A DNA stretch of 64,000 nt, taken from the NCBI GenBank assembly GCA_036172245.1, contig JAYWIR010000037.1, positions 496,001 through 560,000 on the forward strand, read 5' to 3'. The DNA is from Raillietiella orientalis. Its lineage: Eukaryota. Positions 1 to 64,000 of the stretch are shown here, in pieces (the first letter of the stretch is position 1; every line of letters starts with the position of its first letter). The position numbers and the translations under genes were made by a program. The notes under the pieces were generated by a model. The model saw only the letters and a program-made list of their open reading frames with translations. It was not told the DNA's origin and did no database searches.

Positions 1-520
1 GCTTTCCGCCTCTTGAAGCCTTCCGATGGCGGAGATGAACTCCGCCATCTGAAGGGTTCCTCGAGGCTTCTTGCCCCTCCTCCTCTAACGCTCTTGTGCG
101 CTCTGGCAGCAAACGCTGCGCAGAGTCGTACTCTGAGGGTACCCTCACGTAAATCGAGGGGTAAAAATCACGTAAGTTTTCGGCTTACCTGAGCTGGGGC
201 CGAGTGTTCTTGGTCCCGATTGTTCAGCAAACAGGCCGATCCGAATTGCCCCCCAGGCCCATCTTTGTATACCGCCAGACGTCAGACGTCGGGAGTCTTG
301 CAGAAGCGACGGGTGTGGAGGTGCGCTGTTTCGCTCTGCACCCCATCGCCAAAACCTGGAGGAAGACGGCCCAGGGGGAACTGGTCGCAGAACTCTCGGA
401 CTGTGCATTTTAATTTGTCCCAGTCCTCGAACATCTGCAGTTCGGACCCTCGCAGGAATTGGAAGGTGCTCCGCTGCTCCTGAGAGGTTCAACTAGTCCC
501 CTGGCAAGCGCCATGCTTGG
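1..520 (-). mobile_element. Degenerate L1/Tx1-clade ORF2 fragment (endonuclease-RT linker)
   Basis: Minus strand across frameshifts reads AAEHL-QFLRGSELQMFEDWDKLKCTVREFC...PPGFGDGVQSE...ENLRDFYPSIY. This is collinear with the old element at 6799-7000 plus 3575-3735 (EAAEHLRDFLRG...WYETK...PAEFGEGMRNE). Confidence 0.6.
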
Positions 521-1299
521 GAGGGAGGACCCCTGTAGCGCGGAAGTGGGACCGCGCATTGGAACTCATTCGCGGCTCCTCTGCTCCTAGCCCTGCTTTT
601 TGTTTGCCACCCCTCACTTTTACATGGTGGAGACATCCAGAAACTTGTCACGCACGAACATGTATTTCTTTACATGAAATAGTGGACCGCGGACCTTTTA
701 AGAAACACCCTGTGGAGCAAAGAAAAGGCGCTCGTCTGGTTGAGAGATCTGATGACTTGACTCCAGTGGTGGTCTTAGCCTCATGACTCTTGAAGACAAG
801 AAGAGTCTGCTCCATCAGAAAAGAGTAGCATAAGTTTGGGAGAACTAGACGTTTCCATGGTGCGTCCCAGCACGTGCCCACGCCGAGTGAGCAGCCGGCT
901 GCGAAGGACTGACATCGTTCCTCGTCGGCAGCCACTGAAGTCTAACCCATGGCAGATGCTTGCCTTGGTGGAGGAGATCCCTTGGCTCTCCTGTCTCCCT
1001 GCGAACTGTACTACCTGACTTAAGGAGGCAGTTGACATGTGGGGAAGGATCCACGACACGAGGGCGGAACACGACTCCTGTCAGCTACGGGGCAGGTACG
1101 CTCTCGTCAGTCGTTTCAGGAGATCGTAAGCAAGGATCGAAGGTGCGTTGGGGCTTTGATAACTCTCCTTTGCCGCGGCGGTGCTCTCCTTAAGAAAGGC
1201 AAGAGGCGATGGAAGACAGGCAAGGCGGGAGACGAGCTGCTGCGTTCCAGGGAAAAAGAAACCTCTTGGTGGGTGGGTGGTCGACACGTGAACTGGCGG

Positions 1300-3040
1300 A
1301 CGTTGCGACCCCGAGTGTTTCCATTAAAAGGACTCTAACGCTGGGCTCAGCTCCGTCCCATGCAGACACGAGCAAAAATGAAAGGCAAGCATTCACCATG
1401 TTTGCATTTAGCATTTCTGATTTGTGCAGCTCTCCTACGAATCTTATCTTTCCAATTACTTCCGCTTAGCCTTACGTTCACCACCTCCATCATCAGCATT
1501 TCGTCCTTTTTCAAATTCTGGTTGGCATCTATCAAGAAACTTACGAAATGCTACTTCGTGCCTATCTGCTTGAAGTGCTTCCTCACTCATTTTGCCACAT
1601 TCTACTACAAAATTTGGTTCATCGACAGCCTTTTCAAATACAAAATTTAAACTTCCCCCCAATCGAATTTGCGTACCTCTTCCTAAAGCATGAATCGTGT
1701 CGATTCGTGAAAGGAACTTTTGTTGTTTTTTTAACCCTTTGAGTGTTGTGGACGCATAGATGCTCCCGAAGGAAGCCATCAGCATGGCGTTTACGCATGC
1801 GTTTGGCAAATTGCACGCGCAGCATAATTTAACACTGCCAATGTTTGAGATGGACATTCTCATCATCCCCCTGGCAACGACAGTAAACAAAATTCTGCTT
1901 GTATATCGGCCAACGATTCTCGGTTTCTCTCGGTGTTCGTACAGAATTTCTTATACCGTTTTTCATCTTTGTGATATCTTGAAAATGTGAATGGATCAAC
2001 ATTTTTCAAATAAATAATGATGCATGTTTGGGGAAAATGAAAACGTTTCATTTAATGTGGTGTTAAATAAAAACAATTACGATATTGACTTTAATCTGCA
2101 CTCTATGTAGTCAGTCGACAGAGCACGTGGTACGCGAAGAAGCGTTCCGTCCACTCGCATGCCGTCAACACGGAATTCTTCAACCGGATGGGCTCCACAC
2201 CCAAAGGGTTTATAATTGAATTTCCTAAACGTAACTGATCTTTCTCTGTCTCATTGTTTTGACGAGCACATTTACTGGAAGCATCCATGCATTCTGTTTC
2301 ATGTAAGTCAACTTCATTTAGATGGACTTTCAACTCCATAATTTTGGGAGCAGGTTTACGGCTTTTACCCAGAAGGCTTCATCCAATTGATCGAGGCACC
2401 ATTATGGGAGTGATCCCTGATTTGTCGAACGGGAGCTGGGGAAAAATCTATCGCTTCCTTGTTTCTGGAAAATCGCTCGCATCGACCCGATCGCCTTCCC
2501 GACTGCCGCCCACCTCAGACTAGCAGGGAATCCCTAGACGTGAGAGTGTCGACGGGTTCCGCTCCTGGCTCCACGACAACCGCGACCTCGTGGCATTGAA
2601 GGATTATTAGATGACTAGCCATTTGCAAACTCTTGTCTCAATTTCTTGAACTTTTGAGTTGACCAGAGAGCGTGCTGCAAATCCATAACGATCTCCCGAC
2701 TACACTTCCTTATTCCATCAGCATTAACACTTCCAACTTCTTTGTAGGATTCCATGCCATTGCTGTTATATTGAATTTGGATAGAAGTATTTTCACGACC
2801 ATTTTTCGCTTCATTCGACTTCTCACATCAAAAGGACTGCTACTCTTGGCTCAGCTTTTGGTGATTTTTCCAGGTGATCCGGTGCAGCCAGCAATGTGTG
2901 TGAACATTCATGCACCCTCCCCTGGAGTGGCAGGAGTTGGCGTTGTTGATCTTCCATTGAAGCATTCCATATAACGAACGCCTGCATCATGGGACCTGGT
3001 GAAATGGAGATCTGAACTGTGGCAGTTGTAGGAAAAGAGA
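1300..3040 (-). pseudogene. eIF4G: Decayed, apparently intronless eIF4G copy (eIF4E-binding region plus MIF4G domain)
   Basis: Collinear minus-strand motifs: NADGIRKCSREIVMDLQ (decayed YxxxxLphi site, ~2680-2730); KIMELKVHLNEVDLHETE-AW (~2285-2345); QKFLSRIDTIHAL...RLGGSLNFVFEKAVDEPNF...FRKFLDRCQPEFEK (1505-1730); then after a frameshift IGKIRFVGELHKSEMLNANMVNACLSFLL (1370-1460). Stops and frameshifts are present; boundaries approximate. Confidence 0.85.
1735..2208. mobile_element. Non-autonomous piggyBac-type element (MITE), 474 bp
   Basis: Left end TTAA|CCCTTTGAGTG and right end CACCCAAAGGG|TTTA: imperfect terminal inverted repeats starting CCCT with a TTAA-type target. Removing it rejoins the eIF4G reading at the start of MIF4G (..GNSII / K..QKF..). 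Confidence 0.7.
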
Positions 3041-3049
3041 AACCTTCAC

Positions 3050-3569
3050 GCGCCTGCTTGTGGACTGTGTTGTCCTCTGGCCCTTCTGGGAACGTTTTTC
3101 GATCCCAGGGACTCACTGAAACGCCACTTCGTGTGTGATGCGCTGCCACCAGTCGCGTGTTTAGCAGCTGCTTTCCGTTTGCTTGCGAAGGTGGTGGCAT
3201 GGAACGCCTACAGAAGAGGACAGCATCCAGGGACGCCATCCTTTGGACGAAAATGTTTTCATGAGGATCAAGACGAGATGATCCGACTTCAAAAACAGCA
3301 GGACAGAACTTGCTAGCACCCCAGAAAGGAAGCAGAGGGCACCAAGGCAGGAAATGTGATTCCTTCCCAAACCCTCCAAAGAATGTTTGTATTTGTTTTT
3401 GTATTTTTTATCTTTTTGTGCATCCCTTCCCTCTTGTTGCCGAGACGATGGTCTCCGGTCGTCGTACCGGCATCTTGGCAGGTTCCGTGTTCTGTGACCA
3501 TGTGACCGTTTGCTATTTTTTTTTCTTTTATAGTAAGCGTCCTGGCTCAACCGAGTGAAAAAAAAAAAA
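3050..3569 (+). mobile_element. 5'-truncated, diverged L1/Tx1-like copy with an A12 tail (copy F)
   Basis: Starts at LLVDC..FWER (end of zinc knuckle), shares the 3'UTR layout of the 3749-5662 element, and ends CCGAGTG followed by A12 (3558-3569). Confidence 0.7.
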
Positions 3570-3748
3570 CCTCCGGGCATGAGCGTTCCTGTCTCTAGTC
3601 GTCCAGCGAACTGGCCGACCCGGATTGCCAGGTTTGTCTCTCATCCCCAGTCTTAAACCCGGCCAGTCAGCAGCTGCATCCGACCTTCTCTGGTGACTCT
3701 GAGCCTGCAAGAAGGCATGCTCATTCCTCATCCCCTCACCGAATTCGG

Positions 3749-5662
3749 TTGAGCACCTACGCTGAGTTGGTGCTGAGAGCGTACAGGGTGACTTTGGCCC
3801 CCTTGCCGAGCTCGTGCCCCGGCACGCCAGCCGTAGCGGCGTATGCCGACGATCTTCTGCTCCTCTTACCTATGTCCACCCCGGCGAAGGCGGTCGGAGA
3901 TTTCTTCGACCTGCTTAGCCGTGGGGCCGGATTACAGGTTAACAGGGCGAAGTCGTCAGTGTTGCCAGTTGGAGCGACGTGGGCAGGGCAGCAGGACTGG
4001 GTCCGTCTGGGGATCCCCACGGTGAGGTGCATCAAGTACCTCGGTGTGCCGTTGGGGGACTTCTCCCCAGCGGAAGCGTGGTCCAGCTGCCTCCAAAAAG
4101 TCGAGACGGCGATCGGCCCGTTCCTGGAAGGCAAGTTTCACTTGCCGGAACGGGCCGCGGTTTGGAACGCCTTCGTGGCCCCCATCCTTCGCCCCTTGCT
4201 TTTTGTTTGCCCCGCACCCGTGGAATCTAAAAAGCGGACGAAGGACCTCCTCCGCATAGCTCTTTGGGGCAAGGGGAGGCCCCGAGTCCCTTTGAAGGAC
4301 TTGTGCGCTCCGCGTCGGGACGGCGGTCTCAGCATCCTGACGCTGGAGCGCGTGGAAATCTAGCTGCGATGGCGGACCCTCGCCATCGCAGCGAAGATGT
4401 GGAGCACCACTTGGTGCATTCCGGCCCGCCTCCTGGCCAGGCGTGTGTCCCGCTGCAAAGGACTCGCATCGTTTCTTCTGTGCCCTGGCCGGAAGATTCG
4501 AAGATGCGGTCTACTGCTCGGTCGCATGGCAACCCTGGCAAAGGAGAACGACTGGATGGTTTGTGGCCCTGCCAACTCCTCCGCTTGGCTGGAAGAGACT
4601 GCTGGCACCTGGGCCAAGCAGAACCAGAGGTGCGAAGACTGGATGAACTGCCTGCGAGTCGGCTTTTACGCCCGCCGAACTCTCCGTGAAATTCTTGAAT
4701 TTCCACCGAGTTGCACGTGGGCGGAAGGCACACCCCTTGTTACGGCGATGCCCTTCCTCCAAAGGGCGCTTCACGAAAGCCGGAAGCCAAGGTGGCAAGT
4801 CTGCTGCCGTATCGCAGGCAGAGAGAAGATGATGAGCGGCTGGACCATGGGAGAGTTGACAGATGCAACGACCCCTAGTCTCCAGCCGCGTGGATTAAGA
4901 AGATGGGGCGAACTGCTCGGCATTCGATTGGATGACCTGAAGTGGCCCCCGGTTCTACTTGGATCCAGGATTCTTCCCCTGAAGTGGCAAGAATCGGCGC
5001 TTCTGTGGCTGCATTGGGGTCTACCCTGCAACGCGCGCCGCTTCCACTGGACGCGGGGAAGAGTAAATCCTGAGTGTGCCAGGTGTGGGGAGCGGGAGTC
5101 GCTCCCCCACCTCTTAGTTGATTGCCCTGCCGTCCGGATTCTTTGGGATCGTCTTAAAACGGCCCTTGGGATACCGGATGGTGGCAACCCCAGAGGCGTG
5201 TACAGTCTTGTCTTCGTGCGGGACGCCCTCAGTCCAGCCGCAGCCCTGGCAGCACTTTGCTGCATTCGTGGTACCGTGGCGGCCTGGAGTGATGCCGAAG
5301 ATGAAGATTGCATCGTGAGGGACGTCATCGAGTATGCTGTTCGCTTCCTGCAGAGAGCTACCCGATGGCCCCATCTGGGAAAAATGAAAATGGAACTCGA
5401 AGGCATCCTGCAAAGGATGGGCCCTCCCAGCAGTTGTCTGTGATCCCTTCCCGGCCCTCCAAACTCCTTTTGTTGTTTTTTTATTTTATTTTATTTCTGT
5501 TTTCTCCCCCATCCCCCTCCACTGCCGAGGAGAGCCACACCGGGCTGCGTCCTGGTGTCCCGGCAGTTCCGGTATTGCGTGGCCGTCAGTGGGGCCTTGT
5601 ACCACGTTCTGTATTGACTGTTGAAATGTTTTTAATAAACGTCCCGGCGTATCCGGGTGGCA
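3749..5662 (+). mobile_element. Young 5'-truncated L1/Tx1-clade retrotransposon (array unit A); ORF2 remnant 3749-5443 with RT C-terminus and CCHC zinc knuckle
   Basis: AYADD, GLQVNRAKS, IKYLGVPL, PRRDGGLSI and CARCGERESLPHLLVDC motifs. ORFs 3749-4363 and 4397-5443 are in the same frame, separated by a single TAG (4361-4363). T-rich structured 3'UTR with AATAAA, ending GGGTGGCA; flanked by TCACCGAATTCG(G/A) at 3736 and 5663. Confidence 0.92.
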
Positions 5663-5675
5663 TCACCGAATTCGA

Positions 5676-5745
5676 TATAAGGAGATCGCCCTCCTCCATT
5701 AAGGCTGAAGTGTTTTAATAAACGTCCCGGCGTACCCGGGTGGCA
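5676..5745 (+). mobile_element. Extremely truncated copy (array unit B): last ~40 nt of the element preceded by ~30 nt of unassigned sequence
   Basis: TGTTTTAATAAACGTCCCGGCGTACCCGGGTGGCA matches the unit A terminus; flanked by the target motif at 5663 and 5746. Confidence 0.75.
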
Positions 5746-5758
5746 TCACCGAATTCGG

Positions 5759-6265
5759 TATGGGTGGGGATACCGGTTGGTGGCAACCCCAGAGACGTTT
5801 ACAGTCTTCTCTTCGTGCGGGACGCCCTGAAGCCAGCCGCAGCCCTCACAGCATTTTGCTGCATCCGTGGTATTGTGGCGGCCTGGAGTGATGCCGAAGA
5901 TGAAGATTTCAACGTAACGGACGTCATCCTGTATGCTGTTCGCTTCCTGCAGAGAGCTACCGGATGGCCCCAGCTTGGCAGAATGAAGGAAGACCTCGAG
6001 GGCATCCTGCAAAGGATGGGCCCTCCCCTCAGTGGAATGTGATCCCTTCCCGTCCCTCCAAACACTTTTTGTTTTTGTTTTTTCTCCTTTTATTTTATTT
6101 TCGTTTTTTCCCCCATCCCCATCCACTGCCGAGGGGAGTCACACCGGGCTGCGTCCCGGCGTCCCGGCAGGTCCGTTGTTGTGTGGCCGTTAGTGGGGCC
6201 GTGTACCACGTATGTTGTTGACCAATGCGAAGTTTTAATAAACGTCCCGGCGTACCCGGGTGGCA
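5759..6265 (+). mobile_element. 5'-truncated L1/Tx1-like copy (array unit C)
   Basis: GIPVGGNPRDVYSLLFVRDAL...LEGILQRMGPP is homologous to the unit A C-terminus; same 3'UTR and terminus; target motif at 5746 and 6266. Confidence 0.88.
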
Positions 6266-6278
6266 TCACCGAATTTGG

Positions 6279-6785
6279 TATGGGACACAGGACGTGGAAC
6301 GCACCAATTTCTTTCATTCCCAGGGACGTTTTGCGACTCCTCTTCGTGCGGGATGCCCTTTTGACAGCCGCAGCCTTAGCAGCTCTCTGCTGCACCCGCG
6401 AAATTGTGTTGGACTGGGGCGATGCTGAAAGAGGACAGTACGAGTGCGACGGCATCGAGTAGACACTCCGCTTTCTGCGGATAGCACCTAGATGACCTCA
6501 TCTGGGTGCTGTGAGGACGGACCTAGCCGACATCCTGGAAAGCATGCAGAGGACTCCCTCCAGAGATCCCTTCCCGGCCCTACACAGAGTATTTACTTGT
6601 ATTTATTTATTTTCTTTTTGTTTTCTTTCTTCCCCACCGCTGCCGAGGAGAACCACGCTGGTCTGCGTACCGGCAACCCGGCAGGTCCACAATCAAATCG
6701 AGCGTGGCAGGACCACGCGTGTCCTACCACAACGTTGTGAGTTTGTTGCCATTTTCAATAGGCGCTCCGGCATGCCCTGGTGGCA
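6279..6785 (+). mobile_element. 5'-truncated, more diverged L1/Tx1-like copy (array unit D)
   Basis: PRDVLRLLFVRDALLTAAALAALCC followed by stops; diverged 3'UTR ending CCCTGGTGGCA; target motif at 6266 and 6786. Confidence 0.82.
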
Positions 6786-8134
6786 GCACCGAATTCGGCA
6801 GGAAAGGGATCCACAGGGAAGCTCGTGTAGGACTCCTGGACCGACCGCGTTTCGTCTCGTACCAGCCCGCGACTGCTGCACGTTGACACCTCGCAGGAAG
6901 TCGCGGAGGTGTTCTGCGGCTTCCTGCAGGTGAAGGCGAACACCCGGTAGGCAGGCACACTGAGCGTTGGACAGGGGACCCTTCCGCGTTTGAGGGGTCC
7001 AATCTCGATCCGGGCGTGGTCCGAGATTCTGCATCCGCGCTCTGACACGACGACCAGCCCGCGAGCACAGGCGGCCGCCGAGGAAGACGTGATCGACGCT
7101 GCTTTCCATCCCTGGTCCGCCGGCCAGCAAGTTGAGCGCGTGCGTGGCCGCGCTCAACTCGTTGACCGTGTTGGGCTGTCCGCTTGTTTCACCTCACCGC
7201 AGGGGCATGTTGAAATCCCTCCCCCCCAATCAGGTGAGTTGGAATCCCACGATCTCCTCATGCCTGCGTGGCCCTGCCATTCACGCTTCAGGGCATCCAA
7301 GAGCTCTGTCATGGCCCGTTACGGCCGCCGGGAGCGTACATGTTCGTGATGACGAGGTGGGTCGAGACCGAAGTGAACGCTTCGCACAGCGCTCTCTGTG
7401 GCTGTCTGAAGCAGGAAGGCAGAACTCCCACGAGGGGTTCTCGGAGCAGCAAGGCCAATGCAGCTTCCCTCCCGGGGTCCGTTTCATCTCGGGGTCTTCC
7501 GCCTGTGGATCCTCTGCAGGAGTACCAGATCGAACGGACATAGGCTGTGTCTCGTCTCCTGCCGTCGTAGCGCATTCCGTTGATGTTGCAACAGGCGGTG
7601 TGCAGTCCAAGGCAGGAGGCGAGTCGCCTCATTGCTGCTGGGAATTTCAGCTCCCGTTTGGTGCTCAAGAGGGACGCTCGCAAGTGGAGAGGAGATCGAA
7701 AGGACGGTGTCCCCTTCCCTTCATCCTCCTTCCGGAGCGGAGGATTCTCTGTGCGGATGGTTCTCGCGAACCTGTCTTCAGGCCTTCTTGCCTTCCGCTT
7801 CATGCATCCCCTCCTCGGAGGGGATGCACCAGCCTCCGAAGGAGATCACGTGTCTCCTCTCTGCTTTGGACTCTTCCGGTGGGTGGCCGTGAGGGTAGCC
7901 GCCTCCAATCCAGAGTCTGAAGCCTCGAAGAGGTTTTCTCCTTGGGTTGTCTGAAGATCTTTTTCTCCTCGGACTTTCCGTTGCTGCGCGCAACTATCAC
8001 CTCCTTGTTTTCCTCAGAGAGGGTAGCAGCTTCGCCTCGTTTTGATTCATCTTTCGTTGTCTCTTGAAGGAACATGGACTCTCGCTTTTACCACGCTCTT
8101 GATAGTTTATTCGGTCGTCGCAATGCGCTCCATT

Positions 8135-8830
8135 CTCTTCCGGGTGTGCCGGGGCATTAATTCCAGTGAAAAATAACCATTTTCTGAGAACTGTGGTTGC
8201 ACCGCCGGTCCACAGTTTAATGGAAGCCTGGCGGGTCACGGTTCACAGACCGGCGTGGTCCACCACGGCAGCAGAGGAGAGGGGGCAAATAAAAAGAAAA
8301 AAAATAGATAAATTAAAATAAATACACCTTCAGGGGGTAGTGGTGGTGCGGGAAGGGATCACTGTCTTCTGGTGGCGGTCCTGTGCATCCTCTGTAGGAT
8401 GCCGGCAAGGTCTTGCTGGGTAGTCCTGTCCAGATGGGGCCATCGCGTTACCATCCACATGAAATCGTACAGCGAAGTGAAGGTGGCATTTCTGTCGCTG
8501 TGGCCTCCCCTTGCGTCGCTCCAGGCAACGACGATCCCCCTGCAGGCAGTGGAGAGCTGCTGCTAGCGAGGCTGTCGGTCGAAGGGCATTGAGAACGAGG
8601 AGGGGTTTCAGAGCGTCCTGGGTTGCGCCGGGAGTTTCATAGGATCAAAGCGTTCCCAGAAGGGACGAAGGGCAATACAATCCACTAGCAGGTGGAAGAG
8701 GGATTCACACTCCCCTCATCTGCCTCAGTACCTCATCCCCCATGTCCAGTGATGCCTGCGGGCGTTGCACGGGAGACCCCAGTGCAGCAACAGTGCCGAC
8801 TCCTGCTAGACAGTGCGCTCGAGGGTTACT
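8135..8830 (-). mobile_element. Diverged 3' fragment of the same L1/Tx1-like family (copy I)
   Basis: Minus strand QESALLLLHWGLPCNARRHHW...ESLFHLLVDC, followed by the T-rich 3'UTR and a terminal CCCCGGCACACCCGG hairpin. Confidence 0.75.
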
Positions 8831-8899
8831 TTTCAGGGTCGAGCGTGCTCTTTTCGTGATCCACTGTTACTGCGGTGTAGGGTTTTGATGCATTTTTTT

Positions 8900-10890
8900 T
8901 TTTTTACGTCACTATCTGTCAGCCCGCATCTTCCGGTTCTTTGAGAAGGGTTTTCCGACTGCGTCCGGCTGGGCTCGGCGACGACCTCTGCACTTTTTGG
9001 TTTGGAATTTTTTGTTCTCTTGCGCGATTCCGTCTGCACTCGCTCACTCCCTCTGCGGATTACGCTGCAGGAGTTTCGCGAGCGAGCCTTTGGGGGCAAG
9101 ACATCTTCAATGTGGTGGCTCGACTGCTCGCAGCGGCGGATACCTTCTCCTCAGATGCCCCCTTTTGTTGCCGCTGCCGCACACCTTGGCTTCGAGGCAC
9201 TCAGCGCCGATCTGCATTCTAAAGGGAAGCTGCTTGCCTTCGTCCACGGTGACGCGCGCTGCAGCCAAGCCACTGAACCGCCCCTGGAATCAGGGGAACA
9301 CTTTGGGCGTGCACCGTTGCTGGCAGGGAACTTTTTGGTCTATCCGCAATTCCGGTAGTCCGGTAGAGTGGACTGCCACTCAGCTGTCCCCCCCCCCCCC
9401 TTACATGGAAATTGCTCTGCCCTCAGCGCTGATAGGGGTTTTCAGTAATCTCTGGGCGGATCCTGCATCCTTGCAAATGAGCTTGGATCATGGATTGGCC
9501 CCCACGGATCACACCGAGGAACCTTCCACTCTTCCTTGTCAAAGTTCCGTTTGGCCAGTTCCTCGGCGATGCCACCCGGGTACGCCGGGACGTTTATTAA
9601 AAAAACATTTCTTCAGTCATTACAGAACGTGGTACAAGGCCCCACTGACGGCCACGCAATACCGGACCTGCCGGGACACCGGGACGCAGCCCGGTGTGGC
9701 TCTCCTCGCAGTGGAAGGGGATGGGGGAGAAAACAAAAATAAAATAAAATAATAAAAAAACAACAAAAGGAGTTTGGAGGGCCGGGAAGGGATCACAGAC
9801 AACTGCTGGGAGGGCCCATCCTTTGCAGGATGCCTTCGAGTTCCATTTTCATTTTTCCCAGATGGGGCCATCGGGTAGCTCTCTGCAGGAAGCGAACAGC
9901 ATACTCGATGACGTCCCTCACGATGCAATCTTCATCTTCGGCATCACTCCAGGCCGCCACGGTACCACGAATGCAGCAAAGTGCTGCCAGGGCTGCGGCT
10001 GGACTGAGGGCGTCCCGCACGAAGACAAGACTGTACACGCCTCTGGGGTTGCCACCATCCGGTATCCCAAGGGCCGTTTTAAGACGATCCCAAAGAATCC
10101 GGACGGCAGGGCAATCAACTAAGAGGTGGGGGAGCGACTCCCGCTCCCCACACCTGGCACACTCAGGATTTACTCTTCCCCGCGTCCAGTGGAAGCGGCG
10201 CGCGTTGCAGGGTAGACCCCAATGCAGCCACAGAAGCGCCGATTCTTGCCACTTCAGGGGAAGAATCCTGGATCCAAGTAGAACCGGGGGTCACTTCAGG
10301 TCATCCAATCGAATGCCGAGCAGCTCGCCCCATCTTCTTAATCCACGCGGCTGGAGACTAAGGGTCGTTGCATCTGTCAACTCTCCCATGGTCCAGCCGC
10401 TCATCATCTTCTCTCTGCCTGCGATACGGCAGCAGACTTGCCACCTCGGCTTCCGGCTTTCGTGAAGCGCCCTTTGGAGGAAGTGAGTTCCTCGGCGAAT
10501 GAGCGCACAACGGAAGCAAGAGCAAGACGGCCTACCTTGTCAGGCAGAGCCGACCGGTATCCTTGGGCCATGTAGACCCGGGTTTCCGTCTGGGCAGTTG
10601 GAGCAACCGTAGCCGCCACCTGACTCCATGACGAGGGGTGTTGATTCCCTGGAGACCACTGCCTCTGTCTTCATTGCTAGGGGGAAGAAATTTGCACTTC
10701 GCCTTTCCTCATCGGCGATGTTTGCAGGCATTCCTGTCATTCGTGCACTGCGAACACGCCGACTTCAAAAAACACAGGTAAAAACTAGACAACAAGCGCT
10801 TGCAGTCATGGGCGGATCGAAAGACAGAGGGAGGGAGAAAACATTCCTGTCGCTTCTTACTTGCGCCCGGAGTAACCGGACGTAAGCGAG
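8900..10890 (-). mobile_element. Old L1/Tx1 ORF2 remnant (linker and RT start), host of copy E
   Basis: Minus strand PANIADEERRSANFF (~10690-10730); VVRSFAEEL|AKRNF rejoined across the 9570-10485 insertion; LLKTPISAE (~9425-9450). Heavily frameshifted. Confidence 0.5.
9570..10485 (-). mobile_element. Young 5'-truncated copy E, nearly identical to unit A 4753-5662, with a perfect 13-bp TSD
   Basis: Near-identical translated ORFs to unit A; AGTTCCTCGGCGA duplicated at 9557-9569 and 10486-10498; no poly(A) tail. Confidence 0.93.
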
Positions 10891-12552
10891 AATTTCTATC
10901 TGGAACTGCATTTTGTCCTCGATAAAAGAGCAAACATCAGCAGGAATGACTACATAAAATGGATCTCAAGACGACCTTGTTTAGATGCTTTCAAAAGTTT
11001 TTTTTTTTTTTTTTTTTCATTTTCAGACTTTTTATATTGCTCTCTCTCTGTTTCATTCCCGAGATTCGGAGGATGTTGTTTTTTTGTCACAGCGCATCGG
11101 GCACTTGCACCCACCTTGGAGACGAAATACGGAAATGATGAACGGGGGAATTTTTCATGGCACACCACCCACGCGCAAAGTGAAGTTGGCCTTTGTATCG
11201 ATTCGGTTTCCATTTTCATCCGTGTCTTAAAGGACACATGACGACGTGGAATACGAAACTCCGGATGCGAACTTTATCATCACATTCGTCTACCAGCATA
11301 TCCATTTAACACCGTACTGATGGATCAGTCACCATGACGCCGACTCCGTTCATCTCTCTGTCGCGTTTTGCTGTGGCTGCTCCGCGTTTCTGTTGTCCTT
11401 TAGGACTGATCGCATTTGCAGGCCCTTCCGAAAATTAAGGATTATAAATGGGGATTCATCACGGGATGTACAGCAGCAGAGGGGGGGGGGGGGAGAAAAA
11501 AATGGGCTGAGTAGAAGAGTAGAATCAGGCAAGTTCAGAAAAACATACCGTGGTGACTGCTGTATTTGTGAACACCTTTGTCTTCAAATCTTGAACGAAA
11601 CGGGCTCTCGGTGAGGTAGTCAGCTGACACATGTTCCGAAAGCCTTCAGGGGTATCCCACCCACGCGGTGCAATTTACACCCCAACTTCTTTTTTCCATT
11701 ACCATCAGTGATCTCTAGGATTAAGAAGCGGAAAAATGGAAACAAAATGCTTGTAGGAAAGTGATTTACTTTTGGAGCAGTAAAGAGACATCACTCTGCA
11801 GGGAGAAAGTTTCTTTCAAAATTGTGCTGATACAGTTAAAGCACGAAGCAGTCCACAGAGGAAGAGGCAGTGATTGCTAGTTGTCCAACGGAAACCGAGA
11901 ATTACGGGAAACCAAAAAATGCGAAACGAAGCCGATCGATTCGGCAGATGTTGCCATTGAAGGAAAAGGCACAGCCATCATTTTCTTGCACAGGTAGATG
12001 GTGTGTGTTTCCTCATGGCACGCTGTTGCAGCTTTTCTTTCGCCTATGCATGTATGTTAAGGTAGCCAACCATCCGAGACTCGTCACGACTTTCCTTTTT
12101 TGCTAAGCGGCCCAGCTTTTTTTCAGCTCTTTTTCCTAATTCTTTCTGTTTCAATGTTGAATGTGGAAGCTGGTAGGCATGGTGGTTATGAAATTAATAA
12201 TTACATCCACGATTCAGTGATGCGGGAAACGTGATAATCTGGTTCTTCAGATTCCTTTTTTTAACTTGCATGCAACCAGTGTCGGCTGCCTATGATCCAC
12301 TGTCTATGATCAACTCTATGATCTACCATTCTCGCGAACCTATCCATGATTTGCAAACTTGCTACTAAGAAGAAGAAGAGGAGGAAAGTTGGAGACTCTG
12401 TGGTAGCAGCGGTCTCCGCGCATGGTGCCACGCGTTGCGGGTTCGAATCCCCACGTCGAGGATCGACTCTGGGAAACGGGCGCTTCCTGGGTTACGAGTT
12501 TTCGCCTCAAGATTGCGCTGATTGGACTGTAAGCTTTGAGTGCGGCATCGGT

Positions 12553-14194
12553 TGACACTCGGTCATGCCAGGGCGTTTATTTATAAAAAATAAACGTACA
12601 TGTCTGTGGCAGAACGTTTGATCCTGCCACGTTACTTATAACAACGAGAGGGAACCTGCCTGGAACTGGCACCAGTGGGGTTAGCCTCGGCAGCACAGGG
12701 GAAGGGGAGACAAACAAAAAGAAAAAAAACAAAAAAAATTCAGTCAAAAAATGAGGGAGGGGGGGGGGGCAGGGAGGTTCAGGAAAGGCTCACCGTGTGT
12801 GCTGGAGGACGTCCTCTGCATCCTTGTGAGGATGCCGGCAAGTTCCTGTTTTATAGTTCCCAGATGGGGCCATCTTCACACTGTCCTCATGAAGAGGACA
12901 GCAAAATAGATGGCGTCCCTGTCGTCCTGGCCTCCTCTGGCGTTGTTCCATGGAGCCACGATCCAGCCACGTAGGCAGCAAAGTGCTGCTAGGGATGCGG
13001 CCTGACGGCATGAGAGTGTCATGCAGGAAGAGGTGCTTCGGAACGTCTCTGGCAGTGCCGCCGGGGGTTCCAAGGGTCGTGGCCAAGCGCCCACAAAGGG
13101 GCCGGAGGGCAACAGTCTACCAGGAGGTGCAGGAAGGATTCCTTCTCCCCGCAACTGGCACAGTTCGGGTCCCCCCTCCCCCCCATGCCCAATGATGCCG
13201 GTAGGTGTTGCATGGGAGGCCCCAGTGCAGTAGCATCAACGCCGACTCCTGCCATTTTAAGGGGAGAGTATGGGTGTTTATGATCACCGGGGACACTGCA
13301 GCATACCCAGCAGCACGCTTCAACCCGAAAGTTCACGAGGTCGAGCAATCGGAGTCGCAGTTTCGGTGAGCTGGTCCGTCATCCACTCGCCCAGTCCTCT
13401 TCTTCCGGAGATTTCCACAGTAACCTCCCATCTAGCCGTAAGCTGCTACCCATGTGCTCTTTAAGGGAGGGCATCCCGGTGGCGAGGGAGGTTCTGTTTG
13501 CTCATGCACTCTTCGCGGTATCTTCCAGGATTTCCCGGAGCGTGCAGTTGTTACGCGCATACAGGATTCGTCGCACCTGTTCCCGGCTTGGCTCCTGGAT
13601 TCGCGCCCACGTGCGAACGGCTTCCGGGAACCAGGCACTACCGTTCACGGGGCTGCACGAGATCCAGCTGATCTTCCTGGTGAGCGTGGCCATCCGCCGA
13701 AGCTGCAGCCCGCAGCGGGAGATGTTAAGGCGACGGCGCGCAAGGAAGCAAGCGAGTCCCACGCTGCCGGTGGCTTTCTGGAGGAGGTGAGGTGCAGGTT
13801 GGCACCAGGTGGTGCTTCACAGGTTTGCCACGAGGGCAAGTGTCTGAAACTATGGCTGCAATTCCGTTCGCTTCAGCGTCAGGAGGCCTAGGCCGCCTTC
13901 TCGACGCGGAGCACACACGTTCTTTAGGCAAACTCGGGCCTCCTTTTGCCCCAGAGGGCGATCCGGAAGAGATCTTTTGTCCGCTTTCTAACGTTGCATG
14001 GCGGGGTGCAAACAAAAAGCAGGGGGGTCACGGAGGTGTTCCATACTACGGCCCGTTCCGGCAGTTAAAACCTGCCTATTTGGAATGGGTCCATCGCCTG
14101 CAGTGCGTTCTGAAGACGGTCGGACCGGGGTGTTTCTGCGGAGCAGAAGTCCCCCAACGGAATGCCCAGGTACTTTAAGTACCGACCCGTAAAG
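12553..14194 (-). mobile_element. Diverged 5'-truncated L1/Tx1-like copy G inserted in the tRNA-headed repeat
   Basis: Minus strand KYLGI, PRREGGLGLLTL, LPLKWQESALMLLHWGLPCN, CASCGEKESFLHLLVDC; 3'UTR with AATAAA ending CCGAGTGTCA; decayed TSD GTGCGGCATCGGT (12540-12552) versus GTGCGTCATTCGT (14195-14207). Confidence 0.85.
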
Positions 14195-14439
14195 GTGCGT
14201 CATTCGTGGAAGCCGGAAACCGGATGTTCTGTTGAGTGGCCAAGATTGAAGGTGAACCCTCCGGGGTCCTTCCAGGAATCGAGAGCCGGTTCCTTTCGGG
14301 GTTCCCCTTCGGTTGTACAAACGAAGCTTCGTGGAGCTCGTGGATTTCCTCCAGAGCATCGAGAAGTGCGCTGCTCCCTTAGGGAGGAACTCTTCAAAGA
14401 AAATTTGGAAGCGTCCCTTCGGGATTTCCTTCGGGAACA

Positions 14440-15546
14440 ACCAGGCCGGATGGCCTGTTGTCCATCGTCAACTCTATGCTTGGCTAGGAGAAACATTCGG
14501 CACGTGGGCGAAGATGAGCGAGCCGAGCTCCGAAGAATGGAACTGGTTAATGGAGCGCCATCTGTGCCCGCTACTCGCAGAGGAATATCCAGCATGAGCG
14601 CGTGGGCGGAGCAGACCCCCTCGCAGCAACGATGCCTTTCCTAAGGTTGGCACTTGACAGCCGCCGTTAAACGTCGAGGTGGGAAGTCTCTTGTGAGATC
14701 GTAGGCAGGCGGAAGCTGATGGGTGGATAGACCATGGGGCATCTGGAAGATGCGGCGACCCCGAGTGTCCTTCCATGAGGACTTCAACACGAGTAAGCTG
14801 TCGGGCATTCCCAGCGAGGACCTGGAGTGACATCCAGTGCTCAAGAACAGCAGCACTCTCCTCCTGAAGTGGCAAGAGTCGGCACTTATGCTGTTGCTCT
14901 GGGGTCTTCCTTGAAACTCACGTCGACTCGGGGGGGGGGGTGGCGAGCCCGGACTGTCGCAGGTGCGGGGAAGAGAATCCTTTCGCACCTGCTTGTGGAC
15001 TGTGTTGCCATTGCGGACTGTGGCACCTGTGGGAACGTTTCGAAACGACCCTTTGGATCGCGGTTGGCACCTCCAGGACGCTTCACGGCTCCTCTTTGTG
15101 CGGAATGCCCTGCAGCCCCAGCAGCGCTTTGCTGCATCTGTGGGATAGTGACGACCTGGAGCGAAGCCGACGGAGGAAGAAACGAGAGGGACGCTGTACA
15201 GCTCGCAGTCCGCTTTCTGCGGATAGCGACCAGATGGCTCCACCTGGGACCTATTCGGACGGCCTATCTGGCATCGTAGAAAGGATGCAAAGGACTCTCT
15301 CCAGCGGACAGTGATCCATTCCCGACCCTCCAGGTTGTTCCCATTCCTTTGTATTTGTTGTTTTCTTCCATTTTTCTTTTCGCTTTCTCCCTTCCCTCTC
15401 CGCCGTCGAGGGGATCCTGGGTCTGGGGACCGGCGACCCAGCAGGTCTATAGACAGACGGACTGTGGCAGGGTACCACGCGTGTCCCGCCGCATTTTATG
15501 AGTTCATTTTAGATTTCAATCAATGCCCCGGCGTGTCCGGGTGGGA
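14440..15546 (+). mobile_element. Diverged 5'-truncated L1/Tx1-like copy H
   Basis: AWLGETFGTWAK, LLKWQESALMLLLWGLP and CRRCGEE..HLLVDC with stops and frameshifts; family 3'UTR ending CCCGGCGTGTCCGGGTG. Confidence 0.82.
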
Positions 15547-15989
15547 ATTGGAGACAACCAAGGTGGGAGGCTCCCTTCCAAGCCCTAGAGGAATGGATTC
15601 CCTTCCTGCATTCAAGGAGTGGTCCCCTCCAGGGTTGCGCCTTTAACTTGTAGAGTTACTACATGCAGGGAACCGTGCTAAAGAGCTCCGCAAGCCTTCA
15701 GGCGGATGACGGTTCCTGAGTACTTAGCGAACCAAGAGAAGGCAGAGATCGTCAAGTCCTCCTTTACCACAGAAGTGTAAAGTAAACAGAAACGAACAGC
15801 GGGAAGAAACCTCGGGAATCTCTGGAAACACTGAAGTTCGGGAACAGCGGTTGAAACAGTCGGATGGAACTAAAAAAAAAAAAAAAAAAAAAAAAACACT
15901 ATCTTCGCATTTTCGAAGTTTTCATTTCGCCATTTCGAGAATCGTTCCTTCCGCATCCGAAAAGTGCTCTGCTTAAAGGAATGCAAGCG

Positions 15990-18900
15990 GATCTGTGCAG
16001 AATGCACCCACCCGGATCCTCGTGAGCTGCACGACCATCGGAAGCGGCAATCGGGAAGACCACCCTCGCGTCCCCGACCGGCCTTATGCTGCTGCAAGCG
16101 AGCTACGCGTTTCCACGCCCCCGCTTTGCCTGCCACCGTGCGGTCACTTACGGAACCGAGCCGCATCCGCACAGGTTGCCCGGCTGTTAGTAGCGGGAGA
16201 AGCCAGCAGATCGGCACAGCGACGTGCGCGTGCCACTTGCAACCCGCAAACCGTTCTTACCGCGGTTGCGGCAACCCGATGCCAACTGCCGCGTTCCGTC
16301 GTCCATGGAGTGACAGCAGACCGGGGAATGGACTGGCCAGAGGCCTGCCGCTTTGCTGAGACGCAGGAGGAGACGCGAAGGGAAACGCGCGTTTTCCTTA
16401 AAACTAGAGGCGCTCTCCGGGATGCTCATCCGCTTGGCGCCGAATCGGGAAGCGGGGAACGGCCCCGCCCCCTCCCTCCTCCTTCCCCCTCCCGCGAGGG
16501 AACGACAGGATGCTCCCTTCGCGACTTGCCTCCCCCTGCACTCCGCCTCCTCCCAGGGGCGTCGCTGCCTCGGGTCGCGCGACTCCTGCCGTTGCCACCA
16601 GGGGCCGTCGAGCGAAGGGGGAGTGGCGATGAGCAGCGGCAGAGGACGTGTGCACTCCGCGGGAAGGGACCAGACTCCCGGAAAGTCGTGTTCCCCGGGA
16701 ACGCCCCGCGCACTCGAGCCTCCCGCCTTCCTCCTTGAGCCGGACAGGAGTGCCGGGCAGGACGTCCTCCCCTCGAGGAGCGGCGGCGCGACAGCGACGG
16801 AGTCGGGGCGCCGGTGTCCAAAGGCACGGCCGCCCGTCCCGGGACGCTCCCGACAGGATCCGACTCTAGGGTATCGCGGACGAGCCCTTCCTCCCCAGGG
16901 TGCGTGAGTCCCCTTTCGGGGGCTGAAGGAGGGGACGTTGGCCTCCGAAACCGGGAGCGCCTGCGCCCGCAAGGCACCCGGGCTGTTCCTCTTTGCGCTC
17001 GAGAACTCCCTTCTCGCCGTGGGTTTCTCCTGGACCCTGGATCTCCAGGGTGAGCCTCGAGGGCTTTCTCCGAAGAGCCTCTTTGGAACGAGGGGGTTTC
17101 GAAGCAGGGCCGCCGCCGGGACTTTCGGTCGCCCGAAGAGAAGAAGGGGTCCGGATGTGGGGAGCTGCTCGAGGGTCCTGCGCTCCCACTCCCCCCCTCC
17201 ACTCTGGGTCTGCTTGCGGTGGGACCAGGGAGATGCTGCAGCCGGACGGGAGGGACTCCCCGTCACCACCCACATCCGACCGACTTGCCCGCCGGCGCCG
17301 CCGCAAACCCCCGCTGGGGTTCCTTTACTCCCACGTCATCACCCGAGCGCAGGAGAGCGCGCCGCGAGGGCTGCTGCAGGTGCAGCTGGCGGGAAGACCG
17401 CTGCCCCGGCTCCTGGAATCGTTGCGTCTCCGAGGCCCTTGGCCTCGGAGAGCTTTCGTCCCCGGAGGAAGGGAACGCTCCCGGACGACGGAAGACGCTC
17501 CCCACCCCACCCCTTTCCACCCGATGCAGGAGCCGGGGCAATTCTGGGCACTCGCCGAGGTGCAACCGCGGGGAAGGGCGGGGGAGGAGGATCCGTTCGA
17601 CCCAGCGCTTCCACAGGAGGACTCTGGGGTCTCCTCCCTGCAGGCGCGATACCTCAGGGGCAGGTGAGGGAGGGACCGGGCCTTGGGGTCGCTGCGGCAT
17701 TCGCGTCCTGGCGCTCTCTCCTGAATAATGAGCATCCGAGGGCGGAAGATCATCGAGCCATTTTCGGGGAGACCTTGAGGTCCCGGATAGGTTCTGAATG
17801 ACTCATGTGGAACGAGTCATAGACTCCCGGGGAGGAGCACGGGAGCAGAAACCTACGAGGGACCGTGACGGCAGGAAGGGCAGGGAGGCAATCCGGAGCC
17901 GACGGCGGTCGTGGACGAGGGAGGGAAGAGAGAGCGAGAGACCCCTTCTCCGCTCCCCCCCCCCCTTCGGAGGCGGTTGCGAAGGACGCGCTCCACGGGC
18001 CCGCGCCTCAGCAGGAGGAGGAGCGGCGGCTCCGGCAATTCCTGTCCGGGAACCCCCCGAACCTCCGCCTCCGCTGCCGAGTTGGCGCGGGCCGACGTCT
18101 GAAAGTTGGCTCGCGGGGGAGGAAGCCGGCGTCCCAGGTGGGGCCGGCCGGCCCTTTCCTCTCCTTCCCACAGCGAGGAGCAGGGCGGTAGCTCTCCATC
18201 CTCCGAGGAGGGAGGTGGGATGGGAGACACTCCGGGGGAGGCGGGAAGGACTGGAAAGGGCCCCCTGCCAGGAGAAGCGGCTCTCGGAGGAGGAAGTGCT
18301 GCTCTCCCAGGTTCCCATTTTCATGCGTCCGGCAGGCGGAGCGGGGTGCGTTGTGGCAGAGATCCGCGGCTCTTCCGCCGGCTGCCCCGCCGCGGGCTCT
18401 CGGCTTCGGTGCCCCGACGGTCGCCAGGGACGAAGGGAAAAGGTAGAGGGGTAAGAAGGGTCGGAGCGGGCCCAGGAGGAGGAGGAGGAGGACAGCGTGC
18501 TCCCTTCTTTCCACCCTTCCCCTCGGGATGCGGGCAGGCGAGGAGCACCTCGTCCTCCACTCTCCGGAGCCGCCCTCCCCCCCCGGGCTGGAAACAAGGA
18601 AGGGAGGACGGCGATCGAGGGGGAAAGGATTCCCCCTCACCTCCTTCTGGTTCCGGGACCGCCCTCCGTGCTTCTTGGCAACTGGTCTCGCGTCCAGCGG
18701 GGGAGGTGAGCTGCGCAAAAGGTTTTCGTGGGCTTTCGTGCCTCTCGGGCAAGATCAGGAGACCGACCGGGCAGGGGCGCCCCCGCTGCCGCTTCCCGCC
18801 ATAACCCGGGAGCTCCCGGAGTCGGGAAGAACCTCCAGATGCTTTCCGCGGGCTCGCGCGGCGCTGCGCTCGGGTCGGCCCCTGATTGGTCGCGGTAACC

Positions 18901-20690
18901 TCCCCCCTCCGGGGGTGATCTCTTTACCCATCACCCTACACAGCGGACACTAGCGGCGGGCACTGGAGGGCGTCCGGGAGCAGCCGACCTCCAGCAGCAG
19001 AAGCGGCACCTTGGAAACTGCTGCAGGCGACGGGGGCGCCATCAGTGGCACTTCCACTTGGGGTAGCTTCCAGAAATCCCCGTCCCCCTTTCCCCTTCTC
19101 AGGCACCGAGGCGACGGATCCGTCTCCGGGACCAACCGTGCCATCTCTGCGCCCTCCCGCCTTTCCCAAGCTGGAAGGCAGGAAGAGGCTGGGGAATCGC
19201 CCGGTCCAACTAGGTGCTCCCGAGTTGCGCCTCCATCCGGCGCGAGGTGCCCGCAGCCTTTGCGGACGTCATGCAGGAGGCAGACGAAGGCCTGTGGATC
19301 GATAGATGCCGCGTCCCCGCGCCGAGGAGCCTCCTCCCGCGCGTGCGCAGCCGTCCTCCCACCGCGCTTCCTCCTCCACCTCCTCCGCGGGCTCGTCTGC
19401 AAGGAGCAGGCTGACCCGGAGCGCTCCTCCTCCTGCGTTGTATCATGCGGAGATGCGACTCCTCCCCCGCGCGAGACGGCACCGCGCCTGCTCGTCCCCA
19501 GCTTTCCCCGCACGCTTCATTCCTCATCTTCGCGTTTCCGGTCGGGCGGATCCGGGAAAACCCCTAGATTGATCTTCAGTGACCCCTGACCCCTACTGGC
19601 GAACGCGCAGTCAACTCCTGGTTCCTGCGGATCGGGGATCGGGGTGACGAAGCCCGGGAAGGCATCGGGTGGAGCGCGCCGCATACGATGCACAGGTCCC
19701 AACGTCACGGGCGGTAGGGTTCCCTTCCCTCTCTCTCTCCTCCCTAATTCCACTCTATGGGCCTCAATTCCCTTCTTTTTCGTTCTCCTCCTTTTACTTT
19801 CCTCCTTCCTCCAGCTCCCTCCGTTCCCGTCGAGGACTCGGCCAGCACCCTCCCTCCGGGAGGACTTTGTTGGACTCGGAGTGACGTCACGTCCCACCGT
19901 CTACTCCGGACGGTGAACGAACGCCGCGGCGCGGCCGGGCGGAAAGGCAGAGAGGCGCAGCTGCCTCTCGCCTGCATGGCGCCCGGATGAGCGGAGCTCG
20001 ACAGGGGTGTTTGACAAATCACGAGAAACGGATCTGGCCGCCGTCGTCTTGGAGAGGGGGGGGATGGAGTCCTTTCGCTTCCCACCCTCCCGCTGCCACC
20101 CCACCCCTTTCACCTCCAGCTTCCGTGAAGCGATCTGCCCACCTGGTAGCTGGGCGAGCCTACAAGTGCGATGGCGAAGTCTCGTCGCGAAGGCTGAGCC
20201 CGTAACTTCCCTACCCCGCTCCAGTCTCCGGGTCCACCCCCACGTTCCCTCTTTGCAAACGCGGTCGCGGTAGCTCGAATTTTTTTTCCTCTCTCGGAAG
20301 ACGATGGGTGTGTCTACGGAGCACCCGTGTGCCGCGCGGCACCACCGGAAGTACCCATCCTCTGCCCAGCTGGGAACGTCATCTGCGAAGCGAAATGGGT
20401 GCGCGCACGCGCGCGCCATGCGACGCGGAGATTTCAAAGCTTCAGCAGCCGGACAGACGGATCCTTCGGTGCTTGTTCCAGGTCCTGCATCCCGTTCCCA
20501 TTCGAGCCCGACTCCCATCCAGGTAAGGGACGTCGGAGTCAGGCTGCGCGAGCGGGCAGCCGAAGTGTCAGATCTGGAGCAGAGTTTGCAAGATGGAACG
20601 AATCGAAGCCTGCCGATGCCCAGTCAAGGTTACGGCAGCCGTTCTACCTCCGTGTACCATGCGGGCTTGTCAGTACGTCGAGGATAAAAA
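15990..20690 (+). CDS. Putative highly divergent (possibly disrupted) CTC1-like CST-complex subunit gene; exon structure not resolved
   Basis: GC-rich block with short GT-AG intron-like segments (18895-18943, 19063-19102). Collinear peptides resemble human CTC1 as recalled: LPPCGHL~LPCCSHL, LSGMLIRL~LAGSLVRL, ARPGT..RVS~LRPGT..RVS, APGLF~PAGLY, WIDRCRVPAPRSLLP~YIEDPHLPPSLGLLP. No in-frame start ATG found, and some frame changes lack obvious introns. Confidence 0.45.
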
Positions 20691-21195
20691 TTTTCCACAA
20701 CCGGCACATCTCTGGAAAAGAAAGGAAGGACGAAAACCAGAATTTAAGTTCTTTAACGAGTACACATTTGTGTTCTGAGCAGTCCACCTGGCGTCTTGTT
20801 CTTTTATTTTTTTTTTTTTTTTTTTTTTTTTTTCACGTGGGAGGCATTGCGTTTGAGAACAGAGATCTGATTGTTCAGTTGATGGCTATCGATTTCCTGC
20901 ATCTTCTGATGTGCTGGCACGAGCAGGCGCCGCCACACGTCTCTGAAACATGTGGTTGCCCCTCCCCCGAACAGGGGACTCGATCCGAGCGCACAAATCC
21001 GCTCATTTCTTCCGGAAGTGCTTTTTCGTTCCCGCGACTGCCCTCTTCGCTTTCGGCTCCGAACCACCTGGGAGCCATCGTTCGAGATGGAACCGGCCGG
21101 ACAACCACCTAGCAGTGCACCACCCACCCGCTCCCGAGGCGCCGCCGTCAAAGTGTTGCTGCGACTCGGCATGACTGGCGGATTACGTAACGCGT

Positions 21196-21239
21196 AGCAG
21201 CAGCAGCAGCAGCAGCAGCAGCATCAGCAGCATCAGCAG
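21196..21239 (+). repeat. (CAG)n microsatellite with CAT interruptions upstream of the thymosin start
   Basis: Directly visible. Confidence 0.95.
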
Positions 21240-21386
21240 AGGGAAAGCCGGTTTCGCGGGCGGGGTTGTGCTCGGCAGGAGTGTTCGTGTGAGTTCCCTG
21301 TGCGCTGTGGCGGAAAGCAATTTGAAGCGCTTAAGGAGCCATTTTTGTCGTTCAACCTTTGCTGTTGCTGCACACATAACGAAGCC

Positions 21387-21558
21387 ATGACTGAAGAATG
21401 CCCCAAATCACCGAAAGATTTGCCTAAAATCAACCAGTCGCTTAAGGATGAATTGGTTGGATTCGAAAAAGGAGAACTGAAAGACAGCCGTTGTGTCGAA
21501 AAAGGAGTGCTTCCTACGAAAGAAGGTGAAAATTTTTAAAAATGGGTGTGGAAAGTCA

Positions 21559-21592
<34 letters not shown>

Positions 21593-22544
21593 TGCCTTTC
21601 CAAATGCAAGCGACCGGCGGATGATTGCGAGGTTGCAGTGATTTGCACGCAGGGGGGAGTTATGTGGTTCGAATAATAGTAGTAATAACCACTTGCCGGT
21701 GTCGGGAATAATTCGAGAATGTGGTGGTGGTTGTGCCGCGATGTGTGATCAACGGGACGTCGCAAACTTTCGTACGTACGGTTATCGAGCGGTTTCTGTG
21801 GAGCGGAGATCGTTTTTGAGAATAAGGGATAAGATGATGCACTTGGTAAATTAAGGGAGGCTGGACTAGCTTCCTTTTTTGCTGAAGCTAGGGGAGAGGG
21901 GGGCAAAAAAAAAAAAAAAAAGTCAAAGTGTGCGTACATTTTTTGCGCGCGCGTGTGTCTGTGTCGGAAGATGCTCATGGCATAAAAAGAAGATGCTGTG
22001 AACATTGTCATCGGAACTCAGGAATCTGTGCGAATGCGTCTTTCATTTGAAGTCTTTTTTGAATCTGTGCATCCGCTTTATTTATTCGTGCATTCGTTTC
22101 CCTCCCCACCTCCCACTCCCCATAATGTGTGCCATTAACGTTGCCTTCTTTCATGGCTGTTTCCTGTGTTAGACCTGGAGCAAGAGCGTATGCAGCATGA
22201 TCTTCTTCGAGATGTCAGTGCTTTTGCGAAAGAGAATCTGAAACATGCGGACACCGAGGTGAAGAATCCACTTCCGGATTTTGAAGGTAAAAAAAAAAAA
22301 AGAAAAAACGATTCGAGATGGCACTGTGAGCAACATGTTGTTGCCTAGCTATTCAACTTGAGAAAAAGAGTGTCCTTAAGAGTACCCACGAACGCATCGA
22401 GCGTTTCGATTCTCAGACGCTCAAGCATACGGAAACCGTTGAGAAGAATCCCCTGCCCACCAAGGAAGGTAAGCAGCCGCTTTCACGGACTGCCAGATTG
22501 CTCCATTCATCCCTGTAGCGATTGAACAAGAGAAGAAAGGATAA
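21387..22544 (+). CDS. Multi-repeat beta-thymosin (three WH2/thymosin repeats, ciboulot-like), 132 aa; exons 21387-21525, 22173-22286, 22349-22468, 22519-22544
   Basis: Spliced product MTEECPKSPKDLPKINQSLKDELVGFEKGELKDSRCVEKGVLPTKE DLEQERMQHDLLRDVSAFAKENLKHADTEVKNPLPDFE AIQLEKKSVLKSTHERIERFDSQTLKHTETVEKNPLPTKE AIEQEKKG*. All introns are GT-AG phase 1; AATAAA at 22642. Confidence 0.93.
21561..21591. repeat. (GT)n microsatellite in thymosin intron 1
   Basis: Directly visible. Confidence 0.95.
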
Positions 22545-23473
22545 ATTGTGATTTGAGGGGATCACCATGGACGGCAGCACCGACATACGCGTGTGGTACC
22601 AATTTCGGCTTCCACGTAAGGATGTTTCCAAACGCTTTCATAATAAATGAATTGGATGAAGTGGAGAGCCTGGGGAATTTTCTTTCCTTCCTTCCTCTTT
22701 TCTTCCCATAGAGAATCCGCGAAGGTCGGCGGGTTTGGTGGTTAAAACGAAAGCAGTGATGCTCACGAAATAATCTGCTTCTGGAAATTCACAAAAACAA
22801 GGGAAAACAAGGCCCCTTCAGAGCACGGATCAGAACGCAGCCTCCCCAGATGCCCCACCCTGCATGCGCTCGTTGCTAAGCTCCAACCACACAGTTTTCC
22901 TTGCCCCTCGCTTCCCCTTCTTTGTGCCACCTTTGTTTTCGATTCTTGGAACTTCCAGTGTGCCCCTTATTCCCTTTCTGGTCCCGATAAGAATGCCTTT
23001 TTTTCACTCCTGTAAACAAAAGATCGCAACGGGATGCTCGTCTGCAAGAGCGATGTGCTTCCGAGTTCCGAGAGTTCGCATTCTCGCCTTTCAGTTCGTA
23101 AGAGCCACCAGGAAAGAGCGCAGGCCACTGACTCGACGACCACTGCCCCTTCCCGTGTCGCAGCATTGCGGAGCCATCTTATAGAAATGCAAGAGTGATT
23201 CCATGGCTGCTGAAGGTGCAAGCAGTTGCACCGCTCAGGGTTTCATCTACCTCTTCTCGTGTAGACGCCGTTGCCCGCGCCCGGGTCGAAGACCGTCGCA
23301 ACGGGGACTCGATCCTGCCTTTCGTTCGGAAAACTCGAGTTCCTCTTTCGCATGTTTCTTCCTCAAGATTGTTTCGAGGCAACCCCTGCACAGGCTCTGT
23401 TGGAATATTCCTCATCTCCGAGTCTCGCGTGTGTGTGGGAGGAGAGCAGCTTCCTTGTCTCAGAGCATCCAAA

Positions 23474-23497
23474 ACACACACACACACACACACACAC
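23474..23497. repeat. (CA)n microsatellite
   Basis: Directly visible. Confidence 0.95.
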
Positions 23498-24319
23498 GGA
23501 AGAAAACACCTCTCGAGTCTTCCGATGGGTGACGATATCCACAGTAAGCAGAAATGTCGTTTCGACGGCGAAGGGACGGAGCAGAAACCACTTCTTGTTG
23601 TACATTTGCACCTGACTGGGAGGATGGTTGGCTGAGTGCGTCGTTAAGAATGCGTATCGATCGTGATGCACAGCGGAGCTCGTCGCGTACCGTGTCCGAG
23701 GTAACCGGATGGAGGCAGGCGTGCCACGCGACGAGCGGGAGAGTTTCGCATGATGCCGGCCGGCAGATTCCAACACACCCGAAGTGTGTGTACACTGCAC
23801 AACACCGAATGTGTTTGCAAGGCCGAGTGGAGCGCGCATTTCGGGCGGGCCGCTGAGCGTTCAAAGAGCCGCGAAGGAAAAGACGAGGATGCACGAAAAA
23901 CGACCGTTCGAGTTGTGGATTCGCGCCCCACAACATCTGCTCCACCACGGGAAAGCTGCCGCAAAGGGAGCTGGAGTCGAACCTCGACAGAAAGAAAGAA
24001 GGGGGGGGGGAGGGGAAAAAAAAAAAAAAAAAGCAGCCTCGCAGCATTCGTGAGCGAAAGGCTTTTTGAATCATGAGAGCTCCGCATACCACTCGCAAGT
24101 GTATGCAATTCTTCGCTTTTGTAAGTGGCACGTGAACCTCTTGCTCCAGCTGAGCCATCTGTCGAAATTCTTCCAGTAATAGCTGGCAAGCAACACCTGG
24201 AACATGAAAGAATAAGAATCGTGATGTGCCATTATTTCGTTCGTGCCGTTGAGACGTGAAGTTATTAAACTCTGGAGGGGGAGAGGGAGGTTGCCAGTGG
24301 TGATGGCGGGGAAGAGGAG

Positions 24320-24321
<2 letters not shown>

Positions 24322-24372
<51 letters not shown>
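24322..24372. repeat. (GA)n microsatellite
   Basis: Directly visible. Confidence 0.95.
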
Positions 24373-24375
<3 letters not shown>

Positions 24376-27279
24376 GAGAGGGCAGGTTGTTCGCGTTAGA
24401 AAGGGGGGAGGAGGTCATGAGAATCACGAAAGAGTGACGGAAGGGCTGACTCGGTCATCTTCGCTACCTTCGCGATTCTTTTCTCGTTCACTCGAAGTTC
24501 ATCACATCTTCGCAGGGAAAAGGTAAATTCCTTTCCTTGGCGAACGCCCGTGCGCTTTTTTTTTTTTTCCTGCTCCCTTTCTCTTCTTCCCGGGGTCACG
24601 ACGGTCTGCGACTCGCAGTGGACAAGCAGAAAATTTCCCTAGCCCCAGTGCTCCCCAGCCGGTAGATTGATTTCATCAGCGATTGTTCGTGGAACTCTGC
24701 TCAACGTAACCCAACGTCACTCCGCGTTCCGATGATCCTGAATGCCGACGGGCGTGTCGGTTTCCCGGGAAGCGCTTCGCTTTGGGGACAGGGTTCGTTG
24801 TGACGACAGCGGTGCTCCTAGGGAGAGGTGCCCAGGCATGCAGACGTAGTGGTTGTTTGGAAAGTTTTCTCTCTCTCTGGAGAGGGGGAAAAATACGGAT
24901 CAACGCGAAATGCGAGCCGCGTTTTCGATCCGTGCCTGTTCCCGCAAGGTTGCCAGGAGGTATTTCGCCAGTTGACCACAGTCCGTTTGCTATGAAGGAT
25001 GGGGGAACCCATCGCACGCCTGGGGGCCAAGGAAAGAGGAAACAGCGGGCCGGCGCTGCTTCCTGCGGGGCTCACCTCTGGCAGATTCGCCGCGTGCGTC
25101 TCACCCTGCAAGCGCCATGATGCAGACGCAAGCTGTTGCTGTGTCCTCGGAAACCTTTCGGCGGTTGCCGAGGAGCAGCGGGGAGCGAAAACAGCGCGGC
25201 GGCGGTCTGTTCGACGGGCATTCCATTCGTCTATCTCCTACGCTGCAGTGAGTCATCGATGTCGTGCCGGGCTGGTGCATCCCTCTGGTGCGTTGCGCTG
25301 ACGGATTTTCGTGTTTGCTTTCCGATTCTCGGAAGTTTGCACACGTGCACGTGTGCGTCTTCACAGTTTCCTTTCCATCCGTCGCCCGGGACTACCTTGA
25401 CTTTCAAAGATTCGTACGATAACGAAACATGGCCGAGAAAACGTGCCTTCTGGAAAGCATGCGAGCTCTCCTTTGGAAATTTTCTGTAAAAGCAGTATTG
25501 CCAGAATTTTTTTCTCGCGGCTTTGTCGATTTTTTTTGGCAGTTATGCAAGCACTAATTGCCCCCAAAAAAGAAAGAAAAAGATTGATTGCTGACGGGAA
25601 TCTAAAATTTCATAAGCTCCCTTGTATGCCGCTTGATGTGTTTCACCAGGATGACCGAATTTCACTAGAGAGAAAGCTATGCCCAGTTTTTCATAACGGG
25701 TGAACCCCATGTGCACAATAAAAAAACATCAGGTGCAAGGATGAAGTTTCGCGTATTTTCGCGTATTGCGACTGCATTAATGCAAGCACATTCACAGATC
25801 CATTTTTTTTTTTTTTGTTATTGTTTCATTTAATGGGACGCTTTTTTTGAAATGCCCGATTCCCATAAAACGGAATCCTTATTTCCAAATAAGGTCAAAA
25901 GGTGTCTGTCCTTTAAAATAGATCAAAGATAACGAAATGATGACACAAGTTACACCAAAAAAGCTTTCAGAAGAAAAAAAAAAAAAAAGCAGCAGCATGA
26001 AGCGGAAAACTCCCAAAGTCCAGTGGCCATAAACACCAAAGTAGCTATTTTGCTAAAGATAGGAGCAATGTGCACTTCGCAAGCAATCACTTGAAGCTTC
26101 ACTGCATTCCATCTTCGTAACAGAAGATGCTCTTGAACTTGGTGTTCTTTTTCCTTCTAAAAGTTTTGGGCTCCGAGCCTCGGTATTGCTGATTTACTGC
26201 GTTCCGGGAGAAAGGAATCCAACATTCCGAATACGATTTTGTGCGCAGGAAATACCACATGCTGCTCGGAAAATGTCGAAGGGAAATACCACGAACTTGA
26301 AACCAAGCAGGCTAATCAAGTTAGTTCTTTGATTAAGGTAATAATCAAGCAAAAGTTTAAAAAAGTTTACTTGGAATTGAAATGGAATCAAAGCATTCAT
26401 TATGAAGGAACGACCGTGCTTCGGGTTTCGAGTAAAACTTCAATGGATGCGAAAAGAACCAGGCAAACCACGTTGAACTCATTTTCGATCCCGAATTCCC
26501 AAACAGCAGAGAGTAGAAGAATAAGCCTGAAGGGTGGAGGAGGAACAAATTTCGGACCTATCACCACGAGCATGGACGAGCGTTGTGAAAGCGGAATGAT
26601 GATTTTTGATGTCTTGGGATTTCTGTTTTTTGTTTTCTTGTGATTTCGTTTCTGGTGTGAGCGGACACCGTGGCAATGGGCTTGTGTATTCAGACGGAAG
26701 CGTGAACTTTCAACTAATTGATCGAATCCGCGATTGCTTGAGCACATTTTTTCTCTTTGAGAGAATAACCCTGAGGTGGTTGCATGATTTTTGCGTACCT
26801 TACTCATTTTTTGATGGGGGACAAGATTCAAGAAGCGTCCACCTTTCATGGATGTTCACTTCAGTTGGGTTTTGCACCTCCGCGAACTTTGGCCCAACCC
26901 CTGGAAGGCACGAAAACTAGAAAAATATTCCATCAAGTTCATGACTGCCAAGGTGGCTTCGAAATTTTCTTGCAACGTGTTCCAGGGACTTCGTGTTAAA
27001 GGTTGACAGCTTCTGCAGAAGTATAATTTCCCATCCCGATTTTTGTGGAAACTAGAAATGGTCTAGAAGCGGGCAAATGGAAACTCACTTCGAAATCATG
27101 GGTCCTAACGGAAAAATCCTTCACTCACTCCATCACACAATAGGCCGGAAGGCGATTTCAGGGTGACAAAGCTGTTCTGTACCATAGTTTGCCGTCCGAC
27201 TCACCGAGAACTCTCGACGAATTAAAATCATAACAAACTTCTGCAAGTTTATTTCGACACTGTTTTGAACAGAAGTGTT

Positions 27280-28300
27280 TGAAGAGGAGAGTACCTAAAT
27301 TCTCGAAGAAGTTTCTATTTTATTTAAAAAGAAAAGGATTTGATTGCAGAAGAAAACAGATCAATAATTACACGAGCAGAAAACAACTTGCAATTTGGAT
27401 CGCTCACCACTATCGATCTGTACCGGAAGCTGTACTCTTCCTTTGTACAAAGTATTCCGTTTCCTGGAAAGATGATACGCAGCATAAATATTCGAAATTC
27501 CTTCTGTCAGAATCTCTTGAAAACGTTGGATTTGCGACCCAAGGTTTGAAGATGCGCATAAGCTGTAACTTCGATGTCGCTATCACACAGGGGTGCAGCG
27601 ACATCTACGTGTGTTTAAGTATTTTTACATGTGTTCATGAAAGTAGTTAACAAGATAGTGGCAATGGTAAAGTCCATCTGGAGAAGCTAGTGGTCGTATT
27701 AGAATGCTCCACGATTATCTTACTGTAACTTCAAATCTGTGATGTTCTGAAAGATCTCACAATCAATTACGAGGATTGCAATACGTAGGGAAACATTTCT
27801 TCGGAATGCATGCTCTTGATTTTCGAATTATGCCGCACTATCCTTTGCTGTTATTTATGAAAAGACCAATGTAAAAAGAAAATCAGCCAATTTGGCGATC
27901 CTTGATTTATGTCTGTCGCTCAGGTCAAAATAGTTGGTAATCCGAGCAGCATACGACTACCTGTTTCATTTCGCCTATAGGAGAGCTTTTTCCTTTGCAC
28001 TTAGAATTGTCCAGAATTCCGAACAAACCGACCACGAATTACCAAAATCTGCTCCATCTTAAATGTTCAGTTCTTTCGCTGTGCACCTTCGAGTACTTTG
28101 AAGCCGCTTCCGTTCTGTACAGTTTTCACGGTGATTGGTTATAGCGAATCCTCTAGCTGCTTTACCTTTTCAGAATTGCTAGCCTCAAACGTAGTTTCTG
28201 ACATTGAGAATAGGTTCATAAGCCATCTATGAAGATGTTGTGGATGCAGGTCTCCGCTGAGCACGGATTAGGAAAAAGAATAACGAATCCCCTCTGAGGA
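27280..28300 (+). mobile_element. Possible decayed DNA transposase (MULE-like) remnant
   Basis: AT-richer island with a broken ORF (VGFATQGLK...LSIFTCVHE) and a frameshifted DF/FE near 27820, loosely like MULE DDE motifs. Weak. Confidence 0.25.
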
Positions 28301-28736
28301 ACCGTCTTCGTAAAGACCTTCATGTTCGCCGGTATATGCGTTTCAAATGATTGCTCATTCTAAAGATATTAAGTTTTGAAGATACCAGGCGAGGTTTCGG
28401 ATTTCAACCCCAGGCGCTCACGGATGTGGCACGGATTTGCTTGGAGTTTCACATATCTGTTCCTCCATGCCTTGGTTCCGTTTGAAAGGACGCAATCAGT
28501 ATAATCAGATGCGCTTCGGATCTGTGGCGTAAGAGAATCAATGGGCAAGCCTGCCTGCAAACCTCGTTATTTCGCATTCGAAATTGTTCGATGGCGGAAA
28601 CGCGGAGAATTCGAATTCCGCGCGAAACAATGCGTGACGCAACGCGGACTCCATTCTTTTGTTCAACGTGCTCTCGTGGCTTCCGACTGGAGAGGAAGGA
28701 ACCTCTGCAGAAAAACAAGCGAGTCCACCCTAACAC

Positions 28737-29078
28737 ATGACCACTTGCACTTCTCCAGCTGTAGAACGCGAAGCGTCCAAAGATCTCACAGAACTATCTG
28801 CTGGACAGGTTCCTCCAGACGATGCGTCACAGACAGTCGACACCCATGCTGCCGACGAAGGCGGCTGCGCCGGCCACGCCAAAATCCGCGTGAAGGCGAG
28901 AAAGGAGAGATGCTTTCTCAAGTATCTGAGAAAGCCGAAGAGCAAGCAAGGGAAGAAGACTGAAATCTGCGCGGAGAGCATAGAGTCAGGAGTAGGAGGA
29001 GGGGACGCCCCCAACGAGAAAAAGAGGAAGTCGAACAAAACGAACCGAGCCAGCTCCCGCCTCTGTGTCATCTCTTAG
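28737..29078 (+). CDS. Orphan 113-aa ORF with basic clusters and a C-terminal CaaX motif (CVIS)
   Basis: ATG-initiated and uninterrupted; ends KKRKSNKTNRASSRLCVIS*; AATAAA at 29305-29310. No family recognised. Confidence 0.45.
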   Translation: MTTCTSPAVEREASKDLTELSAGQVPPDDASQTVDTHAADEGGCAGHAKIRVKARKERCFLKYLRKPKSKQGKKTEICAESIESGVGGGDAPNEKKRKSNKTNRASSRLCVIS

Positions 29079-30280
29079 TGCTGCTGCTTTCCCCGCAAAG
29101 ACGCAAAATTTACCACACTTTTTGTCATGAGCCTCTGGGACACCCTCAGATGACAAACGCCCTTCTTCCGGATGGCAGCGACGCGCTGGCTTGTGTGGAT
29201 CGGCGTTCCCGCTGCTGAAGAAAATCCTCTGGGAAAGACTGTTTCGGTCGCGATGCTGCTGCCGTTTCCTTCCGCGGCACAAGGTCCATGGGCGGATCCC
29301 GGTAAATAAAAGACTTCAAGCTCAAGGGAGTTGCCGTTCTTCTCGCTCCCAGTCCGGACCCATACGTTTCTCGTCGGCTCAGCTCTCTCCTCTCCCCTCG
29401 AGCGCTTCTCGCAGGCCGGAGGCGGTAGAGAGGAGCTTGCCCTCGACTCTGCCCGGCGCTCCGCCGCGATGTCTCGCGGATCTCGAAGAGCAAGCAGCCG
29501 CTGTCTTTAGCAAGCCCGCGGCAGATCAGAGCAGCAGAGGTGCCTTCACCCTCCTCTCCTCTTCTGCCCCTCGCCGGCAACGCGACCGCACTCCGGAACC
29601 TCGTCCTCGTGGCACCAGCAGAGGTGCCTTTTCCTCTCTTCCTCGCGAGCAACCCAACCAGACCGGGAGCTTTCTGCTTCTACTATCTGGCACGAACTGC
29701 GCACGGAACTCTGGGCCTACAAGGCTCCCCTGGGATGCTGGGGAAGTCTGCCATCTGGTGCCTCTGATGGCAGAAGGGAAACCAATTGGCGAAGGACGTC
29801 GGGAGACGGCAGGAGACCGCTCAGGGTCCCGACCCGTCGACACTCACGCATTGGACCGGCATCGAGATCGATCCCTCGAGATTTGGGACGGTGTGATCCT
29901 ACGAACATTTCCCCGAGGCGGAGTCTGTTCTTCCGTTCCCTTCTTCCCATCGGAAGAAAACTCTTTGTGCCTTTCTCTCGTGTATGCAAAGGGTGAGGGG
30001 AGAGAAGGAAGACTGAAGAAGAATAAACCGATGAAGTAGCTGGACCTCATCCTCCGCCCCTCATATGTCATCCCAGGACATCTCATTATGCGTCGGCACT
30101 CCCTGCTGTTGCCGTGACTGCGAGCGAACCATCTTGTCGAAGGAAGAGGGAGGGTGGTCGTTGCCAGAAGCCTCGACCGCAGATCGAGAACTCGACACAG
30201 GAGGAGGAGGAAGAGGGGTAGGGAGGGAAAGATGGGCTGGGCAGTTCCCGACTGCCCCTGCTCCTCTTCCTTCGGTAGGC

Positions 30281-33200
30281 TCAGTTCGTATTCTGTCCCG
30301 CCTCGGATGGTGACCGCAGCGGCCGATCCTCGGAGCCAATCCTTGAACAGAGCTCCTCCTGGTAGTCCAGCAGCTCCCTCCAGTCCACCAGAAAGGCGCA
30401 CTCTTCAGCGCTCATGAGGCGGCTACTGGTCACGGCCGGAAGCGTGTCCTGGCCGGTCTCCAGGCCGAGCGCGCTCCTCACGAAGGCAAGGGTATCCCGA
30501 AATGACCGGTCCCTGTCCTGGCAGACGGGGAAAATGGCCGCGTTCCAGAGGCTGCAGCGATCATCGCGGTTCGGGAATGCCCTCTCGGCGGAAACGCGCC
30601 CCCGGCACAGTTGCGCGCCAAAGAAGCGCAACCCGTCCGCCGGGCCCACCGACTTGAGGTCGTCTGATAGCGAGAAGGCCGCCGTGACAAAGAGCGTGGG
30701 CCCCTCCCCCGTGGGGGAGCAACGCACGGGCACAGTGTAGAAACAGGCGTCGCTGGGAACGTCGAGCGGGTTCCCGCCGGGGGATAGAGGGAAGCGCACC
30801 GTTTGGCAGCCGACGAGGATGCTGCCGGGGCCGAGCGTGATGCCGGCGCGGAGGTCGCAAAACTCTACGATGCTGCGCCGATCGGTGCGGCATCCCGCCG
30901 CAAGGGCGGAGCAGAGTGCCAGACCGGCGGCACCTTCCCCACAGACCGAGTGGACGGTCCTCCCCGCGTCCAGGGTCTCCGCGATTCCTCCGGGATCGCA
31001 CAGGTTCTGCAGGTACTCCTTCATCGTTCCCAGGTGGTAGAAGCGGGACTCCTTCAGCAGCAGCACATTGAGCGGGTCGTTCCCGAAGGTGTCCCAGACG
31101 GCACGGGAGTACTCCTCCCCGCCCTCTCCCTCTGGAGGTGGAGGCGGCGTGCCTTGCGGGCCCAGGCACGGGAGGACGTCGCTGTAGATGTTGGCCTCGC
31201 GCGATAGGGGCTTCAGCCTGCTGTAGAGGCGCAGGAATTTGGCGGCGGCGTCCGCGCCGAACCAGAAGACGCTGTCGGTGACCACCCTGTCCTCGTCGCC
31301 CACTGGTAAAAGAAGGAAGGAGCGGTCAGCGAAAAGGGAGGAAATGGGAGGAGGAGGCACAGATGGACGAAAGGAGTCGTTCACCCGCCTTCCCCCGCAC
31401 CTCACCTCGGACGATGGCTCCGGCGTCATCCATCTGGGCGACGGACGGCTTCTGCAGCACTCGTCTGCAAGGCACGACGGGGCAGGGACCGGGGAATGCC
31501 CACAGGGCGCCTTCCGGAAGCACGTACACGCCGTGGGTAGCACCTTCGTTGCCGTGGGTGACCGAGGGGGAGGGACCACGTTGCGTGTTTCTTACCGACG
31601 TCCAGGGAAGACAGGTGGCCCAGGGCAGTGAAAGGAGCGCTGCTGCTGTCGTCGCCGCCGCCGCCATCGTCGCTCGTGGCTGAGCGACGAAACATGAAAC
31701 GCGCGCTTGGTCAGTCGGTCAGCCGGCAGGGGAAGAGGGGGGGCGACGCAGCGTGCTGGGCCAGGTGTGTCGCGTAGGCCAAGGAGCGCGCGCGCTCTGC
31801 CAGGATTCGCTCCCTCCCTCCTCCGGCGCGCTGCTTTCGATCACGTCTTCCAGACGGAAATGACCCCTCGCTCGACAGAGGAAGAGGGACAAAAAGAGAG
31901 CGGCAGAGAAAAAGCGGTGTGAAACACACGCAGGGAGGCGCTGCGTAGGAACACCTCCGCAGTCCGTGGGGACCTCGCCGCTGAAAGCCGCTGCAGGGGC
32001 CCTCGCGACCCGGAGGATGCGGGGACCTCCCGGGAGCGCATTCAGAGTCCGGCCAGACGCTGCTGGTGCAAGTCGGGAGTCACATGCGCACTACGATCCC
32101 TCCAAAGGGACGTGTGACGGCGGCGGCACCCTCCATCCTCCTACGGCAGGGGTCGCCCGCTGCGCGCTTCCCACACCGCGCCTTTCCCACGGGTGGCCGC
32201 ACGCTGGAGCTGCTCTTTTTGAGAGGTGTGTCCGTCTGTTCCCTCTTCCCCCTCTCCCTTTTCCTGCGACGGAGTCAAGCGGGCACGTCGGCCACGACCT
32301 CCCATCGCAGGGTCATGGGTCATGGACGTGACAGCCGCTCTCGCACGCGCGAGCCTCGCGAGTAGGACCGCGGCACCGGCTCCATAGGGCCGGCCCTAGA
32401 GAGAAAAGGAGGGGGGTTGTCCCCAGGGACAACCGAGAATCCTGGTGCAGCCGCCTGTGCCTTCCCTGCCCAAGTCCGACGCGCTCGTCTTCCTCCCGGG
32501 ACTGGCTGCGGAGGCGGATTCAGCCACCGCCGACACCCAAGGACCCACCCGATGGTCTTCGTCCGCCCCCGGGACCGCTCCCGCAGCCGCGAGCCACGGG
32601 TGCGGAGTGTAGGGAGGTAAAGGAGGAGGTTACCGGTCAGGAGGAACGTCTCGATGTCATCAGAGGCGCTGACGGCGATCGAGCCCGGGGGCAGCAAAGG
32701 AACGAGGGCAGAGTACAGCGCCATCTTCAGATCCAGGACTTGGAGGGCGCCGCCGCCCCGCGCGTGCTCCACGGGCACGGAGGCGAAGAGTTTGCCCAGA
32801 GGGGAGTGGCAGGGCGACCGCCTGCACAGGCCCGCTAATGAGTCCGAAGAAGGAGGTCAGTGGGAGGGTCCGGCAGTCTCCCCCCTGCATCTACCTGCGT
32901 GCACAATCAGCGTTTTCATGGACGACAGGGAGCGCCCGTGCGCGCGCGACAGGTGCTCCAGGCAGTGCATCGTGGCTCCCAGGCTTTCTGAAAGGAGAAG
33001 CGTCCGGCTTGAGGACATTGCCCGCTACCCTCGTCTTTGTCCTCCTCCCACACCCTCCCGGTTCCGCACTCCTGCGCTGGAAGAGAACGGTCCTCCTCCC
33101 CGCTCCCGTCCTAGAGATGTGTCGGTGCAGCCGCAGGCAACCTGCATTGGACCGCCAGCGGCCCCTGGGGAGGTCCTCACCGCATCTCCTCAGGGAGAAT

Positions 33201-34708
33201 TCCATCCCGTTCCTCCCGCGAGCGAGAGGCAAGCGGAAGGAGGGATGCGAAACGAGCTGCCTCCTCGGGGAAGTTCCGGGAAAGCGGAGGAGGCGACGCA
33301 CGCAGTTGGGATTCGTCCCCAGGATCGCCTTCCCTTGTCCTCGTCGTCTGGAGGAGAGGGTGGAGATCCGGAAAAGGAGAGAAGAAAGATATCCACTCTT
33401 TCCTCCCTCCTCCGTGATCGGAAAAGGAGCTTCCTCGCGGAAACAGGAGCCGGAAAGAGGGATTTCCAACCCACCTCCTTCTATTCTTCCAATCCCTCCG
33501 CCAGGATGAGGCTGAGCGCCCTTTAGGAAAGTTCCCAGCTTCCCTAAAGAAAATCCCTTTCTCCCCCTGCGCGCAGACTTCCCTAACGGTCGGGGACAAT
33601 CTCAAGCGCGAGCGCCGCCGGAAGGATCGCCTGGAGAGTCCTCGGGTAGCAGAGTCTCTCTTCAGGGCGTCCTCGTTCCCCGGGAGGGAGAGATTACGTC
33701 CGGGGCGGACCGCCTGAATTCAGAGGGAGAACTCGATGGAGAATTTTCGGGAACAACCGGAAGTGCAACATGGAGAGGGAGAGGAAAACGGGAACAAAGG
33801 AGGTGGGGAGGCGGGAATGTGACGAAGGGAAAGAGAAAGAAAAATAGGAAACGGAAACGGGAATGAAATGCAGAAAGAACCGGCACGCGCAGAGGGAATA
33901 AAAGGAACGACAAGGAGACCACAACACGGGACTGAAATCGCGATGGGAAAGGAGGAAGCCCAGGTAGCGAATTTTGAGGGAATCCCACGACAGAGACAAG
34001 CTGTAAGATGGGAACGGAGGTCCTGGCGGCAGTGGAACAGCACCGCAATGCAAGAAATCCGCAAGAGCGCATCGAGAGGGGATCGCGCAGGCGCGGGCAA
34101 CCCAAACGCTATGCGGTGCTTCCCGGAACGGGCAAGTTTCTCGCTTGCTTTCCTTCGGGAGAGGGAGGAGGAAGGGGAGAAAAAAGGAGAAAGACGCCGT
34201 TCCTGAGCGGCTCATGCCAATGGGAATCCCTTCGAATCCTGCAAGAAACGGACGTGCTGGTCTCCACCTGATCAGGCTGAAGATAAGCCTTTCGCACAGA
34301 AAGTTTCGTGCCTATATACACGAAACTGAATCAGTCGAAGGGGAAGCACAGCTCTCGGGTGGCAGCGACTCTTCTGGAAATTTGGGAATCTTCTTACCGA
34401 CTTTGATGCCGGGGGGGTCCTGCAGAATCAGAGTCTGCAAGCAGGGAGGGATTCGCTTCTGGGCTTTCTTCCGTGCTATCAGGTATTCGTACATCTGTCG
34501 TTGCTTTTCCGACGCGACGGTAATCACCACCAGATCCCAATGCTGTATGCTTTCGTACTCTAAAACGCACAGTGAGAGCCATCTACTTCCCTTCCATCCT
34601 CCTGAAATTCCCCAGCCAGGCACACAGCGGGCAAACTAGAGAGAACTTGGCAAAAAACCTTAGTGACACGTCGCACAAACGGATCTTCCGGCAAGACGAA
34701 TCAGCCAT
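30281..34708 (-). CDS. FPGT: Fucose-1-phosphate guanylyltransferase (GDP-L-fucose pyrophosphorylase). Core exons: 34559-34398, 32987-32895, 32834-32634, ~31679-31595, ~31542-31406, ~31303-30281; 5' exons 34708-34681 and 34635-34591 tentative
   Basis: WDLVVITVASEKQ...DPPGIKV, LIVHAAGLCRRSP..SPLGKLFASVP, LDLKMALY, SASDDIE, FTALGHLSSLDVGATHGVYVL, CRRVLQKPS, VTDSVF, ESRFYHLGTMKEYL and CSLWNAAIFPV follow the FPGT order. Internal introns are GT-AG with consistent phase; no GHMP kinase domain follows. Confidence 0.9.
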
Positions 34709-35699
34709 TCGACGCTTTCAGATTCCCAATAGCAAGAAGGGGGAAAAGGGCTTGCAAGATCATGGACGTCCGGTTTGAAGGCATTTGGAGAGACAATGGG
34801 AAATGGGACACAAGTGCATCCCGATGGGCTTCGCGCAAGAAACCACCAGAGATCATGACGGGGCTCAATTGGGCTGTGATGACTCTAGTCACAGCCGGGG
34901 ACATAAGGAAGAACAGATAAAGGCTGTCACCAAGACAAGACTTCAGTAGCATGCATTGAACAACATCGCAACAAGGGATGTGAGGGGAAACATCTAGGAC
35001 AACAAGACTAAGTGTGCAAAGGTATTAGAGGCTTCCGTAAGGAATGCATGAGTGAATTGGATTAGCTTAGGAACCGGGATTCCAACTCAGCCACACAGAC
35101 CCGGTATCGACGAGTAAGACGCCCGAAAGCGGAGTTACTCAAAGAGATCCCCAAAAGATAAAAGACGGATTTAACACTTTTAAAATCTTCCGGTCCCAAG
35201 AGCTTGACTTGTGAACAAAACGAAATTCTATAAGATACTTAAGCACTAATTATGCTCAAGGAGGAGGAAGTCGAGATAAACACATTGTTCATACTGGGAA
35301 AGAATCCTAAGAGATCCCTGATAAACATCAAGCAAAATTCAGAGCTGATCTTCTTCAATCACGTTAGATGCTCAACATGAGATCAGAAAAATTCAAGGGA
35401 TGCAGTATATATATCTGTATAAGCAATAATGCTCCGTCAAGTCTTATTAACCAACGTTAACCAGTATTGGCGAGATTCTTTCAAGATGAAGGTGAACATA
35501 TAACAAAATCAAGTTCATGGACATGATGCTTCTGCACGCGGAAGAACAAGAATACATACTCAAGAATAAGGGATCGCTAAGACAACACTGCCAATTCCAA
35601 TAAAAGCACTTGGTTTGCAATTTCCAGCAGAAAACTATCTTGTAGTGGACCTGTATTACGAATTACATTTAAAGGAGAATGAAAAGCGTAGAAAAGAGG

Positions 35700-36600
35700 A
35701 ACAGGTCAATTAGCTTGTCAAGTACTTAAAGAATACAATAGTAATCAGCTACTGAGCCTTCCTTTTATTCGTTTTCGCTTCTTTTATAAAAAAAAGAAAA
35801 ACAGTTTCATTTCATTGCATAAAATTTCAATTGCAGAAATAGCTCTTGTTTAAACAAGTAATTCTTCAGCTGTATCATATCATCTAGTAATGCATTTTAA
35901 TGCATCATACTTCAATCTAGATCATGAAAAGAGCACTTTTCGACAAAATGGACTGCATTAACTCTTCCTCGATTGGTAATCGAGTCCTAAAATTAGATTT
36001 GCACTTTGAGTTCAGCGCTGGACGTGGTGGTTAGAAATTAAACGCTCTAAAACATGAAGGACCACAGAATAGATGATTTCGCGATTTGCAGATAAAATCC
36101 GTTTTCCATAACACATCGAGGCTATTGCTATGCAAATCTCTAAAAACCCGCATTCTTATACTGCTCCTGCATACAAAAAAATGATAAAGCTGAACACACG
36201 TGTTTGAAATCACTTGTGCCTGACAAGAGACTGCAACCATTTATAATTTAATGTATTTGATACATCTTCAGCCTCCATCAACACATGTGGCGCTCGCACT
36301 GAACCGGAAATGCAGTTTTTTGCCAGATAACCCACCTACACAATTATAAGAGTAATAAATAAATTCATTTTCTTCAAGAAAATCAAACAACAGCACCCAT
36401 CCAATTTTATATCAGATCTATCGGTAGAGTTCCTGAAGCTCAGGCTGATTTACGCTAACGCTGCAATTGAAATTGGATTGCAGTGCAGACTTTTCGTCGG
36501 ATTCCCCCTTTCCTTAACATGCGCTCGAAAACGAATTTCATTCACTCGGGAACAGATGAACACTTGAGTGTTGATTTAACAAACAATATCATACTTACCA
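35700..36600 (-). mobile_element. Possible decayed MULE-like transposase remnant between FPGT and BLTP1
   Basis: Broken minus-strand peptides DFKHV / CVQLYH and KCSFH appear in the order of MULE DGTF..QLY..C.FH motifs. Weak. Confidence 0.25.
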
Positions 36601-37645
36601 AAAACATACCTTTGAATGCAAGATGAAACACATGCTTTCAAATCGGTTAATCTGCTGCCTTTATTCATCGTAAAAATGAAGAATGACAAGAATGAGAAAA
36701 AAAAAAAAAAAAAAAAGGGGATTTACACAGTCAATCGAGCATGGCAATGTTGTCGATACGTTTTGCAAGGCGACTGAACTTAAGTCTGTTCGCAGGAGAC
36801 TTACGGGAAAAGCGCGCACTCCGCCTGCTGTTGTGGGTGCACGCAAGGTAGCAATGACAGCAGGAGTCTCGACTTGATATGGTATTTGAAGTTAGTTCCT
36901 CCAGTAATAAAAACCACATTTACCATACAGAACACAGATTTGCTTTTCATTATAAGTAAAGGTGAAGAAGTAATTTGGTTGCATTAGGTAGGATGTGCAC
37001 TGAACTGGAATACGAAAACTTAATGACTACAGGGAATGTATAAACGTCTTTGTGTTCATGGTGCATAGACATGAATACTTTTGTTTTAGTTTTGTTTTGT
37101 TTTTAAAGAAATTGCTTTCATTAGGTGTGCGAAAGCTGTGTTTTCAGAAAAATAGAAGAAGAGTTTTCGGAGGTTCAGTCAGTCGACAATTTGCTTCTAA
37201 TCATTGAGCTGTGTATTTAAAAATAAAAAAAAATTCTTTTTTTCATTGATTCACCAGTGCGTTTTGATAGACCATTTTTTGACAATGTGTTTTTAGCCAA
37301 AGCTTAACGGTCAACAAGTAATTATGAATTCACAATTGATTTGTGAACAAACACACTTTGCAGCCTTTACCATGCAGTAGCATTTAGATGAATTTTAAAT
37401 CCTTTAGGGTGTATCATAAATAAATTGAAAGACTGGGTATGCTTTTAGTTTTTGTATGTTTCTGATGTATAATAGTAATTGGGTTTTGCAGCTAGCATGT
37501 TCCTTCCTAAATATTTCAAGACATAAAACTGATGCATTTTTTGGTTTACCAAAGACCACCACAGCTTTACTCTCAAAGTGCCATTGCCTCGAAAGATGTA
37601 AACATTCCTTAATTTAAACGTGAGATAATCACATTTATTCAGAAA

Positions 37646-40600
37646 ATGGTCATCACAAAATCTCTGGCTTGGAATGTTATGGATAAGTAAGGAAAGTACA
37701 TATAAATTACAAATTTTAATGAGAGATTTTCATAGAGTGACCTTTGATGATTTGAAATGGGATAGTGACTTGGTCGTACTAGTATTTTCTCTGTTTTCAA
37801 CAATAATTTTAATTGCTTACCTGACCTTTTATAATTCACGGGTGATTGGCTTCCTGTTAACCAAAGCTATCAATCATTGGTTCCCTAATGCAGATATTAA
37901 GTTTGGTAATATTTGTTAAAAGCATTTACTGCTTTAAATTGCAATACTCTTTTTGGGTCCTCAGGATCTGTTAGTTTCTTCCCTTTGACAGGGAAGCTCA
38001 TGTTTCGTGATGTTGTATATGTAACTGTAGACTATACCATTACTGTGCAAGATGGATGGGCCATCTTCAAATGGTGGCAACAGTATATTCCACGTAGTCT
38101 TTCAGAAGGTATGTGATAAAGAAGTTATCTTATTGTGTGCCAGATCTCACTCATTGTCAGGCTCGATTATCCATCCTGTTAAATGGATTACAACTACACA
38201 TGTACAATAGATCACAATTATATAAAGATGTCAGAGAGTGTCGGAAAGCAAAGCTGGAAAATTTTTTATCTGGAACAGAAACAAGCGAATCTCCTTTTAT
38301 GAGGACTCCATCTGAAAGTTTTCTCACGAAATGGATTCTTGCGAGCCGAGACCTAATCCCGGTTATCAAAGTTCACATAAATAAAGTAGGTCAAGCCACA
38401 AGAAATGCAATTTCAGTGTAGGGTCAGGTTGCTGTACTGCTTGGTAATCAATTTGTGCCAACAACTCTAGTTATATGTGCAGAAGAAGCACATGTAAGTT
38501 ACTCAACAAAGCCTGCAGCATGCAGCTTGGATTTGTTCATGCATGTGGTGAAGGGAACTCTGCAAAACTTCAAGGTGAGTAATTGATTTTTGTTAGTTCT
38601 TAACATTGTTTGTAGGTTCTGCTGGCACCCAGTTTACATTATGCAGGTGTACCTGATGATCCACCTCGCTTTATGGGTGAAGGTCTTTGTGTTATGTGCT
38701 CTAGTGAAGTGAACATTTACCTTTATGTAGATCAGCCAGGTAGGATGACAAACATTTGCACATATTAGTTCCTATTGGCTTTTTACCTGTGATAATTTTG
38801 TTTGCATATTGTCTTTTATTTTTTATGGCAGCTTGAAGTCATGTTGTGTATGTCTGATTTTGCTGATGTGAACAAGTTCCTTCTAATGGAGAGGGATAAA
38901 CGTGCATGTTAGTGGTTTATAAATTAAATTAAACATGAATGTGTTGTGTGCATATTTAAAATATGATTAGTTACAAGACAGAACATATGACCTGAAATAT
39001 ATTTGTTTTGAATGAAGAGCATTTCAGAGTTTATATGGAGCTTGTTTACATTAATTTTTATGCTGCTTCGTACTGTATTTGCATATTGATGTTGTTTGTT
39101 TTCTCATATTTTGTCGTTCATGCATCTATGGATGGTTCCATTGAAGGACTATTTTTAGTAATGGTCATTTCATGAATAGTTGCATGTCATTTGTAAATAA
39201 TAGGGAGAGGAGAGCCTCAGTTTGTATTCTGAGCATTTGTTTATTGCTAGTAAAGCAACTACTTCAGTGAGTAAGTGTGTTGGCAGTTTTTAAAAATGGT
39301 TTGTGCTTGCCTTTTGTAGAATTTTGAAGTTTTTAATTTCCATTAGCAATTTTATAAATTTAATTTTGAAATAATTATTGGTAGAAATGGCAGAAATGTA
39401 ATTACAATGCTATATTATCCATATTTTAATTTTGGTGGTATGGAGATTTGTGGACTTTTGATGCCTTCGTTCTGTGGAATCTCCACATGTGTGTTCTTGA
39501 AAGTCTGTTCTTGTACTGTTTCATTCCAATTAATTGTTACTGCCAAACGTGCTGATGAAAAGATGCTTGATAATTGTTGGTTTTTCATATAATTTGTAAA
39601 GATGTTGCTTACTGATTCTATCAAGTCATTTCAATGCAACTACCCAGGTGCATTTGAATGTATTATAATAGTTGAACATTAGTCCTCATTATATGTTAGA
39701 ATTGTTGCATTCCACTGGTTTTTTGACTCATAGTTATGTTCTCACAGACACAGATTAAAGCCTACTGGTAGATGTACTTTTGCATTTTGTGTCCCATCTA
39801 GTCATCATAGATGTTCCGTACTGAAACTATACAAATTGTTTTCTACAGTCCATTTTGGGTTCTTGAGTTTTTCATGAGTTTGTAATTAAGAAATGTCATA
39901 AAATTTTATTTCATAAATAAGAATCATTTTTCTTATTGTTGATAGTACCACTTGCTGATAAATCATACCAGCTTGCATTTTTGTGGCCTATGTTTTAAGA
40001 ATAAATTCATCTTTCAGTTAGTATCTAGATCCATAGTTAAAATGTTCCTTCATGTCTCTGTTTTTGTATTTAATGAGTTAGTCATTTTATTTCCTGGTAT
40101 TTTTGTATTTCAGGTTTGTGGCCTGTTCGTGTTCGAGAGATTGATTGTCTGATGTTTCCATTACCAGTTGCAGGACTTGATATCAAGGTTATCTGTGGAT
40201 TTAAATTAACACTGTTATTGTATTTGTTAGTGTGGGCGTGCAACAGAACTCACATATGGTCCATGGATGGATCGACAACGCCAGCATCTTTATCACTTCT
40301 TTTTCCCTTCTAACTACTCTAATCAGCAACCTTGCTCTCCTCCTACACCAGGTGATTTACGACAGTTTCATCAGTTCTCCATTCGTTTGAGCTTGCAAAA
40401 AAAGGCTGCCATGGATATTTTATTTAGCAAAGATAAAGTAAACCTAAAAGCAGCCCAGTAGAGCTGCAAATGCTCTTTTTTATTTTCAATAGGAAACTCA
40501 GGCTTTCCATTTAAATAGTGCAGCTGGTTCTTACATGGAAATAGTTATACCCTGGTCAGTGGAACCTACTGGCACTAAAATGCTGGTTTCTGGACAGTTG

Positions 40601-43600
40601 TTACATGTGGATTCAACAACAAGTTTGGAGGTAGTTATTGTTCTTCACTTTCTCTCATAAATTAAATAAAATGTAGTATCGCACCTTTTTAAGCACAGAG
40701 ACTGTAGGCTTCCAATTAAGTGTCTGCTGGCCCATTGCTTGGAATGGACAGCAACATTGGCATATAGACTTAACATTCTGCAAAACCACCATACATTATT
40801 TATTTGTTCACCAGAAGTTCTTTACTGATTTGATCAATGATTGGTCAAGCCGTACTAGACCAGACATTTATTCCTTTATCCCATACATGTATCATGTTCA
40901 AATGAAGTTTACTAATTTGGAACTAATCTTATTAGTTAATGATTATAATTGGGTGGATTGTTCTCCCCAAGAACCAGATAACTGTGAGCATTCAATTTTT
41001 CGAGTTGGCTGAAATTAATGGATTCCTAATTTAAGGTATGATGGCTTTCTGTGGAGAAGATGTATCTGTTGCTTTTGATTTACCGATCACTGATTTTTGT
41101 CCACCAAAAAAGAAGTTCTGCTTTAGTTTGGAAGTCTCCCATGTTTTCCTTAGCCTTTATTTACCCAAAGCACATACTTCTCATACTGCTCTTCATTCCT
41201 TAGGGGCTCAAGGTGGGATTCCAGTTTGCTGCCCAGAACATCAGCAATCAACTGGTTCTCAAAAATGGCATCGTGCTTGCAATCCTGAGTATGTTTATAA
41301 CATCCTTCACTTAGCATAGGTTGTTTACAGAGCCTGGGTGGATGCTTGTTGGTCACCCTTTTTGTCTTTGAGCATTCTCTATGACTATTATCCAATGTAT
41401 CCAAAGAGACATCATTTCTCCCGAAGTGTCACATATCAAGAGAGAGAAGAAGAACTTTTGCAGCCAATCAGGATGCCTACAGGTATTCATCAGATTCATG
41501 GGTTCTGTTTGTAAATTCCACACAGGTACTCAAGTAAATGCATCTGAAGACTGGGATCTCACTCAGTTAGAACCTGATATTATTCTTATTGACATGCATG
41601 TAACCCCATTAACCATGATGCTCTATGGGACTCTTGGGAAAGCAATTTATCAGTTTAAGGTTAGTTACTGAGTTTCTTCATGGAAATATAAGATATTTTG
41701 CGTTTTTTGAATGTAGAGATTGAATAGGGCATCAGTGGAAGCTGTTTTATTCTCTTAAAGCCTAAAAATTAAGGACTTTCGGAATTACTTTTGATTCAAG
41801 TTAGGAAATGAGATTGTGTGTTCATACACAAATGATTGAATCAGAATCATAGAATGCATTACTAAATGTATTGTGCATTTACACAGTTGGTTAGAAAATG
41901 GAGTAGGGTTGACATATTGTGAGCTATTGTATATGAGATACAGTACAAAAACCATATCATGAAGTGATCACCATATCATGATAAGAAATGAAAATTTAAT
42001 GAAATGTTTGGTAAACTTGCAGTCTTAACTAATTCTCATATAAATTAACTGATCTTCATAACTTGGTTCTAGAGGTCATTAGTGTGATTACTGTCAAAAT
42101 ATTTTAAATGATAGCTTCTTTATTATAATGTTATCTGGGCAGAGCATTCCCCTATTTAAGTTCGTAATGTATTGATTCTTCTCAATTGTACATTGTTTTC
42201 TACTTTTTTTGGTGCCCACGTACTAAAAAATGATAAGTGTTTTTTCCTGGAAAACAATCACAGAGGAAACACCCTCTGCTGTCAGTGTATAAGGATTCTG
42301 AAGTTGAGTTTAATTGAAATCTCTTCTATTATTATCTTATTGTTCACCAGCTGTACCTTATAATTTGTATCAGATAAACTTCTTAATTGATTTTCTCATA
42401 GAAATTAGCACACATCTTTTGATTACTTTCAGCCACGAATATTGTTATAAAAATTAAGTTTATCATATTGGGAAATAGTTTGCAAATTGCCTTAAAAGAT
42501 AAAGTATCGATAGGACTTCATTACTTTCACAATCTGAAGGAGCTGCAGAGTAATTTGATCAAAAAATGTATAACAAACAAAAATATGTTTCAATCACATG
42601 TATTCAATCAGCAGATATGCTGATTGAATACATGTACATGGAAGTTGAGTAAATGAAGAGATAACAGTGAACTTAAAGAACAAAAGGTTTGAAAGAACTT
42701 TTCTTTGCTATGTGAAGGATGATCGGTGAAAATGATTAAAAGTGGAAATTAAATCGCAAAAAAACAAAAAAAACAAAAGAAAAGTTTACACAAACAGTGA
42801 CCATGATGAGAGGAAAATGCAGAGTGGAAAATATGAAGAATTTAAAAGTTAGAAGATAGTATCAGGATAGAAAAAAACACGGCAAGAAAAACAGAATGAG
42901 AAAATGCGGATTTTGCATCTCTCACATGTTTGCAAACAGGATGGAGTTCTGTACTTTTGGAAAATATATTTTGTTAATTATTAGAAATTAGACACAGAAA
43001 AACTTTAGATCTTTGGTGAAGTTAATAGACAGATAAGCAGAAGCAATACTGATAGATGATATGAGTCTGGATTTTGAAACTTTCTTGAACATGGTTTAGT
43101 TATAATTAGGATTATTATTCCAGAAATTTAATTGATGGATTGCAGTTTTGTTATTCCAATTAAAGAAATTAAATGATGGTTAACGATAAATAACATGCTT
43201 AGAAGCTAATGAAGCTAAACTTGTTTTGAAGTAGTTAGCGAAATTTTTGTGCACACATTTCAAAATGGGAGAGAACTGCAGATATGGAACAAAGTGAGAA
43301 CCATTAAAAATTTGTTTTCCCAATCGATGTTACAGTGTTCCTATTTGTGTTCATGTCACACACACATTCATGCTGTCTTGTAGCAGATGTATAATGATAG
43401 TTCAAAAACTAACCAAATTAGTTGTATCTCTTTAACAATGCCCATATTTCAGGAAAATTATTTTGGAAGTTGTCAGACCTTTTTTGATATGGAGCAAGAT
43501 AATGTAGAAGTTTCCCGCCATAACCATTCAGTATCAGATATTCGCCATTTTCGACCATTGCATTTGAATTTAACCTTGAAGCTCAATTGCATTCATGCTC

Positions 43601-46600
43601 ATCTTCCAACTGTTAGTAATAAGTGTTGGTAGAACAGTCATATGATTTGAAATATCAGTATTGCAGTCCTCAGGATCCTATTTCTCCTGTTTTAAGCATA
43701 CAGCAACTTGTGTTTGAAATGAAGAAAACACACACCCAAATGCAGATGCAAGTTGTATTATCTCCCATTATCATCCAGATGAAAACTAGCAGCAAATACG
43801 TTGATTCTGATATTTTGAAGGAGGGTCATTTGGTGCTTTCAGCATTTCAGGTTAGTTCATGAAAGAAACTATGGGAATGTGTACTATGAGTAAATAATAA
43901 ATGGTTATTTACAATGTTGTTATAATTGAATGTCATTTGTTAATTGCTTCATTACTACAAAAAGTAAATTATTTTCAGATGAGAGCTCAGGCCATGTACA
44001 GTCATGAAGGATGTCAAATTCATGAGGAAAGCTTAGAATATGCATGGTTAGTACACTATCATCTTGGAGAGTTGGCTGGCAAATTGACTCTTCCACAGGT
44101 TTTGTACTATTTTTAATTTTCATTGCCCTAATTGGTTTCACAGCTTCTTGTTTTGCTATATGGCTTAGATAGTTTTTTATATCTGCTTTTAAATACTGAG
44201 AACAGTTTGCGTGATCCCAAATCATCAGTTCTACAGACTTCCCATCATGATGATAAGCCTATGGAAGGTGTAGTAGAACCAAACTGTCCTAGTAATGAGG
44301 AGCTGAAGTACAAAATGTTAAAATTTAGCATGGATAGCTTGAATGTGTATCTAGTTGATGCCAACATGGCAATTTGGGTCCAGGTATTTATTCTTTTAAT
44401 TGCTTTCTATTCTTTATTTTAAATTTTCATGAGGTATATCCTTTGCGTGCATCTACTTGCAATCTTCATGGTACACACACACACCAGGGAATTTCAATTT
44501 TGATTGGGTCTCTTCGAATTTCCATGTTAGTCTCCTCCAAATCCAATTTGTCTTCTGTATCTATAAGGGACGATATGACTTCTACTGTTTGGCTTGAAGC
44601 AGCACATGCATGCTTAGATACTTTGATAATAGATTTTGGTATGAGTCCTGCAGAATTTGGATGCGATTGGAGGCAGCTGCAGCAAGCGTAAGATTGTTTA
44701 AAATTCAGGTGTGGTAACTGCCTCTTAGTTTTTTACAAACACATGATAGCAAAAGTCACAGTTTGTTTTTCTTATGGGAAACCAAGCAAAGCTGTGGATG
44801 CATTGGTGGCTGTAGATTTTTTGGCAGAAATTTGAATGCAAAAAAGTTCTTTCAGCCATCAGTTGATGATGCAAAGGATTCTTCAAATTCGATATATTCT
44901 AGGTAATCAAACTGAAAGCGAACTTTCAAACGAATTTTCCGTAGGAATGAAGAAAACAAAGAAAACATTGGATTTGGGCAGAGTTTATTTTCATTTCAAG
45001 ACGTTTTAAATGTTAATTATGATGGATATTTCTCTTCAGAACATTCTTGTTCTCAACTGTTTGATGCATATTTACCCTGTAATTCTTTATGTAGAAGGAA
45101 GTTTTCTTCAGAGCTAAGTTCTGGAGATTTAAGGAAAACCAAACAGACACTACGGAATTCGAATTTAAAAAAAGGTAACACTTGCTCTCCAATTATGTAG
45201 CAGATTAATAATGCTGTGCGATTGTTAATTGCATCTGGCGGTGTCTTGCGGAATAATACTTTTCAATTTGTTGAAAAGAATTCGATCTTTATTTTGTGAT
45301 TCTGTAGTTCATGTTTTGTTTTGTTTTCTCTCTTTTTAGGATGTGAAAGCACTATTAAGGAGAATGTTTCTGCAACTGCTGATGCTGAGCAGTTTAAATC
45401 CTGTGAAAATTTTGATCGTCTTTCTGCAAATAGGTTTCAGGGTGACAAACTGCAACATTTTAAATTTCCAGCTGCGTGTAGATCAGATACAATGGAATCA
45501 TCACCCGAATTGCACAACATCAGTGCCTTACCTGCTAAGGTGTTTAAAATCAAGATTCACAGTTTTGGTATTTTGAGCTAAGATCAGTTTTCTTCCTGCA
45601 GACTCAAAGAGAATCTGGTAGCTCAACATCTTCTGAAATGTCTACTTCTTCTTTTATTTCTGCTGTTTCTACCCCTAATGAGCCTCCATTAGTGGATCTC
45701 CAGCAGCAAATTCGGAAACCAATTGTTGATTCTCCCTTGCTAATGTGTGGTTATCAAGTCCATTTGACTCAGGTAAGTGCATAGCTTGTTCATACTTGAT
45801 AAACTGCTTCCTCAAGTTTTCTTGCAGTAATTGGAATGCTCCATCACCTCCATTCAATGTGCCATTAAGGTGTTTAACTAATAAAAGAAAAGCAAGCCTT
45901 GCACCCTCCCAGAATATGTGGCTACCGTTTTTTAATCGCATCAGCTCTGGAGCATCACAAATTCGATTGAAGAAAAGGAAAAGAGGTCTTGCCAAAGTTC
46001 CACCAAAGAGTTTCACGGAGGGCAGTTGGGAAGGTAAATCGGCCACGGTTATGTCAGGTAATTTAAAGTTAGTAATAAAACTTCATGTGGCTTCATTTTT
46101 TGAATTACACAGAAAACCAGCTTTCTACGAAAAATGTAGACAGCAATATCGGTAAAACGGTGATTTATGTTCAAGTCAGTGAGCCTGTTGATTTGGTTGT
46201 TTCACCCTTGGCAGTTGAAGCTTTAGAGAAGTACATTATATTTCAATAGTTTCATATTACTCATGCGTTTGCAGAATTTTGAGCCCTTTGCCTTTAATTT
46301 TTGAAAATCTTCATCCACTTCAAGTGATTAACAGAATTCACTGCCAATGCATATCTCAGGTAGAGAAGAAAAACGTTCTTAAGAAAGGACGTCATCAACC
46401 TTGGAGTGAATCACAAAAAAGTAAAGGCTCTCCCATGAAAATTATGGGAGGACAAGTACACGAGGAAACACGTGCTCAGCAAATACAACTATCAGCTCAT
46501 GTTCCTTTAATCAATGTAGTTTTTTTACAAGCTAACATTGTGGAATCACTCATTACCATGTCAGCACTTGATAACATACAAGATCTTGTCAGTGTTTCAT

Positions 46601-49600
46601 TGTTGACATTGAGCATCAATGATGTGTTCTGTTGTGCACATTACAGTAAAAAAGTAAAAATCCATGTACAAGCTTTTCATAATCCCAATTTACCCCTGCC
46701 TAATAAGACCAAGAAAACAGCAAATAAGAACAGTACTCTGGAGCACAATCTCACTGAGCCTATCTTTTTGGAATCATCGAGCAAACAAGAAAAAGAAATT
46801 ATGCTCAGTGTTACTTTTGGCTTAATTCATTTACAACTTAGAAGGCTGACTAACCAAAGCTCTTTATTATCCAAAGCCATCATTACCTGCATTCCTGAAT
46901 TCTGTTCAGAAGTTTTTTATGACTTGGAATGCCAAACGGTACCAACCCTATCCAAAAAATCGTCTAGCATACTAGAGAATGAAGCTGAATGTCTTCACAA
47001 AAGTCGATTCTTAGAAGATATAAATCCTTTAGGATTCATAATGTTAGAGTGTGGTTTGGAAGGCTTATCTCTAAAGTGTTTCAAAACTGAAGGATATGAT
47101 AAGAAACCCTCCTCTGCCAGTTGTGTTTGTTCTTCCCAGAAAAATGCATCTGATGCCAGTGTGAATAATTCAGATTCAGCTTTTATGGACAATCGAGCAT
47201 GTGCAGCAAACATCACTAAGCAGCCTTATGCTTCACCACATTATTTATATCGGAAACCATCAGTTTCCAGTGAGTCTACCTTAAGTGAATCTAATTTGCG
47301 AAAACAGAGGACTGACTTTTATTCTTTTGTATTGGATGTGCAAACTATTTGGTTCAATTTTGCAGCACCTCCCAAGTCAAATACTTGTGTAGTTCATCGG
47401 ATTGATTTTTCAAGGTATACAAATATATGTAAAGGCATTGCTAATGTTACTGGATTTCTTATTGAAAGATTTGACTGGAATTTGCTTAGCACATTTTCTC
47501 CTGCCATCAATTCCTGGTTAGCTTCCTCTAAAAAGTTTCTTCACATGTACAGAGAAATTGAATTTTCATATCAGCGGCGATCTCTAGCTGTGATTGCATG
47601 TCTTTTGTGTGAGTCATTGGATAGGCAGCAATTTCATTTTAGTCCAGCTGTAAGCTAAGGGGGATTTAGATATGATGTTATTTTTGTTCCTATAGATGAA
47701 ACACAATACACTGTCTCTTTTGGCCAGTGCCTTGCGCTATGATCCAAACTGTCAAATTTGTAATATCCTTAGAAGATTTTTTGCCCATGTCAGTGTTACT
47801 CAGTTGGAACAAAGTCTACAGATTGACCTAGTACCACCTCTCCCAATGCTGAAAAAGGTAAGCATTTACTTATTCTATATATCTTCATGTGAGTGCTTCT
47901 TCCAATAATTTGAGTGGACTAAACATGAATCCTATTAACCTATCATCCTTTGCCATCAGCATTCTTAATGTTGAAACTCCCATGTTACAGTTATTAGATA
48001 AGAACATGTTTATCTTAATGTCTCTTATTGTTTGTCACGATTTTCATGGTCTCAAAAATGGAATGCAATATAAAATCTCTTTATATTTTCACAACTTCCG
48101 GATAATAAAAGTAATGGCTGAATCATATGAAAAAAAAACGTAAAAAATCTAAATGTCTCCCATGAAAGGGGATTTGCATCCTTTATTTATGATCCCTGTT
48201 CACTTTTAACTGTTCTTCACCAGACAGTTAGTTCCATTCTGTGCAGCATTTTTCATATCTCTACTTTGTTGCTTTTAGTTAAAAGAGCATCAGAGAGCAT
48301 TTCTGCATAAACATCAAAGAAAATGGCACAGACACAAGTAGTATTCTGTGGGATTTTAATACTATTTGATAATTTTTGGGGGGCAGCATGATGTGCTTTG
48401 TTCATTATTGTAAAGATTCAATTTGCATTACTGTTGAAAGAAATTAACTGTGCCTTATTTCTTATTCTGTCATATCAGGGTACTGACATGTTTCAATGGC
48501 TTTTATATGCAGCACTATGGCATTCATGTTCCTTTTGGACCTTTTAGTTCTTGTAATAATGCTTGAGATGAACACTGATTTTCTGTTATTGATATTTTGC
48601 TAATGTTTACTCCATTTATGCTGTGTTTTTTGTCAGACTTTTCATTGTTAATGGAATACTTTTGAAATAGTGGAAAATTTATAAAGAAAAACGCACATGG
48701 AATAGGACAGTGTGATCATTAGGTTTGCAAATTTTCAATTCCTTCCTCACTGTGCAACTATTGTGAATTGCTTGTTCAACTTCGTGCAGTGTTTCATTTA
48801 GTGTCCTCTGTTTAACAGTTTTGCAGGAATATATTTTAAAAGGCATTATCCTCATTTGTGTGTTCATTCATTATGATTGAATGGATTTCAATGTGGATGC
48901 CTTCTAGATTCTTAGAAAATAATTTTGGAAGCTGATTTCATGGAAGCGCTTTCCAATCACATTTCATTTAGAATTTCAAACTACTTTTTACATGCTTTGT
49001 TTTGGATATTTACTGTGTCAGTATTCAGTGTTCACTCTTCATTACACAATTTGAAACATCTACTTTTTCTAATAGCATCTATCAGGATATTGAATATTAT
49101 TAGCAGTTTTAAGACATATCATGTTTTTTCTAGATTTTCTCCTCCAATGTCCACTGTAGCCAGGGTCTCATCATTAGGCTTATGGAAGAATTCCATTATT
49201 TGTAATTGGATGATTATAAATTATAAAAAATACTGCTATTGTATATTCATACCATTTATATACCCTCATATGCGACAAAGAAATGTAATTTTATCTTTCT
49301 TCTCTGTCCTGTTTGAAATCTGTACTTATCTGATTTTTTCTTCCAATGAGATCATTCTGTTGTATGGGCTTAATGGCTTTTCTACTTAATGGGGCAACTT
49401 TGCATCTTGATTCTTGGACTTCCAGGAGATTATTTCATTTCCCTAGAATGTTGCTCTCTTTATCGTAAGGAAGTAAAAAATTGTTTGAATGGCTCAGTGA
49501 TAAAGATTCAGCAATATGGAAGAATGTGTAATATATGTTAGGCTCTAAACCATACCCAGGTATTTTTTATTCTGTATGCAGTGTTTTAGTAATCCTTTTT

Positions 49601-52600
49601 GAGTTGCCTTTTATTGTAAAGAGGTCTGCATGACTGAAAGATTTAAGTGACAATGTAAAATAATGCACATTGACATTCTCATAAAATTTGGAGTAATAAG
49701 GACCTATTTTTAATTCTGTACTTTATTTGTTATGTAGAAGCCAATAATTGAATTCGTAATTTTGATTCAGTGATTGTGAAATATTGAAATTAATCTTATT
49801 GACAGGATTATCCTGCATCTAAGTCACTTCTCTTACAAGTATGTATGAAATGTGACTTTATTCTTGGGATAGTGACACATCGTTTGAGATAGTGAAACAA
49901 GGAATTTTTTTTTTTTCTAGGGAATTGTGGTATTAATGAGGCAGTGGAAAAATTTTCTTTATCTTCCTCTGCTATGGGAGCAAAGTTATAAACTTGCTAA
50001 AGTGAAAAAAAATCAAGGAAATTGGAATTTTCAGAAGCGTATCCCAAAGGTAAAAGAATAAGGACAATTGTGAAATATCAGTTAAATGTAATTCCCAGGA
50101 CCAGACAAACAACAGAAGTGTGCCACAGATACATGTTACTACTGAGAAACCACATTTTTCTGATTGTAAGCTCTATGCTATACTTGGATGATTGCACTTA
50201 AGATTACTAATACCTATTCCTTTAGCATTATCTAAAGAAGGACATGAATGTGTTCCTTCCATAGACAATCATGAAGATCTGTTGAAAGAACATACTACAT
50301 CCGACAGCAAAAACTTTGATTTAAATCAACCAAATCCTATGCTACCTCAATCATTCCATTCAGTCATTGATGTTCCTGTTGATGCAACCAGTCTCCATCT
50401 TGATGAAATCAAAAATAAGAATACTTTACTCCATCAGGTGCTGATCAAGTGATAGAATCTTGCCTTTGTCATCTATTCATTTTCAGAATTCTAGTTCTTC
50501 CTTAAATAAAAACACGAATTCAAGTAAGCCAGATCATTCTGAAGACTGGATGTCCTCCAGTCATGCCAATTCTGGATCCAACGATGATTTGTACAACTGG
50601 ATGGCTAAACAGCAATTCGATTTGGCTGTACAAGATAGTTACGTTAGTTCATCCGGAGAAGAAAATGATGTTTCAGAATGCTCTCCTTATGAAGTACCTC
50701 CTCCTAGCCTGTCACATTTGACTGATGCCAATACCATTTTTGAAATCTTTTTAAGAAACATGGGCATACAGAGTTTGACTGAAGCATCTACCTTGGAACA
50801 AATTGGATGCAACGTGTCTGTAGTTGGAAAATGTTCTCAGCTGCGTGTGGAAATCACTGAAACTGATGATGATAAGGAGAGTAAAACAAATGATCTGTTA
50901 AGCAGAAAACCAATTTTGGAATTGTCTGTTGGAACTCCTACTTTTCTTAGTGAGCAAATGAGTTTGGAAGCAGAATTTCATAAGGAATTTGCTCATAACA
51001 ATGCAGCTGATTTTAATTGGAGTTATAGAAATGAAAAGAAAAAGCAAGCAACCATTCGGAATCAATTTATTTTTGATATCAAATATTTATCACAAGAGGT
51101 AAAGTTTTGCCATAATGGTTTTGTCATGTTCTCTAAGCACTGTTATAGGTTAATATGCCTTTATTGAGGTTATTACAACAGCTGAATACTGTTTTGCTGA
51201 ATTTTCAAGATGAAAAGAAAGAACTACGAAACCCAAGTCTAATGTCTGTTGCTTGTTCTATGGCTGTCACCAATGAACAAAATTCATCTTCCAGTAATCA
51301 CGCTTTCTTGAGTAATCTGTTTCAACTGCCATGTTCTTCGAAGTTTTTGTTCGTATATGTTACAATACATTGATAAAGATGCAGGCAGTTTCTTGCATTA
51401 GATTGTACTATGATGAAATGATATCTGGTCTACACTTTAATAGTAACATGATAAGCAATCAGCAGTATAGCAAATTTCTTGTTTTTTTGTTTTCAACGTT
51501 TTTCTAACAGTGAAGGAAATTTGGCATCGGATTAATGTATGCCATCAAAAGTTCACTGTAAATCGAGATTTTTTTAAATTATTAACAATTTTTATTACAT
51601 ATTCTCATCAAACTTACAAGTTCAAGAAGATAGTTTTTAATTCCTGATTTAATGTTTCTGTAAGAATTTGAGTCTCTGATACCTAATGTATGATCATGTG
51701 TGCTTTCTAAATTAGATGCACTCATTTGGGAAGAAATTAGTTACAGAGTGAACCGTATTTTATAAATGGGCATGCTCATATAAATCATTTTTGAAATTCG
51801 TGCCTTGAAAGTTTTTCAGTTTCTAATTCATGAATGCGTACTATGGAATGCAATCATCAAAATCAATTTGTCCTTTCATTTAAGGTTCTGATGCCTCATC
51901 ATTTGGTTCTTATGCACCATCAACTAAATTTAGCAATATTAATAAGGAAAGTGATACTCATTCCATTGTGGCAACAACAACTTCTGGTCGTAGACGATCA
52001 TATAGGAATATGTTGTCTCCCTGTTTCCATCATGGACGTGCCTTTCGTGGTTCGTATCCATATTAATTAGTCAATTGATGAAAATCTTTAGGATACACTT
52101 ATCTGAATGATTTAGCAATTACAGAAAAAAAGGATTGTGTAGATAGGGAGCAGCCAAGTTTGCAGTGCTGGAAAACAATGTCCCATTTGTTGGATCTCTA
52201 CAGTCAGTCTCCCAAATCGAAAATGGTTTCTGAGAGGTAAGCTAAGTTTGAGCATGCAGTGGACTCATCAAAAGACACTTAGGACAAGAGATGCTGTGGA
52301 TACTTTTAGCAAGAAAACTGGAATCAAATTTAAAACTTCAAAAAAGTGTAGACAGTTATATACAAAATCAAAGCCAAACAAAAGTCTTCCCAATTACATT
52401 CAAGAAGTTGCTGATGGTAGATATAGCATATCTTTCGTGATGTCTTTATGATGTATTGTAACGTATTTTGCATTTTCCGTGCTTGGTTGCTTATGGTTTA
52501 TAGATGTGTTTAGCGACTTGAATAGGTTTTGCAGGATTTTGCAGGACTGCATTCCCAGGGTTGCAACTAGGGAGTAACTTAGAAATACGTATAATTCACT

Positions 52601-55600
52601 AGGTGTTAAAATTTTAAATCAGGTAAATAGTATAATGAAAAAATGAATTATTGAGAAATAATTGAATAAAATATAATTATTGATATTTGAGCTTTAAACT
52701 TATCGTTTGTCTTCATTTGCATTAATACGCATTAGATTTAAGAATAGGAGATATCAACTGAAGTTGATTAACATATTAGAGACACGAACATGACATTTAA
52801 GTGTAAGGAGATGACATTTATGAATGCATATTATATACGAGCAGTCTGTATTGCATCACATTTGCAGTGGTATTCACAGTTGAGGTGCACTTTATACCAT
52901 ATGAGAAATTTGCAAAAGTATTGTATGATTAAAGAAACAACGTCCATCTAGAGAGAAAAGTTAACATCTCTTTCTTTTCCAATTCTTCCCAACGTCATTA
53001 TAACATTGTACAACATTCACAAAGCATACCAACCGAATAAAAACTTTACAGATAATTCATGAATGTTGTCTGTTTCTGATACTTCCCGCTTTTACTTCAC
53101 TTTTCATTTCTTCTGTTTAGTTTTTGTTTATTTTGCCCTACTTTCTTTATGTGATCCATTATAAATCCATCCGTGTTTAATTCCGGAAAACAAAAAGCAG
53201 TTCAACTGATAATGCTATGGCTCTTGGTCATTTTTTTTCCCTAGCTTTCAAGAAAGCGTACCTTACCCTGTTTGTAAATTCTCAGTCAAAGGATGCATCA
53301 TAAGTTCGGAAAATGAACTATCCAGGCTATAGTGCTTTATTCTAAAATCGTTGAAATGTTCTTGTCAGTTTCCAAAAATAACTGTGCTTTGTAAAAAAAT
53401 GGACGATGATCATTAAAGAATTTATATCTATATAATTCCATAGTTAATGATACAGATTTTCAATAACTTGCTCTGTATTTAGAGAACTCACAAGAAAATT
53501 TCCAAGCAGTATCATTTGGAGTGTTTCGAATTCATTGTGTCCATCTTTTGGCAACAATAAGTGGCTTGAAACTTGAGGCCCATATAAATGGTTGCTCTTT
53601 GAGTTTTTCTGAAAAAGCAAAACGTCCTCGTATGCTGCTACCCAAAACTATCCATTTGATGACAGCACATATCGGTAACACGATGGTAGTGCTTCTTGAA
53701 GGTGTACCACCAAATCTTCAGTAAGTAAATTTCGGAAATTACACGAATACCGGATGCTTGTTTTCAGAACAGTTGTGAAGCTCAGCATGGATGAAGCTCA
53801 GGCTTTTCTGTCCAGATGTGCATATCAGAATAAGGATCAAAACTCATTGCTTATTTCACTGGAGAACATTAGCATTGATATTCCACAACATCCTGTTGTA
53901 TTGCATGGCATGATGACAAGGAGCACTAAGCATCTGTCCACAACTCTTCAAGTATATACTTCAAGTATATACACTGCTACTTTTACCTTTGAAAATATTT
54001 AGGAATTAAGGATCTCTCGCACATCAAGCAGGGTTATTCGTGGGAGTACTGTAGATGATCAGCTGGATAGTGTTAATGTTCCATCCCAGCCAAGCGAGGA
54101 TGTTGGTGATGTGTTGTCAAAAGCTACCAAACATGATTTTCTTAAGCCCATTTGTCTTCAGTTCTCAGTTGTTCTGAAAGTACGTTCTCTTGTTTTGTAT
54201 GAAGTTTATTTGGTTTTAGACATGTCGAATAACTGCTGCACTATTGCCATCCTTGCAAGCTGAATATTGCATGAAACAAGTGTTAAGTCTAGGTAAAACT
54301 GGAATGGATGTACAATTCACAGTGACTCTACCAGAGCACCTGCTTAGCTTTGATACAAAACTGGAAGTAAGATACATTTGTGAAGTTGAAGATTTGTTTC
54401 TTCTTTCAAACTTTAGAAAGAAGCTGCACCTGGTGCTAAAGAAGTAAATTTGCCTTCATCGGCATGCATAAGTTTACCTCCAGCTCAACTGATAGCAGAG
54501 TACATTCGAGCTTCTGAAGCATCTGTAGAATTACCTGATGGTTTGCAAAGCATTTGTTAGACATAGTTTTAAAAATTGTTTTTATCACAGAGATCTCACC
54601 AGCTAAGCACATTGGTTATCTGCGTGCAGATGCTAACATTGGTACATTTCACCACTGTCTTACAACAGATGTTCTCAATCATCTTGTTCTTGTGCAACAA
54701 GTCTTCATGAAGGTTGCACTCTTTGCATTCATTTGTTTTCCTTCAATTCAGTGTTTAGGAGATAAACGAAGTGCTTCAAAAAATGTCTGGAAGTGTGGAC
54801 AAACCTGTTAGTACATGGACCAAAGAAGAGCCAGATGTCTCCACCAAACGTGTACCATTGATGTTTTGTTTGGATCTTTGTCTTCAAGGCATGCAAATCA
54901 CTGCCACCACTCCTACGAATTCTGCTGTTCGTTTTGAAACTGGAAAAGTCGAAGTCTACCTATCCAATAAATTCTTAAAGCCCGGAAGACAGCCAAAATT
55001 GTTTGGAAAAGCCAAAGTGGATTTGAACGTCAGTTTGGGTCAATTAGTTCGTTATCCCTGGCTTGAAGAAGCAGAGCCAGATTATCAACAATTTGCATAT
55101 TTCCGTACCCGTATTTGTAAGAATTTTGGAATCATATGCAACTGTAACTACCCACTTGCTTTTGTAGTTTTGCACAATGCCTTGCAAGATGAAGTACCCT
55201 CCAATAGACCGGAAGAAAAGGAAATCATTTTGATTAATTTAGAAAGACCACTAATTTACATTCAGGCAGTAGCCATTGATCGAGCTATTTTAGTATGGTT
55301 AAATTATCGAAACGCGTATGAATACTGGGCAGGCCAGCGTGGGGAACTGAAAAATCTTCGTGTTGTAACTCAGCAGGTAATTTCAAGAATTTTCTTGGAT
55401 CAGTGTCATTTTCAATCTTGTTTTATAAAATCAGATGTTTGAGAAAATGCCAGGACTACAACCGCCATCACTTTCCTTACTGTTTTTACAACTTACAGTT
55501 AGTGATTTGGGAATTTGCATTCCATTAGCATCTAGAGTAAGCATATTTACAGTAAAGGGCATTCATGCTTTGGACTTTCAGCACAAGGCACCTTCTTTTA

Positions 55601-58600
55601 TTGCCAGTGATATAGACGTTCGTAACGCCCTGGTGATCACATTGGAAGCAAGCATCATTTCAGCCTGTAACTCACAGTCACTAGTCAGCAAGGGTCGGTT
55701 CTGTGGCTTATGCTTACGCTTTGCTGAAGACTTTGAGTCCAATTTACATGATTGGAAGCCAGATCTAGATGATCCTTCCCTGATGAATCTTTGTGTGGTC
55801 TCGGAAGGAACGTATCAAGTGTGCAGTCGTACTAGTGCCCATCCACAGAGTCTTGGAAATCCACAGTGGAACGTTTCTGTCAGATGGGACATGGATGGTG
55901 TTGATATCCACGTAGATACAGAGATCGGGAAACATTTATCATCCTTGGCATCAACGATGACAAGTCTGGCAGCATTTGAAAAAGATAACGCAAATGCAAA
56001 TGGCGAAACTAGTGACATTGAAGTCGATGCACGGGTAGCATCTCCCGCATCAAACGTGGGTCCATGATAAAATGTAATGAAATATCTGCTAACATGTTTT
56101 AGCATGCCGAAAATACTGAAAGGAGAGAGAACTTGAATGGCTGTCATCGCGTGCCCGTAACATTACTTTTGGATCCATCCTTGAGTACAAAGAGAAGTTC
56201 CAAATTCATTGAAGATGCCATGAATGAACAGTTTCGCCTTTTAAGTGATTTGAAAAGGTCAAAAGCTCCTCAGGCATCTATTGATGTAGAAGCTCAACGC
56301 TTGAAAGAATTAGAAACCATGTTATTTAGCATTTTTCGGAGAGATGTTATCAAGCGTTTAAAAGGGCAAAATCAACATGTGGGTGCTAGCAGAGAGCAGA
56401 TCGGTGCCCCAAATTTTCGGAGTCGCAAGTTTGCTCCTAGAAAACAAGTAATAGCTGAAACTAGGGAACATCCAATATCGCATCCACTTTCGTAAGTTCT
56501 TTCCACTCTATGCACTTTATATATGCATTCGTTGATTTAGGTTAAAATTAAGTGAGAGCCACAGATCGCAAACCAGCAGTGAGGAAATATCTCCGTGTAG
56601 CAATGGATCAAATAGCAATCGGCCTCGATCTGACGATCTAATGAATGTTGGCCCATGGCTTGTTTCCACAAACTTTTTCCCTGTTGATAAGTATGGTTTC
56701 TTTTTTTGATGAATTATAAGTTGTGTAAAATTTGGGAACGTGCAGACCACGACCGTCTCGTTCTTGGTCACAGGGATCAATTTTTGATGCTGAGAATATA
56801 ACTGCTGAGATGCTGAGTCATGCTTCACCCTATGGTGCATTCGATCTTGATGAAGTTGTCTTACGGGAGATACAGTAAGCCACCATTTTTTACGATAGTT
56901 GTTTACTTTTTACATTGGCCGAAAAATGTACTTCCGAATGCTGAGTCCAAAAGTGAATTTCCAATCAAATCCACTACATATGAAGGAAATGTCGATCTAA
57001 TCTTGAATGTTACCGTATTGATTAAATCAGGAAAGTGCGTTCTGCATACGATTCATCATGAAGACGAGGCTGAACAAAATCTGTAAGGCGCTTGATTTCT
57101 AGGAAAGTGTATCATATAATTCGAAACAGGTCATTTACGATGGCAAACAAGCGTAGAACTGATTTTCGCCTCCATATTCCCAACTCTCGTGTAAGACTGA
57201 ATGTCCCCCTTACTGATGTCACCATCTTTATTATCCCCGCCCTCGATGTGAAAGTAATTTGCCGACTTCCATGATTAATTACCAAATGGGTTTTCAGGTT
57301 TATTACGATTCTCATACTGAAGACATGTTACCACTTCCTCATACAGCACATTTGTCGGTCATCTGCGAAGATTCTTCGCACCTGAGAAAGGTGGCACAGA
57401 AAAAGGCCAAACTCTTTACTTGGGTCACATTGCATCACATTTCAGAAGAAATTTTTATTAGTCCACATTTTCTTGATTTTTTAGAACAAGCGTTAGAACC
57501 CATTCCTTTGCCTGTATGCAGTACAGAAATCAAAGGAGGAGGTAAAGTGCCACAAATATGTATTCTACTCAAAATTTCCTATAGAGAATGCTGATGGTGG
57601 CCTATTTGGGATTGATGTATCAACTCCTAGTGTCATTCCATCACATGGGAGTTTCCCTGTTGACGCCATAGTCTCCTTCCATATGGAACCTTGTGTTTTT
57701 CGTTTTTCATGTTTACCAGTTTCTCGTGTCGAATGTCTTTTACGGCTGCCTTCTCTCGATCTCATTTTTTCAACTCAGAATCCGAATCCAGATTCACCAG
57801 ATGTTTCGGTTCAACCAACACCAACATCCGGAAGTGGTGGTTGTGTCACAGTGTTTTTGGCGGATTTTTCTCTCTATCTATTTCATCCTTATGGTGAGAA
57901 AAAGAAAACCGGTGAGTGTTTGAACGATTCAGTCTGGCGGATCGTTTGCGGTGTCCGTCAATCATAAATAGCAGTTATCGAACGGGAAGAGAGTTCCAAG
58001 GAAACCGAACGCAGGGACGCACTCAGTCTGCAGGTTGAGTTCGTTAAATTTTCTCTTTCCCGAGCAAGGAAAGTGGAAGTTGGGTTTGACCTTTCGTCGC
58101 CCAACAACACGACGGAACCAAGCTCCATGGGACTTCGCTTCTCAGGTGAATCACCAATCTGTGTGCGCGTGGTGTCTATCCCTCTTTCAACCCTCAGCCA
58201 TCATTGATATCGGATCGGCTTCCTTCCGTTACGACATGAGGCGCTTGACAGAAATTCTAGCCTTTCCTAAAGCGTGGTACCGTAGAAGCATCGTAAGAAG
58301 ATTATTTCTCGGCGACATGGGATTGCAAACAGAACCAGCCGATTGGGAGATGTCCCACGCACGGTCAGTCAGTTTGTTTTGTTAACACTCACACCGCGTA
58401 ATTTAGAAGCAATTCGTTGCTTACTCTCTCCGAGGAAGAGAGCACTTTCAACGCCGATCCCTCGCAAGGTGTGCAGGCTGCTGCTGGTGAGCACTCCCTT
58501 ACACCTTTTGCCTCTCAGTAAAATAGGTGCAGATTCGTTTCAGTCGGAAGGAATTGATATGGCAGTGCGTTGGGAAACGCTGGTTGTATTTACCATCAAT

Positions 58601-60518
58601 TTTACACAGTTGAATGTTCATATGAACATGGGCAATGTCATGGGCAACGTGGCGTAAGTTCGAGAACCATGCTGTTGGTATGTTCCTTACTGGGTTTCAG
58701 ATGGCTGACACAGGGATTCAATGCTGGAGGCCATTTATCTATGCACAGCCAAGGCTGCAAAGACATGCGTATTATAGTGGCACTTTCCGGTTCCTCGTTG
58801 GATGCCAAAAATGGCATTGTGGGTGGTTTCATAGAACTCGCCCGCATTAATGCAAGCAGTACGTATAGGATCATATGGGAGTCGGGTTGGAAGCTTCTGG
58901 TTAGCAACTGTGAAACGAGTGCCGAATCAAGTGGTATTGGATCATCAGCTCGGATTGCACATACTTGTGATGGAAGTCCGATTAGATTACATGGGTACAA
59001 GTGTGCTCATGTGCCGAATTAGCAGACTGAACTGCTTACTAAATGATGACTGGCAAATTAAACAAGAAAGAGAACACGCTTTTCCGAAAAGAACCATCAT
59101 CTTTCTTCATGCGGACATGACTTGGGATCAGCTGCAGCTCCTAATGAGTCGCTCAACATCCGCCGACCTGATCAAAATGTACCATAAGTTGGAAGAATTC
59201 TTCATGCAACAGTTCAACTCTTCGAGACGTCTTCTCATGTCTTTAGGACCAACTCCCTCCTTCGGTTCTCGCAGTCGTGCATCGAAACGAAGGATCAAAG
59301 ACAGAGATGGTAAAGCATCCTTGGGTTTTGGTTTCGTGCGTCAGCTTCTCAGTGGCTGTTGTTTTTTTTCCAGCAGCTTTCGATTTATGCCAGTATTGCC
59401 ACTGGTACGCAATTTTACAGAAGATTGTCAAGTTTCACGTAACGAATTTTCTTCCACCCGTGTGTCCGGAGGCTGTTGTTGTTGGTGGAACGATCGATTT
59501 ACACGGCACTAGCATATCGCTCGCATGCTTCCATGGCATTAACTTCCGATCGAAATCTTGGGCACAGTTCAGTTTACTGGAACCATATATCTGTTTTGCA
59601 TGTGAGACCAAGAACATGCTGTCCCGACAAGATGCAACGGATGATGTCAATGTGGCCCACAGCCTGTCACTCTCCCTGGGGCTTTCCGATGACGATGGGC
59701 CGTCTTCAAGATCTATGGCCGTAGTGTATCGTGTTTCATGCAGCATGTCCTATCCTCCACAGTTTCGTTCATTGAGAGAATGGTTTTACTACGCTTTTTC
59801 CCCGAGTGATTTGGATGGTGCGTATGCTCTGTTCGTTCTACTTGTGCGCAGACCGTGCCTGTGTAGTTCATTCATGATCGTTATTGTGATTTCTCTCATT
59901 ACAGATGTGGACCGATTCCCCCAAATCAACCCATCGAAGGCTTCTTCAAAACTGTCCACCCACCAACATACGGCAGAACTGATCTTTGCATTTCCCACGA
60001 TGCAACTCGTATTGAAAACGGAACAACTTCAAAAAGGCGTGCAGCAGCCAGAGACCCCCTATTGTCCTGTTGTGGACTGCAGTTTCCTAACGGCCTTCGA
60101 GGACCACATCGTCGTTACTACCGATGCGGAGAATTTTTTCTTCCTACATGATTTGATCTCATTATATCTTCGTGAGAAACAGCGTGTGCTTCAAGTTCCT
60201 GTACCGAGGACACAGGCGCAGGGATCCGAGAAAAAAGCTCCCCTCAATTCTGTGAATGGAATGACCGAAACTCTGACAAGTGATCGCCGAGAGTACATTT
60301 GTTCCACTTGGCACCTTGAACCTACCGTCCGCCTGCTGTCATGGACAGGAAAGAAAATCGAGCCATATGGGATTGATTATATACTGCAAAAACTTGGTTT
60401 TTCCCACGCAAGAATAACGATCCCAAAGTGGCTCCAAAGAGGGTTTTTAGATCCGATGGACAAAACCCTTTCCGTTTTATTATTACAGTTTTTGAAAGTG
60501 TTACGCGAACAGAAGTAA
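37646..60518 (+). CDS. BLTP1: Bridge-like lipid transfer protein 1 (KIAA1109/tweek/LPD-3 orthologue), complete multi-exon gene, roughly 4,200-4,600 aa by rough subtraction of introns
   Basis: N-terminal TM helix then YLTFYNSRVIG; GKLMFRDVVY, LNGLQLHMYNRSQLY, TYGPWMDRQR..FFFP, FKENYFG, ESLEYAWL, GFIMLECGLEG, WFNFAAPP, IDIPQHPVVLHGMMTRS, DRAILVWLNYRNAYEYW, FRYDMRRLTEILAFPKAWYRRSIVRRLFLGD, LACFHGINFRSKSWA, and C-terminal WHLEPTVRLLSW...IPKWLQRGFLDPMDK. ATG at 37646, TAA at 60516-60518, AATAAA just downstream. Large introns at ~38740-40113, 41660-43452, 47858-49920 and ~52418-53482. Confidence 0.96.
42596..42635. repeat. Perfect inverted repeat (18-bp arms, 4-nt loop) in a BLTP1 intron
   Basis: ACATGTATTCAATCAGCA-GATA-TGCTGATTGAATACATGT. 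Confidence 0.9.
48680..49300 (-). mobile_element. Possible very old retroviral-type integrase remnant in a BLTP1 intron
   Basis: Broken minus-strand peptides LATVDIGG, ILIDAIRK, EGIHIEIHS and NTQMRIMPFKI in integrase-core order. Weak. Confidence 0.25.
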
Positions 60519-61599
60519 GGTTGGTCAAATAAATAAGTTTATTTACATTTACCCCTGGCTTCTGAAGCGATGCTCGAGCACGCTCCAGCATTTTTTGTTG
60601 AATTACCGTGCTGCTAAATCACAGTTCACAGCGTAAGACTTTTTGGTTTCCTTCTTGTACGTCCTGCCCAAGTTTCGTTTGGGGCATTTGTGTACGCAAG
60701 TGAAAGCATTGCAGGTCTTTTCTTTTATTTCTTTAACACATCGATTCGCGATCGGTGCTTCGTTCATTAAGCCGCCGTTTTTGGAACCAGTGGATAGAAA
60801 TTAGTGGTTGCTCGAGCATTTCCTGCTTGTTCGAGAAAGGAGGCTGTGCCGTTTCGTTCGAGCTGGTCGGTCAGAGTTACCACCACTCCAAAGTACCCAT
60901 TACAACATGCAGTGTCGAGAAAGACAGCATTTCTGGGTGCTGTTCACATGTGTGGATAGGGTGCCAAGTAAACGGAACGCCGGTTCACCTCACTATCAAA
61001 CGACTGCCTCTTTAACTCATGAGGAGCGAGGGTGCGTTTCCCACTCATGAGTTTTTGCTCAATCCTTGTTGGGCGCAATCAGGAACAGCAACAACCGTTT
61101 GTTTAGTGAACCAAATATCCGTGAGGAGGGAAAAGGATCTACCTTAGCAACGTTTGCGGCAGAGTTTCACGTCTTCGGTAGGCTTTCTCCAGGTTTCTTC
61201 TTTGTAAGCGAAAGGTGGTGAGATCCACCTTCACCCACTTGAAACAGCAGTGTGTGAACCTGGGTGTTCTCAAAGCTGAACATTTTCTGTATTCGCTCAG
61301 CAGTGTTGGTCACCTTCACCCTTAGTCTTCAGAATCTCGCTCGTCGCACTTCCCTATGACGATCATTTTGGTGTGGAAATTTGCTTTCGCCGCTGCCATG
61401 GAAGCCGCTCGTCTCTCCATGGCTGATTCCCCTTCTTCTCATGTATGCTTTCAGTGGAGCTGAAAAAAAGCAAAAGTCCGTAGAAGTGATCGATCCATCA
61501 CGTGGAACTCCTCCTCTATTTGTGCAATGTTCCATCCACCGTGCTCGCACCTGGAACAGCTTCCCAATGTTTTTCCTACATTAGTGAAACACGCGTTCT

Positions 61600-63400
61600 A
61601 GACCGCCTTTGAGCTCAGAGTTTTCTGGATCTGAAGAGCAGGTGCTCAAACCCAGCAACGATTTCCGTTGTGTCACAGGAACTGCATGACGGTGTTTTCC
61701 CTAGAGATACTCCATGTCCGGCCCGTATTCCTGGAAGAATCCAGAAGGTTTTTAAATCATTAAAGGTTCTCATGTGGGAGAGGCATCGTTCCGGATAAGT
61801 CACACCTGACCTCTCTTTTTCCGATGTACTCAGGCGGTCACCTCCATTTATTGAGTCAGCCTTGCTCGGTGAGACGGAAAACTTCTCCCATTCCTCCATG
61901 GCTTCTGTTGTAAACTTCTTTAGCTTCATTTGAGGTCTCCTTTCCTTCGGCTTTCTAGAAGAAACCCTGACCGATCCATTTTTGACTCCGTGAGCTCGTC
62001 TCCTTCCAACTCACCTGTAGTTTCCCATGTTGCTTAGCTGCAGTAGGCGTCACGGAATTCTTATTGCCGATGCTCATTGCTAAGTATTAAAGTACCGTTC
62101 GCCTGGGGCTCACCCAGCTCTTTCACAATCTTCCGCGCCATTTGAGGGTGCGTGTAGTAACTCTTCTTCGAGTTAGGGGATACCCTGGGAGGGGACCACC
62201 TCATGAATCGAGGAAGGGCTCCGGAGGAAGGGGTTCCGTTCCTCTCACGCATGGGGAGGGAACCCCCCATCCCGGTTTTCTACGAAGGGAACCCCGAAGG
62301 AAATATTATCCTGCCTTATTCTCTCCTCTGCCTTATTCCACCGGTTCGTGGGGCCACCCCATTATTTATTCTCCGGAGGGAACTCGCAAGGGAAACGCTC
62401 CTTGTCACTCTTATAAAGAGAACCCCTAAGGGATGCCTCCCAATTTCCTTCGAAGAGTCGCTCCCGAAGGGAGCAGCTCTTTTCTTCACACTCTGGAGAT
62501 ATGTCATCAATCCACCAGCTCCATGGTACGAGATGGAGGGTTCCCCCCACCCCCATCTTCCAAGGGGGAAAGGGGGGGAGGGAAGGCTCCATTTTCACAA
62601 TCGGAGGGAAACGGCTCCTTGATTCCTGGGAAGGCCCCAGAGCGTCAACTTCCAATCCCAGCCGGTCAACGGGTGCATCAGGGGTTTCCTGATGCTTCCA
62701 CCAGTGCCGCACCCAAAGTCCATGGTCCAACCAGCTTCATCCTGCGAAAAGAGGACTCGAAACCCACGAGACACCCATTTCTGCCGTCAACCCTCCACGT
62801 GGGGGATTCGAACCCGCGGCGCCTGGATGTGCCGCACGCGGAGACCTCAGCCAGACGGCCACCGCGCGGGCTCCGTTAAAGCGAGATAATTGAATTTGCG
62901 TATCTATTGACAAGAAGAGAGGCTCACAGAGCTATCAAGAAGAAACTGAAGCTGAACAGATGCACGAGATTAGTCCTTGAGAGCTTTCAAGGATGGTATC
63001 TGAGCCCCCAACGTACGAGGAGGAACCCTCGCACGCCGCGGTCCCGATTGACTGTTCTGGAGCCATCCATTCTTGCTGCTACTGAGGTAGCTATGTGTCA
63101 GTAGTCCTTTGGATGAGTTCCTTGGTGCCTCAACTTTTTCTTCGGCTTTTCGGGGGGGGTGGTTCCCATTATAGGACCTGTCTTTTACATGTCGGAGGAC
63201 GAGTCCAGTCGCGAGTTCATATGACAGCTGCGCTTCGCAAAGGTTTCGTCTTTCCTAGGACAGAAGGCATCCCTAGTAAGCTAATGAGGTTGTAGGAGCT
63301 GCCTTCGGGGAAAATCTGTCGGATTCTTACGGCCACGGGCTCTCTATGGGTGTTGTGGTTCTACACGGGCGCGACGGGCTTTACGGTACTAGCATCAACG
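61600..63400 (-). mobile_element. Degenerate non-LTR retrotransposon 3' remnant hosting the second tRNA-headed repeat
   Basis: GIRAGHG...PSCSSCDTTE...FEHLLF (CCH zinc-knuckle-like) at 61615-61740; further broken ORFs upstream. Clade unresolved. Confidence 0.35.
62061..62874 (-). mobile_element. tRNA-headed (SINE-like) repeat, copy 2
   Basis: Minus strand GGAGCCCGCGCGGTGGCCGTCTGG (A box) ... GGTTCGAATCC (62804-62814, B box). The body is collinear with the three pieces of copy 1, plus a ~100-bp extra segment near 62300-62420. Confidence 0.78.
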
Positions 63401-64000
63401 GCCAAGTGAAGGGAAGAATTAGCAGCGAGTGCTCCGAAAATCCATCGGCCTAGAACAAACGAACAGGCGAAGCAGGAATTAAGTTTCCTGCCAAATGCTG
63501 TAGCAGCAGTTCAGCGCGGAAGCAGTGACCTCTGTGCACTGAATGAGGCAAGAAGGCAACAGGGAAAGTGTCCAAGAAATGGTGGGGGAGCCGGAATGCA
63601 GACGTCCTCGCACTGAGTTCTTGTACGAATCGAGAAGGGATTCTACCTCTCCGCCTGTCCCATGCAGAGTCGCCCTCCGACTCTCTGCAGCCCCGGCGAC
63701 GGGCCGATGAGGATCTCTCCGTCTAGCGCCGCCCTGCTCCTTTCATGGAACGTGCAATCTCGGTACGTGGATGCGACGCAGCGCAGGGAAATGGGCCGGG
63801 GAGGCCGAATGTGGCTCCTGCGAGGAAGGAAAAAACAACTCAAGAAGTTTTCCGAAGATGTGGGAGGAGGGAAGAGGCTCTTGCTGTGAGCTCCCTCCCT
63901 CGAGCAAGAGGCACGACCAGGAAACTCCTTCGCACGGCACCGGAGTCGGGAGTTGCTCATGGAACCGTGGTGACCCATACACGTCGGAATAACTGCCTGT

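What the first reader, a model, noticed from the sequence alone, without database searches (positions are those of the whole stretch)
3736..6798. Polarised, time-ordered retrotransposon array: four separate insertions stacked into one 13-bp site
Seen: the motif TCACCGAATTCGG recurs five times (3736, 5663, 5746, 6266, 6786; up to one mismatch), separating four same-strand copies with different 5' truncation points and clearly different sequences, so this is not a simple tandem duplication. Deleting the array restores a continuous antisense host reading (FPAEF|GEGMRNE). Age is polarised: unit A is near-identical to copy E elsewhere, C is diverged, and D is most decayed. The duplication before C extends to 19 bp (…GGTATGGG) and includes the first bases of D, and the one before B extends to ~16 bp, so D came before C and C before B. 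Inference: an L1/Tx1 family has re-cut the same nick over evolutionary time, always adding at the upstream end, producing a CRISPR-like chronological record. Established: Tx1-clade elements include sequence-specific families, some targeting other transposons, but I do not recognise this target.
Basis: partly seen in the sequence, partly recalled or inferred. Interest (0 to 1): 0.85.

Follow-up and report, generated by a model that had tools for sequence, protein, structure and literature searches.

The report
Four LINEs stacked at one site
Four truncated copies of LINE-type jumping genes from three lineages landed one after another at the same 13-base spot inside a related LINE's gene, a stacking behaviour already known from insect R1 elements; the rightmost copy came first, but the full order of the other three cannot be read from this sequence.

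Summary
The array is real. A 13-bp motif recurs five times between four same-strand, differently 5'-truncated L1-group LINE copies (A 1914, B 71, C 501, D 507 bp). They are not local duplicates: A is sister to copy E elsewhere, D groups with copy G, and a clade A+C+D is rejected (p-AU 1.7e-5). The target is the antisense of F-G-[DE] codons in the endonuclease-RT linker of a related LINE; an uninterrupted relative at 195-550 aligns without a gap across the empty site. E has its own 13-bp duplication sharing only TCRCCGA, so the motif is a target, not the element's tail. The time order is only partly shown: D preceded C (chance 2.5e-4) and probably B, but 'C before B' does not follow, and C is no more decayed than A (9/176 each); the supported order has a chance of 8/24. 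Stacking into a regenerated 5' duplication is published for R1 (PMC2718515). This scan has already noted the same linker target and tandem pairs in other windows of this genome. No reads confirm the array.

The parts
3736..3748 (+). Motif copy 1 (left target-site duplication, next to the host's own flank)
   Evidence: 14 nt exact with the copy at 5746
3749..5662 (+). Unit A: 5'-truncated L1-group LINE (end of RT, thumb, zf-RVT, 3' UTR); one in-frame stop at 4361-4363
   Evidence: RVT_1 E 0.0018 and zf-RVT E 0.00068, both below Pfam's cut-off; 64% identity to P0001, which matches human L1 ORF2p at E 1e-39
5663..5678 (+). Motif copy 2; 12 nt exact or 16 nt with one mismatch against copy 3
5675..5745 (+). 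Unit B: about 40 nt of the element's 3' end behind about 30 nt of unknown origin
   Evidence: 97.5% to E over 40 nt; the 5' part has no match over 10 nt exact elsewhere in the window
5746..5764 (+). Motif copy 3, extended to 19 nt; carries six bases that begin unit D
   Evidence: chance of the six-base match 2.5e-4
5765..6265 (+). Unit C: last 91 codons of ORF2 (open) and 3' UTR; sister lineage of A/E
   Evidence: 85.7% to A; tree support 100/100
6266..6278 (+). Motif copy 4 (one C-to-T change in a CpG)
6279..6785 (+). Unit D: about 40 nt poorly alignable 5' part, 81 codons with 2 stops, 3' UTR; groups with copy G
   Evidence: 67-68% to A and C; tree support 99/97
6786..6798 (+). Motif copy 5 (first base differs), followed by host sequence
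6799..7531 (-). Host LINE upstream of the site: frameshifted APE endonuclease and start of the EN-RT linker
   Evidence: six APE-like motifs in the expected order at 7531, 7464, 7344, 7217, 7100, 7024 (motif identities recalled and picked by eye); own profile gave only 3.2 bits and Pfam no endonuclease hit
3575..3735 (-). Host LINE linker downstream of the site
   Evidence: colinear with the uninterrupted relative
195..550 (-). Uninterrupted relative of the host linker; homologous site at 346-358 begins TCGCCAA and is empty
   Evidence: 214 of 349 columns identical, score 136.5 against a maximum of 69.5 in 500 shuffles, ungapped across the junction; 15 residues match the start of P0001
9557..10498 (-). 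Copy E (body 10485-9570) with its own exact 13-bp duplication at 10486-10498 and 9557-9569, sharing TCRCCGA with the array motif

Best explanation
Four separate target-primed reverse-transcription events by L1/Tx1-group LINEs at one preferred site. Shown: four units, different 5' ends, three lineages, one target copy between neighbours, D earlier than C. Inferred: the endonuclease nicks just 5' of TC(A/G)CCGA; in this host that is the antisense of the F-G-[DE] codons of a related LINE's EN-RT linker, so insertions lie backwards in the host. The second nick falls 12-19 nt downstream, so each insertion duplicates the target and leaves a new site on both sides. D (D/G lineage) came first; C's longer duplication copied D's first six bases; B is an aborted, very short event; A (A/E lineage) is recent. 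The 7-mer is not enough by itself, so wider context or the local chromatin of this LINE nest must add to the preference. Growth at the upstream end, as in R1, fits every junction and is the likeliest order (about 55%), but it is not demonstrated. Priming probably starts at a conserved 3' hairpin ending 23 nt after AATAAA, since these copies have no poly(A) (inference).
For: Five motif copies, far above chance. Different 5' truncations. A sister to E 100/100, D with G 99/97, clade A+C+D rejected, p-AU 1.7e-5. E carries a different exact 13-bp duplication on both sides that shares TCRCCGA; copies F, G, H, I end without the motif. The emptied site aligns without a gap to an uninterrupted relative. 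Six-base capture of D's start, chance 2.5e-4; three-base capture at B, chance 0.010. Family architecture APE + RT + zf-RVT in relatives of P0001. The same mechanism is published for R1 (PMC2718515), SINEU-3 (PMC4494074), trypanosome retroposons (PMC3820030) and Drosophila TE dimers (PMC5932611).
Against: Only two independent target sites for the A/C/E group are visible here (the array and E), and they share 7 of 13 positions in the core; E appears to lie in the same orientation as its surroundings and not in a linker. Twelve of 18 TCRCCGA matches in the window lie beside no copy end, and the one homologous linker site is empty. G, D's closest copy, does not end at the motif, so shared specificity of D's lineage is not shown. 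The host's endonuclease is recognised by motif order only. No genome, allele or read data confirm the array.
Confidence: 0.82

Rival explanations
1. Same site-specific re-insertion, but not polarised: later copies entered any of the regenerated junctions, so position in the array is not a clock (for example B entered between A and C last, or C entered between B and D).
For: Junctions fix only D before C and probably D before B (8 of 24 random orders). A's left junction matches the junction before C for 14 nt exactly but the junction before B for only 12, which needs no mutation if A preceded B. C has an open frame and as few private changes as A.
Against: End-branch lengths, upper bounds on age, rise along the array (A 0.012, C 0.069, D 0.18). 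In R1, tandem copies are inferred to enter the 5' duplication (PMC2718515). No junction contradicts upstream growth.
Confidence: 0.4
2. Part of the array was built elsewhere and copied here in one event as a read-through transcript (3' transduction of B-C-D behind A, or template jumps between RNAs that carry target sequence).
For: The copies lack poly(A), so read-through is conceivable; B's 5' 30 nt have no source in the window.
Against: The host is continuous on both sides with a single target copy restored; each of A, B, C has AATAAA 23 nt before its end; stacking would still have to be explained at the donor.
Confidence: 0.07
3. Local tandem or segmental duplication, or unequal exchange, followed by decay; or an assembly artefact.
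For: Head-to-tail, same-strand repeats; no independent reads span the array.
Against: Different 5' ends; units 68-86% alike; A is closer to E than to its neighbours; clade A+C+D rejected. Assembly errors repeat near-identical sequence (general knowledge).
Confidence: 0.04
4. The motif is the element's own 3' end, not a target.
For: A, B, C, D and E are all followed by (T/G)C(A/G)CCGA.
Against: The motif also stands 5' of A where no element ends, it encodes host residues conserved in the uninterrupted relative, and E's version is duplicated at E's 5' end. Four other copies end without it.
Confidence: 0.03

Closest known systems
Tandem R1 arrays in Drosophila 28S rRNA genes (Stage and Eickbush 2009, PMC2718515; passages read)
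   Same: APE-type non-LTR element, 14-bp duplication between head-to-tail copies; the authors infer that new copies insert into the duplication at the 5' end of resident copies, i.e. the polarity proposed here.
   Different: Target is rDNA, not a LINE coding motif; R1 is not an L1-group element (recalled); here three diverged lineages share one stack and duplications vary from 12 to 19 nt.
Tx1-clade elements that target other transposons: Tx1 in Tx1D, Tx1-Mar and SINEU-3 in Mariner-N4_AMi, Tx1-8_Crp and Tx1-4_AMi in LTR elements (Kojima 2015, PMC4494074; passages read)
   Same: L1/Tx1-type LINE with a transposon as target; tandem SINEU-3 copies sandwiching one duplication are ascribed to sequential insertion; SINEU copies lie opposite to the Mariner.
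   Different: Targets named there are DNA transposons, LTR elements, microsatellites and small-RNA genes, not ORF2 of a related LINE.
Zepp / ZeppL (PMC3446292, PMC8226300; passages) and Cnl1 (PMC9942834; passages)
   Same: L1-type LINEs that insert into existing copies and build clusters of mostly 3' ends.
   Different: Described as tandem-orientation self-nesting; here the stack is antisense to a more distant relative and re-uses one nucleotide position. The original Zepp paper was not available.
Tandem retroposons of trypanosomes (PMC3820030; passages) and double-insertion dimers in Drosophila (PMC5932611; passages)
   Same: Different elements or different 5' truncations separated by one duplication, read as independent insertions at one preferred site.
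   Different: Other clades and targets; mostly dimers.

Membership tests
L1/Tx1 group of non-LTR retrotransposons | RT of L1 type | tested here: met
   A matches P0001 at 64%; P0001 has RVT_1 E 4.7e-24 and scores 139 bits on human L1 ORF2p against 64 on R2
L1/Tx1 group of non-LTR retrotransposons | N-terminal APE endonuclease | tested here: inconclusive
   Absent from the truncated units; present in distant relatives; in the host only by motif order
L1/Tx1 group of non-LTR retrotransposons | C-terminal zf-RVT region, 5' truncation, variable target-site duplication | tested here: met
   zf-RVT E 0.00068, below cut-off; truncations and 12-19-nt duplications
Tx1 clade (strict sense) | RT phylogeny with named Tx1, Keno, Kibi references | not tested
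   No labelled reference sequences came back; nearest named hits are Ixodes proteins at about 30%
Tx1 clade (strict sense) | Sequence-specific target | tested here: inconclusive
   Four hits within one base at one site and a shared 7-mer at E, but 12 of 18 such 7-mers are unused
R1 clade | Insertion in 28S rDNA | tested here: not met
   No Rfam family in the window; target is LINE coding sequence
R1-like tandem array (works like) | Head-to-tail independent copies separated by one target copy | tested here: met
R1-like tandem array (works like) | New copies added only at the 5' duplication | tested here: inconclusive
   D before C firm, D before B likely, others open
Zepp/Cnl1 self-nesting arrays | Insertion into copies of the same element in tandem orientation | tested here: not met
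   The array is antisense to its host and sits at duplications rather than inside earlier units
CRISPR-like record | Polarised acquisition of foreign spacers that are later used as guides | not testable with these tools
   Units are the inserting elements themselves; no expression or small-RNA data were obtained

The most novel reading that the evidence does not exclude
LINE lineages at least 25-30% apart have kept one endonuclease specificity for a codon-constrained motif (F-G-[DE]) in the ORF2 linker of their relatives, insert backwards into it, and add strictly at the host-flank side, so that each such array is a datable, ordered log of which lineage was active when, and the insertions disable or silence competing relatives.
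Probability: 0.25. Interest if true: 0.68.

Novelty: new variant of a known kind. Interest (0 to 1): 0.42.

Why it matters
The stacking mechanism is known. What differs is the target, a conserved coding motif of related LINEs hit in antisense, and a four-deep stack from three lineages whose unequal duplications keep part of the insertion order. If polarity held genome-wide, such arrays would order LINE lineages in time without a clock and would test whether an APE endonuclease needs the natural upstream flank; a target that relatives cannot easily mutate away would also bear on competition among transposons. From this window alone it is one well-preserved example.

Tried and rejected
No whole genome is held, so copies could not be collected genome-wide. 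The run search gave 1 run holding 0.07 of the words; its contigs cover parts of the units at mostly under 90% identity (210 of 285 laid), none spans the array and the host flank 6805-8139 has no cover: no evidence either way on the array. Two metagenome scans gave no close relative (0 loci; 7 distant loci, not analysed further). A search of longer proteins with A's C-terminal part found nothing. A full-length profile from 36 of the 150 listed hits missed the host's endonuclease; a domain profile gave 3.2 bits; Pfam gave only chance hits on the host frames. dN/dS could not separate lineage divergence from decay for C: omega A-C 0.64; polarised changes were 14 nonsynonymous to 4 synonymous on C's branch and 10 to 4 on the A/E stem, 3 unassigned. 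My first reading of 1-550 as the host's continuation was dropped: it is a second copy that overlaps the same linker stretch. At protein level that alignment is weak (score 60; 7 of 1000 shuffles reached it); the DNA alignment carries the claim. No convincing duplications were found for F, G, H, I. The inner palindrome of the motif is not needed, since E's site lacks it. A's 3' UTR alone does not fold better than shuffles (z -0.84). No Rfam hit, no tandem repeat called over the array, no solved-structure hit for A directly. Eight literature searches (listings and abstract starts only) showed no paper on a LINE that inserts antisense at a fixed ORF2 motif of related LINEs; the library lacks most subscription papers, and no supplements were read.
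Full report
Observation. The motif TCACCGAATTCGG occurs at 3736, 5663, 5746, 6266 and 6786 with at most one mismatch; with two mismatches allowed there are 7 matches against 1.5 expected, and 0 of 100 shuffles reached 7. Between the copies lie four + strand units of 1914, 71, 501 and 507 bp, all ending in the same 3' terminus and starting at different points. Unit A encodes the end of a reverse transcriptase and a zf-RVT region (both below Pfam's cut-offs) with one stop in 563 codons. Its best relative among 1.84 billion representatives, P0001, is 64% identical, carries RVT_1 at E 4.7e-24 and matches human L1 ORF2p at E 1e-39, far better than R2; its longer relatives mostly show APE + RT + zf-RVT. 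The units are therefore L1/Tx1-group LINE copies. The strict Tx1 clade was not tested. The host organism is an animal whose BLTP1 fragment has arthropod proteins as best named hits at about 44%.

Independent insertions. The window holds eight comparable 3' ends (A, C, D, E, F, G, H, I; B is too short and was left out). In a tree of their last 470-500 bp, A pairs with E outside the array (100/100), C is their sister (100/100) and D lies with G (99/97 for the five-row group; the fork itself is open); holding A, C and D together is rejected (p-AU 1.7e-5). A and E differ at 4 of 690 coding bases; dS is 0.19 for A-C and 0.72 for A-D. A local duplication or an assembly echo would not give this.

The motif is a target. 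It also stands 5' of A, where no element ends. E has a different 13-mer, exact on both sides, that shares TC(A/G)CCGA. F, G, H and I end without it. The host is a decayed LINE on the minus strand: six endonuclease-like motifs appear in the expected order from 7531 to 7024 (motifs recalled and picked by eye; profile support is weak, 3.2 bits and no Pfam hit), and the frame with the SDH motif is open to the array, 73 codons further on. A second, uninterrupted copy of this linker lies at 195-550: with the array removed by coordinates, 214 of 349 columns match, score 136.5 against at most 69.5 in 500 shuffles, with no gap at the junction. Both read F-G-[DE]-G at this point, so TCRCCRA is the reverse complement of conserved F-G-[DE] codons. 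Against a simple rule: this homologous site (TCGCCAA) is empty, 12 of the 18 TCRCCGA matches in the window lie beside no copy end, E does not appear to sit in a linker, and G, D's nearest copy, ends at another sequence.

Order. The junction before C repeats 19 nt of the junction before D, including six bases that are not host sequence; by local base frequencies the chance is 2.5e-4, so D was in place when C arrived. The junction before B repeats 16 nt with one mismatch (three extra bases, chance 0.010), so D probably preceded B. But those three bases come from D's start, so they do not order B and C. A's left junction matches the junction before C for 14 nt and the junction before B for 12 (14 with one mismatch): A-after-B needs a 12-nt duplication or a later mutation, A-before-B needs neither. 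Divergence from E is not age. Private changes at columns where four other copies agree are A 9/176, C 9/176, E 8/175, D 32/199, G 40/207, H 50/217; C's frame is open (0 stops in 91 codons), D has 2 in 81. End branches rise along the array (0.012, 0.069, 0.18) but are upper bounds. If each insertion chose a junction at random, the supported order (D before B and C) has probability 8/24, the order with D oldest and C before A 3/24, and the full order 1/24. Upstream growth fits all junctions and is not demonstrated.

Mechanism. Target-primed reverse transcription with a first nick at the start of the motif (within one base) and a second nick 12-19 nt downstream regenerates the site on both sides of each new copy (established for APE-type LINEs; inferred here). 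All eight 3' UTRs share a predicted stem and a terminal five-pair hairpin (only 2 of 18 pairs show two-sided changes), A, B and C end 23 nt after AATAAA, and only I has an A-tail, which suggests priming from a structured 3' end (inference). Polarity would follow if the enzyme prefers the natural upstream flank to an element end; this is testable in vitro.

Independent data. No genome is held. One public run holds a small share of the words; its contigs are mostly under 90% alike and none spans the array. Metagenome scans gave no close locus. The array rests on the assembly alone.

Prior art. Stage and Eickbush (PMC2718515; passages) describe R1 tandem arrays separated by the 14-bp duplication and infer insertion into the duplication at the 5' end of resident copies. 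Kojima (PMC4494074; passages) lists Tx1 families that target DNA transposons and LTR elements, and tandem SINEU-3 copies around one duplication. Tandem trypanosome retroposons (PMC3820030), Drosophila dimers with distinct truncations (PMC5932611), Zepp/ZeppL (PMC3446292, PMC8226300) and Cnl1 (PMC9942834) were read as passages. Eight searches (listings only) showed no paper on antisense targeting of a fixed ORF2 motif in related LINEs. Earlier notes of this scan on other pieces of the same genome describe antisense insertion at the same kind of linker motif, 12-13-bp duplications and head-to-tail pairs. They are unchecked AI notes; I had placed the site in the linker before seeing them and derived the codon motif.

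Verdict. A real, well-preserved four-unit stack of independent LINE insertions at a regenerated target inside a related LINE. It works like an R1 tandem array and is not an R1. The target is a variant I did not find in print; the strict chronology is plausible and unproven. Interest 0.42.

Noticed in passing
window 3405-3572, 5515-5662, 6118-6265, 6632-6785, 8135-8290, 9570-9722, 12553-12705, 15385-15546: All eight LINE 3' UTRs share a predicted long stem and a terminal five-pair hairpin with a five-base loop just before the end; only copy I has an A-tail.
   Followed up: partly
window 1-16000: The whole stretch is a nest of related LINEs on both strands (copies E, F, G, H, I, a + strand RT fragment at 515-1282, and a weak endonuclease remnant on the minus strand at 1773-1603, 10 bits); who sits in whom left of 3575 is unresolved.
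   Followed up: partly
window 3739-3748, 5749-5758, 6789-6798: The last ten bases of the motif form a perfect palindrome, found only here in the window; a 16-nt duplication, as at B, would be symmetric about it.
   Followed up: partly
window 5675-5706 and 6279-6318: The 5' ends of B (about 30 nt) and D (about 40 nt) match nothing else in the window beyond 11 nt: untemplated or captured sequence.
   Followed up: partly
window 12540-12553 (minus strand): Copy H is followed by ACCGA, a partial echo of the target motif; no duplication found at its 5' side.
   Followed up: partly
window 21385-22545: A compact, intron-containing gene that looks like a multi-repeat beta-thymosin (recognised by eye; not searched).
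   Followed up: no
window 30284-31591 (-) and 46219-60518 (+): Fucose pyrophosphorylase domain gene and a BLTP1 gene; GC falls from 50-67% to 31-37% over 36-54 kb.
   Followed up: partly
window 16000-20200: GC-rich (67%) block with long open frames on both strands and no Pfam hit; unexplained.
   Followed up: no
window 14349-14426 and 62421-62498; 12428-12555 and 62697-62826: Two short repeats shared between the LINE nest and the far end of the window, probably other mobile elements.
   Followed up: no

Follow-up and report, generated by a model that had tools for sequence, protein, structure and literature searches.

A tail-less L1/Tx1-group LINE clade and a candidate bipartite target site within its own ORF2

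In the genome of Raillietiella orientalis, LINE copies that end without poly(A) run directly into short duplications of their targets and are found stacked and nested inside older retroelements, raising the question of what directs these elements to such sites. We addressed this in a 64,000-nucleotide stretch (G000:C37:496001-560000, referred to here as the window) of the 210-Mb assembly and across the genome. The explanation that best accounts for the whole, which we regard as probable, is an APE-type clade of the L1/Tx1 group whose ORF2 protein would read a bipartite site located in the clade's own ORF2, with successive copies stacking there.

Stacked and nested copies in the window

The window contains a four-unit array (3750-6786, plus strand), as described in an earlier note on this sequence, and every unit is followed by CACCGAATT(C/T)G. 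Copies of this repeat lie before, between and after the units (3737, 5664, 5747, 6267 and 6787), the one at 3737 preceding the array. The array and its host comprise the following features.

3722-3748, plus strand: array target, with upstream context at 3722-3736 and the 5' copy of the target site duplication (TSD) at 3737-3748
3750-5663, plus strand: unit A, outermost 5' and youngest; C-half of the RT, zf-RVT and 3' UTR
5676-5746, plus strand: unit B, very short (about 45 nt of 3' end), bounded by the TSD copies at 5664 and 5747
5764-6266, plus strand: unit C, of another subfamily, 86% identical to A; a TSD copy is next at 6267
6280-6786, plus strand: unit D, the oldest, with about 67% identity to A; terminates in GGTGGCAG, with the host target next at 6787
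6787-7660, minus strand: old relative hosting the array, endonuclease and linker coding sequence; resumes at 3574-3748 across the array

All four units share a single orientation and a single nick position, and they represent four different lineages stacked at one site. The unit with the least divergence stands at the 5' edge and the one with the most at the 3' edge, the order expected if each insertion renews the target at its 5' side. On the 5' side of unit B (5676-5705), about 27 nt do not align to the reference element. The host was identified by tblastn, with amino acids 9-283 matching in 6787-7660 and amino acids 310-365 at 3574-3743; an open frame crosses the rebuilt empty site, which reads ...PAEFGEGMRNEHA... 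in frame. The array target is the antisense of the host codons F-G-E-G-M-R-N-E. Tandem Repeats Finder, run on the window, did not detect the array, and Rfam returned 0 matches for window positions 1-20000, indicating that the array target is no known RNA gene.

Copy E is inserted in a different older relative.

8889-10800, plus strand: older relative (ORF1 region) hosting E in antisense; outer limits approximate, from tblastn
9557-9568, minus strand: 3' TSD of copy E, 12 bp from C, or 13 bp counting the shared T at 9569
9569-10485, minus strand: copy E, a 5'-truncated young copy with the end of ORF2, 3' UTR, AATAAA and a terminal 5-bp hairpin
10486-10497, minus strand: 5' TSD of copy E, from comparison of the junctions
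10498-10512, minus strand: upstream half of the E target, with a CGTT box at 10509-10512 (-15 to -12) and a pyrimidine-rich stretch at -6 to -1

Copy E is 98% identical to array unit A over 922 nt. Its terminus, ...CCCGGGTGGCAT, has no A-tail; the last letters are GGTGGCAT, and poly(A) is absent. This end directly abuts a perfect 13-mer, TCGCCGAGGAACT, present at 9557-9569 and again at 10486-10498, confirming the tail-less junction and the 13-bp repeat reported previously. A tblastn search with the family ORF1 matches the host at 9137-9307 and across the rebuilt empty E site (E = 1.6e-5). The sites of the array, E and G all lie inside older retroelements, as had been proposed: the array in the ORF2 of a relative, and E antisense in the ORF1 of another.

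The window holds further copies, most of them from sister families.

32-543, minus strand: old relative with an uninterrupted hotspot; codons GFGDG at about 335-350
2919-3569, plus strand: copy I, sister family; ends GAGTG plus a 12-A run
8133-8806, minus strand: copy F, sister family; ends AAGAGAA, flank TGGAG
12551-14190, minus strand: copy G, sister family, 66-70% identical; ends GTGTCAA, flank CCGATG
14450-15547, plus strand: copy H, sister family; ends GTGGGAA, flank TTGGAG

Identity to A is 65-71% for copies F, G and H and array unit D; these copies, and copy I as well, have terminal sequences of their own. The common end of the sister families is AATAAAYG-CCYGG-N5-CCGGGTG, closed by 2-4 terminal A or by AT. 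No convincing TSD was found for copies F, G, H and I in the window; the ACCGA duplication once assigned to copy G could not be recovered, the best candidate being 6-7 nt. The earlier note had also cautioned that F, H and I are older copies without the motif. They are in fact sister families with their own ends and flanks rather than aged copies, so that this caveat falls away. Several sister-family ends are followed by TGGAG or TGGAC (F at 8133, H at 15547, L059 and L204), and others by ATCGAA or CT(T)CCCC; the differing end flanks suggest that sister families have other targets. The 12-A run of copy I (3558-3569) is the sole long A-run observed at a family-like end, and slippage or a tailed sister family may lie behind it.

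The LINE nest adjoins ordinary genes, with BLTP1/KIAA1109-like exons at 46219-60518 (plus strand) and a fucose pyrophosphorylase domain at 30281-31591 (minus strand). The best named matches of the BLTP1 gene are in arthropods (39-47% identity), placing the family in an invertebrate animal host. Positions 16000-20000 are GC-rich with many overlapping open frames; the single frame checked there has no Pfam match.

Genome-wide junctions and the target signal

The full-length copy L050 is 5.66 kb long and carries an ORF1 with a CCHC knuckle and an ORF2 with APE and RT domains and a C-terminal zinc-binding region. Pfam recognizes Exo_endo_phos (E = 3.6e-12) and RVT_1 (E = 5.4e-23) in the ORF2 protein P0002 and zf-CCHC (E = 2.9e-5) in a piece of ORF1. 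The 5' truncation of copies, their TSDs and the separate ORF1 are features of the L1 group. To collect junctions, a degenerate 26-letter pattern of the 3' end was searched genome-wide, and the DNA was examined for all but two of the 100 matches listed. The pattern has 105 exact matches in the genome, compared with 0 for a reversed control. With further family loci added, at most 3 mismatches allowed and identical 100-nt contexts merged, we recovered 100 distinct junction contexts and kept the 98 with a family alignment. A single ORF2 spot accounts for 30 of these; another 11 abut the 5' end of a full-length copy, the window array contributes 3, and 52 are at other sites, with 2 dropped as likely duplicates.

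GGTGGC is followed by one A at 79 of the 98 junctions, by two at 16 and by none at 3, never by more than two. At the 52 other junctions the next bases are A (49), T/A (42/10), C (51), G (37), C (42), C (47) and G/C (31/16). The target at these dispersed sites starts with C in 51 cases, CRCC in 32, CRCCG in 19 and CRCCGA in 5, against a CRCC background of 1.1% per position. The junction logo, a check proposed in the earlier note, is strongly non-flat and reads C-R-C-C-S. The RCCGA preference suggested in that note was correct as to a GC-rich target; the core is CRCC(S), however, and the trailing GA is weak outside the hotspot.

TSDs were accepted by eye at 22 of the 52 dispersed sites. They are 9-16 bp long, with 13-14 bp in 12 cases, and all 22 start with C. 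The base preceding the 5' TSD copy varies (T 10, C 6, A 5, G 1), and the 3' junction is AT or AA in 20 of 22. Across 89 ends, the choice of AA or AT follows the element tree (7 changes compared with a shuffled mean of 15, 0 of 500 shuffles). The variable base at -1, together with AA/AT endings that follow the element tree, shows that the terminal AT/AA belongs to the element and that the nick falls before C. The repeats previously described as TSDs starting with TCGCCGA or TCACCGA are thus real, but their leading T is encoded by the element and the duplications start at C. The motif is present in the 5' TSD copies of the 22 sites and in 6 intact empty host copies, and so in empty sites and not just in the element RNA, which rules out a pure element tail.

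The element end itself carries a plausible terminal hairpin. In the alignment, 92% of cells pair and slid partners pair less; among 29 ends no compensatory (double-sided) change was found, shuffles equal the observed value, and z-scores for folding of the whole end range from +1.2 to -2.7. One junction, L112 (G000:C46:4760), has 9 extra nt that equal the sequence after head-to-tail source copies, or the subfamily A leader, possibly from read-through RNA or a template jump.

On the element strand the target signal is CGTT-N5-(Y-rich)CYH^CRCCS. The upstream matrix was built from 21 sites after removal of one hotspot homologue and records C at -15 in 16 sites, G at -14 in 12, T at -13 in 10, T at -12 in 14, T at -5 in 11, C at -3 in 15 and a pyrimidine at -2 in all 21. 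In leave-one-out comparison with 671 decoy C-N-C-Y sites, the distal box (-15 to -12) and the proximal box (-6 to -1) each give p = 2e-4, with median percentiles of 0.90 and 0.95, respectively. Both boxes lie outside the TSD, where the 3' end of a read-through RNA cannot pair. Few sites were available for training the matrices (21 and 51), and family-related DNA itself makes up 19 of the 52 dispersed flanks. The copy E target ranks first in the window by matrix score, although it belonged to the training set; the array target, which was left out of training, comes second among about 128,000 window positions. The signal is a loose one, since the shorter matrix gives real dispersed sites scores anywhere between -0.4 and 13.2, and the window has about 1 site per kb scoring at least 8.

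Full-length copies differ in how they begin. Those of subfamilies B and C start directly after a host-derived TSD. Most full-length A copies start with CGCCGAAAGYCGG, even where the host target differs (L053, L122); in L027 this A leader (CGCCGAAAGYCGG) follows a separate host TSD, and in L025/L206 and L202 host-type sequence stands in its place. We infer for subfamily A an RNA whose target-like leader would join through homology.

The GC-rich preference, which the earlier note contrasted with TTTT/A and ascribed to the endonuclease, is real; the endonuclease alone may set it, with RNA-primer pairing as a rival. Read-through transcripts extending into the downstream TSD (CGCCG...) would then pair with the nicked primer and set positions +1 to +5, the endonuclease adding loose pyrimidine and purine preferences. 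We consider this unlikely as the main cause. It would fit the lack of poly(A), the presence of CRCC after nearly every source copy and the 9 extra nt of L112, as well as T at +2, which clusters on the element tree (4 changes compared with 6.9, 0 of 500 shuffles). The A leader is also in its favor, being unlike the host target in L053 and L122 and lying after a separate host TSD in L027, as is the requirement of R1Bm for downstream target sequence (as cited in PMC7265360, available text). However, 3' RNA pairing cannot give a signal at -15 to -12 and -6 to -1, and A versus G at +2 is off the tree, 257 of 500 shuffles being as low. Pairing is compatible with a site read by ORF2p and may act on top of it.

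A hotspot in the ORF2 linker codons

When long copies are scored with the matrix from dispersed sites, one spot ranks first of about 10,000 in four of four (two each of subfamilies A and B). This spot, in the linker that joins the endonuclease to the RT, is the antisense of the ORF2 codons G-F-G-E-G-x-x-N (amino acids 309-316 of P0002), with the CGTT box being the reverse of the Asn codon plus one base. It accounts for 30 of the 98 junctions, or 44 when 5' ends and the array are counted, and thus exceeds the share of one sequence type in >20% of flanks taken to denote target specificity (PMC4494074, available text). The array site is the same ORF2 hotspot in an old relative. Copies land in antisense in their siblings and occasionally in their own subfamily.

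After synonymous shuffling, the hotspot is still first in 145 of 200 cases, indicating that the peptide motif itself encodes the target. No selection on the synonymous sites of the hotspot is seen, 22 of the 200 shuffles scoring as high. Judged by the commonest row per cluster, 14 of 16 sequence clusters retain the GFG motif; hotspot scores range from below zero to 16, so that not all relatives are good hosts. In a sample of 30 copies (32 matches) of one host subfamily, 24 are occupied at the hotspot base and 6 are empty with the full motif. Given the looseness of the signal, sequence alone may not account for this 80% occupancy. A small element branch (L064, L099, L100) has targets starting with CTCC, matching hosts with GGA at the second glycine, a possible drift of specificity.

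These counts could be inflated if the hotspot excess were mostly copied guest-in-host composites, whether produced through segmental duplication, by 3' transduction or by being carried along in host transcripts. Guest and host divergence are correlated (Mantel rho 0.80, p = 0.0005), three near-identical, duplicate-like pairs occur among 24, long flanks are shared, and at most hotspot junctions no TSD could be recovered within 6.6 kb, in many cases because a full-length B or C copy has interrupted the guest at the guest's own hotspot. Copied blocks may thus make up part of the hotspot count. Shared locus age would also yield the correlation, however, and copying leaves unexplained both the motif at 52 dispersed sites and the prediction of the hotspot from them. 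Further, the hosts belong to many subfamilies (64-94% identical to the reference), the guests come from several branches, and four lineages are stacked at the window site; guest-host combinations are shuffled and 5' junctions differ, indicating repeated events. One hotspot insertion, L115 (G000:C60:647676), has its own truncation and a short target-site deletion instead of a TSD. Amplification is thereby refuted as the sole cause, and as the main one we find it very improbable. Nested insertion into existing copies is observed, and family copies occur on dozens of contigs, several per large contig, also beside genes.

The earlier proposal that a palindrome, CCGAATTCGG, makes the array hotspot by offering the motif on both strands is scarcely credible: the palindrome is present at the array site, but every unit has the same orientation and nick position, no palindrome of at least 4 nt occurs at 20 of 30 hotspot junctions, and the array site, an ordinary ORF2 hotspot in a relative, takes second place in the window by a score with no palindrome term.

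The endonuclease, its relatives and a proposed mechanism

The best solved relative of ORF2 is human L1 ORF2p (E = 2e-49 by sequence, and the same by fold search), and the catalytic motifs are present. The spacer from GDFN to xIDH is 36 amino acids in all three family rows, compared with 52-65 in 27 of 27 measurable homologues (38 aligned rows), and it is 36 amino acids in 41 of 41 distinct clade sequences. Judged from these alignments, the endonuclease is short by about 22 residues over the betaB6-betaB5 groove-probing hairpin, with which human L1 reads T-tracts, and the predicted structure has no hairpin at that position (low confidence, pLDDT 55-72). In APE-type LINEs, target choice is generally attributed to the endonuclease hairpin, and in L1 also to pairing of poly(A) with T-tracts. 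The missing hairpin may be linked to the changed target choice of this family. Counting against the reading of a site recognized by ORF2p, the loop deletion L3G in the human L1 endonuclease leaves 0% retrotransposition and 10% nicking (PMC1950540, available text); since deletion of the L1 hairpin nearly abolishes activity, precise nicking without it is puzzling.

In an RT tree, a placement the earlier note had called for, the family groups with L1/Tx1-type sequences. In this midpoint-rooted quick search it shares a branch of 57 rows (SH-aLRT 96) with L1-like proteins of plants, frogs and fish, whereas RNase H-bearing and other LINEs lie elsewhere; the family itself forms a long branch (1.07) at an open fork of a tree that includes no labelled Tx1 or Zepp references. 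Homologue searches, an atlas search and a cluster look-up yielded no labelled Tx1 protein. The metagenome protein P0115, 69% identical to ORF2, sits on the same long branch, indicating that the clade exists outside this assembly. Scanning metagenomes with P0115 turned up 7 loci, all matching weakly (22-35% identity, apart from one 28-residue piece at 61%) and none belonging to the clade.

The family belongs to the L1/Tx1 group, as a possible member of Tx1 proper, and works like Tx1-Mar and Zepp. Tx1-clade LINEs, including Tx1L in Tx1D and Tx1-Mar in Mariner-N4_AMi, likewise combine APE and RT in animal hosts; Tx1-8_Crp and Tx1-4_AMi insert in LTR retrotransposons, and Keno, Kibi and Koshi are further target-specific members. 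They prefer other repeats, including transposons, as targets (PMC4494074, available text), and the Tx1L endonuclease nicks its own target specifically (PMC1950540, available text). In contrast, the target here is a protein-coding motif of the element's own clade, in antisense, and the dispersed sites are many and degenerate. At the place where the present enzyme lacks about 22 residues, Tx1L carries a hairpin loop of 11, and the family RT is just 24-31% identical to named fish and frog proteins and is placed apart from them.

Zepp (Coccomyxa/Chlorella) and ZeppL (Chlamydomonas) are, similarly, L1-group LINEs that nest into existing copies and form tandem 3'-end arrays (available portions of PMC8226300 and PMC3446292). 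Zepp is green-algal with one cluster per chromosome, whereas this family is found in an animal, on dozens of contigs and beside genes, which rules out membership in Zepp/ZeppL. Unlike Zepp, it has a defined nucleotide target coded by a peptide motif and nests in antisense across subfamilies; L1-1_CR (ZeppL-1) ends in poly(A) (PMC3747384, available text), and the ends of this family do not. Human LINE-1 is the closest solved structure by sequence and fold and shares TSDs and 5' truncation, but the present elements have no poly(A), a GC-rich target in place of TTTT/AA, no hairpin region and a conserved, fixed 3' end. A mammalian-type L1 is ruled out by the GC-rich logo, the missing hairpin region and the finding of more than 2 A at 0 of 98 junctions. 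In R1Bm and R2, target-bearing RNA aids precise junctions (earlier work cited in the available portions of PMC7265360 and PMC4494074), recalling the target-like 5' leader and possible 3' read-through seen here; those elements belong to other clades and target rDNA, and a role for RNA in this family would rest on few junctions. Within the open-access literature, subscription papers and Repbase being outside its scope, we found no LINE aimed at its own ORF2 codons.

The geometry of target-primed reverse transcription is well established, and the preferred reading, a site read by ORF2p, can be set out on it. ORF2p would recognize the degenerate GC-rich signal CGTT-N5-(Y-rich)CYH^CRCCS on the element strand and nick the bottom strand just 3' of ...SGGYG. 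Reverse transcription would then start at the fixed RNA end ...GGUGGCAU/AA, which lies behind AAUAAA and the short hairpin that may hold it, with no poly(A) copied, as judged at the DNA level. A second-strand nick 9-16 nt on would produce the observed TSDs, mostly 13-14 bp. The best natural match to the signal is the reverse complement of the clade's own conserved ORF2 linker codons, so that copies land antisense in siblings. After each insertion a complete target, its upstream boxes included, would again stand 5' of the new copy, in front of which the next one lands. Head-to-tail stacking with the youngest copy 5'-most would follow, an order suggested by divergence, and the A leader would add a further target copy.

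A bolder reading, which we offer as possible but somewhat doubtful, is that a hairpin-less endonuclease has adapted to the reverse complement of a peptide motif which the element's ORF2 is obliged to keep. Every active relative would then carry a landing pad, and TSD regeneration together with the leader would create a self-renewing safe harbour that disables competing siblings; the CGTT box would point to a targeting surface other than the hairpin, possibly RNA-guided. A clade that appears to lack both hairpin and poly(A) yet inserts at a defined nucleotide may serve as a test case for how LINE specificity is encoded and could be re-engineered. A target in the elements' own conserved codons would account for the self-assembly of transposon-only islands and for mutual suppression among sibling LINEs.
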